Shown: positions 1 through 64,000 of the stretch, piece after piece
Layout of the letters: each line of letters begins with the position of its first letter
Numbering within the stretch: the first letter of the stretch is position 1
Assembly (NCBI RefSeq): GCF_037042905.1
Contig: NC_087251.1
Coordinates: forward strand, 30,382,001-30,446,000
Origin: Lytechinus pictus
Taxonomy: Eukaryota
DNA length: 64,000 nt
Reading direction: 5' to 3'
The notes under the pieces: model-generated
Told to the model about the DNA's origin: nothing
Databases searched by the model: none
The model's input: the letters and a program-made list of their open reading frames with translations, nothing else
Position numbers and translations under genes: made by a program

Positions 1-3000
1 GTTGATCAGCACAATGACCATTTACACCATTCTTATTTATCCGAAGAGAATGATAATCGTTATAAGGTTTTGCTTATTTCTGTTAAGTGTTTATTAAGGG
101 TTGATGTACAATCAGGGTATGTTTTAAAGGGGGCATTATGTGCATCATAAAACATATATGTGAACTGTAATTTCAAATCTATGATGGCAATCTATTAGGC
201 ACTACTGAAACTTTGATCAAACTACAAGAGAAAAAATACTAAGATACACGTTTACTTCTCAAAATTTACCATATCTGGCATGTTAGGGCAAAAAAATAAA
301 TACTGCCCCATTTCGTGTTTTTCTTCTTTCAATGTCGAGCCCTCTCACCTTAAATATTAGCAATCTTTAGAAGTGTTTACCAATCAGTATTAATAATTTA
401 AACGCAGTTGTTTAAAAAAGTTGAAAACCCCCAAAGCTACAGATATGTGATTTTCGTGACTATCAACCCAAAGTATAGGGTGCCAGTTTTATCCAAAAGA
501 ATCCCCTCCAAATTTGGCGTTTTTATACATCGTTAAACATGACTTGAATAACGTCTTTGTCTTTGAGGAAAATGCAACAAACTTAAAATGTTTACTTCGC
601 ACGCATCCTCTTCTATTCAGACAGTCCACATTCCAAGGAATTGTCAAATCAATTTCTGTCCAAAAGTACCCTCTCCGAAAAGCAATCTGAAAAGAGACGG
701 ATGTATGCCCTTATTGTAAAATAACCCTAAATACTTTCCATGTAACATTGTTGAATGTATTTTGATCCATTTTGGTCATTTTAGCCTCGACCATGTACAC
801 TTGTGTCCACTACAGTGTGTATCCCCCAAAACGTTAAATTGTGGAAAACTATTTTTCTGAATAAGAGTGAGATTTTTTGGTATTGATAGATGCTCTAAAG
901 TCTTCGATTTCAGATGACTTTTCGTCCAGGAGGTAAAAAAAAACGGCTTGCGCCAAAATAATGGACATAATTTCAAGCAGTACTCACAATCGAACAATCG
1001 CTCATTGCATACATGTATGTGGTTATGTGTGATGTAATTGTGGATTCCATTGAAAAGGTTAGGTGTAATAACATCGTCACTGTTTTTTAAAGCAAGAGCT
1101 TGACCAAACTCCCTGCTTGAAGTACAAAAAATAAGTTGTTAGGCACATCGAAATATCAATGATTTAGCTGTTACAACCAAAGAATAGTTCTAAATTATAA
1201 TTCTTTTTCATGTGAATAATTGCTCGATAAGCAATATCTTTTAACAACGTGATTTTTAAAAACAATTTTGTCTACCTGTTTTCAGAGTCATAAGTAATGA
1301 AACTTTCTAAGTCAAAAGGCTGGTAATTGAGTTAAATCCCTATTCATTATTTGTATTTGTTTTCATGTATTGAAGATCCTAATGATAATTACACATTAGT
1401 TATGTTAGTAATCTTATAAACAGAATATTGCACTTTTGGTAATAAGTTTTATAATACTCATCGTTAACATAATCACACCCAAAAAAATGCGAGGAGCAAG
1501 TAATTTGGAGTATTCAATTGCTGCTTTTACTGTGAACATTTCCTTCATTTTTGGGCAAGTCATTTTTGGCACCATAAAGGTCAGTGTTCTGTCTCGCAAT
1601 GTTGTATCATCTGATAGAGGAGACTTAAGAGCATCTTGCAATATCAAAAAAATTGATCATTAAACGAGTGTTACACCTCCTCTTGGCTACTTGTATTTAT
1701 TCTCGTTTCATTCAAACCTTGCCCCCCCCCCTCCCTTCAGATTAGTTGCATTTTCATTCATCATTTCATCTCTTTAATTTTCAACTGTTCTCACCCGATT
1801 GATGTTGGGCTATAACTCAAGGTCAATCATATCCAACTTAACCCATGACTTTGTCATCTTTCTTCATCAAACAATTTCATTATCTCACCTTTTCTACATC
1901 CCTTCCTCACTTCTCTCTTTTTCTCTCTCATATTCCCACATCTCTTTCTCACACTCCCTCTCTCACATCTTCTCTCTCTCTTTTTTTTGGGGGGGTCCTT
2001 ATCTTTATCCCACCATCTCTCTATCCATTTGTCTTTCTTCTTCTACCTCTCATTCTATACCCCCCCCCCCCTCTCTCTCTGAGGAATAGTGATCTCCCCC
2101 TAGGGGACTTTCAAACTTGGTTTGGCGACCATTTGGTTACATTATATTTTGCAGAAGCAGTTGAGCGACCAATATTGAAAGCCCCCTTTATGTACATCTT
2201 CTTTACCCCATTTTCACACAGCTCTTGGGGGAAAAAGAGTGAACTTCATGAAGCATATGTTCCCATTTCAATAATCACCTCAGCAAAATAATTAAACTCC
2301 AATTGTCATCGGATGCAGAACTTTTTACGATAAGAATGAAAGAAATATCTCAAAACTAAACTTTATCCAATGTTTATGTAAAACCTTTGCCACTTTGAAG
2401 CGATATTTATTCTTGCTTTGTTAAATCCCTATATTTATGTACTATGTCTCTTAATTATTAATATTAACGAATACAAATGTAGAAAAATTTTGCAGCATAT
2501 TGTCAGAAAATATGCAAATTACTCTTCAAACAAATCTAGAATATCACAAAATTAATAAATAAAAAAATATTGTTATTTTGTGAAGTTCACTCTTGTAAAA
2601 TAAAATGTCCCCTTATTTCTAAATGTATTTATACTTTGAATGCTGCAAAGTGCATTGTTATTGAGGTATTTACTAATGACTCGATAATTTGCTCTTAATT
2701 TTCTTTTTTAGACAATGAAAAAAATTGAAATTGACCAATTTTTTTTTATTTGGGTGGATATTAAAATATTTCATCTCAAAATAACAATATAATGCAATAT
2801 TGGCTGCCATATTTTTTAAAAGGAAGTTTGCCATAAATTTCAATCCATTTTGCAACATATAACCAGAATCTGGTTGGGACGGGGGGGGGGGGGGGGGGGG
2901 GTCTGTGAAGCCTGCTGCACACTCAAAGATCCAGTACAATCTGATTTTCAAAGTAATTGTAATTCCAACCTATAAAATATAAATAGCCTATATTAAAGCT

Positions 3001-5429
3001 CTGGATAGTGATGACAAAAACAAATTCTAGTCTATTTTAAACCTCCCTACAGGAATAAAAGCAAATTCAACTCAAAATCACAACGTCATCGGCTGTGACT
3101 TGATGCCGATTGTAGCAAATCATTCTATTTTTAGCACTTCCTGCATTATACTCAACTAAAATTATTTTACTTGTTCACATTTACATGGAAAATGCAATTT
3201 GTTAAAAAATTGTGTTGTATCGGATTGTATAGAGTGCGGCGGGCTAAACTTCTGCTAGCCAAAATATGACGTTCTTTAAGTATAAGCTGAAATAATCAAG
3301 GTTTTTACATTTCAATAATTTCAACCTTGATAATTTCTGCATGCTCTCATGTGCCTGTACATTGCACAAAAAGGTAATTGAAATAATGAGGGTTGATGAT
3401 AGAAAATTAAAATTTATATATCACGGCATTAGTAAGTTTCATCTTGGCCTTGTACCTGAAAATAATTGTACAATAATGATGCATGCCAGCCTTCTAAATT
3501 TTGATTACCTTCTACAGTTTGTACAGTACCCATGACCAGTGGGGGATCCAGAATTTGAAAATGGAGGGGAGCAAAAAGAACATTTTGTAAGAGGGTGAAG
3601 ATGAAAACCTTTCCTAGAATCAATTATATACACGAAGGCCTATATGTTCAATAAGTGATTCTCAATTTATAAAAGGGGGGGGGGGGTGCTCCCGCCGGGA
3701 TCCCCACTGGTGAAAACGAGAGCAATAAATATCAGGAACGTCAATTTTGGCTTGCAAAAATAAAGGGGGGTGGGACAATGGATTAAATAGATGTACAGGG
3801 CAAGTTTCACAGCTAGTATACAGGAACATTATGCATACAAAAAGAAACAAGGCAAGGCTTTTTTTTCATTTTCAAAGATTTATTGGATATTTCATCAAAC
3901 AAATTAGTAATATTTTATACAAAAAAAAAATGACCAGCAGCCCAGAAGATTCATCCAAGTTGTATCACCATAGCAACTGACCCCTTGATTAAATGGAACA
4001 AACCCTAATCCTCACAAAATGACCTCTAGTTGGATCTGAGCTGGGTCTTCTTGCCAAAATCACTCAATGTGACATCATTACCAAAAGTTCCATGATTTAG
4101 TGTACAGAGTGGGACACCTGACACTGTCACACATGATGTACTGCATCTTTAATGTAGGTGCTTTATTTTCAAGTTCAATGTTACATTGTGTAGCAATAAG
4201 TATGCAAGACTTGGTTTGTTATTGAGGAGCCCCACCCTCTTCTCTTCCCCCATTCCCTCCCCTTCTCTTCCCCCATCCACCCCCTTATCTTCCCCCATTC
4301 CCTCGCCATTCTCTTTTCCAATGAATCAGTCTGTTAATCTCCTTTGTAGTCTTTCTTTTAATCCTTGAACAAAGCCACCACCTTATTTCCTTTAATCTGC
4401 TCCCTTCCTCACTACCATCTTCCCCTCCCCTCTATTCCCACTTTTCTCCTCCTTTTTACAAGTTTAGCAGTTAATCCAGGTAATTGTGTTCTCTCTCCAT
4501 ACCTCCCTGTACTATCCATCCAAGTGTTCATTATTATTGTTTTCAGTGATTTTCACAGACAAAACTCTTGCATATGATTAGCTTAGAGCAAATTAGTCTG
4601 TGATAATCACTGAAAAAAATAACTCTTCATGAAATGCTCCCTATATCTTCCATCATTTCACATCATTTCAACATTTATTATCCATGACTGATATTACAAT
4701 TTTCCAAAATAATTATTACTCTTTAAAACTTAATAAAATTTAAAAATTAGTATAATTACTACTCATTGTCACATTATTTCAATTTTTTATTTAATAAATA
4801 TATTTGATTCATTATTTTTGTAATTTCAATAAATTTTATTTTTTCATTTGTTTTTATTTATTTTTTTTGAAATTATTTTTTAAATTGTATTTTATATACA
4901 CTTTTTTTTTTTAGGGGGGGGGGGCATTTTTTTTCAAATGAGCAAATGAAAAATATTTCAATTTTGGGAATGAATATATCCTTTTCTGTACATAATTCAA
5001 TTGTCAACCGAATTGTTCAAATATTTAGAAAGATGCAAACAGGAGAATACTTTGTTTTGGGTTTTGTTTTCTTTGTTTCCCTGTCAAGGTCACTCATTCA
5101 CTGTTTGTGTTTTATACTACAGTTTCACCAGTTTTGAAAGTGGGGGGCTGACCATGCAAAATCACAATCTGATGGTCGTTTTTTCAATTTTTTACAAATT
5201 TTTTTAAAAGGCCCCCCACCCCCAGTTGAGGCCCCTGTATTGTATCCATCACTCCACCACACAACTCTGAGAGATAAGGCGAAAAGAGATGGCGTTGGCA
5301 AGATATGCGAATCTAGATCTAATAGGTTGGACCCTCAACATAGGTTCATCATGAGGAAGTGCACTTTATATCCCACAATGGTTTATAATACTCAATCAAT
5401 CATTACAATACAATGCTTGTATTCTAGTC

Positions 5430-5765
5430 ATGATGAAGCGCAATGTCAAATTTCACAGACGGCAACCAATAAAATTTATACAACTCATTCAAAACTGGAA
5501 ACAGGAATCTATTTCTTCAGCAAAAAAATCATTAAGAGGCAAATTTCTTGAGACAGCACACTATAAAATTCATCAAACTGCATCCAGATGGCAAGTGGAA
5601 ACCTTTTTTTAGACAAATGTTCGACAGTTGGAAAAAATTAATACAACAAGCATCGTCAAATTTCACAGGCAATACCAAATAAAACTTATAAGCCTCGATC
5701 CAGACTGAATGTAGAAAACCACTCCTTTAGCCAAAGGGTCATTGAAAGTTGGAACAATCTACCAA
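5430..5765 (+). mobile_element. Degenerate CR1-type LINE ORF2 C-terminal remnant
   Basis: KTYKPRSRLNVENHSFSQRVIESWNNLP matches the CR1 ORF2 end motif (FSxRVxxxWNxLP). Confidence 0.65.
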
Positions 5766-8700
5766 TTAATTGGAAGACAACTGGATCAACTAGATGCTTT
5801 CCCAATATAGCAAACCTTCCTTACATTAATCCAGCCAAGTGAACAAATCCAATTCTGATCCCAAGGATATGACTGTAAGTGTTCCCTGAGGAGAAAAGAA
5901 AACTGACAATGCAAGGACTGATGGAACATAGACAATGGAGAGTTCCGAAGGTTGACAATCTGGTGGATCAATGCCCCACTCACAGACCAGAAGGTGGATG
6001 AGGAGCTTAGCACTGTATGTCAAGCCGCAGGACCTGGTTGAGAAACTTCATCTTCTCTGATCAGAGGGACCATGAACAAAAGGAAGGAACCAATTCTGAT
6101 ATGGTCTACAGATATGATTTGCATGTCATTACAATGACAGTGAAAGACTACAAGATCCCATTAAAGATCAAGGGATGCAGATGTTGTCATTCTGGATCAC
6201 TTGCAGGGGAGGTCAATGAGCAATCAATCACCACGTAGTTTGAGCATCAGCAATACTTGGAAGATAGAAGCAACCTGAATAACTGAATGGAAGCCATAGG
6301 TTCCCTTACCGATCTAACTGACAAGGGTAAGCAGGAGTACCTTGAGCACATCAAACCAATGATTCCCCTCTCCAATATTTCTGAATGCATGAACTAGCAG
6401 AACTTTCCTCTACACAGGAATCTATACAAAATCCTTTCCAAGGAAAAAGCGTTGCTCCTAGACACAGAAAAGGAGTGTTCACCAAAAATTCCCCTTACTC
6501 GAATTCACACAAATTTATATAGTATGCGACTTGCATGATGTATTCAAGAGCACTGGACCTCATGCATAAGCTGAAAAGAACACCATTCCTCTTGGTCAGA
6601 CACCCGGGGGAAAGTGATATTCACCACATCATGTGCTACCCAAGCGTGTCCACACACTTATGAAAAGAGACCCTAACAGCGTTAACATTTGCTATGTGAT
6701 TCCTCAACTCAAAGTAAAAATTTTACTGCTAATGGCATATTTCTTGCAATACCATTTGGTCACATTTGTACCCCTTATGGCGTATTTCATGCAATCCCTC
6801 TGTGAAAATGGACCAACACCAAGATTTATTTTTGAATACCCTAATATTAAATGAAGATTAAAAAAAAAAAATTTGAAGGAAAACATTAAAGATGCTTCCA
6901 GAATGAAAAGTTTTGAAAACAGACACTTTTCAATGCTTTTTTTTTTGTGTGTGTAGACGCGCCTGAGTAGCATGCAATGTAGTGTGCTCTGCTAGCTTTC
7001 CAAATGTCACATGCAATTGAAACAAAATTCTGAAAGTCAGCAGCCCTCTCTTCAACCAAAGGTAAAAAATTCCTCTCTTTTTTTCCTTTGTGAAAACACA
7101 AATAGTATCCTCACTGAGCCAATACGGGGTGCAAACTGCTTCTCGATCGATCTTGATCAGTGCCGAGCCCCGAAACCGTCTTGGCTAAACTGCTCCATCG
7201 ATGAAATTTGACGAACATGTCATTGACAAATTTTGATAAGAGTAGACTAGAAACATTACAAAGGCAAGGATCCTGCATAATGGCTTGAAGAGTAAACAAC
7301 AACTGCAGGCACGATGGAAATCAAAATTTGACATTGCACTTCTAAAACTAGATTCTAGACTAATAGGTATTGCTCTGATTGAAGGAGCATTGTATTTTAC
7401 ACATTGTGGAAAAACCATTAAAGTACACTATGCTCATATGAATGGGTTGAAACTTTATATATGAAATTGAGTAAATACAATTTTTTGGCAGACGAACCGA
7501 TATTGACAAGTTACCTTCATCACGGTACCTTTCCAACGGAGCCATTGAACCTCTACTCATTCTGTGATTTCATGATGGATACGTGTATTCTCACAAACGT
7601 GAGGCTTTTGGTGAAAGGACCCAGATAAAATTTTAAATAAATTAGCCTGTCCAAAAAATTAACATGTACAGAAAAGGGAATATCTTTATCACAAAATTAT
7701 TCATACTGCTCCTTTACGGCTATACAATTAATATAAGATCAAAGTTTGTATTAAACTTCCTTGTTTAAAAATCTGTCTTCTTAGCACATTATTATATCAG
7801 TCATGGCAAATATCATGTTGCAATTGTGTGAAACAAATCATCTAGAGCAACAGCTTGAACAGATAGTACAGGGATGTATATAAAGAAAGAAAACAATCAA
7901 TGGATCAACAGATAATGCAAGTATTGTCACTGTAAAAGGAGAGGGAAAAGTGAAACATGAGGGGAGGAGGGTGTAGTAATGAGGAAGAAAGAGGATTGAA
8001 GAATAAGAAAGGGAATGGCTAGTACAAGGAAGAATAGAGAGACTACGGTAAAGATCAACAGATTGAGACACACAGCCAAAAAAAGGTAAGAGTCGTTTTT
8101 TGGTTAAAGAGCAAAAGCAATGGAGATTTTGTCCCATCACATTTTCCAAACTTGCCCTCAGGAATGTCGTTTTGATAGATTGAAATAAAATGTTTGAAGT
8201 TCAGAAAATGCAATTGTGTCTTAAATTGAATTAAACAGCCCAATATTAAGCGTGATACCACCACCAATTTTTTTGCATTAAGAAATTAACCCTCAAGTAA
8301 TAATTGCTGGAAAACCTTTGCATTGTCTTGCATACTCTAGGCTACACAAAATATCATTGAAAACAGAAATAAAGCACTTACATTATGGAAGCTGTATACC
8401 ATGCCCAACTGAGTCAAGTGCCCCATTCTGCACACTGAAAAATAGATCTCTTGGTAATGATGTCACTAATTGAGTGATTCTGGCAGGAAGACTCCAGCTC
8501 AAGTCAGACAGGAAGCCATGTTTGTGAGTTCTAGGGCCTATTCCATCAATCAAAGAGGTCAACTGCTATGGCCTTCCAACTTGGATAAATCTTCTGGGCT
8601 GCTGGTCTTACATTGTTTTCAAGAAAGAATAACATCATGAATACAAAGCAAGTATATAGTACAGACATACAAACACTCTCGGGCAGGTCCAAGCTATTTG

Positions 8701-9722
8701 AGAATATATGTGAAACAAACCAAAGGGGTGTTTCCCAAAGATTTATGTGTGACTAAAAATAATTTGATGAATTCCAAAAAGGTTTAAAAAATAGCAGACC
8801 ACCATACAGGTTGGGCCACAGTCATGGGAAATGCTCCACTGCACAATAATCAATGAAACTTCACATTAACTATCATGTATATGTAAAGACTTAAGCAAGA
8901 CAGTTCATAGTCAGATTAAATTGTTTGTGAAACACTACCCCTGAATTGCTTTGCGACAATCATAAACTTTTCATGGATTCAAATTGATCCAATAATTTAA
9001 AATCAATTTTCCCACACTAGATACTGTGTTTTTACTGAATTAAAAAAATAACCCACATGACTGGCACAAGATGTATTGCTAATGGGTCTATGGAAAATTT
9101 GAAAAAAAGAAAATGCAAGAAAAAAATCAATTCCTCCAGGAACATTTCTGAAATATTGTCATGTATTACATCAATGCATCATTACACCTGTAAAATCTTT
9201 GTCAGGCACTGTACAAGCATTGACTGTATGATTCTGATAGCAATAAAATGAACAAAGACAGGCAGTACATTTATTTGACTCATATCGTTGGCATTCATCC
9301 AAAAAAAATGAAACATTCATCTTGTATAATTTTTTTTCTTTTTTTCATTCAAACAGTTTTGTTAACTGGGCTTACTGAAAGTACAGGATCTATTCCCTAT
9401 GGCATTTTAGTAGAGGAAATTTCTAGATAGCTCAAAACAAAATTACAAGGATTTAGCTCTCCTGTGATATTTTTTTCCTTCCAATTCTTGATTTTGAGTA
9501 AAGACAAAGACGCATTTAGGAACATATCTTGGAATTTCTTTCATGTTCTTTTAAACTAAAGAAATATGGTAAACTTTGGACTGAATTTTCTTGAAATAAA
9601 TTTCACACTGTCGCATCAGTGATATGATGTTTCGGAAGACTGCCAACCATATGAAGCAATATGACTACAGATATAAAAAAAAAGAAATTGAATAAACATT
9701 AAATGGAATGATGAAGTCTTAA

Positions 9723-10599
9723 CCTTAGAATGCCCGGGGAAGGGGTTGGATTCCCCCATGTGCATTATGTTTGCGATGGGACTTCCGTGACAAAATTGGC
9801 AACATCCCCGCACAGGGTTCTGAAAAGCACAATTTTTTTGTTAGTGCATACCACATCTCAAATTGTTCAAAAATATTATTTCAATGTACAAATCTAATGA
9901 AACTTCTGTTACTAGCCAAAATTTCTTTTTTACTGATTGAAATACATTAATATCTTCAGAAATGTAATTTTTCCATGAATTACTTTTTGTAACCCAAGAA
10001 GATCTGCACTGAGGGGTTTCTTTTCACCTTGCATGTAGAGGCCCCCTAACGATCTTAGCCGCGGATCGCAACTCAAGATGGTTGGGAATGACATAATCTA
10101 GAGGCTGTTGCATAGGTAAATTTCACTAGATTCATAAATTCTATCAACTAATTATTGATGATTCATTCATGAAATCACACTTTTTGCTCTAATACGCTAC
10201 TAACAATTCATAGAATTCTAATTTTTTGTGTAATTATTCTTTATAGCATTGTTCCAAAATCCATTTCTTATGTATTTGATTGTTTATTGACCAATCGACA
10301 TTATTTCAGCCATAAATAGCATCAAATAAAAAATAATAATTACACATTTAGGAATATTAAGCTAAAAACACTATTTGTATTGCCTTTGAACATGAAATCA
10401 CATTTTGAGCCACTTGGGGTCTAACATGCACATACAGTACACAATGTTGCGTAATTTAGGTCTCAAAAGATGCGTGAGACTTGAAGGTACAAGTCAACAA
10501 GCAGCGCGTTAAATTAAAAAAAATTGGGTGGTGGATCTATTGCGAAAAATGTTGATGGGGCCATTATGCCCCCTCCCCCACCTCCCGGGAGTATTAAGG
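9723..10599. mobile_element. piggyBac-like MITE
   Basis: TTAA|CCTTAGAATGCCCGGGA...TCCCGGGAGTATTAAGG|TTAA. Confidence 0.75.
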
Positions 10600-11155
10600 T
10601 TAATACTTATACTAAACCTGATATTCTGCCCATAACATGCCGTGTCCTACAACAAAGTATACTTGGACTTTTTTTAAACATTTTAATTCATTTTACCAAA
10701 TGCATGGTATTTTCATTTCTGTTTTTGCAATTGAAATAGATATTGAAATTGAAAATGTTCATATTATAAAACATTCTTTGTGCATAATTGATGAAATAAG
10801 ACAAAAAATATTAATAATATTCAAGAATAATAAATAAATGTAGGCAATATGGGCAAAATTCAGGGGGTTGTTTGTTTTAAACTATCCTACGACAAGTAAA
10901 TACAGGGTAAAAAACCAGAGATAAAACACAATAGGCGAAAACTCTGGAAAACCTTCGGATCCACTTTTGCAGAAGAGTAAAAAACAAAACAAAACACAAT
11001 TACAAAACTTAAAGTTGAAAAGTAAGTCAATTCCACATAAAGCCGAGGGATTATCACCACATCTTCTTCATTTTCATGATGCCTGAGCCTCACATTACTT
11101 GCATTTCAAACCTAATGTACAAATCATTGTTTTTACTTCTAGTAAGCATGCCTTA

Positions 11156-11559
11156 GAGGTCACTGCATACCATACAACGGGTCTAAAACCCAATTTTACA
11201 ACAAATCGCATATTCCTTTATATTCTGAAAAAATGAATGAACCAAATAATTTCATTTGAGGTTCAAATTAACTTTTAGAAAACCAATACCAAAATTTTGG
11301 ATAATCACAAGCCTTTTTTACAAGCCTGATTTTTCAAATCATAGCCTATCTTATGATTGTTGTAACATCATTGCATTTAGATATTGAATTTGCATTTATT
11401 CTCATAAGAAGGGTACTATTGCCATGGATTTGAAAAAAAAGGTGTGCATATGATGATTTAGAACTTTGCAAGAGTAGGATATCTTGACATACGGCACAAA
11501 TGTTACGTTTTATTCCAAAATTGGGTTGCAGACCAATTGTAAAGTGTGCAGTGGCCTTT
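11156..11559. mobile_element. MITE (Harbinger-like ends)
   Basis: AGGTCACTGCATAC...ACCCAATTT / AAATTGGGT...GTGTGCAGTGGCCT inverted ends. Confidence 0.65.
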
Positions 11560-11703
11560 AGAGACTGATAATTCACATACTTTGAACTGTCAACAGAGAT
11601 AAAATAGCTTGGACCTGCTCCTTGGAGCTACACAAAAGTCATATTTTACATTAAAAAAAACCAGGTTCATGAGAAGTAGATGCATATGCAAGTATTACAT
11701 TAA

Positions 11704-12127
11704 TGTGACCTGCCACCCCAAAACCACCAATTAGTCGCCTAAAATTAATTTAAAGATTTGTATCGAGTTTGAAAATGTACATCTTGTGCTTTAAAATGAT
11801 ACATCACTTGCCAAAATTAATCAATAATAACCAATTCAAGTACAGGATTGAATGTAGAAGAAATTCAGTGAGAGTGTCAAGGAAATAGGAGAAAAGAAGG
11901 TTCAAAATTTACGGTTCACTCAAGCATGAGATGTGCACATTGTGATATTTCTGTGAAACATCTTCCGTGTTTATAACTTTACAAATTTTTGACAGTATTG
12001 AAGTAAAATTTCTCTTTCAAATGGGCTATTTTTTTTTTTTTCTTTTTGAAGGCCAAATGGCAATTTTGCCTATTTACAGAGAACTTTCCTCTAGGTGACT
12101 TATTGTTGGTTTTGGGGTGGCAGGCCA
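11704..12127. mobile_element. MITE with ~35-bp TIRs
   Basis: TGACCTGCCACCCCAAAACCACCAATTAGTCGCCTA / TAGGTGACTTATTGTTGGTTTTGGGGTGGCAGGCCA. Confidence 0.8.
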
Positions 12128-14053
12128 TGTTCATTGTACATTGAAATTATTGAATCATATAATAATCATGAAACAAAATAGTAAGATTAAATGAAAACTT
12201 ACCTGTTTGAAGTCAAAGCCCGTCTAAAGCTTTGGTAAATGGTCTGTAATGTGAACTATACTCACTCATCATCAAACATTACAAGATTGAAAGAGTCATC
12301 AAATACATTTTTTTCCAAATAGAATTTAAATGGCATTTTTCCAACTGTTAGGATTTTAATCTAAATCTAGCACCCTCTCTCTATATTGTTTTTAGTTTTG
12401 TTTAAATTAGCCATTTGAGCACTTATAATTGGATATTAGAAAGCTACTGATAAATTATATCCTGAAATTTTCAGCCAATTGCATGCTTTGGGAAGAAAAT
12501 ATAGATATTTTATTTTGATTTGGCACCCGATCAAATTAAATGTATCCAATATTACAAATTTGGGTAATATCCTTCATACCACAACCATTTTGGGGCACGT
12601 GCATTAATATGATCTAGTAATGAAAAGGAAGTGACGTGCACTTTTAGGGGATTAACTAAAGATATGCTTTAAATCATTCTTTTATAAGTATTGGTGCTAT
12701 AAGAGGAGCTATTATCTAAAAATGAGAGCCATCTAGTAGGCACGCGTGATCCGGTCTTCAATCTTAGAGGCATAATTCATATTGTGAAATCATTAACTAC
12801 AAAAAGGAAAATTACTGAGAAGTGAGAACTAAACCAGGGCGGGAGGGAGGAGACACAATATGAATATCTCCCTTTACATCACTTATAAAGTAATGACAAT
12901 TTAACTTCAAACAGATGAGTTCTCATTTAATCTTACTACTCTATGAAGTAATGACGTTGAGAAAATACATCACGATGAGAGGTTTGAAGCCAGGTGTCAT
13001 GAATATGCTCGAAGTGTGTAGAACAGTGTTGTTTCCAGCTGATCATCTGCTTCGTCCTCAGTGTCCAAGATAAGAGCTGTTGTTCTGTCACTTAGTCCTT
13101 TCCTTTCCCATGCTGCATTGGGTTTAAGCCTGCAACATAAAAGATCACGGCAATGATTAGTGGACGAGGCTCATGTGTGACTGGGTTAACAAAAAGTGAG
13201 CACAATTTACATTTCCCAAGTGTCATGTTGATCAGGACCTGGCTGAGAGGGCCAGTCAGGGACAACCATAAGTCCCAGAGCTTTGACTTTGTCCTTTCGT
13301 ATTTTCTGCATACATTTTGTAACTGGGCAAAAAGGCGGGGAAAAGCATGGAAATAAAATCAGACCCAATTCACAGAGAAGGCATCTCCGGCCTCGACCTC
13401 ATGTCTGCTGACCATGACATATAGCCATCAAGGTGTTTGTTAAGTCTTGATTTTGAGTAAAGACAAAGACGCATTTAGGAACATATCTTGGAATTTCTTT
13501 CATGTTCTTTTAAACTAAAGAAATATGGTAAACTTTATCACTGAGTTTCTAGGAAAAGAAAAATAATGCTTAATTCTGCTTTCACATTCAGTTTCCCAAG
13601 AAAAGGGATCCAAATACACAATACTGTAGTCCTGTATTTCTTGAGCAGCTCTATTGCAGTAACTGGATTTGGTAACCCCTCCCCCACATTGAGATAGGCA
13701 ACTGCTGTGGTGTTATCTAGGTGAAGATATGAGTATCATGCAAGTGAGTACAGAGGACTTTCAGGCCTTACCCAGCTGCTAGTGTCTCAGGATAGTTTAT
13801 ACCAGTACACTAGAATTTGCATTTTGAAATTTCTCATTCACTCAATCTATGCAACGATAAAGGTCAGTTCCCCACTCCACTTGCAACAGAGTATGAGCAA
13901 TGAACTTTCCCTTCCAACTTGGGCACACACTGACTCAATGTTGGAGAGCCACCATTTAAGTTCCTCTTTAGCCTCATGAGATAGGATAATCCTTCTTTCA
14001 ATGTTCCTTTTTGCTCCTAAAGTGCCCTAATCTTATCACTTTCCAGGGTTCTA

Positions 14054-14441
14054 CAGAGTGAGTCAGAAAAAATGTTACACTTTCTTACATGCTCATATTA
14101 GACATACAGTAGAATAAATCATAATTCTTGTACCAATGTCAGATAGAGTATCTCTTCCAGTCTTATTTGATACCACATTGCTCATTGCTCATTGTTTGTG
14201 TGAATGCTTTTGTCTCTGTTTCAGCAGGTAATCACCTGACTTGGCGCAAATGGGTTTTGACACTTTTTCAAACAATGGCTGTTGTGCACTGAACCATAAC
14301 AACAACACTGAAACAAATTTTACCAAGTGACAAAGGAATATTTACTCTATCCATACATGCTAGAAATCCTTTCTGAATCCCACATTTTCTTTAAAAAATG
14401 CTTAATTTAAAAAGTGTAATATTTTTTCTGACTCGCACTTT
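14054..14441. mobile_element. Tc1/mariner-like MITE
   Basis: GTGAGTCAGAAAAAATGTTACACTTT / AAAGTGTAATATTTTTTCTGACTCGC inverted ends with TA flanks. Confidence 0.75.
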
Positions 14442-14614
14442 ATAGTGGAGGGGTCCATACTGAGTAGCAGGAAATGTAGCTTTACAAAATCACTATTATT
14501 CTGGCAACCCTTCTAATGGTAGGCTTAGTGGAACTGAGAATCAGTCCAATCATGCTTGAAAGACATATGGGGATAAATTACCATAATATAACATTCATCC
14601 ATTTTTGCAATATA

Positions 14615-16378
14615 CAGTGCGTCCCCCAAAAAACTATACACTTGTCTTTTGAAATGGCAGCCAAATAAAAAATATATCACTTTGGGGGGAAACACTTATA
14701 TATATGAAAAGCCAATAATGTCAACTTTCAAATGATACCAAAAAGTTGAAAAAATATTCATGCTTGAGCGAGCACTGCCCACTGAAACAAAGGGTATGGA
14801 ATTTAGGCTGGGCCGGAATCAGCCTTCCAATTTTTTCATTTTTTGTTTCTTTGGAACTTGCAAAGTTGAGGGTTTTGTGATGAATTAATGATCAATTATG
14901 ATCAGTATGTTGTTTGAGAAATATTTGTTATTAAATTGAAATTTAATGCATGAGTGATCATAAATTGCAATTTTTAGTGCAGCATTTTGACTTTATCATG
15001 TGGATCTCAGCAATGTGTTCATGAGAGTCAGGAGAATAGGAGGGTAAGATAGGACTTAACTAGGTGAAGTAAGTTGATGGGATAAATGTAAACAGAACAT
15101 TTAGCAACCCCTCCCTCCATCTCTACCCCCCCCCCCCCCCACTTCTCTCCTCCTGAGAGACTAAGCTCAGCTAGGCTGGGCAGGAATTAGCTTTACAGTT
15201 TTTTGAGTGGTTAGTCCTTTGGAACTTGCAAAGCTAAGTGAGTTATGCTAAATTAATGAGTGAGATAAGTTTTGGTTTCTTAGGCAAATTTCATGAGTTA
15301 CTAAATTGAAATTTAATGCACGAGTGAACAGGAATTATAATTTTAGTAAAGCATATTCATCTTGTGGACCTCAGCAGTGTGTTCGTGAGAGTCAGAGTAA
15401 TGTGATGACACCTGTTACAAGCAAGAGGGCAAGATATGGTAAGACTTGGTTAAAAGGGTATTCCTCTTCTTTTTGTCCTTTTTCAAATTAAAAGTCAAAT
15501 GTACCCCCAACCTCCTTTTTCCAGGCTCCCCCTCTCTCACTTCCTGGACTGTAGCCTATTCAAAACTTAACTGCCAAGTGACCGGTGGCTGATGGGGTCA
15601 CTTTTTTTCACTGAATGATTACTAAGAAATTGACTGATTATGATGATTTATGAAATAATTTATTGAAAAAGAAACCCTGAATGTTTGATTGCTCACATTG
15701 CACATTGAATGAGTTGATTTATTAATAAATTGTTGATTAAATGATTGATAGGAAAAAGTTGATGCCCTAATTTAGAATTTATCATTAAATCAACATTCTG
15801 CTCTGGACTTCAAGCAAACATGACAATAGCAATCAGTCTCTCAACAGGAGGGGAGGGCTGGAGCAAGGGGGGGGGGGGGGGGCTAAATATTCTGTCGACC
15901 CTTATTCCATCAACCTACTTCTCCCACTTAAGTCCTATCTCACCCACTATTGTCCTGACTCCCATGAACACTTTGCTGAGATCCACATGATAAAGTTGAA
16001 ATGCTGCCCAAAAAATGTAATTTGTGTTCACTCACGCATTAAAGTTCAATTTAATAATTTACGAAATTTGCTTGAACAGCCAAAACTGGTCACGATTGAT
16101 CATTAATTTATCACAACACCCTTAACTTTGCAAGTTCCAAAGGATTTGCCTCTCAAAAACTGACATAAATTGGAAGGCTAATTCCGGTCCAACCTAATTT
16201 TCATACCCTTTGTTTCAGTGGGCAGTGCTCGCTCAAGCATGGATAGTTTTCCAACTTTTTGGTGTCATTTGAAGTTGACTTTATTGGCTTCCATATTTAT
16301 GTAAAAGTTTACCCCCCAAAAGATATATTTTTCATTTGGCAGCCATTTCAAAAGTGCAGTTTTTGGGGGGATGCACTG
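14615..16378. mobile_element. Tc1/mariner-type non-autonomous element with ~500-bp TIRs
   Basis: TA|CAGTGCGTCCCCC...GGGGGGATGCACTG|TA; 14615-~15140 is the inverse of ~15860-16378. Confidence 0.9.
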
Positions 16379-16799
16379 TAGTTTAGATTTTAGCTTTTAG
16401 GGGCCTTTCAAACTGCTGAAATTCAAGAAAGATTATTTTAGTTACCGCCCATGCATTGGTCACATTATCAGGCTGTAACTCAGCACCTTTTGGCCACTGG
16501 AGAGATGAAATATGGGATCTATATTGCTTCCTCCCCCACCCCGGAAAATAAACATATCATATAAAATATAAAACAATCCTCAGATCATTTTAAACCAAAA
16601 TCCTTATTACAACTCTCAGCCTAACCCTGCATGCAGGTCAAAATATTTATTGAACAAGGTGAAATTATTGCAGGAATACATGTCATGTCTCTTGAAAGTG
16701 TTTCATGAAAGTTTTGTTAGTGATTTTAACCTAATGTAAATCATTGCTAGTATCTGATAGGCTGAGAACAAACTGAAGTCAGTGAAAATCACTGACAAA

Positions 16800-17110
16800 G
16801 GTCCGTATTCTGAAGTCAGGTTTAACTTAGACCATGGTCTAACTCTGTGCTAAAATTATGGGAAGCCAAAAGTGTCAAAATTTTTATTAATTTGTATGTT
16901 TCTTATGTTTGCTGTGCTCTTTCCTGATTCATTGATGGTGAAGACAATAATCTTTTTATACTTCCTAGACAATTATGAATGATTTGAGAGCCGAATGAGC
17001 TGAAATATGGTATCTCTACTATTAGTGATTTATGTAGCAATTGGCTATCCATACTTCAACCACATTTTTAAACCTGAGATTAAGTTAAACCCGACTTCAG
17101 AATACGGGCC
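16800..17110. mobile_element. MITE nested in a shorter GTTTCATGAAA-type MITE (~16698-17130)
   Basis: GGTCCGTATTCTGAAGTCAGGTTTAACTTA / TAAGTTAAACCCGACTTCAGAATACGGGCC. Confidence 0.85.
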
Positions 17111-17417
17111 AACGTGTTTCATGAAACGCTGCAATGAAATATGATGAGGGTATTTACTTACCACCTGAGGTTTATCAATGGAGTCATCTGCTGCAAGGGC
17201 GGGTCGATAGACCAGGAATGAGGATGCGGAGAAGCCAATTGGTTGGTTGGTTGGTAAAGTCACATAGGTTGTTAAGAGGGGGCACAGTGGAGGGTTATCC
17301 TTGAGGGTACTGGCACCGATAATCTCCTGACAGATATATCTGGTAAAACATGAATTACAAGTTTACGGTAAATCAAAGTGAAGAAATTTACAAGAATGTT
17401 TGTTAATTCTTCATAAA

Positions 17418-18023
17418 AGGGGAATCCAACCCAAATAAACAGTTGCTTTTATCGGAAGAAGAAAAATCAGACAAGTACATGGGTGAAGGATAAAATCAGA
17501 CAAACTATATGAGAAAGTTATGAATTCTTAAAAGTTGTAAAAATTGGTTATATAGCTATACCCATGGAGATTTGAAAATTGCCACATTGGTGATGTCATA
17601 GTGATGTAAGGCAAGGACTACTCTCCCATTTACTCTTATACAAAAAACCTGTTAAATTATCAGGATTTTTTTCTCAAAAGTTTTATTTCAAACTTATTTT
17701 TCTGTCATGAAGATATCAAGCATTATGCTACATTGGTTATCTTTGGATTATTGCCTAAGGAAAATAGGTACTTGAGATAAAACCCCACAAATTCTTTATA
17801 ATTAAGTACATGGCCTGTGGGATCTATTGTTGTCCTTCCCACTTGTCATAATTTACTTACCCAGTTGCCAATTTGAAATTAACATAGTTTTAGGGATCTC
17901 AAATTAAAAACAGTCATAACTCTCTTATTGCTTGTCCGATTTCTTTTATACTTTCCCCATTCTGTTAAACTTATTTTTCTCCTTTCCCCACATAACATTT
18001 TATAACCAGGGTTTAATTCCCCT
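17418..18023. mobile_element. Kolobok-like MITE
   Basis: (TAAA)|AGGGGAAT...ATTCCCCT|TTAA with degenerate inverted arms. Confidence 0.65.
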
Positions 18024-19004
18024 TTAAATGAAAATACCAAGGACTGTTTAGGTTGGTGCACGCATCAGCAATTATTGTTTGTCTTATTTTAGATAATACT
18101 TACGGTCGAGTCATTATGGTCACTTGAATTACCGTACCTATCGGTATTTCCCCATTTTCGTGACATTTGGTTACCCAAATAGAAAATGAAAGAGAGTTAA
18201 TCCCACTTAAGACCTCAACTTGCTGCATCTTTACATGGTTTATAAACATAAAACATGAAAATGGTCAGTTAAGTCTAAAAAGCCCCAAAGACCCTCAAAG
18301 GTCAAAACTGTTGGAATAAATTGAATGAGGTCGATTGTTAAGATCAAGCACATATTTTTTATAATAAATTTGGGTTTCTAAAAACATTGCAACAATAATT
18401 CTGATCAACATTTTAATCCTATTTTGGACCCCAAAATCACGAAAATGGTAATTACAAAAATAAAAACATGGCTAGAATGACCACTACGACCATGATTTGT
18501 CTTGAACCAAGGTATATATTTTTGCTTCAGATATACCCTTAATTGACTGTGGCTATAAAAGCATTCTGTAAAGTGACCCTTTTCCAAACAGCAGAAAAAA
18601 TTGGCATGTTTGTTCAATAAGACTTACATTTTTTTAATCAGAGCAAACTTTTGCACCAGATATGCTTGTCAAACCTTCCTCAGCATAATTCTTATTAAAA
18701 CCCCCTATCTCCTGAAACTACTGAGGTGATTAGTACTTAACTTACAACATTGGCTTCAGCAAATGAATTTGAAAACGAAGTATACGAAAAAGTTACATGT
18801 AGCAGGTGAAAAAAAAACATTGCAATTTTGTCTTAAGATGCATGTGTGGCACGAGCACACTGGCTACATGTAGGGCATTGCCCCCCCCCCCCCCCCCCCG
18901 CTATGTAGCATTAAAACTCAATGGCCCATATTCTGATAGCCTGGTTTATCTTAATCTTAGTCCAAGTGTGGCAATATAACATCAGTCTAACCGGCCAATA
19001 ACCA

Positions 19005-19660
19005 CAATGGGTGATTTCAAGTACGGTGTTGAAATCTGGTGATGGTGTTGTCACAACACCAACACCAGCCACAACACCGTACTTGAAATCAGGCTGATGT
19101 TGGGATTGAACTCAGAAAATATGACTTATTTCCGGCAGTTCGTGTTGAAGGCTGGTGTTGAATGTCGTCTGCTGAACCCAGCACTGCGGCTGGTGTTGAC
19201 GATCTTCCCCATTCACCAACACCAACCCCCAGGGATAGGGAAAATCATGATTTCAAGTTCGGTGTTGGTGTTGGCAATATCAAGCTCGTGAACAGGCGGC
19301 GAACAAGATGAAACATCCCCGTAAAATTAGCTTTTACTGTTAAGATTAGTACAAATCATTTGAGCTTTATATAATTTGATGAAGAATAATGTTCACTCTT
19401 TCGAATTCTTGAATTAATTAAAGCATCAATTGGTAATCTGTACGATGAGAATAAATGTATTTCTCTCCTATTTCATTTTTGCAGTCGATACTTCTCGCGT
19501 GAAGGTGAGATGATTTAGCAGCACAGTGCAGAGGCGTGACGTCATGTGCTATCGATAACGCAATTGGTATCATTCCTCTGAACCCAGCTCGGTGTTGGAG
19601 CTCGGTTCAGCGGCCTTTTTACGCTCTCAACACCAACACCGAACTTGAAATCACCCAGTG
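19005..19660. mobile_element. MITE with CA(C/A)TGGGTGATTTCAAG ends and internal GGTGTTG/CAACACC repeats
   Basis: TGGGTGATTTCAAGTACGGTGTTG / CAACACCGAACTTGAAATCACCCA; the TIR motif recurs internally. Confidence 0.8.
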
Positions 19661-19841
19661 TATGTATGAGTGCAGAGAAATGGATGCAATTGAATGCGCA
19701 CTATTTCCTTTGTCCATGTGTAGTTTTTACCACAGTCAACAAAGTCATACCAAACTTGGTGAAGGCAGATGAATGTAGCGAGAAAAAAGATAACTCTCTT
19801 TCTTTAACCATTATAAGCATGGTCTAAATGCACATGTTTAA

Positions 19842-20385
19842 AGGGATGTTCTGGGCTGAAAATATTTATATCTAAATAAATAGAGTAAAATTCACAAAGC
19901 AAAATGCTTAAAATTTCATCAAAATCGGATAACAAAAAACGAAGTTATTGAATTTTAAAGTTTATCAATATTTTGTGAAAACAGTTATATGCACATCATC
20001 ATGAATATTCATTAGGTGGGCTGATGATGTCATATCGGAAATCATAATTGTTTCATTTTTCATGCATATATAAATGTCTCCATTATGATGAAATAAGTTG
20101 CTGCAATAAATAATTAATTGTTTTTGTTCTTGGTAGAAAAATTTTGAAAAAACCTAATTTCATATAATAAAATGCATAAGAACAAATGGGGATATAATAT
20201 ATCAGACCACCTTATGAATATTCATGAAGACATGCCTAGAACTGTTTCACTGGAATAATGCAAATCTTTAAAATTCAATAACTTCAATATTTGTTATCCG
20301 ATTTTGATCAAATTTTCAGCATTTTTGCTCTGTGAATTTTACTCTATCTATTGAGATATAAATATCTCCAGCCTAGACCACCCCT
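19842..20385. mobile_element. Kolobok-like palindromic MITE
   Basis: TTAA|AGGG...CCCT|TTAA with ~200-bp inverted arms. Confidence 0.85.
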
Positions 20386-21255
20386 TTAATTAAAAAAAGT
20401 TTTTATAAAAAATTGAAGTAAACACGTACCTCATACTGATCCGTGCAGCAGCCTGGGCTTCTTTCAAGGTCATACTCATCAATGGTTAATCTTGGATAGC
20501 TTCTCAGATCATCCTGGACCCTTACTTGTCCATCCTATAATTGAAAATTGAAACATAGCTTTTAGGTTAAAATCATGCATTCACAGCAAGGCTAAAGGCA
20601 AAGATGCATGTTTTTGTCACAAATGGTGAACATTTTACTTTCTGATCTCTAATAAGCCCCTACATATTTCATGGTTCATTCACATAAATAATCTCAATAT
20701 TGCAAATACTGCAATGAATATCTCTGCGTAAAGTAGACTAAATTCTAGTATAAAAATATCACAATTTATTTAGTGAGACATCATCAACTGTTAAGTACTA
20801 ATGTATGATCATTCATTCACATTTTTTTTCCAGATTCGAATATCTTTTTTCTCCATTCAAATTCATTTTAATTTAATTTCAATGATCTATTTGTGTATTA
20901 GTTAATTTCATTTATTAATCTAATTCATTTCACTTTAATTTAAGATATAAAATTATGAGATTTCTTGCTTGAACATTATGATTATCATATTATTGCATTT
21001 GCTATATTATTGCATTTGCTCCGACATATTTGTTTAAACTACTCAGATTCTTCACTTCCCTTCCTAGATGGCGCTATACCTCCAGCCATCCAGCGGATTA
21101 ATTACGAGTTGCAAAGAGAGTTAAGAGACAGAAAGTTAAGACACCTGCAGTCCCGCATCCATTTATTATAGAACAATATAATTTAAGTAAGAAAATTGAG
21201 AGATCATGCTCAGTAAACTTATTTCCATAGTAGACCTACATGTACTACTCGGTTG

Positions 21256-21370
21256 ATCAAAGGTTTTAAATTTAATATCATATATGATTTTAAATTAGAT
21301 TAAATAAGATTTAATCAAAGGTTTTAAATTTAATATCATATATGATTTTAAATTAGATTAAATAAGATTT
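21256..21370. repeat. Perfect 58-bp tandem duplication
   Basis: ATCAAAGGTTTTAAATTTAATATCATATATGATTTTAAATTAGATTAAATAAGATTT repeated at 21256 and 21314. Confidence 0.95.
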
Positions 21371-22619
21371 TACAGACAGGGGAATTCAGTTTTTTAATGA
21401 AAAATTCATCAAAATTGGAGGTAAAAAAATTAATTTTATATAAATTATAATTATATAGTAATGGGTGAGGTCATCAGTTCCCTCTTTTGCACACTGACCA
21501 AGATGTATACAACTGTTTGTAAAATTAAAAAAAACAAAACTTTCAAATTTCATTTTTTTTCTTATTTGACACCTGATCTTGATGAAATTGTCACTTGTCA
21601 GCATTAATTTTTTTATTTTTCTTTAAGTTACTCAAATTAACTCAATGTTTAGGTGGACTTCCTTTTTTAAACTGGTAGTTTTTCAGTCCTTTGCGACACC
21701 AAATTTCTTACATATTTCTTCAAGTTTATTTCGCTGGTCTATTGGTCTTGGCTGAAAATCACCAGCGAGTACAGGCAAAAAAAAAAGAAGTTATGTCTCC
21801 AGCCTAGTTCTATCTAAAGCCCCTGTTCCACTATAGATGCTGATTTGGCTACAATTTAAGAAACCTTCAGATTGGGCTGGATCGGGGGAAAATGAAACAT
21901 TTCAGTCCGCGAAAAAATAATTGGCAATTATAAAAGCTTTCCAAGGGAACTGGGGATTCATCACTTCCCAGGAAAGACCTGATTCTGCTCATCCCACGTC
22001 TGCACGCCGTGTTGCTTATGCTTTTCCCACTCCCCCGATTCAAAACGGGCGTCTTCTGATCCGGAAGATCGGCATGAAATTTTGAACATGTTCAAAATTT
22101 TTAACCGATCATGCCGATCTGAATAAAATGCTCGCTGTTAAACCGTCTTCACGTTGTTATTACGCTGCTCCCGATTTCAACCAATTCCTATCCCGCTCTC
22201 TGCCAATCTAATGATCAGGATGAATCGGGGTTTCAGATTGTGTTATTGGAATGGCCCCTTAAAAGTTTGATTTAATTCTATCTCGGAAAGCAATCATAGA
22301 AAACTTACATTTCATATGTACAATCTTTCCATTGTTGACATGCTCGATCTGATCCCCTTCATGGAGACGTCCTGTCAAAAAGTGATAATGAAATCTTATG
22401 AAAGATTATTCAAGTGGAACACCTCTGGCAGTCTTTACATGATTCAGTGCTTATCCAGGATCATTGATCTGAATTATACTCATTTAATTTCTGATAACTG
22501 TTAATCATTATATCCAAGCTTAACATGTAATACAAGCCAATATTGTTAACATTATCTTAAAAATTCAAAGTCTTAACCTTTGGTTGTTAAACTTGTTATT
22601 AGCATCGACTTTCACCTAC

Positions 22620-24012
22620 ATGTTTCAAGTTTCAAGTCTCATTTATTTCATTTATTATATCAAGATAAAAATACATAAAAAATAGACAATGTAGATACAA
22701 TGAACATCAAATTTAAAGAAAGTGAGGAAGGTAATGGCCAAAAAGGAAGAAACCTTGTGTGAGGCCAACCCATAACAAAAATTGTACTAAAAGAAATATT
22801 AAAACATCATATAATCACAAATTCAATGAGAAAAAAACAAAAAACATAACAAACACCTAACTAAACCTTAACTGAATGAGAATGGGGGGGGGGGGGGGGA
22901 AACCAAAAAATAAATCTAAGACTTAGACAATAAAAATGTTTTGTATCTCCTTTTAAAAACAGATACTGAAGGGCTTGATTGAATGTCAGAAGGGATGGAG
23001 TTCCAAATAACTGGTCCTTGATAAAATATACTGTTTCTGAAGATGGAAGTACTGCACTGTGGAATATGGATATCTTGGGCATTTATTGTTGAATAAGTAT
23101 GTATAGATGTGTTTAATAAAAATTAATTCTTAAGGGAATTAAGCAAGAGATCCTTTTTATAGAAAAACATGAAAAGTGCAATATTCATTCTATTCAAATC
23201 CATTATATTCAAAATTTTCAAAGATGTAAACAATGGTCCAGATTAAATGGGAGAGATAAGAAGAGTGAGTTATAATTCTCATTGCTTTTTTTCTGTAAAA
23301 GAAATATTCTGTTAATATGTGTTTGGAAGGCATTACCCCAGGCTATGGAGCGTTGTGGCCCAGTGGATTAGTCTTTGGACTTTGAAACAGAGGGTCGTGG
23401 GTTCGAATCCCAGCCATGGCGTAATTTCCTTCAGCAAGAAACTGATCCACAGTGTGCTGCACTCAACCCAGGTGAGGTAAATGGGTACCGATAGGAAGTT
23501 TTTTCCTTAAAAAGCTGTGTGCGCTATGAACGCCTAGCTTAGCCAGGTAATATAGGAGCGCCTTGAGCACCTAACAAGGTGGATATGTGCGCAATATAAA
23601 TACCCTATATTATTATTATATTGCAATAATTCAAATATGGTAAAATCAAGGTATTATACAATAAAAGAAGAATATTCTTCGGCAATGTGTGGAGTTTATA
23701 CATAACACCAACGTTTTTTGGCAACTTTGTTGCAGATGACACCAGCATGTTCATTCCAAGTTAACTTATTATCAACATTAACACCTAGAAAGGTAGTAAA
23801 TGTTACTTCATTTACTGGCATCTCATTTAAACAAACCTCAAATTTGAATTGTGATCTATTTTTATTTGTAAAAAACAAAAAATTTGATTTCTTAACATTT
23901 AAGGTTAATTTATTAACAGTAAGCCAGTTTGATACATATTTCAGTTCCGTATTGAAAATATTTTGTAAAGTTTGAACATTTCTATGGGACATGAACAAGC
24001 TGGTGTCATCTG
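22620..24012 (-). mobile_element. 5'-truncated CR1/L2-group LINE remnant (RT C-terminal half plus 3' UTR)
   Basis: DDTSLF...NKLTLNVKKS...FLGVNVDNKLTWNEH...LYNTLILPYLNYCNI|AWGN...LQKKAMRII, frameshifted and split by the SINE; AATAAA and (CTTGAAA)n tail at about 22620-22650. Confidence 0.9.
23347..23618 (+). mobile_element. tRNA-derived SINE inserted into a LINE remnant
   Basis: A box TGGCCCAGTGG, B box GGTTCGAATCC, conserved CCCAGGTG...AAATGGGTACC body, (TAT)n tail. Confidence 0.9.
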
Positions 24013-24088
24013 TCTCTGTTACCTGCATCTGTTACCTGAAATTTCCTTCATCCACATACCATGAATATTTGATAACTATTTATGCCAC

Positions 24089-24251
24089 CAGGGGAGCGTT
24101 TCATGAAAGGATATGTCGGAAGTTTTATCCGACAAGTCCTGTTTTATCCGACAGTTACCATAGTAACATTGCTTCTCAGCCAATCAAAATCAAGGAAAGT
24201 TGTCAGATCTGACAACTTGTCGGACGATAATGTTGATGAAACACTCCCCAG
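24089..24251. mobile_element. Short palindromic MITE
   Basis: GGGGAGCGTTTCAT...ATGAAACACTCCCC; related copies at about 4510-4641, 54270-54420 and 62756-63190. Confidence 0.7.
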
Positions 24252-24831
24252 GACTCCTATTTTCAATTTCAATATTATTTTTTACATGGTCAAAGTTCAT
24301 TGACTCTGAATAACTTTTGATCTTGATGTGAACCTCATGCTAAATGGTGTGACATTATGCGTCGCTGCAACATTACTGGTTGTAAGAAGGCCGACACATG
24401 AGATTGACAAATTTAAGACTGTCATCTAGAAATAGGATTAAATTAGATGCCAACATAGCATACAGTTTACATTGACTACAAATCTGTTTTTGCCATTTTC
24501 TAGAAAGGGTTAGGAATTTTAAGAGTTGTTGACCATTGAGCTAGTTCGGTGTGATATTTTATTACAAATGAACACGCTTTGTTGTTTGGCCTAATAACTT
24601 TTGATTCAGAGCCCTAAAAATTATATCGGAAAAGAGTGAAGTCTCCCCTATTTAAAAACAATAACAATTCTAATAATTATAATCCTTTAATCGACATTGC
24701 AATGGAACCTCAATTTCAAACTTGTAAAAAATTCTATTGCAATTTCTACGTGATCAGATATGGGTTTAAATGATTGGTTGCCCAAATAGAGGAGAGGTGG
24801 AATTATTGACTCACTATTCTCTGAAGCTCAC

Positions 24832-25088
24832 CCTCCAGGGATCACCCTCTTCACAAAGATCCTGAGGTCATTCTCAACGACATCCTTGATGTTACCTGCC
24901 AGGGATCCTCCTCCTTACAAAGATCCCAAAGTAATTATCTGCAACATCCTCACTGTTTCCTGCCAGTGATCACCCTCTTCACAAAGATCTTGAGGTCATT
25001 CTCTGCAACATCTTCGCAGTTACCTGCCAGCGATCACCATCTTCACAAAGATCCTGAGGTCATTCTCTGCAACATCCTCATTGTTACC
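24832..25088. repeat. 64-bp minisatellite, four copies
   Basis: CCTGCCAG.GATCACC.TCTTCACAAAGATCCTGAGGTCATTCTCTGCAACATCCTCA.TGTTA at about 24832, 24895, 24959 and 25023. Confidence 0.95.
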
Positions 25089-25214
25089 CAAAAGAAAACT
25101 GTAAAACAATTCAAAAGATAAATTAAATACCAGTACATTGAAAAAATAAATCATACTAAATATGAAAATAATTTATAACAAGAGTGTCGCTAAGGTAAGC
25201 ACATAAGCACATGT

Positions 25215-25535
25215 GGAAGCGCCGTGGTGTAGCGGTTCTGACTCTCGCCTTGTAATCAGAGGGTCGTGTGTTCGGATCCCACCATGGCCTAGCGTCCTTT
25301 GGCAAGGCGTCAATCCACAATTTGCCACTCTCCACCCAGGTGTTAAATGGGTACCCGGTAGGATGCAAAAGCCTATGTAGTATGCCTAGCAATTGAGTCT
25401 TGGAACTCTTGTTGGAATGCTCCCCAGGGAGTGGAGAAGGTGCATACATTGTATGCGGGCATGCAAGGATCCGATGACCGGGGTAATAATATATCTGTAA
25501 AGCGCTTAGAGACGTCGTTCCATTTTTGTAAAGCT
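25215..25535 (+). mobile_element. tRNA-derived SINE (related family)
   Basis: TGGTGTAGCGG ... GTTCGGATCC head, CACCCAGGTGTTAAATGGGTACC body, GTAAAGCGCTTAGAGAC 3' motif. Confidence 0.85.
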
Positions 25536-25539
25536 CGCA

Positions 25540-26345
25540 GAAATCTGTTTGCGCAGAAATGCTCATTTTCACGCTGTGTCAAAGGGAAAGGGCAAAATCA
25601 AACTTACCCTGCGGAACATTTCTCATACATTTCCCTTGCACTTTTAGTCAATTGAAATAAAACGGATACATTCAAGTATTTTGTAACAATTTTGCCACCC
25701 AAATTGAAATTTCAACATTTAATAGGCACAACCTTTACCCTTTTTGTGCCAGCTGGATCTGAAGACATAACTGAATCTGAAAAAAGTTTATGTCAGACAT
25801 CTCCAGCATTTTTTCACTAAGTTTTTATCATTTAAAGTGGGTTTACATTTCATTTTTCATTTAATACTTGTTCCTCCACACTTTTCCCGAGCTTGACAAT
25901 GAATAACAAAATGAAAATCAAGCCTGAGCCATTTCATGTAAATCACAGCTCAATGTAAAGCAAATATCGTCACGATGGCCTCGGTGTGTGGGGGAGTTGG
26001 GTGGGGCGCAATGCACTCTTCGAAGTGTTTTGGGCAAGGAAACAAGTTAAAAGGGGTATAAGATATCTTCAAATCAATTTTACTAGATAATTCCACATGT
26101 TCTTCATGATTAAGGTCTGCTTTTATTCGCATAACTATTTCAAAGTTCTGCGCAAATCATTTTTCACCTACTTTTCAAAAGTAAGTGGTGCTCACTCAAG
26201 CGGAAATATTTTTCGACAGTTATATCGTCATATGCTTTAATGGATCTGTACCAATGATAAAATGTGGAAAAAACTTCAGGATAATACAAATGTATAATTT
26301 TACAGGATTTTTCCTAAGTGTAAACTTTTTTTTGATACGCACTGT
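25540..26345. mobile_element. Partial Tc1/mariner-like element (right end only)
   Basis: Ends TTTTTTGATACGCACTG|TA; no matching left TIR found; left boundary uncertain. Confidence 0.5.
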
Positions 26346-26374
26346 ATAAATGCGGAATACTATTATTATTATTA

Positions 26375-27095
26375 TTATAATACGCCCGCCTGTAATACAG
26401 AAAATTGAGTTATTGGCCAAGCAAGAAAAGTGGAAGGTGGTGACTTCACCTTTGACTGTCTGACTTCAAAATCAATAGAATTCCTGGGATCTATGCTAGT
26501 ATCATACACATCAAATTATATGAGCCTATAGTTTAAGTTAAACTAAAGTTATTGCGTTAACAAGGACTTCAGAAGGATAAGATGAAAACATGTCACTGTA
26601 GTCTTGACCTTTGACCTTCAGAATCAATATAGGCTTTCTGGGATCCATGCTAGTATCATACACACCAAATTATATGAGCTTAGGTTAAGTCAAACTAAAG
26701 TTATCGCGTTTACAAAGACTTCAGAAGGGTAAAATGAAAACATGTCAGTGTGACCTTGACCTCAAAATCAATAGGCTTCCTGGGATCCATGCAAGTTTCA
26801 TACACACCAAATTATACAAGCCTAGGTTAAGTTAAAATGAAGTTATCGCATTTACAAGGACTGCAGAAGGGTAATATGAAAACATGTCACTGTGACCTTG
26901 ACCTTAGGACCTCAAAATAAAGAGGCTTCTTGGGATCCATGCTAGTATCATACACACCAAATTATATGAGCCTAGGCTAGGTTAAACTGAAGTTATCGCG
27001 TTCACAAGGAAAAGTTAATGGACGGACAGACAGATGGACGGACGGACACCGAGCGTGATACCATAATACCTTCCATCTAGACGGGCATATAAAAA
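26375..27095 (+). mobile_element. HINE/pearl-like element of a different family, with ~145-155-bp cores
   Basis: 5' ATACGCCCGCCT matches 3' AGACGGGCATAT; about four cores with TGACCTTGACCT and GGGATCCATGC; (GGAC/ACAG) microsatellite before the 3' hairpin and A-run. Confidence 0.75.
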
Positions 27096-27576
27096 TACAG
27101 CTAAGAATCCTATGGGTAATACAAGTGAACAGGAATAGGGTAGACAAACTACAAATTACAGAAACCACAAAGGTCACCCATTCTACAGTGCATCAATAAT
27201 GGGAGATTAAAAAACTTCATGTATTACTTTTTGCTATACGATATCAAAAAATTGTGAAGAATTCCATATGAAATTCAGAGGAATGAAATTTGTCATCATT
27301 TTCAACCCCCACCCCCTTAAAATAAATACCTCTTTAACGTTAATACTGTACATAAAATTGTTTAAAGAAATAATGAATTAAAAAAGAATAATTTGAATAC
27401 TGAAATTCATATCAATTTAAGCTCAACATACATGTACCGGTACACGTATTTGAGGAAATCAAATCTCAATCACCCAGTGCGAGCCTATGTTCGTGTGTCA
27501 ACAAACGTTCCATCAAAGTCCATACAATAAAAAGATTGGCCACTTTGCCAACTTCGCGTAACACTTTGCATCGATT

Positions 27577-27900
27577 CAAATTCAAATTCAAATTGTTTTA
27601 TTCTCTCAGTAAAACCTTACATAAAAACAAATATAATACAAAGTTAAAATACATGTATTACAAATCGGTGTAAAAGACAGTCTAAAAATTGCATTATGGT
27701 TCAGAATCATACTGAGGGGTAGCAGCCAAAAAGGAACAAAATCCTTATAATTAGGCCGACCCATTATTAAAACGAAAAGGTGACATAGAAAATGCAATAA
27801 CAGGGATATAGCAAAAACATTTCTAAAAACAAACAAAATAACTTAAAAATGCACATAAACAATGAATTAAGATATCAAAAAGTGCCATGCCCTAACATAA
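27577..27900 (-). mobile_element. LINE 3' UTR remnant
   Basis: AATAAA plus (TTTGAA)n tail, and a GCCAAAAAGGAA..AA.CCTT...GGCC stem similar to the one at 22736-22766. Confidence 0.6.
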
Positions 27901-28442
27901 TATTACAATCATTATAATAATTTGCGATTATGAGTCCAATGCTCTAACCACTGGACCACACAACCTCTGTACTTCCACCAATAGACGGCGTACACAAAAA
28001 TATGCCAAAAATTCAAGTTTTTGAGCGCTCTGGTGAATTCAAAAATGATCCCCACGTTAGTAATGAAAATAAATTGGAACTGTATGGAAATTAGTATTTT
28101 TGGTTACAAAAGTGATATTTTAATGAACTTTTGAAGTGTGTGCTGTGTACTGCATTGGCTTACCATATTAGATCTACATAAAGATTCCCCACAGGCAGGT
28201 TGGTTGCAGTGAACAAGTGGACGATCCCAATTTTCTCACCAGCGCCTAACTTGTTTCTGTCTGATCTAACTTTAGAAGATTATTTTCTCCATGTTTATAT
28301 TTTCAATTTTAGTGGGGGTTGCATATTGAACTCTTGCCAAGGTAAGCCTCAAACTAAACTATTTAGATGCTCGCGCTGCGCCTGTTTATTAAAAAGAAAT
28401 TGTCGCTTGTGACCCCCGCAATTCTTGAACCTGGGGGGGGGG

Positions 28443-29840
28443 GGGTATTTTGAAAAGTCTCAAGTTTCCTCATAAGTTCCCCATCTAATGGAGTTCTAAT
28501 GGACCTCCAAATTTGTATTCTGAAAACTCTATTAGCGCTCAATTAACTCCCTTTAGGCCACACCCCTACTGAGCCGAATCGGCCAATCAATTGCGCTCTT
28601 TCAACATAGAATTTTCTACCAGCGCGCAGTGTTTCTTCACTTTGCTGGCTTGCAGCACAGCGCCCAGCTGCTGCAGGTGCACTGCGCCATGAGCTTGATA
28701 AAAAGCATTTTTGCTGAAAAATAATGCTAAATGTTTTTGCATCAGAGATTAGTGGTTTGCTATGTTGTTGAAGTTGACTGTTGTCTTGTCCCTTTCTCTC
28801 TCATTTTTCTTGTACCTTTGTTGCTTGTTTTTTCAATTTCGAATGCATTCTGATTTTCACATCCACCTATTTGAATCCATTTGTAGCTTTCTTTCTTTCT
28901 TTCTTTCTTTTACAATATGCCTCTATCTTCGGGATGGGGATTTTTCCAAATATTAATTCCTGCTTATTTAAAAAAATATAATACATTTCATTTTATTATA
29001 TAGGAAATCTCCAACCAAATGCTGATTTGAATAAAAAAGATTTTTTCAAAATCAAAAGCATTTCAATAAAGACGAAATTTTAACGAAAGCTGTGACATTT
29101 TAGATTTTATAGGTGGGGAAAACAATGACAATCATGACATCACTCATTCACTAATTGTTTTGTAGTCTATTCTATGAGAGAACATTCATTTAAATACTAG
29201 AAGTTTGATTCACCCTTAAAAACATTAATTACTGCACCTACCGTGATTTAGCAATCTCATTATTGTCAAAATAATGTGCAAAAATAAAATACTGTATGAT
29301 GCTAATAATAAAAGAAAATTTATAGAAATAATAGTCATATTTCCGTTATGTACACAATTTCTGTTTCCTTTTACCCTCTTTTCTAATTTCTTTATTATCA
29401 AATATATTCCCTATTCCTTATTTTACTTGTTTCTATGAACTCTTATCTTCTTTTCATTTATACTGCAGTATTTCCTTTTTATACCTTTCTCTTTTTCTCC
29501 TCAATTCTCTTCCTTCCTCCTACTTTTGGTCACAGCAATAAACCGATTTGATATTTTTTAGAAATGAAAGCCACACTAAAGAGATGGTGATCCAAGACTT
29601 AATGGACCTTTTATCACCAAATAGGCATAAGGTTTATCGCTAATCAGAACCGCAATGTTTTATGGGATCGAAAAGGGGGCAAGCAAGCTAGCTCCACGCA
29701 CAAAGCATTGCGGTTCTGATTAGCTATAATCTCTCTCTCTCTCTCTCTCTTGGGTGATCCCTCCACCGTTTTGGAGATTCCCAGACTTTATTGGAAAGTC
29801 CACTAATTGAGTGCTATAAAAAGAGACTTTTCAGAATACC
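28443..29840. mobile_element. TIR element (GGTATTYTGAAAAGTCTC ends)
   Basis: GGTATTTTGAAAAGTCTC at about 28444 and GAGACTTTTCAGAATACC at 29823-29840; another right-end copy at about 29952-29966. Confidence 0.65.
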
Positions 29841-30116
29841 AATAATACCAAAATTAAGTCTTGTAACTACTCAATTAAGTCTTTGCACGGTCATAATGCA
29901 AACTATTGCTAAATTGCACCCCTGCCAAATAAGGAAAGGGTGAGCCTAAGTGACTTTTCAGAATACCAAAATGGTTTGATTTGTCTGAATGATAATAGAC
30001 CACTATAAATTGAGCTTTCACTACCGCCCCAGATCTAGCCTTGAGGACTCTGTGATGATGTTTTTTAAATATAAATCTGTCAAATTATATTTAAAAACAT
30101 CTGTCAAATTATATTA

Positions 30117-31240
30117 ACAAGTGGAACGCCTCTGGCAGTCTCGCCTGCATCACGCGATTTAATATCAGCAGTGCTAACTTTGAAAACTACTATAAAATAA
30201 TCATTCACAAAAACACCATTCATATAATGACATAATACCACGTTCATTGACCATAAATGACATTTGAACGGTGACTTCAGACTTGTCAACTACACCCATG
30301 TCCACATTTCATTCACTCTATCCATAAACTTTCAAAGTTATGATGGCAATTCAACAATTACCCCAACATGGCCTAAGTTTATTGACCTTAACTGACCTTT
30401 GACCTTGGTTTTGTGACCTGAAACTCACAGGGGATGTTCAGTGATACTTGATTACTCTTATATCCCAAGTTTTATGAACTAGATCTATAAACTTTCAGAG
30501 TTAGGATGGTAATTCAACAAATAACCCAAACATGGCCAAAGTTCATTGACCTTTAATGACCTTTGACCATGGTCATGTGACCTGAAACTCGTACAGGATG
30601 TTCAGTGATACTTGATTACTCTTATGTCCAAGTTTCATGAACTAGATCCATAAATTTTCAAAGTTATGATGGTAATTCAACAAATACCCCCAACTTGGCC
30701 AAAGTTCATTGACCCTAAATGACCTTTGACCTTGGTCATGTGACCTGAAACTCAGGCAGGATGTTCACTCATACTTGATTAACCTTATGTCCAAGTTTCA
30801 TGAACTAGATCCATAAATTTTCAAAGTTATGATAGTAATTCAACAAATATCCCCAACTTGACCAAAGTTCATTGACCCTAAATGACCTTTGACCTTGGTC
30901 ACGTGACCTGAAACTAAAGCAGGATGTTTACTAATACTTGATAAACCTTATGCCCAAGTTTCAAGAAATAGGTCCATATACTTTCTAAGTTATGATGTCA
31001 TTTCAAAAACTTAACCTTCGGTTAAGATTTTGAAAATAATTTTCCCAACATGGTCTAAGTTCATTGACCCTAAATGACCTTTGACCTTGGTCATGTGACC
31101 TGAAATTCAGGCAGGATGTTCAGTAATACTTGATTAACCTTATGTCCAAGTTTCATATTTGATGTTGATGCCGCCGCCGCCGCCGCCGTCAGAAAAGCGG
31201 CGCCTATAGTCTCGCTCTGCTATGCAGGCGAGACAAAAAA
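30117..31240 (+). mobile_element. Helentron-associated (HINE/DINE-1/Tsp-like) non-autonomous element with 163-bp tandem cores
   Basis: 5' sub-TIR GTCTCGCCTGCAT; cores with TGACCTTTGACCTT (periods 164, 163, 163, 192); (GCC)n; 3' hairpin GTCTCGC...ATGCAGGCGAGAC plus A-run; no TSD. Confidence 0.85.
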
Positions 31241-31703
31241 CATCATCACGGAGTCCTCAGCTTCAAGGCTACCCCAGTTCCAGATTAATATGTTCAGAGC
31301 TCCGCCGCGGCTAATTTGGAGTGCTATTGCGACCCCATTCTACCCCATTTTGGAGAGTATATGTCTGCCTAGTACTACACGGACGAGTCCAGGGGCCTGT
31401 TGCATGACGAGATGAGCGATACGTAGGAACGTCCTAGGACCATTCTTCCAAGATAGGAAGATTGGCGACAAATCAGCGCTTTCCGTTTCACGAAGTCAAT
31501 TTTGTCTTTCAAGTCCGCGACATCGATTGATATCGATAGTATTGGAAAAATATTTAGTCTTCATCGTCACCTGAACCTTTCATTTCGGAATGACGACTTT
31601 TGATAAAATCATATATTTCAATAAAAGGGGATCAAACAATGTTTTATTTATTACTGATTGTAGAATTGATGTATGGAGCTTACTTTATGAGGTAAAAAGA
31701 GAA

Positions 31704-33062
31704 ACAAGTGGAACGCCTCTGGCAGTCTCGCCTGCATTACGCAATTTAATATAGCAGCAATGCTAACTTTGAAAACTACTATAAAATAATCATTCACAAA
31801 AACATCATTCATATAATGACATAATACCACGTTCATTGACCATAAATGACATTTGAACGGAGACTTAAGACTGTCAAATACACCCATGTCCACATTTCAT
31901 TCACTCTATCCATAAACTTTCAAAGTTATGATGGCACTTCAACAATTACCCCAACATGGCCTAAGTTTATTGACCTTAACTGACCTTCAACTTGGTTTTG
32001 TGACCTGAAACTCACAGGGGATGTTCAGTGATGCTTGATTACTCTTATATCCCAAGTTTTATGAACTAGATCCATAAACTTCAGAGTTAGGATGGTAATT
32101 CAACAAATACCCCCAACACGGCCAAAGTTCATTGACCTTTAATGACCTTTGACCATGGTCATGTGACCTGAAACTCGTACAGGATGTTCAGTGATACTTG
32201 ATTACTCTTATGTCCAAGTTTTATGAACTAGATCCATAAACTTTCAAAGTTATGATAGTAATTCAACAAATACCCCCAACTTGACCAAAGTTCATTGACC
32301 CTAAATGACCTTTGACCTTGATCACGTGACCTGAAACTCGAGCAGGATGTTCACTTATACTTGATTAACCTTATGTTCAAGTTTCATGAACTAGGTCCAT
32401 ATACTTTCTAAGTTATGATGTCATTTCAAAAACTTAACCTTCGGTTAAGATTTTGAAAATAATTTTCCCAACATGGTCTAAGTTCATTGACCTTTAATGA
32501 CCTTTGACCTTGGTCATGTGACCTGAAACTCGTACAGGATGTTCAGTGATACTTGATTACTCTTATGTCCAAGTTTCATGAACTAGATCCATAAATTTTC
32601 AAAGTTATGATGGTAATTCAACAAATACCCCCAACTTGGCCAAAGTTCATTGACCCTAAATGACCTTTGACCTTGGTCACGTGACCTGAAACTCGAGCAG
32701 GATGTTCACTTATACTTGATTAACCTTATGCCCAAGTTTCATGAACTAGGTCCATATACTTTCTAAGTTATGATGTCATTTCAAAAACTTAACCTTCGGT
32801 TAAGATTTTGAAAATAATTTTCCCAACATGGTCTAAGTTCATTGACCCTAAATGACCTTTGACCTTGGTCATGTGACCTGAAACTCAGGCAGGATGTTCA
32901 GTAATACTTGATTAATGTCCAAGTTTCATGAACTAGGTCCATATACTTTCTAAGTTATGATGTCGTTTCAAAAACTTAACCTTAGGTTAAGATTTGATGT
33001 TGACGCCGCCGCCGGAAAAGCGGCGCCTATAGTCTCGCTCTGCTATGCAGGCGAGACAAAAA
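31704..33062 (+). mobile_element. Same HINE/Tsp-like family, second copy
   Basis: Same termini and cores as 30117-31240; contains a 355-bp (163+192) higher-order duplication. Confidence 0.85.
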
Positions 33063-34544
33063 CTTTTAAGATTCACAAACATAACTGGATGAAATCAAAA
33101 TGTTCATTATTTCCCTTATTTAGAACACGGTGTCCTTTTAGAGACACCTTTCATTGATATTTCAACGAAAGAGACCCTTGTCCGACATAAATATTTATTT
33201 AACCAAGTAATTTCGACATTTAATTCGTTCAATATTCTGTATTTTTATAGAATACATACAGTATATATAATGATGATTTTGCAAATTATTCGTTAATATG
33301 TTATCTGTTGAGGTAAAAATAGGGTTTGAATGGAGTAAACAAAATCAACAGTGTCTGATTGTATGAGACTAAAAAGGAAAATATGAGAGGCTGCCTGTGA
33401 AAAATCTAATTTATTTATTTTATTTGTCAGATATAACGCAAGAAATACAAATGTGAGTGTTCAGAGTATAAACATACCTCAGTTGCATGATGAGTAACCG
33501 AAGACAAGGAAAATATGAAAATTGCTGCAAACATGTCCAAGTGGATAAAAGTAGTGATTTGCAATAATAATTAAAACACTAAGGTGTGCAATCCGCAATG
33601 GAAAAAATACTATTTACAGAAATAATGCTAAAAATTACAATGATCATAAACGTCGGTCATCTTTAAAGTTGATCATTAATTTATGGAAGCTTATATAAAT
33701 GGCATTTATAAATTTACCTCCCATCTTTAAAATAAATTTTACGACATATACTAATACTTGTGAAAGTTTCATGCTTTTGTCAGAATTTGCACAATTGTTG
33801 TGATTTTTGGAGCTTATACGCTCTACTATATAAGAATATAGGGTTTAAGAATATAAAAAATATATATGTTCAACATTTCAAAGTTGAGGAGTAGAGACTA
33901 CATTATTGCTCTAACATTACATAGGGGCCGAAATAAGGGGCCTACCCTACGATTTAAAATGCGCCTCTTCGTATGAACTTTCCACAATCTTTTCTTTAAT
34001 GAACTTCATCTTCATTTGTAATGATTGTGATGGATTCGTAAGCTATAGGCCTAATCTGTATCTTAAATTCAATTAGCTATTTTGTTACTGCAGATTTTTT
34101 GTTTTGTTTCACTGTTTTACATCTCAAGTTAGCCCAAATCCGACAATTAATTTTCATTGATCAAAATTAATCTCAGCAAAAAAAAAAATAATTATAATAA
34201 AAAATAAAAATAAACTAGATTTTAATTCGTCATGCGGACGAATTAGGTGGTCTGTCCTTATTCTCGCCATCATGATCACTATTACCATGTTCAAGCAGAT
34301 CAATATGATCTTCATGATGACAACGGAATGTTCATTATGGATGGAATACTTGTGAAAGACGGGAGATGATAAAGCACTGTGAAAAGGGTCTCTTTGATAT
34401 ATGAAATTACATGTGATATGAAAAAAGTAATTATAATCTGTTTAATCTTGCTAAATTTTAACTTTCTTACCTTTTAATTATCATAAAGGATCATGTACGA
34501 GGTGGTAAAAAGAAAAAAAAAATGAAAAAAAAAATCATCTTGTT

Positions 34545-34617
34545 CACCCCCAGGACTCGAACCTGCGCCCCCGAGAACTCAAGTCAGGTGCGTTATCCAT
34601 TGAGCCACGATATTCCC
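34545..34617 (-). pseudogene. tRNA-like Pol III cassette inside the larger HINE (second copy at ~37126-37198)
   Basis: TGGCTCAATGG (A box) and GGTTCGAGTCC (B box) followed by oligo-T; the acceptor stem does not pair. Confidence 0.6.
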
Positions 34618-34796
34618 CATAGAGATTACACGTTCCCATAGAGATTACACGTAAGCAAATTTGAGAATTACAAATCCAATTTTGCAAGCGAAAAACGGGC
34701 ATGATCCTGGCATCTGATCGAAAAATGGAGGGCATATTTCCGAAAGCTTAGAATCTCAGCTACATCATACCAAAAGCTCAGGGATAACTAACAAGA

Positions 34797-35749
34797 ACAA
34801 GTGGAATGCCTCTGGCCGTCTCACCTGCATCACGCGATTCAATATAGCAGCAGTGCTGATTTTGAAAACTACTATAACTCGCACAAGATGTTCAGTGATA
34901 CTTGGTTACTCTTATTTCCACGTTTTATGAACTAGACCAATACACTTATAGAGATATGATGGCAATTCAACAAATACCCCCAACGTGGCCAAAGTTCTTT
35001 GACCTTACATGACCTTTGACCTTGATCATGTGACCTGAAACTCGCACAGGATGTTCAGTGATACTTGATTACTATTATGTCCAAGTTTTATGAACTAGAC
35101 CAACACACTTTCAAATTTATGGCTGTAATTCAACAAATACCCCAATTTGGCCAAAGTTCATTGACCCTAAATGACCTTTGACCTTGATCATGTGACCTGA
35201 AACTTGCACAGGATGTTCAGTAATACTTGATTACTATTATGTCCAAGTTTCATGAATCAGATCCATAAACTTTCAAAGTTATGATGGTAATTCAACAGAT
35301 ACCCCCAATTCGGCCAAAGTTCATTGACCCTAAATGACCTTTGACCTTGGTCATGTGATGTGAAACTCATGCAGGATGTTCAGTGATACTTGATTAACCT
35401 TATGTATAAGTTTCATGAACTAGGTCCATATATTTTCTAAGTTATGATGACATTTCAAAAACTTAACCTTAGGTTAAGATTTTGATGTTGATTCCCCCAA
35501 CATGGTCTAAGTTCATTGACCCTAAATGACCTTTGACCTTGGTCATGTGACATGAAACTCAGGCAGGATGTTCAGTAATACTTGATTAACCTTATGGCCA
35601 AGTTTCATGAACTAGGTCCATATACTTTCTAAGTTATGCTGTCATTTCAAAAACTTAACCTCAGGTTAAGATTTGGTGTTGACGCCGCCGTCGCCGTCGC
35701 CGTCGGAAAAGCGGCGCCTATAGTCTCACTCTGCTATGCAGGTGAGACA
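34797..35749 (+). mobile_element. Same HINE/Tsp-like family (variant subfamily), nested in a larger HINE
   Basis: Same architecture. The empty site AACAAGAAAAAATGGAG is visible in the paralogous copy at 37371-37387. Confidence 0.88.
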
Positions 35750-36792
35750 AAAAATGGAGATATAGCTCACGAAATAGAGGAATGTAGAATCTAGTTTTGA
35801 GAAAAAGTCATGTCCCATAGAGATTACACGTAAAATGAGGAAAAATGACATGCCTCTTTTCATCGCAATTTTACACCATGATGCGTTTTTCAAAATGAAA
35901 ATTCATGCTAACTGACGAGAAAGAGTACATTCTAAACTACAACATATCGAAATCTGGGCGAAAAATGATCAATATTCACGGAGTTATGATCAAATTTGCA
36001 TAAATTTGATGACGTCATTTTTGAAAAAATGAAATTTTCAGTTTAGGCGCAATTTTGATGACGTCATGATCAAATTGAGGGACAATGGTGACATGAAATC
36101 AAATCTACAACTCATACTCTATCGATATATGAAAAAAAAAATTGGGGTCAACGGACTATTTAAAGAGCTACAGTGAATTTTCAATAGACATGTTTTTGCC
36201 CATATATGGCCTGTAGTGAGAGCTCGCGCGCACACGTGCTGCAAAGTTTAACGGGTGATAATTTCGTTATTACTTGTCGTAGAAGGTTGATCAAGGTATC
36301 AAATTGTTCAGAATTATATTATCGGTGCATTGATATAAAAAAATTTGGCGATTCTATGTTGAAAGATGCAATTACGCGCAAAAACGCGCGCGCATGTGCG
36401 TGCGCGCGTTTTTTTGCAAAATGCTTAAAATGGCCTGAAACGTATGGAAAATTAATTTGGAACGAATTTGAGCATTTTAAAATTTTAATGCGCGCGTACG
36501 TGCGCGTCGAGGTGCGCGCGCGGAATTTGATGAAATTTTTAGTTGACCGTTGACCTGAAATTGATGTATACCAAATATAGTTGATTTTTGATGACTCGTT
36601 ATCGAGATATGATAATGACCTGATTTTTACAAAATGGCGCCTGGATGACGTCACGATGACCTGATGACCTTGAAAAAGTTGATTTAACTTGAAATCATAA
36701 GGCTTGATGACTGACAGAAATTTGAAGGAAATTGACCATGTCGATTTCGAGTGAACGTGTGTGCAAAAAAGTGTACGGAAGAAATAAAAATA

Positions 36793-38495
36793 AACTAGAT
36801 TTTAATTCGTCATGCGGACGAATTAGGTGGTCTGTCCTTATTCTCGCCATCATGATCACTATTACCATGTTCAAGCAGATCAATATGATCTTCATGATGA
36901 CAACGGAATGTTCATTATGGATGGAATACTTGTGAAAGACGGGAGATGATAAAGCACTGTGAAAAGGGTCTCTTTGATATATGAAAATACATGTGATATG
37001 AAAAAAGTTATTATAATCTGTTTAATCTTGCTAAATTTTAACTTTAATACCTTTTAATTATCATAAAGGATCATGTACGAGGTGGTAAAAAGAAAAAAAA
37101 AAATGAAAAAAAAAATCATCTTGTTCACCCCCAGGACTCGAACCTGCGCCCCCGAGAACTCAAGTCAAGTGCGTTATCCATTGAGCCACGATATTCCCCA
37201 TAGAGATTACACATTCCCATAGAGATTACACGTAAGCAAATTTGAGAATTACAAATCCAATTTTGCAAGCGAAAAACGGGCATGATCCTGACATCTGATC
37301 GAAAAATGGAGGGCACACTTCCGAAAGCTTAGAATCTCAGCTACATCATACCAAAAGCTCAGGGATAACTAACAAGAAAAAATGGAGATATAGCTCACGA
37401 AATAGAGGAATGTAGAATCTAGTTTTGAGAAAAAGTCATGTCCCATAGAGATTACACGTAAAATGAGGAAAAATGACATGCCTCTTTTCATCGCAATTTT
37501 ACACCATGATGCATTTTTCAAAATGAAAATTCATGTAACTGACGAGAAAGAGTACATTCTAAACTACAACATATCGAAATTTGGGCGACAAATGATCAAT
37601 ATTAACGGAGTTATGATCAAATTTGCATAAATTTGATGACGTCATTTTTGAAAAAATGAAATTTTCAGTTTAGGCGCAATTTTGATGACGTCATGATCAA
37701 ATTGAGGGACAATGGTGACATGAAATCAAATTTACAACTCATACTCTATCGATATATGAAAAAAAATTGGGGGTCAACGCACTATTTAAGGAGCTACAGT
37801 GAATTTTTAATAGGCATGTTTTTGCCCATATATGGCCTATAGTAAGAGCTCGCGCGCACACGTGCTGCAAACTTTAACGGGTGTTAATTTCGTTATTAAT
37901 GGTCGTAGGTTGATCAAGGTATCAAATTGCTCAGAATTATATTATCAATGCAACGATATAAAAAAAACGGCGTTTCTGCGTTGCGTTGAAGGCGTTACGC
38001 GCGGAAACGCGCGCGCATACCTGTGCGTGCGCAAATTTTTGAAATGCTTAAAATGACCTGAAACGTACTTTACTTTGGTCAAAAAGTGATTTTGAGCATT
38101 TTAAAAATTTGACGAGCGCGTACGCGCGCGTCTTGACCTCCAGGTGACCTTTGATGACATGACCTGTTGACCCTTGACCTGAAGTTGATGTGATGTTAAT
38201 TTGATTGATTTTTGATAATTGATAATGGAGATATGATCGACAATGTGATTTTACAAAATGGCGCCTGGATGACGTCACGATGACCTGATGACCTTGAAAA
38301 AGTTGATTTAACTTGAAATCATAGGGCTTGATAACTGACAGAAATTTGAAGGAAATTGACCTTGTCGATTTCGAGTGAACGTGTGTACAAAAAAGTGTAC
38401 GGAAGAAATAAAAATAAATAAAGAATAAATAAAGAATAAAGAAAGAAAATTCTGGCGAAATCAATAGGTGATCTGTCGTTGACAGACCACCTAAT
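36793..38495 (+). mobile_element. Larger HINE-like element, complete inner copy (~1.7 kb)
   Basis: Near-identical to 34213-36792 once the nested insertion is removed; has its own 3' hairpin at about 38463-38494. Confidence 0.8.
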
Positions 38496-39965
38496 AAAGA
38501 ATAAATAAAGAAAGAAAATTCTAGCGAAATCAAGAGGTGATCTGTCTTTGACAGACCACCTAATAAATGATTTACCATGTTTAACATTTTAGTTTTGAAT
38601 CGTGTTTTTTTTTTGCTGAACATTATAAACATGTTTTTACCTTGCATAATTTCTTTTAAAGAAATTTGTTTTCATGTTGTTTAATTAAAATGAGAAAGCA
38701 TGAGGGGTCAGAGAGATAGTGCCGCCCATTGCGATTTTTCAAAAAAAATTTAATGGAAATGGTGTGGGGATAGGACCGAGGGAGAATAAAAGAAAACATA
38801 TTAATAAAAATATTTGGGCCTACATTACCCCCGGACATAATAGTACCCCGGAGAAGTTAAATTGACATCCGTTTTTGGTCGTCTTGCCGTGCAAAAAGAC
38901 GACCTGAAATTGATGACAACTAGCCCCCATATAAAAAATAACTTGGCACTGTGACCATCCCAGATAATGCATCAGTGCACTCACACTATTGCGAGGTTAG
39001 TATATGCTATACGAACCTCGCACAACCTACGTGTTTTTGTAGTGGATTTTAGAGTTGTCGTTAACATCGCTTCATAACGTGAATGATGTTAGCCGAAACC
39101 CATTCCGCTACTCACCAGGGCTTTTCCTGGTAGAAAGCGTTCCATTTTCAATTTTTAACATATTTTTTTAATTTAAAAAGGACACAAAAAAGAGCAAAAT
39201 CGCTTATCTCCGCCTGGAAAGTGGCTTTGCACGTCTCTTCCACGGAAATAAAAGGAAGGTCGTTGGTGGCGCTAATACAGTTCACAACCTTAATTCAGCT
39301 TGGTGGTATTTTTAAAACTAGATTCATATTCATTGTATGCGCAATTCCAATAATTGTTTGATAAAATAGAGACCCCAATAAATGCAATAACTTAAAAAAC
39401 ATACTTTTTTATTATTTTCTGACGATAATACTTTTTGGAAAATATTCAAAACGATGACAAATTAAACAAAAAATAAAGAAAATTCTATGTACCTTGAACG
39501 AAGCCCCGCAAGTGCTACCGTTTGTTTGTCAATTAACGTTCCACCAAATTCTTTACAGTAAAAAGATTGAACACTTTGCCGACTTCGCGTAACGCTTTGC
39601 ATCGATTTACGTGTAAGATAATTTTTGTGTCTAGTCTTTCAATTGTAGTGTCTTTGATATGAAGATAAATCGCGCGTCCTTTTTCGCTCATTAGACAAAA
39701 AATTTGAGAGCTAGAAAGGTGGCTTTCGTATTTTGTCAACGAGAAGAAAAATCAATGCTTAAATGACACATTTTGACGCATTCGTATTAATTTTTCATAA
39801 AGTAATGTTATTTGTTGAATGCGCCGTGCCTTCAATTATTCTGTAGTCGGCGGCAGAGATGTAGCCGTGGGTTGCATCAGTGTGCAACCCCCAAAAATGT
39901 TTAAAGGTGATATGTCAGTGTGGCTTGCTATAAACACATTTTCTCTCAATGCCGACGGTGGCAGG

Positions 39966-41795
39966 CGTAGCCAGGCGGCTTCTTGAGAGTAAAAATCATT
40001 TACTAACGTAGGCTTACTCTAAACGAAGCCAGGGAGTCCTTCCTATTCATCTGCGTGTACCGCAAAAAACCCTGAAACTTTCGCCCCCGAGATTTCTACT
40101 TTCCTTCTAAAAGATCTAGCTCTAAATCATGTACATGGGATAAAACTTCAAAAAACGTGTTCACCCAAGCAAAACATCGCCGGCGAACTCGATAAGTCAC
40201 GTGACCGCCGCCATTTTGCTAGGTCAATTGTTCGAGAACGCGCCGTAGAAGGCAATTGAAAGTATGTGCAAGATGCAATATGTTTTCTAGTTCAGTGGTT
40301 GAAGCGGGACATTTTAGCACTTTTTAATCTAGCACCGCTCATAATTTTGCCGCCCACTATACGCGTCACGTAACTAGGTTGCATTAACAAAGGATCAATG
40401 ATGGCGATGTCAACAAGTGTAAGTAAACTCTCTTCTACTTTTATTACTGCATGTCATTTTGGCGTCATTTTGTAACCATAACTATCCATTTTTTGCCAAA
40501 CGTTGCCAACCAATATTTTTACCCATGTACAGAAGTGTTAACCTCAGATTCTAAACATAACTAGCAGTTTGGCGCATTTTTATAGTTGCCTTTTTCTTTG
40601 GTGCGTGGGAGCCTATATGTATGATGGGGTGTCCAAACTTCGCGCACTTTTCAAAAATATTCATCAGGCTTCAATTTTTTCACAAAATATTCATAATTTA
40701 TACAAAACCAATTCAAGAAATAGTTACCACATTGACGGCAAGATCGTAAACTATAAAATCATGAACGAAAATGTAAAGTAGGTCAAGGGGATTTGCCGGT
40801 ATCGCGATCTCAAAATTCTATTCCGATCGGCGAATGCGCGTTGTGCTGGAAAACCGTTCAGAAAAAGTGTGACCTAACTTCGCGGACCAAAGTTTTTGTG
40901 GACATTTATACAAAACTCAAGCTCAAAAAGTGAAATATTTATATCAGATTGATGGCAAAATGCTATAGAATCGGTTAGTACCACATTTAACTCACATTTT
41001 TGATGATTTCTGCTTGCAAAATGGTGATATCGTGATGCTTGTTGAGAATATCAGATTTCTTCAAAACGGGCGCTAACGGTGACAAATTTGCCGATCTTTT
41101 GCCAATATTTTCATGAATACTGAACTCATCCTAAAGAAACTTACACCAAAGGGTAATTTTAGGTCGCTTTTCACGTTGATGATGTCAGATTTTAAGGATA
41201 TTGGCTAGTTTTTTAGATAATGACCGTCCGCGAAATTTGGACTCACTGCCATACAAACGCCAGGCGTTCGGGGAGTGACCATACGTAGAGTATATTACTT
41301 TTACTCCCCAGACGCCTCCAGGCTAGGTACACGCAGATGAATAGGAAGGACTCCCTGGCTTCGTTTAGAGTAAGCCTACGTTAGTAATGATTTTTACTCT
41401 CATTCTCAAGAAGCCGCCTGGGAGACTCTCATCAACGCAAGCGTCCGTATCGTGGGTGAAGAACAATAGAAAACAAGATGGCGGCGTAAACATCGGGCAA
41501 GTCTCTTCCGTCTATTCATGATATTTTCCTCATTTTTTTTGATGAATTCTTGTCTAGAAATAAAATCCATGGCGTAGAAATGTCGGAAATGAAGTTGTAA
41601 TTATCCCATGTACATGATTTAGGGCTAGATCTTTTAGAAAGAAAGTAGAAATCTCGGGGGCGAAAGTTTCAGGTTTTTTGGTGGTACACGCAAAAGTATA
41701 GGAAGGAAGACCTGGCTTCGTATGAGAGTAACCTTACGTTAGGAAATGATTTTTACTCTCTAGACTAGTACTAGGCCTAGTAGAAGCCTCCTGGC
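39966..41795. mobile_element. Inverted-repeat element whose right terminus is interrupted by the 41796-46845 insertion
   Basis: 39966-40150 is the reverse complement of about 41590-41795, which resumes as CTCCTGGCTACG at 46846-46857. A second partial inverted copy lies at 41326-41421. Confidence 0.7.
40196..40218. promoter_or_regulatory. USF/CLEAR-type E-box directly adjacent to a YY1 motif
   Basis: GTCACGTGAC followed by GCCGCCATTTTG in CpG-enriched sequence. A second YY1-type motif, AAGATGGCGGC, is at about 41476. Confidence 0.45.
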
Positions 41796-42039
41796 GGCTT
41801 AACTGCAGAATACCCCGACACTGCTCACTACCCAATCGTTGGTCAGCCAACACAACGATGTCAAGACCTATAGCTATATACTAATTCAATGGTATATAGC
41901 CTAGATATATCCATACTATTATATACGTACATGCATTACTGGTACTACTACTACTACTATACTACGTACGTACGTACGTATGACGGTACGTACGAGCAAT
42001 GCATCCAGGCCATACGTAATGACCTTTGCCCTTTGACTA

Positions 42040-42452
42040 CTACTAGAGCTATAATTAAACATCGTTGGGTGCGCTGCTAGCCAACGACCCACGTTGTGAC
42101 GGTACGGACGGTGCAATATAATATTCAAAACATCGTTGGCTAACCAACGACCCACGATGTGAAACTGTTATATCATAAAATAAGATTAATACACTCTTTT
42201 AAATTACCTACTAGAGCTATATACATCGTTGGGTGCGCCGCTAGCCAACGACCAACGATGTGACGGTGCCATGTAACATTTAAAACATCGTTGGCTAACC
42301 AACGACCCACGATGTGAAGGTGCAATAGTACAAGATTAATACACTCTTTTAAATTACCTACTACTACTAGCTATTGCTATACATCGTTGGGTGCGCCGCT
42401 AGCCAACGACCAACGATGTGACCGTGCAATGCAACATTCAAAACATCGTTGG
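42040..42452. repeat. Left subterminal ~160-bp repeats containing ACATCGTTGG...CCAACGA palindromes
   Basis: Three copies of acatcgttgggtgcgc(c)gctagccaacgacc..., at about 42060, 42222 and 42381. Confidence 0.9.
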
Positions 42453-42659
42453 CAAGCGTTTCAAAGTATGGTTTCACAAAACAGTTTAATATATGCATAT
42501 CCTGGTTAGTGAGGTGATCGATGTCATTCACTCTCTATTTCTTTTGTATTTTTTATACATGAAATATTTTCATTTTTTCTTCATTAAAATATGAAATAAA
42601 GTTTTAATTCCCATTGAAGGAATTCAATGGGAATTGAATTCAATGGGAATTGAATTCAA

Positions 42660-42671
42660 TTAGGGTTAGGG

Positions 42672-42712
<41 letters not shown>

Positions 42713-42720
42713 GGTTAGGG

Positions 42721-42817
<97 letters not shown>

Positions 42818-42837
42818 GGTTAGGGTTAGGGTTAGGG

Positions 42838-42897
<60 letters not shown>

Positions 42898-42950
42898 GGT
42901 TAGGGTTAGGGTTAGGGTTAGGGTTAGGGTTAGGGTTAGGGTTAGGGTTA
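42660..42950 (+). repeat. Interstitial telomeric repeat (TTAGGG)n
   Basis: 291 bp made of 41 TTAGGG, 6 TTTAGGG and a final TTA. Confidence 0.99.
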
Positions 42951-44180
42951 TATTCACATCATTGGCATCGCCGGCAATGTTGGCCTCTACAACAGGCATA
43001 TTCACATCGTTGGCATCGCCGGCAATGTTGGCCTATGTAAGATACATTCACATCGTTGGCACTGTTGGCATCTACTACAGGCACCAACACATCGTTGGCA
43101 TCGCGGGCGCTGTTGGTATATACATACTAAACATACATTCACATCGTTGGCATCGCCGGCAAAGTTGGCCTATACTTACTAAAGATACATTCACATCGTT
43201 GGCATCGCCGGCAATGTTGGCCTCTACTACAGGCATATTCACATCGTTGGCATCGCCGGCAATGTTGGCCTCTACTACAGGCATATTCACATCGTTGGCA
43301 TCGCCGGCAATGTTGGCCTATGTAAGATGCATTCACATCGTTGGCACTGTTGGCATCTACTACAGGCACCAACACATCGTTGGCATCGCGGGCGCTGTTG
43401 GTATATACATACTAAACATACGTTCACATCGTTGGCATCGCCGGCAAAGTTGGCCTATACTTACTAAAGATACATTCACATCGTTGGCATCGATGGCAAG
43501 GTTGGCCTGTACTACAGACACCAACACATCGTTGGCATCCTGGCCGGCGCTGTTGGCCTATACGTACTAAAGATACATTTACATTGTTGGCATCGTTGGC
43601 ACTGTTGGCATCTACTACAGGCACCAACACATCGTTGGCATCGCGGACGCTGTTGGCCTATACATACAAAAGATACATTCACATCGTTGGCATCGCGGGC
43701 AAGGTTGGCCTATACTACAGACACCAACACATCGTTGGCATCCTGGCCGGCGCTGTTGGCCTATACGTACTAAAGATACATTTACATTGTTGGCATCGTT
43801 GGCACTGTTGGCATCTACTACAGGCACCAACACATCGTTGGCATCGCGGGCGCTGTTGGCCTATACCTACTAAAGATACATTCACATCGTTGGCATCGAG
43901 GGCAATGTTAGCCTGTACTCTACAGTACAGACACCAACACATCGTTGGCATCGCGGGCAATGTTGGTCTACATAGGAAACTACAGATATGATCGCATCGT
44001 TGGCATCGCGGGCACTGTTGGCATGTACTACAGACACCAACACATCGTTGCCATGGCGGGCAATGTTGGTTTACATAGGCAACTACAGATATGATCGCAT
44101 CGTTGGCATCGAGGGCAATGTTGGCCTGTACTACAGACACCAACACATCGTTGGCATCGCGGGCAATGTTGGTCTACACC
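42951..44180 (+). repeat. Complex minisatellite, ~45-55 bp monomers with core ACATCGTTGGCATCGCSGGCAATGTTGGCCT
   Basis: Directly visible tandem monomers with larger duplicated blocks; starts immediately after the telomeric tract. Confidence 0.95.
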
Positions 44181-46261
44181 ACTCGTCATCCCCGACCATT
44201 TGCCAAACAGCAAAAGGTAGGGGATGGGACTAGAGGTATGTGAGGCGTACTCATAGACAAAATTTGTGATAAAAAATGTAAAAGTAAGAGAGTTTGACTT
44301 ACCAGTCTTTCCCCCCGAACCAAACGTTGATCTTCCTTCCGTTGTTGCTGGAATTTATCTTGGACTCAACGATATCTTGTCAATTATTCGAGGACTCTTC
44401 GGTAAATCGTCAGAATGTATGATGAAATTTGTCATGATCCTCAGCAGCGCATAGACTTCTACGTAGAGGATGTAACGCGCCCTCTTGTGCTCAATTAAAG
44501 AAAGCTCACGGAAGCGACCACACCACTGTCCTCTACAAAGCTGTATAAAAATCATAGAGATATACATCTCTATGATAAAAATGCTTCTCACCACAGATAC
44601 CTGTTTCCGGTGATGCTTCTATTTCGGAAATCCAAGATCCAGCGATAGTAGTCTCTTTCTCCCCTGACACACAATATTTTATTTTTATTATTTTATACAT
44701 CAGAATAATTTTAGCGCCATCAGCTTAGTTTATTCTATAATGAACTGTATCTTGTCGTATGCTGAAAGGAAATATGATGCCTTTTTTTTTGGGGGGGGGG
44801 GGTTATTGCTTCTTTTCTCGATCCCCGATGCCTCTCTTTTATTGAGTACTATCATTGTAAGGGTTAATTATTAATATTATTATTTTGGTTTTCTATTATT
44901 TTTCATATTATTATGGAATATTCATCATCATATCACTTTTGTAAGCCAACATTTTGTACCATCCTGAAATTAATATGGGTCAAGGCTGAAATGTGAAAAG
45001 AATGGAAGGGGCAAGAAACTCAAGACAAAGTGATAAAACAGAACATAATTACGTTCCAATTCTTTTTAATGAGTTTCTTTTATTTATCCAGGATGGGGAG
45101 CACATCAGGCTCGTGCCCACCCCCTCGAAAGCCATAGAACACATTTATTTTGCATCCATTTTGTTTGATAATTTGTACTGTTAATTTCATTTGATTGTAA
45201 TCCTTTATGTTTGGATTTGAAATCAATTAAATTAACTTGAAACTTTCCCGCCCTCCCCTTGAAAATTGTGATCTACCCCTAAATAGGCCTTTGTGGTAAG
45301 TGATTTTTTATTTTATTTATTTCTTAATGAAAATCCTTTAGGTTAGGATTTTAAATCAATGAAAACAAACTTGAAACTTCATACTGTATAGCGAGGAGCT
45401 GTTATCATAATAAATAAATAACTAAATCAAATAAATCAAAATCAAATCATAATTGTGAAATTATTCGTTACATAAATCTCCTTCACGGGGGGGGGGGGGA
45501 GCTTGTGATTTTTTTCTGTAAAAGAAACCACCCCTCCCCCTTTGGAAAATCCTGGATTCTCCCCTGATTAGACCCACAGTAAAGTTTGTTATTCTGAATT
45601 TCTGTTACATAATAATTTGGAAATTAATGCCTAACTTTGTGAAAAGTATTTCTATCGTCAGGTTCATTAATTAGAAAAGAATAAGGGGCTTTTTCATCAA
45701 GAGTCCCATAACAGAAAATTAACAAAATCAAAACAACTGAATTTCTCCTTAATTTTTTTTTTTTTCATACAAAAATGTCTTATTTCATTCCACTTTCACA
45801 ACTACTAGTATCACTTTTGACTTTGTATAAACATGAAACAAAATTGCAAATTTGTCTTGATTGAGGCTATCAAGACTTCCTTACCAGAATTCATTACAAG
45901 CAAAGTTTCGTCGAAACATCAATGGTCAGTGGTCCAAACGGGTTGATGAGCCTCTATGGTTTCGTGAGTTCTTTTTTCTTTTTCGATTTGTCACTGTCGA
46001 ACACAATAGACGTAATGGAGGCAGTTGGATGAGGTTCACGTTGAGAAATCGGTGAGTTTTTATTCATTTTTTATATCATATTTATTAATTTAAAGTCATA
46101 TCTGTCAAAATAACAGTTTACATCAACGGATCAGTTCAAGTATGAACTGATTCGCGATGCTTTGGGCAACAGATGGGGGGAAAATGACCAATATATATTT
46201 TAACAATAGAGAGGTATACAGCCGAGAACGAGGTTATATTATAACCTCGTTCGTAGGATGA

Positions 46262-46670
46262 GTGGTCTACACATACTACGGAAATATACACATCGTTGGC
46301 ATCGCGGACACTGTTGGTCTACATACTACAGAACACAGATATAGATCGTTGGCATCGAGGGCAGTGTTGGCCTGTACCGACTACAGACACCAACACACCG
46401 CTACCATCGCGGACTGTGTTGGCCTACACGTACTACGAAAATATACACATCGTTGGCATCGCGGGCAATGTCGGCCTACATACTACAGATGCACACAGAT
46501 ATATATATAGATCGTTGGCATCGCGGGCAGTGTTGGCCTGTACTACGGACACCAACGCACCGCTAGCATCGCGGACTGTGTTGGCCTACACGTACTACGA
46601 AAATATACACATCGTTGGCATCGCGGACACTGTTGGTCTACATACTAATCGCGCGCGCTCGCATCGTTAG
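46262..46670 (+). repeat. Second ACATCGTTGGCATCG minisatellite block near the right TIR
   Basis: Same core and orientation as 42951-44180. Confidence 0.9.
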
Positions 46671-49600
46671 CGTTACAGTGCAGTCTGAACACTTAGAATC
46701 TATTCAAAAAATACTTAATGTAAGTTGTAAATCATTCAATTATTTATTATAGCTGATTTTCTGATTTGATAGCTTAAGTACATCGTTGTGCGTTGGCTCT
46801 CCAACGATAAGGTAACGCAGTGTCCGGGTATTCTGCAGTTGTTCCCTCCTGGCTACGGAGGACCACTCATTCAATGAACAAGGTTAGGACATGTCTGGAG
46901 GTGTCTTTCGCTTTCCAAGGACTATTCTTCGTATCGCCCAAATCGGCCTTGTGAAACAGTTGAGCGATATCTCGTTCTTACGTCATGTACGTATGGTTCT
47001 ACGAAAGACCCTTTCAAAACTGGGCTGCGGCCCGCGAAGCGGGCCGGAGCTCCCTGCCTGGGTTACGCAGCGGCCTGCTGCGCCCGCCCGCCAGCTGCGG
47101 CGGCGCGGCAGCCCCAGATCGAATCCACACACACTTCCAAAACAAAATTACAAGAAAAAGAAAAGAACAAAGTGGCATGCCAACAAAGTATGAGAACGTA
47201 CATTATCGCAATTCAATCATAAGCAATTAAAGGGTACAAAATTTATTTAAACTAGGTACCTGGTACACTCACCTCTACTAATAAGATTATCAACATTTTG
47301 AATCTGCCGGCGAAGAAACTAGCTGCGATGCGGCGACAGTGAGGTCACATGACGTATGTGATATGATATGGCACGCCATTTGTCCCGGCAAAACTAGCAC
47401 TTAATTTGTGAAAATTTCAGTACAAATATGTCAGATTTTAAGATGTCTGGAGGGTAAATCCTTCCTTTCGCTGAAAACTGAATTTTTTTTAAATTTATCG
47501 CGCCCTTTAGCTCCCCTTATCATAGTAAAGTTCTTCTTCTCGAGGGTACCCCGTTCACCTATGAATAAGTGACCTGTATTTGACTTGAATGTCCTTATTT
47601 ACTTCTGATAAATGCCCCCTATCTTTTCTTGTTAGTGTAAAACTACCAGTATTTTAAATGTAAGCCAAGGTAATTGCAAATAGCATCCTTTTCTTCATTC
47701 TGCAGGGGCAGCAGAACTGGAGGAGGTAGGGGCACTTATTAATTCCCCCAATAATTTTCATATGATTCTTTAATGACATGTGCCTAGTGTGAGTGTGAGT
47801 GTGAGGTAACATTTTTTTTTTATCTGTGCATTTTCATTCCTGAAGTTGATTCTTTTTTATTTATTAAGTATTTGTTATTGTGTTGTTGTTCTTTGCGCCT
47901 TAAGAGGTGGGTATAGGTACGACATAATTGGGAGAATTTTATTCAACATTTTATGCCTAAAAGGGGCATTAATCCTCATTAATCCTTACAGTGCACTCGG
48001 GTCGGGAGGCCCTGTGTTTATTATGTTCTCTTCAGGCGATATAAGGTGACTTTACAAAAGTAAGGGAATTTTCCGACGGTTACTTTCTCTTCAACAAACA
48101 CTTCATTTGAAAGTGAATAATATTCTATATCCTTTTAAAAATCAAAAAAAAATCAGAGTGAAAAAAAAGTTGTAATTCAGAATAGCCCACATAGCAGGTT
48201 TACAACTTAAGTGTGGGGGAAGTTCTATGCCATCACCTTGCCCCTCACCCACAGCAACACTCACCCTTGTGAAACGCAGCAATGAACAATAGAAGAAAGT
48301 GAAAATGAGATTGTTTACCATGCAAAGGTACATTATGTTTCACGGGGGCATATGGGACATACTCATCGAAGGACTCGAGGCTACCACCTTTACATTAAAT
48401 ATACTTAATAGAAAGGTTAATTGTGCCCCTGAGGGGCGAACATTTCTCATTTTTTCAGTTACCATTTTTCGACAAGAAAAGTGCTTTCATGCATGGAGGG
48501 TTTTTTCTTGTCTTTAAAAATTGATTATTTCCTAACTTAAAGGGGCACATGGAACCATGGCCGTACACATAGGGAAAGGAACAGTTGCCCACCCCCGTCA
48601 TTTTGAAACCTACATTTCGTAATGAATATTTTCATAAAATTATCAAAAAGTGTGCACGAACTTCACTTTATAAAATGCAGACAAGCTTGATCGCTTCTCA
48701 CTTAATTGCCTTCGAGTTTCTTCTAACATCTATCCCCCCTCCGGAAAAAATATATTCGGACATTGGGATTAAGGGTTCTTCAAAAAAAGTATAATTGGGG
48801 AGGGGGCAAGTGTTGATCCCCTCCCCCACCCCTTTAAACCAGGAGAATTAAACCCCTTAAATAGTTTTGCAACCCATAAATTCTATTGGGGGCAAGGTCC
48901 CATCTTAAGTTTACAAACATAAAAATAAAAACTTATAGTAATGTTCATCAAAAATGGAAAAACTAAGATTTTCGATTGATAAACACAACTTATCAAATAA
49001 TTGTTCATCAAGTGGAAAACTCATTTTCTTGCTCGATAAATTAAGTTTTTCAAATTTACAATTGAAAAACTAAGTGAATCCTTCGAAAACCCTAGGTTTT
49101 CACCGATAAATTGAGTTTTTCGATGAAAAACTGAGTTTATCGCCAATACACTTAGTTTTTTCAAGCAATATACATGTAATGAAAAATTCTATTTTGGGGG
49201 TGATAAACAGTATTTTGTTAGAAAAACTTGGTTTACATTGAAAAATTGAGTTAATCGCCTTATGGGACAAATGGCGCGCCATACACGGATGCAGAGACCA
49301 AGTATAGTGTCGCCGAAACGTCCAATTGCGAAAAAAAAGAGATCAGAATGCGAAGGGCTAAGCATACCGGCTACACCCGTTACTAGTATATAGGGCAGAT
49401 TCAGCATGTCCAATAAAGTGTGTGTGTGTGTGGGGGGGGGTATTGGTGTGACTGCTTCAAAGCATTAATTGTTGGGGTAGCCCTTTAAGCTTTTATCAAA
49501 AAATGCAAAAATGTTCATGTTATTTAGAGATTCAGATTTATGAAGGGCCTACAAAAAATGATGCGATATTACTTAGGTGACCCTGAGCAGAACATTCTTG

Positions 49601-50919
49601 AGCAGAATGTGAAGCGCGAGGTGAATTGGGGGGTGAATTACCGACATACAGACCCGAAAAAGTGTAATTATAAACTGTTAAGGAATTAACAAAGAGGACT
49701 AATCAAACAATGCAAGTAAGAAGTGCTAGCTGAAAATTTTGATATTTAGACCTGGAAACGGGACATTGCACTTTTTGCCAATCATCATATCTCACCAAAA
49801 TAAAATAATGACAGCGTGAAGTTTGAGCTGAAATCTTAATTATCATCATATCAGCCATGTTCAGCCAACTGCAAGTTGAAGGCCTCCTCAAGTTGGTGCC
49901 AAAGGTACGTGCTTGTCTTGTGCTGATGCAATCCAATTTATGCTACTAGTATTATGAGAATCACTGACGGTCTTTTAGCCACATTGAGAATTAAAGTGTA
50001 GCGGGGCCTATATCCATGAGCCATGGAGTTAATACCTTAGATTTATTAATCCCATGTATTAAACTGTTCATGATGCGTAAGTAATCAAAAATGAAAGGAA
50101 TAACTGGACTTTATGTAAGTTATTTACCTCTTTGATCATAAAAATAATAACTCAGCATCTCCGGTTCATTCCCATCTGGGATGCACAAAAAATTTCAACC
50201 AATTCTTCTGTTCAATCTATGCATGAAAATATTACGTAGTAAACAGTAAATACAATATAAATCATTTGCCTCTGCTAAAAAAGTTATTGATACCAGTTTG
50301 GGTTTTTTTTACTGGGACATATTGTATATCGTGTCCAGTGAAAGACAGAGGAAATGCCATTACTCAAATTTACACACTTGGTTAAAACCATCAGCAATTA
50401 TTTGCACACACACACACACATAAATTTGATTTTGCACGTTTACTATTATCTATCACACCATCATTCATATTGAGCAAATTGAGCCATTATGCACCATTAA
50501 TCACTTTGCTAGGTCCTGCATCATTGTCTCAATACAGTCATTGATAATTAATCCTTGAAAATATTCCTTTAAGCTGTGTGTAAAGTTACGTATGCTCTAC
50601 ATGAATATGTACCACAGGATTTAGACACCCTGTATTTCTCCTGGGATTTTCTCTTTTTTAAGGGGGACATAATTCTCATACAACCCTGATCAATTTTTTG
50701 AAAAATAACTTTTGCACTGAAATTCTTATTGGCAAACAAGAATATTAATCTATAAATGTCAAAATTTCAAGTTCAGCTTTAGTGAATCAAAACTATTGAG
50801 AATCTGGTTTAATAGCCATGAGTAAGGTAAGTCATTGTAGAATCATATTATATGAAACTTTACAAGCTGCTCAATGAAATAGTCTCAAATTTTTAACTTT
50901 GTTTTTATATACACAGTTT

Positions 50920-53900
50920 ATCTTTTACTGATTAACTTTATTCCACGACAAACAAATAACAGGCGACAAGTCAAAATTTTGAAATATTTTTGTGTTTTTT
51001 TTTTCTCATTCACAAAGCACAAATGGATATCATCATCAACCACATTTCACAACTTCATTGTTAGATTTATATTTTATACATTATTGTCACTGCTACATAA
51101 TATACAATGGTGCTTAACATGGGGGAAGCATGTTCACTTTAAATATACTCTCATTGTTACCTCTGTTTGTAAGGAAAAATAATTAAAATATTCCCCCAAT
51201 TCAAAAGAGGACTGAAGAAAGTGTACACATCAAAAGCCACGTTTTCAGAAGCACATCAAGTATTCTGAATAGTGAATACAATTTAAAAATTTATAATCCA
51301 GCCCAAACTAATGGGAGCATATATTATAAATTTGATGCCTTTATATAAGGTGCTTTATACAAAACATTGACCTGACATAGCTCTATGGTAATGTTGCTTC
51401 TAAATTAAATGTGAATATTCATCTAAATAATCTGATACAATTCTCCCTTCCTGAATAGAAAAAATACTTTGTTGTCCAGAAAGATACTGATTAGATCAAA
51501 TTTGAGGCCGGGAATTTAATGAAAGTACCAAATGTGCATTTTATAATTAATGCTCTAAAATACCAATAAAGTTTTCACACCCCCCCCCCCCCCCAATAAC
51601 AAAAGTATCCTATTAAAACAAAAAACAAAAAACAGCTGCAAACCATTAATGTATTTTTAATATGAACTAATTTTCAGTTTTCTATAAATAACCACTGTAA
51701 TTATTTTAAAATATACAATGCCGAAGTCTGTTCCTACTTTCACTTTGTTCATCATAACCTCTTCACCACAAATAATTTATTTTTCTTAAAAAAGAATAAA
51801 TCCTAAAAGAGCTAATTTATAACTTGCATATACTGATTGATGGGTCACTCATTTCTCCTAAAAAGAAATACTGGAGGCGTCTAAAAAAAATCAATAGAAT
51901 AGAATACCAGCACAATCTTACAAAAATCCAGTACAAGTATAATCAAATTTGACAATTGCAAGATATGCCAATTTTCTCTTGGATTATAGATTCTTTTCAT
52001 CTCTAGTGTTCTCGTCTAAATAATATAAAACAAAACACAGTATATCTTTTACAACTGGCCTTATCATAAATGCTTTGAGGTGTATATAAAGAGTGATTCT
52101 CTAAGTATTATTATTTTTTAAATGCACATTAATGTGTAGAACTAATAACCACTTATGTTGATCTATATCTTTATAATAACACTGCATAAAAGGTGATTTT
52201 CTTCTACAATGTAGATAAAGATTGGGTATTTTTGGTATATGGTATGTAAACAACACATACATCTAAACAAAGAAACAGACAATGATTTTGTGCACTAATT
52301 CAAGAGTAAAAACAACCAAACATTTCTTGCAATGACCCTGAATAGTGCATAGTGGTACCAGTGATAACAATAATACTAATTAAAGCATAGCATATGATGA
52401 GAACCAAAAGAATAACTCATTTAAAATGTAAGCACCACCCTTTGACTGACAGCAAAAATACGTAGCATACAGAATCCATAAACTTACTAGATTAAGTTTT
52501 CATCCTTTGTATAAATGTTGTAGAAATGCTGACACAAATAGAATGCATTTTTAAGAAGTAATTGGTGGTGTGGGGGGGGGGGGGGGGCTATCAGAAAAAA
52601 AGTACAAACCTTTATGCATGAATTTCATTTGATATCATTTTCAACAGCCCATAAATACTAACTTTTTTTTCTGTTGGGTCTACTAACACAGGTGCTACCA
52701 TCAAGTATATCAACTAGAAAATGTTGGTGCAGCTTGACATGAAATTTGCTACCATCTCAAAAATAGAATCTCTACATGGTAACATGATCAGTTGAGAGAG
52801 AAGACATTACTAGGAACCGTTTAATGACATGTAGAACTAGCACAGGTTGGAACACTGATCTACATATAAAGCAGGGATGTAATTAGGCACTTTGTTACAC
52901 AAACTCAACATCCAATACAGTAGACATATTCATAGCTTTTTTATTTCTTTATACACATATCAACAAGAAATCACTAACCTTCCTGACCAAATTTCTACCA
53001 CCCACTTATAAAAAGGATGCAAGTCTCAGCTTCTTTAGTTTCACAGATGAATGATCCATCTTCTTTCGTGTGTGTACATTTTTGTATCATGAAAAAATGA
53101 AGGTCACTAACCCCAATCCTGTGTCTATATCAAAAGTATATTTTGACAAAACAACTTAAGATGAGATGAATCCTTTTATAATTGGATGATATATTTGATC
53201 GAGTGAGATCATATAATACCCATATTATGTGATAGGTAGTTACAAACAAACCAATTAAACATATGCCACTCAATTCAATCTTGAGAGTAAGCATAATGTG
53301 ATCATTTCCAGTCAATTTTTTTCTTTAAAATAAAATAACACTCCTAACCCTAGTCTAGAAGAAGCTTACCTAGCACTCCTTCCCTGCTACATGAATGTCT
53401 TTGGAAAGAGAAGATCCCATCTTAGGCAAACTCAGGTAGATAAATAATGCACTACATTGGTAAAGGCAATAAGATTCGCCATTAGAATCAACAATCCACA
53501 TACAAGCATTGATTCTTTTCTACGAGAGACTCTCAGAGGGATTTTTTTTCTCAATAAATTACAATTTATTTTCCTATGGACAGCTGCTGCAGCGGGCGTA
53601 AACTGCAAATCAAGTCAAAGTTAACTCTTCCAGAAATGACTCTAATAAGCAGTAAAATGCAACATGTTCATCGTAATTCACGCTAAGCCAGCATGTAAAT
53701 ATATTACCCAGAATATAACTAAATGGTGGCGGTGTACACAAAAATAAAGCCGTTCAAACAGCTCAAAATCAGTCAGTGTTATTCAGCACTACAAAAATAG
53801 GATTCCATATACATATTTGCCCTGAAGTCATCCCAATATAGGAATCGATAAACATGATCGTCAGAGCTGGCCTCTTCAAGGCCGATGAACTACATTGCTA

Positions 53901-54556
53901 CATATAATTCATTTCCAATTCAAAGAAAAAGTATATTTTCTTTGCATTATTTACAAAAGACTTTGTAAAAACTCCTCTTTTTTTTAAATATCAAATGGAC
54001 AGAGCCCCAAAGAGGACAAGAATGAATGGCACTGGATGAACGCATGGTAGAAAATAGAGGATGGCACGGAGCAATCAGGATGTATATGTTTCAACATCCT
54101 GATTGAATGGGGGCCAGATGCAAAGAAACAAAACAAGAATTTTATTTTTTCAAAGAGGAATGCATAAAAGGAAATGATACATAATTGTGGAGGCAAAGTA
54201 ATATCAAGAAAACTTCCTCCAAAGAATCATATATGAGAAGAGTAAAATGCGTTCATATGCAATGCAGATTCGGGGTTGGTTTCATAAAACTTGTTACAGT
54301 AACAAATTCACAATTTCTGATAAAAGCCACTGAAATCCTTCAATCTGATTGGTTGATAGTTCATTTGTAACAGAAATTGTGCATTTGCTATTATAACAAG
54401 TCTTTATGAAATAGGACTCTGGGCTTCATAGGTTTCCTTTTGGGGGGATGGGGATTGGTTTTGGACAGGGACAGTATAAAAGATCCAAAAAAGGGGAAAT
54501 TTTGGATCATGAACAAACAAAATAAGACCCAAATACGAGGGCTGGTGGAGTAAGAC
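50920..54556 (-). other. Probable long 3' UTR of the B56 gene
   Basis: About 3.6 kb of AU-rich, largely repeat-free sequence after the stop codon. Minus-strand AATAAA at 50937-50942; other AATAAA sites also exist, so the end point is uncertain. Confidence 0.5.
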
Positions 54557-54709
54557 TCAACTATTGGTCTCGGGTGACGAGACGAGGAATTCCTCATGGC
54601 GTTTGTGGGAGCCAATGGCCTTGATGGTGAAGGCATCCCTTGGAAGCTCCGATTTCCGTCTGAGCAGGGGCTTGGATTCCTTCCTACCTCCGGGTACTCC
54701 TTCAGCAGC
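54557..54709 (-). CDS. PPP2R5D: PP2A B56 terminal coding exon
   Basis: Encodes [59 protein letters not shown]...TIKA...HKR.EEFL is the characteristic B56 gamma/delta C-terminal motif. Confidence 0.95.
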
Positions 54710-56568
54710 CTGCGGGGGGGGGGGGGGGGGGTTAAAACAAAGGAACAAAATAATTAAGGCACATTATGAAGAAAAGGGTTGGAGTTAAAGAGTAGGAGGA
54801 AGAGAAACAGGGTACATTAAAAAGAGAAGAGTTTGAGTGATGGAAAAAGGGGAGAGAGACAGGAGGGTTTTCCCCAGAATGGAATAAGAAAGGCCAGACA
54901 AGAGAATGTATGCCAAAAGAGGAGAAGGAAAAGAAAAACAATAATTTGCATTATAACTGAACTCCTTGCATCTCCTTAACTGAGCACACAGAGTAAATTA
55001 TTGACGATAGGAAAACACCCCTCGGCCATACATAATAGTCTGCTACATTCCACCCAAAGGGCCGTTTAGCAATGTAATGTAAATGTGATGTAAAATTATA
55101 TATGACAGAACCAAATGCAAATGCAAAACAGTCATTCAATTATGCAATTTTTTTAAAAACAAACCTCACAACCCTGTGCACCCCTCCCACAATAAAAGTA
55201 AGCAGTGAATGGTCACACATCGTGCACATGCAACTTGCATGTACGAGCAGGTAATAAAATCAGACCAAGTGGTCTAAGACTAAAGTGCAATTAAACCATG
55301 GAATTGATCAGAAGGGGTGGGACCACTTCACTGCAGAATTCAAAAGAATGTAGAGTGAAGTACCTAACTCTTGGTAGAACTAAGTGACTCTACTTTATTA
55401 ATGTTTATAATAGTGCGCCAACTAGATAATTAGCACCTCATAAATGTTATATATTATTATAATGACATTCCTTCCAAAAAAATATATTTCTCCTTTTCTG
55501 AAACATATATTGGACAGATTAATTTTGGAGGACATCTCACACAATATGACAAACACTTAGCAATAGAATAACAATTCACCACAAAAATACATCATTGTTC
55601 CAAGTTGACTGCAACATGTTTTCAGGACCAGATATACAAGAAATACACAAGTGCATCCTAGCCCCTCCCCCATGCTTTTCCTAGTAGCAAGAATGATTGC
55701 TGGCCTGATAATTCTCTAAAGACCTAATAGATTATTTTTTCATGACAGAGTCAAATTAAGAAATGTCATCTTGCGTAAACCACTAGTGGGATTTTCAAGC
55801 CAGCACAAATAATCCGATCTAATAATATTTCTTCAAGCATAAACATGGGTAGAGTGTGCTAATCCATGCTCATTGTAGCCAACTTACAGAGATTTAAACC
55901 TTTAATGTGCAATCCATTAGTTCCAAATGATTATGTATGTTTTAGACACAATGCAAATATCAATCTTAATATCAATAGACATCTTCCAATGGTGAACCTT
56001 TCATTGAGAAGTTGATATATATCGGCCCATTGCATTTTGCAATTAAATTGAAGCCCTAAAAGTGTGCTTCTGATCGAGTGAAAATGAAGCTTTGTTGATT
56101 TTTTCATTGTAAAATTTAGGCAACGGGTTAAGGACCATCCCCAAAAATGGAATTCAAATACTATTCTTGACTAATTCTCAAGCAATTTGCTAAATTAATT
56201 CCCATTGTAAAGAGGTAAAATATGGATATCTTCTGTTATTTTTCTCAAACAAAATTCATCCCAGAAAATATAATTGAGATTTGCAGTATGCTTAAATCAG
56301 CACTTCAGAATATCTGCTCTGAAGTTTGTTAGTTTTCACCTCACTTCCTTTTTTTTTACTATTTTTTCCAATTCATCTTTTTTCCTTTAGTTTGTCATTT
56401 TTATATTAAAATCATATTTTTTCCTTTTTCTCCTCCATTTTTGTTATTTCAAAATATTATTATGATTATTTTTCTTTTAAATTTGTATTGATTATCTAAT
56501 GATTTTCTCCCTCTCTCACTCTCTTGTTACAATTATCATTTTGAGGGGGTGTTCAAATGAGCACTAAC

Positions 56569-56676
56569 CTCATTCTTAATGTGTTCTTTGAGTTCGGCCT
56601 CAGAGTCCATCTCCATGTCGGGGCTGTTAATGCTTCCAGCCATACTATTGGGTCCAGTTAAACCCACTTTGGGATA
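56569..56676 (-). CDS. PPP2R5D: PP2A B56 exon (variable linker)
   Basis: 108-nt phase 0-0 open exon (cctag / gttagt) encoding YPKVGLTGPNSMAGSINSPDMEMDSEAELKEHIKNE, lying between two conserved exons. Confidence 0.85.
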
Positions 56677-58621
56677 CTAGGCAAAACAAGAAACAAGCAA
56701 GCTCCTAATTACATACTCTCCACATAGTGTTTTTTAAAGCGTGGTATGCAGGGGGGTTTGAGCCAATCTACCCAGGTCAAATTCGGGCTAAGGTTTCTGA
56801 CACATCAACTAAATATGACAATCTGGTAACCTTTCCCAAAGAGTTGACTAATCAATTAACAAACTACTCTACAAATATCTGGACTATGAGGATTGACAGT
56901 AGTGAAGTGAAGTAACTAATCAGCTGTAGTTTTATCTCTGATCAGACATGTTTCACTGAATGCCTGGAGAATAAACTACTTTTAAGTGAAATGATATCAA
57001 ACTCTTACATTACTACACATACCATGCACAGAAAAAATTAACATGCAAAAAAAAATAATAAAGAAATAATATCTAGACATCAAATTGGGATTACTCTAAG
57101 CCATACTCTCATGGTACTTTCTACAAAAGACTTGATATACTGTAGTTTGTTTTATTTTTCTTGGCATTGCTTTATTGTTTGGTTGAGAGAACAACATAAT
57201 AGTGGTTCAAACTTTTTTGACAAATTCAAACTGTGTAAGTTTTCAATTCTAAACTATCATTCTAGAATCTCGACACAAAGTTGAAAAGTGAAGTGTTAAA
57301 GATTATATTACAAGTAAGTTCATGTAACAATATTCTATTGACAAATAAATATTAGCATGTATATATTTATATTGTTAAACTAATATTCCAAATCATAGAT
57401 CAATATCAACAAGTAATATGTTCTGTGAAAATAAATGTACCAAATTTGCTTATGTTTTATGATATGCATACTTCAATATTATTTGTATTCTAAAAGATAA
57501 GGAAGGTTTCTAGCAATACATAAAGAGCGTTTTTGCTAGCATGGGGCAATGGGGCGGAGGGGGGCGTGGCAAGACTGCTGACAAGTGTACATCTTTCTGT
57601 GTAATATAAAGTGCAAATACTTATTTGGACACTACCACCCTCTCTTCTACAGTACCTTAAATTATATGTAATCATCTCAATCCCTTTAAAGATTCTAAGA
57701 GTCTTTTCTTAAACTCTGGGTTAATCATGCATGAAGATAACAATGATATTGAGAAAATAATTTTTCAATTTCAGTTGGGCAAAATAATAGCAAGACCGGA
57801 TGAAAAATCACTGAACATAATCATGATTTGTGCCCGTGCAGAGCAATAACATTGGGAGTTTCATCACATGCAAAGAACACATTAGTTTTCTTCGAGAATA
57901 TGTCCCAGATCTGGAAACAAGCCACCTTTTAGGCTGCATTTACTTTCTTGTTTTTACAATGAATATTCAAACCGATATTGACACAAATACAACTAATATG
58001 ATACAGAATACATGGTTCTACAGACATCAAAACCTTTACTGGGACATATACAATGCAAGGCCTCTTTGAACTACATGATTCATTTTTTTTTATAAGGAAG
58101 GTGCAAGAATATGGGACAAGCAATGAAGAATGGAAAGATAAATATTCAATTAGTTGAGTGTGAACGTGATCGATTTTAATGGAAAAACAATTTCCCACTA
58201 TCAATTTTTGTGTGTGTGAAAGCTATAAGATTAGCCCAAATAGACATAACTTTGGCAAGTTTGATAGTTTTTGTACATTCTAAATCCTTGATATTCTTAC
58301 CTTATATTGGTACAAAATAAGGTAAGTCTCCCTCTAAAACCTAAGATCAGCTTGGCCTGATATTAAACTTTCCCTTATCTATGAAATTTCCTTATTCTAG
58401 CTGATCACGGAAAAACAAAAGAAAAATGGTATATCTCGTGTACAGGTTTGAACTTGTATTATACTAATCAGCTTCAAAGTGACTTATTTTTATACATTTA
58501 ATTCATCAATTCATGTTTTATATTAGGAAAGAGATAGTGACAACAGAAAACATTCATCCTATTATTATATTACTAAGACTTATGAACAAGAGATATTAAA
58601 TGGAAAATAATGAACACTTAC

Positions 58622-58694
58622 CGATGGATTTGATCTTGCTTTGGATTCTAATTTATTCCATATCTCATCCATCTTCTGCAGCTTATCTTTTTCC
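58622..58694 (-). CDS. PPP2R5D: PP2A B56 exon
   Basis: 73-nt exon (tttcag / gtaagt), in phase, encoding EKDKLQKMDEIWNKLESKARSNPS; resembles the B56 'EExWxKIExLAxxNP' helix. Confidence 0.93.
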
Positions 58695-59635
58695 CTGAAA
58701 ATGATAAATTAACCCCCAAAATTTTATGGCATCATACATATCAATGCATTTGATTGCTTTATAATGATGAAAAATCTTCCCTTAATCACATTTGTCCTTA
58801 ATATAAAGATGACACAAAAAGCAACTTCCTATTAAATCTAAATCCCATAACAACCAATAAGGACTGAAAAACAACAGCACATTTAATTTTATATTTCTTT
58901 TGTGACTTATGAAAAATGTCAATAGTTTCTTTTTTTATGTGTGTTCAATCTTACATTTTTACACATATTTTAGTCTCTTAGTTTGAATTAAAACAAATTA
59001 TTTTTTTCAATTTTTTTAGATATATTTCATGCGAACACTTTTTTTGTGTTGTTGAAATAGATGACAGTCCTATGAAGATGAAAAGTACATCACTATGTGG
59101 GTAAAGATTGCAATGTGATATCTTTCCTCTTAAATAAAACCCAGTATGTTCACATGTAAATGAAACTTCACACCCTAAATGATTAGAAATAACACCCACC
59201 CCTAAAAAGCCATTAAGATGATTTTCTTCTGGATACATCATTTGTTATGAGAAGGAAATTCATCCCCTCATGAACTCTGATGCTCAGGTCACAATTGAAT
59301 GGGGACCACTCAACTATACTCCACACTAGCAAAACCAGAGGTTATCAAAATGGTAAATTGCTGACTGGTCTACAACCACTTTGTCTAACTACCATAGGAG
59401 CTGAGGAACTGAAACTCTGCAACATCCTTTGAGGGCACCCTTAAATTGCATTAGTTCACCAGCAGGTACTGGCTTTGCAGACAGACATTTTTCCTCATTT
59501 GTAATGCACCATTTCTTGTATTTCTCTTTACTCTTTGTTTTTGCTCTTTTCTATTAAAGCCCCTTGAGCTTAATCAAAAGGGATGAGACACTATATAAAT
59601 CCTATGTGTTATTATTATTATTATCATTATCTCAG

Positions 59636-59940
59636 ATGGTCTAATCCCATTTGTATATAGCCAGTTTGTCTAATTCCTATCTAAGTGAAACCTATTTGTT
59701 CTAGTATCCACTTGGTCTAACTCCATTGAGTCTAGATGGTTAGATGAACTGTTCATGAACCAAATTTTAAATTGACAAGGTAAAACATAAGTAGACAAAG
59801 AGGGCATTAGACGAACTTACCATTAGACCAAGTGGGAATTAGACCAAGTGTACTGTAAATCATGTCATTTAGACCAAATAGATTAAGCTCATGTGGTATT
59901 AGACTATTTGAAAAGTAGACCAAGGGATTTAAACCAACCC
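59636..59940. repeat. Degenerate palindromic array of ~20-bp TAGACCAAGTGG units
   Basis: GGTCTAA...TTG units on the left face AGACCAAG units on the right. Confidence 0.6.
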
Positions 59941-60212
59941 TAACTGATCTTTATTTTATTTGCCAAACATTATACCCTATTCACATTTCCACATGCTTTC
60001 TTTGTCAATTTTATTTTTATAAACAATCATTTTTATCAAGGTATATTACTTTATTGCACACAAAAAAGGCAAATATGGTGGAAGAAACGCTTAACATGAT
60101 ATAGTGTGCCCATGAATAAAGTTGAGTGCCCCCCCCCATCCCTTACCCCCTGCAAACTGATTATCAACAATAAAGTACCTGAATACATTCAAGTAAGAGT
60201 TATAGTACTTAC

Positions 60213-60314
60213 AATTGTACTTCATCTTTGTACCTCTGCATGCATTCGTCAAAGCGTTTCTGATTGATTTCCATGAAAAGCTTCAGAGCGTTGTAAATCA
60301 GGCCGTTGATGGTT
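60213..60314 (-). CDS. PPP2R5D: PP2A B56 exon
   Basis: 102-nt exon (ttcag / gtaagt), phase-compatible with its neighbours, encoding [33 protein letters not shown]. Confidence 0.96.
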
Positions 60315-60391
60315 CTGAACAAACAGTAACAACATAGTCAGGATTTATAAGAAAATATTGAACAAATGAGAAGTAAAATTCAGTTCCATGA

Positions 60392-60563
60392 TGTTTGCTC
60401 CAGCGACAATTGCTCCTCTATGAATTTCACACACGAATCAAAGAACTTCAACCCTAGATTTACCACTATACCCTACCCTAAACATAATATAAAACTCTAT
60501 TGCAAACCCTAACCCTACATCTTAGATGAAATAAAGCCTGGAGCAACTGTCGCAGGAGCAAAT
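60392..60563. mobile_element. Short MITE with a degenerate (AACCCT)n centre
   Basis: TTTGCTCCAGCGACAATTGCTCC / GGAGCAACTGTCGCAGGAGCAAA flanking ACCCTA-like units. Confidence 0.7.
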
Positions 60564-61799
60564 GTGTCACCCTTAGAACCTGAAATTCAAGTCCAAGAAC
60601 AACTTTATTGGGTGTTGAAAGAAACTTGCGATCAATTGCAAGTCTATTTTTGGTCCCTAAATCAATCATATGTCTTGCAATAAATTACAAATTCAGGATT
60701 GATTACTTATCTGCTCTTTGGAACAAGGGATGTAATCTGATTTGCTAGAACTGAAATCAATCTTTCAGTTGTAAAATTGCAACAGAATATTTGCAATTGA
60801 TTGCAAATTTTTTCTTGTAACACCCCCTTTCATAGTCTATTCAAATACCAGTATATAAAAAAAATACTTGATTCCTTCAAAATTAATGTTACCATTATTG
60901 TAACTTCATTTCATAATAACCTTAACCCTATACACCACCCCCCCCCCCTTTGTGATCTACCAAAATTGTGAAGGTTAAACCAGCTGTAAGAACCAATTTG
61001 ATTGCTGCAAAACCATCATACATCACAATACAATGTTCTTTCTTTCAGGTCTTGTGCATCTCTTGGTAACAAGTTTATGATAATTGGAAAAAAAAGTTAT
61101 GGGGCCATGGCTTGTTTTTTGTCCCTTTCCAATTGCCTACCCTCATATCAACTTCCTTTTGTCTATTGGTTTGATGGTTAAATTACAACAACCAAAGGGG
61201 CATTTTTCATAGACCATGGGAACAATTAGATGACTAGCCCACATCCATTTTCTTCACATTCATGGTCTTAACATATTTCAGAGGTCAAATCTTAAGGGAT
61301 CAGAAGGTCAAGTCAAGATAATGCACGCTCCCAGACTATTATCTTATCCAAAAGCCACTTGCTCCTTTTCCTGGATTTGCAGATCAAATGGACTCTTCAG
61401 CACACATGTAAACAACAAGGGGTTCACTAAAATTGTTATTAACAAATTTTTTTACATTCTATTGATCAATTCAATTTTTCTGGCTCGGATCTAAAGACAT
61501 GTTAATTTCTGCACAAATTAAATACATCTTGGTCAAAATCATGAGATATAGTCCCATATATCTGCTCATCCCACGTACAAATGTATGATGGTAAACAAGA
61601 TTGGAAATGAGGGACCCCAAGGAAAGAGGATAATTGCATGATCCCAGATAAAAACAAGAAATATTACTACAGATGATTAATACCCCAATCTGCGAAAATA
61701 GCTATATTTGGGGAAATTAGCGCGATGGGTGAAAACCAAAATTGAAACCAACACACGTTAAAAGGAGAAAATAAAGAATTTAAAAAAAGGAAGACTTAC

Positions 61800-61927
61800 T
61801 TGTTCCAATGTGTCTTGGAATTCTTGTACAATGCTGGAAACATGATGGGTAGTATGGTCTCATCATTGTCACTTATTAAGCTCATTATGTACTCGTTGTT
61901 CCAATAATACAACGCTCGTTCTGCAAC
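61800..61927 (-). CDS. PPP2R5D: PP2A B56 regulatory subunit (gamma/delta type), internal exon; gene continues beyond the right edge of the window
   Basis: 128-nt AG/GT-bounded exon encoding [42 protein letters not shown](K), a hallmark B56 segment. The symbol is the closest vertebrate name; it could equally be a PPP2R5C/D pro-orthologue. Confidence 0.97.
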
Positions 61928-62142
61928 CTGAAGGGCAAACAGACAATCAACTCATGTTAACTTCTTTTCAAGAAACAACGTCACTTCAACAATGGCATAA
62001 GCTATTACAAAATAATGAGATCGTTAAGATTTGAAAATAGTATGTCAATGTACCAGAGAGATAACATGAAGCTCACAAGTTTAAAAGGAAAAGATGTTTT
62101 TTTTGTTAAAAGCTTCACAAACTAACTGATAATCAAACTTAA

Positions 62143-62537
62143 AGCTAAATTACAGTAGTTGAAGTAAAACACTAATTTCGTGAGAAAGTCTGTAAAACCA
62201 AGGTTAAGTATGACTATATCATCGTGGATCTAGATCTGGTACAGTTACATAAACTGAACTTTGTGAAATCATAAAATCTAAGCTGAAATACGATCACATT
62301 GAAGATCGCCAACACAGATAGGCACACGTGGGACAGTGTATTATTATTGCTGGAATAAAGACCCGACGGAAGTGACCGAATCCGCGCTTATTTTGCTTAT
62401 TTCTCAGCAATTACACAATTTCTTCCAGAATCCTTTGGCACATATTTTTTATTCATACAAACAGACACTTGGGTGGTCATTATATTAGATTCTGTAAAAA
62501 GTCATTTTGAGATCGTTACCAAAACTGGAATTTACCT
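62143..62537. mobile_element. Kolobok-like MITE
   Basis: TTAA|AGCTAAATTACAGT...ACTGGAATTTACCT|TTAA. Confidence 0.75.
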
Positions 62538-62810
62538 TTAATATATATCATGACAACTAGACCATACAATCATTAGCTGCAATTCAACTTGAGTACATAA
62601 AAAGAAAGTCTAACAGATATTCAAAATATGATTTTTTATCTTTTTGTTTCAGTCAACCAAATAAAAAACTTTGAGACTTTAACTGGTAATCTTTAAAAAA
62701 AAAATCTAAATGTGGCTAAAGAAAAGATGTACCATTCTCATGGTACATTGTGGTTCTGGGGCGTTTCATAAATAAATTTTTGAAAAAAAGCAAAACAGTT
62801 AATAAATTAT

Positions 62811-63093
62811 AAATAATAATAATATAGGATTTGTATAGCGCGCGTATCCACCTTGTTAGGTGCTCAAGGCACTCCCATATTAGTATTACCCTGGCTAAGC
62901 TAGTCTACCGCTTCCGTTGCGCACAGCTTTTTGAGGAATTACTTCTTGCTAGTACCCATTTACCTCACCTGGGTTGAGTGCAGCACAATGTGGGTAAATT
63001 TCTTGCTGAAGGAAAACATGCCTTGGCTCGGAATCGAACCCATGTCCTTCAGATTGAAAGACGAGAGTCTTAACCACTAGACCACGACGTCCC
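62811..63093 (-). mobile_element. tRNA-derived SINE, same family as 23347-23618, inside a small MITE (62756-63190)
   Basis: Reverse complement aligns with the 23347 copy along its length; (TAT)n tail. Confidence 0.9.
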
Positions 63094-63196
63094 CACAACG
63101 CAAAATCTACCGAAAATCATTTGATTTGATTGGCTGATGATAGAGAATTTATGCATTTGTTATTATAACAAGTCTTTATGAAGAGGGCCCTAAATA

Positions 63197-63542
63197 GGTG
63201 GTTTTAGACCGCCTCGAAGTTCGTCAGTTCCAGGTATTCTCTGATCGGGAAATTTACCCCGATCAGAAAATACCAGGTATTTTGGTAATGTGAAAGCAAA
63301 CTACGCGTAATTTCCCCGAAAGAAAATGCCCGCTAAATAGTAGGTACTTGGCGAAATTACGAGAACTTTCGCGAGGATTTTTCCAAGGTCGCAGGTATTT
63401 TGGCAATGTGAAAGCAATTTACGGGAACTTTTAGCCCAGCGGGGCGGTGTGAATGCAGGAATAATTAATGGGTATTTTTTAGCCTAAAAATGTTCTCATA
63501 ATTTAACGGGGATTCTTGTGATCGAGGCGGCTTGAAACCGCC
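63197..63542. mobile_element. PIF/Harbinger-like MITE
   Basis: GGTGGTTTTAGACCGCCTCGA / TCGAGGCGGCTTGAAACCGCC inverted ends with TA-rich flanks. Confidence 0.7.
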
Positions 63543-64000
63543 TAATGATAATCATAACATTCTCTACCTCATGCAATTGGATACAGAACTTACAAAGAAA
63601 TCAACATAGGGCACGTACCAGCATTATGATTTATGTCATCATCAAATATCAAAATATATCCAAAGAGGTAAATGAGAATCCGGTTTATCTCTTTATATCA
63701 AAATCACCCTCAGTTATATTTAAGTAAAAAAAAATAAAAAAAAATACATGTATTATATCCTCCAAGGAGTTTTCTCAGGCTATATTTTGAAGATCCTTGT
63801 GAACCATACAAAAGAGTATCAATTCCATCATTGGAGATATCTTGTGTTTCGTCCTCATTTTGTACACAAAAGATCTGGCAATAACCCCTCCCTGATTGTC
63901 AAACAGATCAATTATCCCCTTAAGACAATTTCTGCACTGTTGCTCAATAGACTACACAAATGACCTACGTACAAAGTCTAACATTCATAAACCTACAACA

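What the first reader, a model, noticed from the sequence alone, without database searches (positions are those of the whole stretch)
41788..46853. TIR/TSD-bounded 5-kb DNA element that carries a telomeric (TTAGGG)n tract
Seen: ~65-bp imperfect TIRs beginning GG-nnn-AACTGCAGAATACCC, an exact 8-bp TSD (CTCCTGGC; a 9-bp reading CCTCCTGGC is also possible), arrays built from the TIR-internal motif ATCGTTGG, and 47 telomeric units inside. The TSD and the split host repeat argue that the sequence on both sides of the tract is one original locus rather than two joined chromosome ends. Established: 8-9-bp TSDs with GG termini are described for Merlin, and 8-bp TSDs with long subterminal repeats for Zisupton. 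Inference: this is either a transposon family that spreads interstitial telomeric seeds, or a single copy that acquired telomeric DNA at a break.
Basis: partly seen in the sequence, partly recalled or inferred. Interest (0 to 1): 0.85.

Follow-up and report, generated by a model that had tools for sequence, protein, structure and literature searches.

The report
Merlin transposon family carrying telomere repeats
A young family of cut-and-paste jumping genes in this eukaryotic genome carries a stretch of the chromosome-end (telomere) repeat inside its copies and has scattered it to about 45 internal sites, showing directly one way in which telomere-like DNA can spread through chromosomes.

Summary
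Window 41796-46845 is a 5,050-bp element with 66-bp imperfect TIRs (5'-GG), an exact 8-bp TSD (CTCCTGGC), 47 telomeric units (41 TTAGGG, 6 TTTAGGG) and arrays built on CATCGTTGG.

It is one copy of a very young dispersed family. All 21 other elements I read in full carry a TTAGGG tract in the same place and orientation. The junction sequences on both sides are identical, and 16 of 21 have perfect 8-bp TSDs. Genome-wide, 36 of 42 left arms are followed by the tract. A second subfamily with diverged subterminal sequence carries it in 9 of 9 copies. The tract is therefore inherited cargo. It is not a one-off break repair, a fusion relic or an assembly chimera.

The canonical element is 2.5-2.9 kb. 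The window copy is longer because a 2,085-bp unrelated TIR element, with its own 8-bp TSD, is nested in the minisatellite.

The structural hallmarks fit Merlin. The genome's best DDE_Tnp_IS1595 match lies 4.4-4.8 kb inside a copy on contig C2 that shares the family's left end. I could not read that locus, and its right end was not found.

On contig C1, a terminal CCCTAA array and the element's tract junction lie in line within the first 5.8 kb, with no far-side junction. This is unresolved.

The parts
41788..41795 (.). Left copy of the 8-bp target-site duplication, CTCCTGGC
   Evidence: Identical to 46846-46853. In 16 of 21 other elements the 8 bp on either side are likewise identical.
41796..41861 (+). 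Left terminal inverted repeat (66 nt), starting GGCTTAACTGCAGAATACCC
   Evidence: Aligned with the reverse complement of 46780-46845. The family boundary falls exactly at 41796: 38 of 40 scored genome matches are 100% identical from this base on, and the upstream flanks differ.
41862..42659 (+). Left arm: a unique stretch, 158-bp tandem repeats holding CATCGTTGG...CCAACGATG palindromes (42036-42453), an AT-rich 216-bp segment (42444-42659) and a 16-bp repeat GAATTCAATGGGAATT x2.6 (42620-42660)
   Evidence: TRF. The first ~860 bp are shared with the transposase-bearing C2 type and the C8 copy. The 34-mer at 42501-42534 occurs 37 times in the genome.
42660..42950 (+). Telomeric tract, 47 units (41 TTAGGG, 6 TTTAGGG), G-strand reading away from the left end
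   Evidence: The same junctions occur in all 22 main-family elements read. Genome-wide the tract spans 123-360 bp, with one of 1,126 bp.
42951..44179 (+). 48-bp minisatellite, first part (unit ATTCACATCGTTGGCATCGCGGGCAATGTTGGCCTCTACTACAGACAC)
   Evidence: TRF, 24.7 copies. CATCGTTGGC occurs 29 times in the element, all on the + strand, and 0 times in the rest of the window.
44180..46264 (.). Nested, unrelated 2,085-bp non-coding TIR element (termini CACTC...), flanked by the 8-bp TSD GTCTACAC (44172-44179 and 46265-46272)
   Evidence: termini and TSD. It is absent from the canonical 2.5-kb copy. The 5 long-copy insert segments compared share no similarity. The two ORFs from this insert that I scanned gave no Pfam match. 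A related terminus is nested in L043.
46265..46642 (+). Minisatellite, second part (52-bp period)
   Evidence: TRF, 7.2 copies.
46643..46845 (-). Right arm, ending in the 66-nt right TIR (46780-46845)
   Evidence: The right-end 30-mer occurs 38 times in the genome, 34 of them exact.
46846..46853 (.). Right copy of the TSD, CTCCTGGC

Best explanation
Window 41796-46845 is one copy of a very young, non-autonomous cut-and-paste DNA transposon family.

Shown: the canonical element is 2.5-2.9 kb. It consists of a 66-bp TIR and a ~750-bp left arm, then (TTAGGG)n of about 25-49 units, then ~1.3 kb of a 48-bp minisatellite built on CATCGTTGG, then a 200-bp right arm and TIR. It inserts with 8-bp target duplications at unrelated sites on many contigs. 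The telomeric tract is part of the mobile unit and is copied with it, because its two junctions are the same at 36 loci. A second subfamily, which shares only the terminal 22 bp exactly, carries a tract at the equivalent place. The window copy is 5 kb only because another TIR element later landed in its minisatellite.

Inferred: the family belongs to the Merlin superfamily and is moved in trans by a DDE_Tnp_IS1595 transposase. That enzyme is encoded by a longer relative on contig C2 that shares the left terminus and left arm but lacks the tract module. The repeated CATCGTTGG / CCAACGATG motifs are probably the transposase binding sites. The tract is most likely passenger DNA taken from a chromosome end or added at a break in an ancestral element. 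It was then amplified by transposition, and its length drifted by slippage.
For: Family and boundaries:
- 40 scored matches to the left end, 38 of them at 100% identity.
- 25 distinct upstream flanks among 30 loci.
- The terminal 15-mer occurs 109 times in the genome, against 0 for the reversed control.

TSDs: the window copy plus 16 of 21 other elements have a perfect 8-bp TSD, and one more matches 7 of 8.

Youth: 18 of 22 copies differ from the consensus at 2 or fewer of the first 185 bp.

Tract inherited:
- All 22 main-family elements read have the junctions ...GAATTGAATTCAA|TTAGGG and TTAGGG|TTATATTCACATCG, with 25-49 units.
- Genome-wide the left junction occurs 37 times and the right junction 36 times, with 0 for the controls.
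- 36 of 42 left arms, marked by a 32-mer at element position 205, are followed by the tract.
- Tract spans are 123-360 bp with a median of 214.5, plus one of 1,126 bp.

Second subfamily: the two copies read have tracts of 24 and 6 units at ~250-260 bp from the GGCTT end, in the same orientation. Its junction occurs 9 times, once in each of the 9 short TIR pairs listed.

Nested inserts explain the long copies. The 5 insert segments compared among the 8 long copies examined share no similarity, and one holds an RVT_1 frame.

Non-autonomous: 7 ORFs of the window copy gave 0 Pfam families.

Merlin:
- GG termini, an 8-bp TSD and a 66-bp TIR fit the definition quoted in PMC8101967 (passages read).
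- The best of 53 DDE_Tnp_IS1595 matches in the genome (89 bits, 379-aa open frame) is at C2:49247332-49247730. That is 4.4-4.8 kb inward from a 99%-identical left end at C2:49252104.
- That copy has the left-arm 32-mer.
- 716 bp of its interior are 100% identical to the interior of a 3.5-kb copy on C8 that is bounded by both family termini.
Against: - The transposase link therefore rests on coordinates only.
- No family right end was found beyond the ORF on C2: no exact 15-mer and no 30-mer within 3 mismatches. That copy may be truncated, or the ORF may lie outside it.
- By my rough estimate the chance of some Merlin hit lying this close to a family terminus is a few percent. That is low but not negligible.
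- 5 of 21 elements lack a perfect TSD. Two are a segmental duplicate pair, one has none, one is degenerate and one matches 7 of 8.
- No insertion polymorphism or empty site was seen, so current mobility is inferred from sequence identity only. Contigs of public runs break at 41796 and do not bridge this insertion.
- The 'passenger' reading is not established. The tract is kept, and kept nearly pure, in two subfamilies whose subterminal sequences have diverged, which could equally mean it is useful to the element.
Confidence: 0.8

Rival explanations
1. The tract is a functional module rather than a passenger. By binding telomere proteins, or by serving as a substrate for telomerase or for recombination with chromosome ends, it benefits the element or the host. 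For example, it could seed a new telomere when a chromosome breaks at or near a copy.
For: - The tract is retained at the equivalent position in two subfamilies that differ in subterminal sequence.
- The tracts are long and nearly pure: 41 of 47 and 22 of 24 canonical units.
- On contig C1 the element's left junction and the 34-mer 113 bp upstream lie at 5762-5933, with the G-strand pointing to the contig start. There is no right junction, and the contig begins with CCCTAA arrays at 38-861.
- Copies lie somewhat nearer to contig ends than a uniform spread would give. The mean relative distance is 0.18 against 0.25, P about 0.005, for 28 copies on contigs of known length.
Against: - Only 1 chromosome end shows this.
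- The stretch C1:862-5761 was not read, so the continuity of the array is assumed.
- The C1 copy lacks the outer left arm and the TIR. A simple 'break in a tract, then healing' does not predict that.
- The G-strand shows no bias toward the nearer end: 15 of 28.
- The bias toward ends has no control against other transposons or gene density.
- The transposase-bearing C2 copy has none of the three tract-module markers searched. The tract is therefore not needed by the enzyme's own element.
Confidence: 0.25
2. One-off event: a single transposon copy, or a plain chromosomal break at this locus, received telomeric repeats from telomerase during repair.
For: Telomerase-mediated insertion of short telomeric tracts at double-strand breaks is established in vertebrates (PMC7215372 and PMC8537989, abstracts seen in the listings).
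Against: The same two junctions flank the tract at 36 loci on at least 18 contigs. All 21 other elements read in full have it.
Confidence: 0.01
3. Assembly chimera, or a relic of a chromosome fusion, joining two ends at 42660-42950.
For: None was found. I did not lay reads on the tract itself, because the tool states that reads resembling human DNA are dropped.
Against: - An exact TSD brackets the whole unit.
- The tract has a single orientation, not head-to-head.
- Identical architecture occurs at dozens of loci, each with its own TSD.
- Contigs from two independent public runs run off the end of the left arm at 42659 by about 30 nt (table 8).
Confidence: 0.01
4. The family belongs to another 8-bp-TSD superfamily (Zisupton, hAT, P or Mutator), and the nearby Merlin ORF on C2 is a coincidence.
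For: The right end of the C2 element was not located.
Against: - GG termini with an 8-bp TSD are the Merlin signature (PMC8101967 passages).
- The Merlin ORF lies on the inner side of the terminus. It is about 1.5 kb beyond sequence (C2:49249247-49249568) that matches the interior of a copy bounded by both termini.
- 0 of 17 MULE-domain hits lie within 1 Mb of any listed family terminus.
- hAT, P and Zisupton transposases were not searched.
Confidence: 0.1

Closest known systems
Merlin superfamily DNA transposons and their non-autonomous derivatives (Feschotte 2004, recalled; PMC8101967, passages read)
   Same: TIRs starting 5'-GG, with a length inside the quoted 24-462 bp range, and 8-bp TSDs. 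There is a candidate DDE_Tnp_IS1595 transposase in a longer relative with the same left end. Internal tandem repeats are also reported in some Merlin copies (PMC8101967 passage on Symbiodinium copies).
   Different: The non-autonomous copies carry a canonical telomere-repeat array of 123-360 bp plus a 1.3-kb minisatellite as constant cargo. 'telomer' occurs 0 times in the main text of PMC8101967. My five further searches found no Merlin or other TIR family described in this way.
Short interstitial telomeric sequences inserted at double-strand breaks by telomerase (Giulotto and Nergadze group; PMC7215372 and PMC8537989, abstracts only)
   Same: Short to medium (TTAGGG)n tracts in one orientation at internal chromosomal sites.
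   Different: Those are independent insertions, each with its own junctions and no TIRs or TSDs. Here one tract with fixed junctions is multiplied by transposition. The ancestral acquisition may still have been such an event.
[quoted passage not shown]
   Same: This is exactly the process seen here.
   Different: In the review it is a possibility, supported only by ITSs being 'often flanked by' mobile elements. Here the tract lies inside a defined element with TSDs at dozens of sites.
Telomere-associated mobile elements: MoTeR retrotransposons of Magnaporthe (PMC7367193, abstract), Terminons / Athena Penelope-like elements, and telomere-bearing TBE1 elements of Oxytricha (the last two recalled)
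   Same: Mobile elements physically linked to telomere repeats. MoTeRs create interstitial telomere tracts that destabilise chromosome ends.
   Different: Those elements live in or at telomeres, or carry repeats at their termini, and most are retroelements. This is a DDE cut-and-paste family with the array in its interior, dispersed along chromosome arms.
DNA transposons that carry or spawn tandem-repeat arrays (review PMC6947457, abstract only)
   Same: A minisatellite built from a subterminal motif lies inside a non-autonomous TIR element, and the array length varies between copies.
   Different: One of the two arrays here is the organism's own telomere repeat.

Membership tests
Merlin superfamily | TIRs with conserved terminal 5'-GG (PMC8101967) | tested here: met
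   Both ends start with GG (GGCTTAAC... / GGAACAAC...) in the window and in all 21 other elements.
Merlin superfamily | 8- or 9-bp target-site duplication | tested here: met
   An exact 8-bp TSD in the window and in 16 of 21 other elements. Subfamily 2: 1 of 2 perfect, the other 6 of 8.
Merlin superfamily | TIR length 24-462 bp | tested here: met
   66 nt at about 80% identity, with a 24-nt core at 96%.
Merlin superfamily | A DDE_Tnp_IS1595 transposase encoded between the same termini (autonomous partner) | tested here: inconclusive
   The best PF12762 hit of the genome (89 bits, 379-aa open frame) lies 4.4-4.8 kb inside a copy with a 99% left end, the left-arm 32-mer, and an interior 100% identical to a copy bounded by both termini. 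No right end was found. The locus could not be read, so the DDE triad was not checked.
   This feature is shared with Merlin, hAT and P, so it does not discriminate.
Zisupton superfamily | A Zisupton-type transposase between the TIRs | not tested
Mutator-like elements | A MULE transposase domain in an element with these termini | tested here: not met
   17 PF10551 hits, none within 1 Mb of a listed family terminus.
Break-repair short ITS (telomerase insertion) | An independent insertion with locus-specific junctions, not part of a repeated unit | tested here: not met
   Identical left and right junctions at 37 and 36 places.
Fusion-relic ITS | Head-to-head (TTAGGG)n(CCCTAA)n at a former chromosome junction | tested here: not met
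   All 33 matches in the window are on the + strand. The orientation relative to the TIRs is the same in all 22 elements.

The most novel reading that the evidence does not exclude
The family exchanges DNA with real chromosome ends, so that a cut-and-paste transposon acts as a mobile telomere seed. The left end of contig C1 would then be a chromosome whose working telomere grows straight out of an element's internal tract, either by healing of a break or by recombination between a telomere and an element tract. Alternatively the element captured that very subtelomere-telomere junction. The retention of long, pure tracts in two diverged subfamilies would reflect selection: recruitment of telomere proteins or telomerase to about 45 internal sites, giving the host ready-made capping sites and the element a chromatin or repair advantage.
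Probability: 0.2. Interest if true: 0.9.

Novelty: new variant of a known kind. Interest (0 to 1): 0.72.

Why it matters
The origin of interstitial telomeric sequences is usually put down to chromosome fusions or to telomerase acting at breaks. Spread by mobile elements has been raised as a possibility (PMC6410037, passage read), and my searches found no sequence-level example.

Here a defined DNA transposon, with TIRs and TSDs at each site, has placed 123-360-bp telomere arrays at about 45 internal loci of one genome. ITS tracts are fragile sites, bind shelterin and can seed telomeres. A mobile source of them therefore bears on karyotype evolution, on the interpretation of FISH 'ITS' signals as fusion relics, and on telomere-to-telomere assembly checks that count TTAGGG arrays.

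The family also gives a natural set of near-identical loci that differ only in tract length and position. That is useful for testing how ITS length and context affect stability. If the link to the C1 chromosome end holds, it would connect transposition with the formation of chromosome ends.

Tried and rejected
1. Autonomous copy among the long family members. The 7.8-kb L038, 4.9-kb L047, 4.6-kb L035, 4.7-kb L044 and the window copy owe their length to unrelated nested inserts, one of them an RVT_1 fragment. The central 4 kb of the 7.5-kb C14 copy showed only the tract and minisatellite, with no other long frame. The 6.8-kb C4 and 7.7-kb C7 copies could not be fetched.

2. Reads. No listed holder is on record as RNA. 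On window 41300-42659, no listed contig piece bridges 41795/41796 at this locus, and the flank is itself high-copy. So this particular insertion has no independent confirmation or empty-site allele. RNA raw reads gave only 2-5x coverage, on one strand, over 41806-42403. 69 of the 75 laid reads fit only partly, so I draw no conclusion on expression. I did not lay the tract itself, because the tool drops human-like reads and turns such stretches away.

3. 'Split host repeat'. BLAST of both flanks against the window plus all loci found left-flank repeat copies that end near 41764, and nothing that spans the insertion site.

4. MULE domain search: no hit near any terminus.

5. Earlier findings of this scan: nothing for this genome, this sequence or these words. 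The listing held unrelated telomere notes from other genomes.

6. Literature. Seven searches and passages of six papers gave no description of a TIR transposon family with an internal canonical telomere array. Repbase and subscription journals were not searchable, so prior description there cannot be excluded.

7. Pfam on 7 ORFs of the element: 0 families. The long frames over the minisatellite are artefacts of its 48-bp period.

Full report
**Observation.**
- The terminal 15-mer AACTGCAGAATACCC occurs once on each strand, at 41801 and 46826, against 0.15 expected.
- The best inverted repeat is 24 nt at 96%. A global alignment extends the TIRs to 66 nt, 41796-41861 against 46780-46845.
- CTCCTGGC flanks both ends exactly.
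- The tract 42660-42950 has 47 units, 41 TTAGGG and 6 TTTAGGG, all on one strand.
- ATCGTTGG occurs 38 times in the element and once in the remaining 59 kb.

**It is a family.** The window is contig C7:30382001-30446000 of an 812-Mb, 368-contig genome.
- The left 75 bp have at least 40 matches (90 candidates, 40 scored). Of these, 38 are 100% identical from base 41796 on.
- The flanks are unrelated: 25 distinct flanks among 30 loci. The rest are local duplicates.
- The terminal 15-mer occurs 109 times, against 0 for the reversed control.

I fetched 20 ten-kb loci. They hold 21 further elements, all bounded by the same two ends, with lengths of 2,497-7,819 bp. Sixteen of the 21 have a perfect 8-bp TSD. 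One more matches 7 of 8, one is degenerate, one has none, and two are a duplicated pair with a mutated right tip. Eighteen of 22 copies differ from the consensus at 2 or fewer of the first 185 bp, so the burst is very recent.

**The tract is cargo.** Every one of the 22 elements has a TTAGGG tract in the same orientation.
- The junctions are identical: ...GAATTGAATTCAA|TTAGGG on the left and TTAGGG|TTATATTCACATCG... on the right.
- Each tract has 25-49 units, with 2-7 TTTAGGG variants.
- Genome-wide the left junction occurs 37 times and the right junction 36 times.
- The 36 pairs span 123-360 bp (median 214.5), plus one of 1,126 bp.
- A 32-mer at element position 205 marks 42 left arms, and 36 of these are followed by the tract.

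The six left arms without a tract are:
- four truncated tandem duplicates on C10;
- a 3.5-kb copy on C8;
- a copy on C2 (see the partner section below).

A one-off repair event, a fusion relic and an assembly chimera are therefore excluded.

**Second subfamily.** Nine TIR pairs are only 1.2-1.8 kb apart. Two were read.
- They share the terminal 22 bp, and their subterminal sequence has diverged.
- They still have a tract, of 24 and 6 units, about 250-260 bp from the GGCTT end in the same orientation.
- The tract is followed by a related array (CACAACGTTGGCATCGTTGG...).
- Their junction occurs 9 times, once in each of the nine pairs.

The tract and array module thus predates the split of the two subfamilies, or was acquired twice at the same place.

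**Why this copy is 5 kb.** Against a 2,497-bp copy, the window element has an extra segment inside the minisatellite. It is bounded by CACTC... termini and an 8-bp duplication, GTCTACAC. The two ORFs from it that I scanned gave no Pfam match. Other long copies carry different inserts at other positions. One of those has an RVT_1 reverse-transcriptase frame.

**Superfamily and partner.** Passages of PMC8101967 define Merlin by three features: TIRs of 24-462 bp, a terminal 5'-GG, and 8-9-bp TSDs, together with a DDE_Tnp_IS1595 transposase. All three structural features are met.

A search of the genome with PF12762 gave 53 matches. The best (89 bits, 379-aa open frame) is at C2:49247332-49247730. 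A 99%-identical left end sits at C2:49252029-49252104, oriented so that the ORF is 4.4-4.8 kb inside it.
- That copy has the left-arm 32-mer.
- It has none of the three tract-module markers.
- The C8 copy has both termini and likewise lacks the module.
- The 716 bp of C8 interior that I held are 100% identical to C2:50523-51238 of that region. They also match again at 78% identity nearer the ORF.

So C8 looks like a deletion derivative of a C2-type, transposase-bearing element. The telomere-carrying family shares that element's ends and its first ~650-860 bp.

Two limits apply. No right end was found on C2. MULE domains are nowhere near family termini. hAT, P and Zisupton were not searched.

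**A chromosome end.**
- The left junction also occurs at C1:5762-5786 on the minus strand, so the G-strand runs toward base 1.
- The 34-mer that lies 113 bp upstream in the window copy is at C1:5900-5933, with the same spacing.
- On C1 there is no right junction, no 32-mer and no terminal 15-mer within reach.
- C1 begins with CCCTAA arrays at 38-861. The genome has 34,399 matches to eight units, so TTAGGG is the native telomere repeat.

Bases 862-5761 were not seen. The simplest readings are:
- a chromosome capped from an element tract;
- recombination between a telomere and a tract;
- the source locus from which the 216-bp pre-tract segment and the tract were captured;
- a mis-join.

I cannot choose between these.

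**Distribution.** For 28 copies on contigs of known length, the mean relative distance to the nearer end is 0.18, against 0.25 for a uniform spread (P about 0.005). This has no control against other transposons. The tract orientation is unbiased, 15 of 28.

**Reads.** Contigs of public runs cover the left arm without differences, including a run under a second organism label. They stop at 41796, where other flanks take over. This fits a multi-copy element but says nothing about this particular insertion.

**Mechanism.** Shown: a TIR/TSD element multiplies a fixed telomeric tract.

Inferred from established cut-and-paste biology:
- A Merlin DDE transposase binds the TIRs and the repeated CATCGTTGG / CCAACGATG motifs.
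- It excises the unit and integrates it at a staggered 8-bp cut.
- Copy number rises through repair of the donor site.
- Tract and minisatellite lengths drift by slippage.

The origin of the tract (capture from a chromosome end, or telomerase action at a break in an ancestor) and any function it may have remain open.

[quoted passage not shown] My searches found no TIR family described with an internal canonical telomere array. Repbase and Dfam were not available. I rate it a new variant of a known kind.

Noticed in passing
G000:C1:1-5933 (not in the window): Contig C1 starts with CCCTAA arrays (38-861). The element-type junction from left arm to TTAGGG sits at 5762-5786, with the 34-mer at 5900-5933. 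There is no right junction, outer left arm or TIR. A chromosome-end telomere appears to abut element sequence.
   Followed up: partly
G000:C2:49247332-49252104: Candidate autonomous Merlin. The genome's best DDE_Tnp_IS1595 frame (379 aa open) lies inside a copy that shares the family's left end and left arm but has none of the three tract-module markers searched. Related copies at 75-90% identity lie on C13 and C6.
   Followed up: partly
L020-L024 = G000:C10:1587489-1599505: Five left ends in tandem at about 2.2-2.4-kb spacing with an identical upstream flank. Four are truncated after 310-500 bp and only the last runs on into a full element. This is a local tandem duplication that includes an element end.
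   Followed up: partly
L037 = G000:C22:1239675-1249674; also G000:C2:10232705-10239679: Pairs of full copies 5.7 and 4.2 kb apart in the same orientation. The C22 pair shares both flanks and a mutated right tip (…GTTAA) and has no TSD, so it arose by segmental duplication rather than transposition. Their tracts already differ (32 against 35 units).
   Followed up: partly
G000:C5:31918485-31919641: One copy has 1,126 bp between the two tract junctions, against 123-360 bp in the other 35. This is either a large tract expansion or an insertion into the tract.
   Followed up: no
window 46861-46886, 46242-46267; L043 element 2348-2852: The terminus motif CCACTCAT(T/C)C...GAAC(A/G)AGGTTA, with a hairpin-like palindrome, marks another mobile family. 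One copy is nested in the window element. A terminus lies 8 bp beyond the element's right TSD, and a further copy is nested in the minisatellite of L043. This family seems to insert readily into or near the minisatellite.
   Followed up: partly
window 41441-41764: The left flank is a high-copy repeat. Summed contig depth reaches ~1,200-2,400 in public runs, and copies lie at window 39981-40143 and in L019, L033 and L042. RNA reads show a common loose end at 41764.
   Followed up: partly
window 41940-42659 in run X9: Contigs of a run filed under a second organism label hold the left arm with no differences, so the family, or a near-identical one, is present under that label too.
   Followed up: no
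window 36319-36801 and 38048-38671 (minus strand): Two open frames of 160 and 207 aa share a long near-identical stretch (…FYFFRTLFCTHVHSKST…VIVTSSRRHFVK…). This looks like a duplicated repeat unit about 1.8 kb apart, next to the 69-bp tandem repeat at 38424-38567.
   Followed up: no

Follow-up and report, generated by a model that had tools for sequence, protein, structure and literature searches.

The telomeric tract in the window, the 64-kb stretch of Lytechinus pictus DNA that was analysed, lies in the centre of a TSD-bounded transposon. It forms part of a cassette (42454-42949) made up of a MITE-derived piece, two hairpins, a repeated 16-mer and the tract itself, and this cassette is placed between two differing arrays of the motif ACATCGTTGG. 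On balance, we favor with modest confidence a history in which one repair event, snap-back synthesis followed by telomere addition or capture, built the centre of the transposon, which was later copied to several sites. The anatomy of the element, its TSD, an inherited left junction and the absence of a second near-identical source in the sequencing runs were observed directly.

The frame around the cassette is a non-coding element of 5049 bp (5.05 kb) at 41796-46844, with TIRs and a 9-bp TSD at its edges. The TSD copies (CCTCCTGGC, 41787-41795, and 46845-46853) are the longest match flanking both element ends, and the left copy sits within the terminal repeat of another (host) element. The left TIR (41796-41861, forward strand) was delimited by blastn and by contigs of two sequencing runs (X15 and X16) that begin exactly at 41796; the right TIR (46780-46844, reverse strand) was delimited by blastn and alignment. 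Inverted blastn matched 41801-41861 to 46840-46780 with 82.5% identity over 63 columns (E 6e-11), and the outermost 4-5 bases, the first G excepted, differ between the two ends. The chance that TSD and TIRs enclose the cassette in this way was ~4e-4 over 100 placements. Excising 41796-46844 rebuilds a sequence like a host element end, which resembles the reverse complement of 39964-39985. Because a 9-bp direct repeat is present and read-through of the empty site restores a host-like terminal repeat, the sequence indicates that the 5049-bp element is inserted at 41796-46844. The TSD ties both sides of the telomeric tract to one site, and it therefore argues against chromosome fusion or mis-join. 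None of five ORFs matched Pfam, including all four long ORFs inside the element.

The element is laid out as TIR, spacer, array A, cassette, array B and TIR, and measures ~2.96 kb without a 2.1-kb insertion. Array A, the left subterminal repeats (42036-42453, forward strand), has a 158-bp period and 2.6 copies. Each of its motifs is a small hairpin, ACATCGTTGG..CCAACGATGT, and the array is self-complementary. Repeat finding and a sequence check showed that it breaks off after 42452 or 42453, the C at 42453 fitting both sides; the preliminary description of this DNA had correctly placed the stop at about 42452. The same description had the array resuming at 42951, which did not hold: array B, the right subterminal repeats (42950-44179, forward strand), starts at 42950 with a 1-nt overlap (A) with the tract and is of a different type, with 39-55-bp units. 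The remainder of array B (46273-46662, forward strand) lies to the right of the 2.1-kb insertion. The two arrays have mainly the ACATCGTTGG motif in common; their alignment scores were +77 and -66, and they are not clearly inverted copies of each other. The 2.1-kb insertion (44180-46272) is flanked by a 10-bp direct repeat, TGGTCTACAC, at 44170-44179 and 46263-46272, and read-through across it restores a normal array B unit, which suggests that it is later than array B.

The locus as a whole contains three nested elements, namely the host element, the 5049-bp element and the 2.1-kb insertion. In the last, the inverted ends are short and imperfect, and a perfect 13-bp hairpin lies at 46226-46252, close to the right end. 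The host element spans 39964-41795 and 46845-46860, with inverted ends at 39981-40150 and 41590-41764 (88%) and a third copy of its end at 41326-41421; a TSD was sought for it and none was found. A few bases left of the 9-bp TSD, ~20 bp of short CTAG palindromes (41761-41783) interrupt the host terminal repeat. This patch is absent from the matching host repeat at 39964-40000 and has the look of a further fold-back insertion or of a footprint left by excision.

Mutator-like transposons encode a DDE transposase, which in Rehavkus has a PHD finger. Their TSDs are 8-11 bp long (9 bp in Rehavkus), and they have TIRs and subterminal repeats, as described in the available text of PMC6446971 and PMC12581902. 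Measured against that text, the element here resembles Rehavkus and other Mutator-like foldback elements in its 9-bp TSD, in a TIR within the 26-400 bp range and in subterminal tandem repeats behind both TIRs. Pack-MULEs carry foreign DNA, as this element does (PMC6431247, in part). Unlike Rehavkus, this copy of the element is without a transposase in a Pfam scan of its ORFs, its two arrays are unlike and show no clear inverted arrangement, and its cargo is a telomere tract. The carrier may thus be described as a non-autonomous element of Mutator/Rehavkus type, in the sense of likeness and not of membership, and we infer that the cassette occupies its central region.

The piece between array A and the first hairpin is ~165 bp long and AT-rich. 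We annotated 42454-42618 (forward strand) as an internal fragment of a high-copy MITE family, lacking a terminal repeat, on the basis of an alignment z of 5.0 and of contig depth. It had been likened to Kolobok-like MITEs at 19842 and ~21400. That particular likeness proved weak: among 15 repeat or AT-rich targets in the window, searched on both strands, a local aligner gave z above 4 for two, 5.0 for the MITE at 19838-20389 and 4.3 for ~21400, and the best blastn match to the MITE at 19842 had an E of 0.47. For 42440-42660, blastn detected no significant source in the window, where the best match outside the query itself had an E of 0.011; the 27-nt MITE core, with up to 3 mismatches allowed, occurs only here. 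Kolobok-like MITEs are recognised by a TTAA TSD and terminal repeats, and the fragment has neither a terminal repeat nor TTAA. The MITE at 19838-20389 is complete (552 bp), palindromic and the only one here with TTAA at both ends. The contigs place the piece in a related, very high-copy MITE family: summed contig depth was 938-178,559 at 42525-42557, within a depth peak at 42492-42590. Loose ends from paralogs were seen in the contigs, and one record continues behind 42603, resembles the first hairpin arm and then departs. From this one record, the first arm seems to derive from the MITE and only what follows it seems to be new; MITE homology probably extends into that arm.

The next part of the cassette consists of two overlapping hairpins and a repeated 16-mer. 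Hairpin 1 (42606-42635), a perfect 13-bp stem with the 4-nt loop GGAA, had been described before and was confirmed. The 16-mer GAATTCAATGGGAATT is repeated 2.6 times at 42620-42660 (forward strand) with 100% identity between copies, and it leads directly into the tract at 42660, again as described. Hairpin 2 (42632-42661; perfect 13-bp stem, loop GGGA) had been missed, as had the whole transposon frame; it closes with the TT that opens the first telomere unit. A stem of at least 13 bp was obtained in 0 of 1000 base shuffles of 42453-42661, and the fold had a z of -4.6 (0 of 200 shuffles). The window contains four perfect 13-bp stems, two of which are hairpins 1 and 2. By the shuffles, the hairpin is beyond chance. 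A single stretch of metagenomic sequence matched the hairpin; it looks like a bacterial terminator between two genes and was rejected as a chance match.

The bases at 42623-42661 can be read as three segments copied from the preceding 60 nt, the first inverted (13), the second direct (16) and the third inverted (10). This parse fits what snap-back and loop-out synthesis would leave behind, so the snap-back origin proposed in the preliminary description is supported: hairpins and stutter both parse as copies of immediately preceding sequence. In SD-MMEJ snap-back repair, short inverted and direct copies of the flank are inserted, as here (PMC5728401, available text), and insertions of the SD-MMEJ or polymerase theta type are primed by repeats of 2-4 nt less than 10 nt apart (PMC5728401 and PMC11292364, both in part). 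The cassette is unlike SD-MMEJ in that a long telomeric tract follows, which is not a product of that model.

The telomeric tract (42660-42949, forward strand; 290 bp, 47 units) comprises 41 TTAGGG, 6 TTTAGGG and a final TT, and is the only tandem TTAGGG within the window. It reads as G-strand away from the hairpin and has a 2-nt in-register seed (TT) supplied by hairpin 2. The seed and the orientation agree with the earlier proposal of telomerase extension from a seed, and capture of ready-made telomeric DNA would give the same picture. A 2-nt seed is a weak sign of telomerase. Telomerase would be the simplest source of the tract; copied or captured telomeric DNA or RNA would fit equally, and copying from either is an accepted alternative to telomerase for ITSs (PMC7215372, in part). 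All six variant units have the same one-base T gain, and they separate runs of 5, 7, 2, 5, 9, 2 and 11 plain TTAGGG units. The periodicity of this pattern gave P = 0.011 for period 3 and P = 0.072 for any period, both post hoc, a hint that the runs may reflect later internal duplication of the tract. It is the assembly and the TSD that give the length of the tract and connect it to array B; contigs of the sequencing runs reach only its first 26-30 nt.

Contigs from sequencing runs were aligned to 41700-42680 at a likeness of at least 82%. Four of the 20 runs listed (X15, X16, X1 and X2) were compared in this way; 13 small-share runs, X2 among them, carry no weight. X15, X16 and X1 come from two studies under two organism labels, and X2 is organism B. 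In three of the four runs (X15, X16 and X1), a single contig covers 42393-42680, from array A to the first TTAGGG units, with 0 differing letters; judged from its length it carries 26, 30 and 28 nt of TTAGGG, respectively, i.e., the first 4-5 units. The listed contigs of these runs amount to 780, 777 and 640 letters without substitution. In X2, cover was restricted to a low-complexity patch and the two high-copy repeats; this does not prove the element absent. No sequence other than the junction contig covered 42624-42680 at a likeness of at least 82% in X15, X16 or X1. Only one contig covers these positions, and therefore the hairpin and the 16-mer are not a diverged repeat family. No branch at 42453, as from a second source or a tract-free site, was found in the same three runs; the element is uncovered in X2.

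All three runs with the element skip 105 bp of array A (42134-42238), joining 42133 to 42239. The skip removes one ACATCGTTGG motif and fuses two array A units with a 2-nt overlap. X15, X16 and X1 thus have the same cargo as the assembly and an array A that is 105 bp shorter, and none of them shows the allele of the assembly. Because the left junction is identical in three of the four runs, and these three differ from the assembly in their array allele, it is inherited, not an artefact, and older than the 105-bp deletion. An adapter or polishing error, which the preliminary description had allowed for, is ruled out for the left junction on the same three of four runs. That each sample has two array variants is suggested by a short loop-back contig at about half depth in X15, X16 and X1 (3.9 as listed for X1, an inferred ~10 for the other two). 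A further contig in X1 has 255 letters leading up to 42242 that are unlike the window, and bin arithmetic gives it no more than 30 letters in common with array A; it is probably another locus with an array A fragment. The sequence of 41796-42680 is identical under the two organism labels A and E (X1, X15 and X16). These labels may denote one species; otherwise, the identity would point to recent transfer between species.

The same runs bear on whether the element has moved. In both runs that cover the element end (X15 and X16), the contig starts at 41796, the first base of the element; X1 has no cover of 41796-41939 and is silent on this end. Among the records listed, depth was 0 at 41778 in X15, X16 and X1. 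For the bin 41766-41798, letter-depths of 229 and 216 were observed in X15 and X16, and 246 and 221 are accounted for without TSD or flank; bin arithmetic thus leaves nothing over for either (6.9 and 6.6 observed versus 25 and 15 expected). Word shares of 0.64, 0.63 and 0.47 in X15, X16 and X1 agree with the 0.58, 0.58 and 0.47 predicted without the flank. An identical flank would give a predicted share of 0.89, and a flank diverged by ~4% would, by our own estimate, give near 0.67. Coverage gaps alone prove nothing, since a filter drops records; overlaps of 30 letters do get aligned, and a junction contig with the flank of the window should therefore have shown. Against the lowest-depth long contigs of the same run, the junction contig was 3-5 times as deep in X15 and X16 and 1.3 times as deep in X1, ratios that are too weak to be used as copy number, which contig depth does not equal. 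From these contigs we consider the element with its cargo to be probably mobile, and the junction probably recurs at other sites.

The junction need not have moved at all. The repair could have taken place in a resident copy of the element at this site, as in a short ITS at a single locus, with the samples representing other alleles. In keeping with this, each of the three runs has only one contig on 42624-42680, and the X1 junction contig has the same depth as its neighbours (ratios 1.03-1.13). Vertebrate ITSs with deletions, added sequence and inverted duplications are known (PMC7215372, in part), and 6 of 27 TERC-ITSs lie in transposons that did not spread them (PMC8537989, in part). However, contigs begin at the first base of the element in both runs that cover that base, the TSD and flank of the window are uncovered in all three runs among the records listed, and alleles that differ yet have 0 substitutions over 640-780 letters point to young, copied sequence. 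We thus regard a single resident locus as unlikely. The preliminary description had likewise assumed a break healed at this chromosomal site, and that assumption was not supported: both sides of the tract belong to one TSD-bounded element, and the junction was found in runs where the flank is uncovered. It had also named a dispersed repeat consensus as an objection to its reading, and this applies by half: the junction does recur identically, and probably at other sites, but no high-copy diverged family of it was seen at a likeness of at least 82%.

In the history that we favor, the cassette would fill the centre of a Mutator/Rehavkus-like DNA transposon of the non-autonomous kind. Aborted gap repair that leaves filler DNA gives rise to non-autonomous elements. 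The cassette may have arisen once, in a progenitor copy, when a central break or gap in the element underwent error-prone repair. The left end, stopped in array A, would have been joined to a piece of an old MITE; the free 3' end would then have folded back and copied itself two or three times over, which would account for both hairpins and for the 16-mer repeat between them. The resulting ..AATT end would have gained TTAGGG, either by telomerase from the 2-nt seed or by joining to telomeric DNA, and the far end of the tract would have been attached to array B, the two overlapping by 1 nt. The tract may have grown by internal duplication of ~100 bp. Finally, the element with its cargo would have been copied to more than one site, that of the window among them. 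The order of these events, the enzymes and the mobility are what we infer.

A different order, in which MITE piece, hairpins and tract formed a healed chromosome end elsewhere and ~500 bp of it moved into the element in one step, seems quite unlikely to us. The cassette is oriented as it would be at a chromosome end, the 290-bp tract exceeds the 6-205 bp of TERC-ITSs in the available text (PMC8537989) and holds variant repeats, and internalised ends with telomere tracts are known as MoTeR relics (PMC7367193, in part). Such a relic is compatible with later mobility. However, the contig is unbroken across 42453/42454 in all three runs, and thus no second locus in those samples shares 31 cassette letters with a different upstream flank. 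Attachment of the Terminon type, which by our own reading of part of the literature would place the hairpin distal to the G-strand tract, the opposite of what was observed, was rejected as a candidate.

It is very improbable that the tract forms a genuine chromosome end in some cells, as had been suggested earlier, through programmed breakage and healing in soma versus germline, with the assembly merging that end and an internal allele. Contigs do end inside the TTAGGG run, but they must end anyway once their words are pure TTAGGG. On its far side the tract is followed by array B, the right TIR and the matching TSD. By index distances, the assembled piece extends at least 18 Mb to either side of the locus, with other sites on it lying 26.5 Mb away on one side and 18.6 Mb away on the other. 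An assembly, adapter or polishing artefact is hardly credible: the six identical one-base T gains could be homopolymer error and the tract length comes from the assembly, but three runs with a differing array allele agree exactly on the left junction, on the hairpins and on the first 4-5 units, and the TSD binds the two sides to one site.

Comparison with known systems was based on literature seen partly as excerpts. The cassette behaves like a short ITS made at a repaired break, as judged by analogy: it is likewise a short, near-exact tract (47 units, 290 bp) at an internal site (PMC7215372, in part). At horse ITS loci, an in-register seed of at least 2 nt was present in 24 of 40, and ITS junctions show additions and inverted duplications, with inversions in 3 of 66 (same source, available text). 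In-register bases are present at the 5' junction here too (TT, 2 nt), a weak likeness. Unlike short ITSs at double-strand breaks, the tract here is the centre of a TSD-bounded transposon, seems to have been copied with the element, and has an invertebrate host. With TERC-ITSs (PMC8537989, in part), the cassette shares a foreign fragment upstream of the TTAGGG tract. It differs in that the upstream piece is MITE-derived and not telomerase RNA, and in that the tract is longer (290 bp versus 6-205 bp); TERC-ITSs, in the available text of that report, were not spread by transposons. An Rfam search of 39000-48000 found no telomerase RNA; its two matches, which lie outside the fragment and far below gathering scores, were due to chance. 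As compared via Rfam, the cassette is not a TERC-ITS, and the fragment matches a high-copy MITE family.

MoTeR relics of Magnaporthe are internal transposon fragments attached to telomere repeats, as here, and new fungal telomeres had seeds of 1-4 nt in 19 of 24 cases (PMC7367193, available text). MoTeRs are telomere-targeting retroelements whose relics were internalised by end joining, according to the same text, whereas here an element of the cut-and-paste type encloses the tract. Neither a DNA transposon carrying a telomeric tract nor a sea-urchin ITS like the cassette was described in the titles and opening lines of abstracts that we searched, which included few subscription papers and no supplements. 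Within that literature, no DNA transposon was seen whose cargo combines a repair scar and a telomere tract.

The window contains other repeated structures. A foldback element at 14613-16380 has arms of ~520 bp (81%) and internal repeated blocks. Tandem arrays lie at 30298-35682 (163/192-bp units), 26444-27010 (142-bp) and 24835-25088 (64-bp), and recent local duplications link 34199-34805 with 36779-37386 (98%) and 35749-36794 with 37377-38418 (88%). A frame of 111 aa at 23696-24031 (reverse strand) resembles, to our reading, a non-LTR reverse transcriptase in its C-terminal part.

A short telomere tract inside a chromosome is usually taken for the one-off scar of a local break. If the cassette moves with its element, some such tracts would be passengers that are uninformative on local breakage, and the copies would form a natural, polymorphic series of identical telomere seeds, on which it could be tested whether internal tracts cause fragility or chromosome fission in an invertebrate germline. 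The junction records snap-back synthesis and telomere addition in direct succession, the seed being made by fold-back. Were the cassette the scar of a single locus, it would be a neat example of an ordinary kind. A further suggestion, which we put forward only tentatively, is that a young, still mobile element of the cut-and-paste type took up a telomerase-made tract while its own centre was being repaired and scatters 290-bp telomere seeds across the interiors of chromosomes, at sites that differ between individuals. In that case, excision or breakage at a copy could leave an already capped chromosome end, and the snap-back hairpin that supplies the seed may be the general route to new telomeres in this animal.
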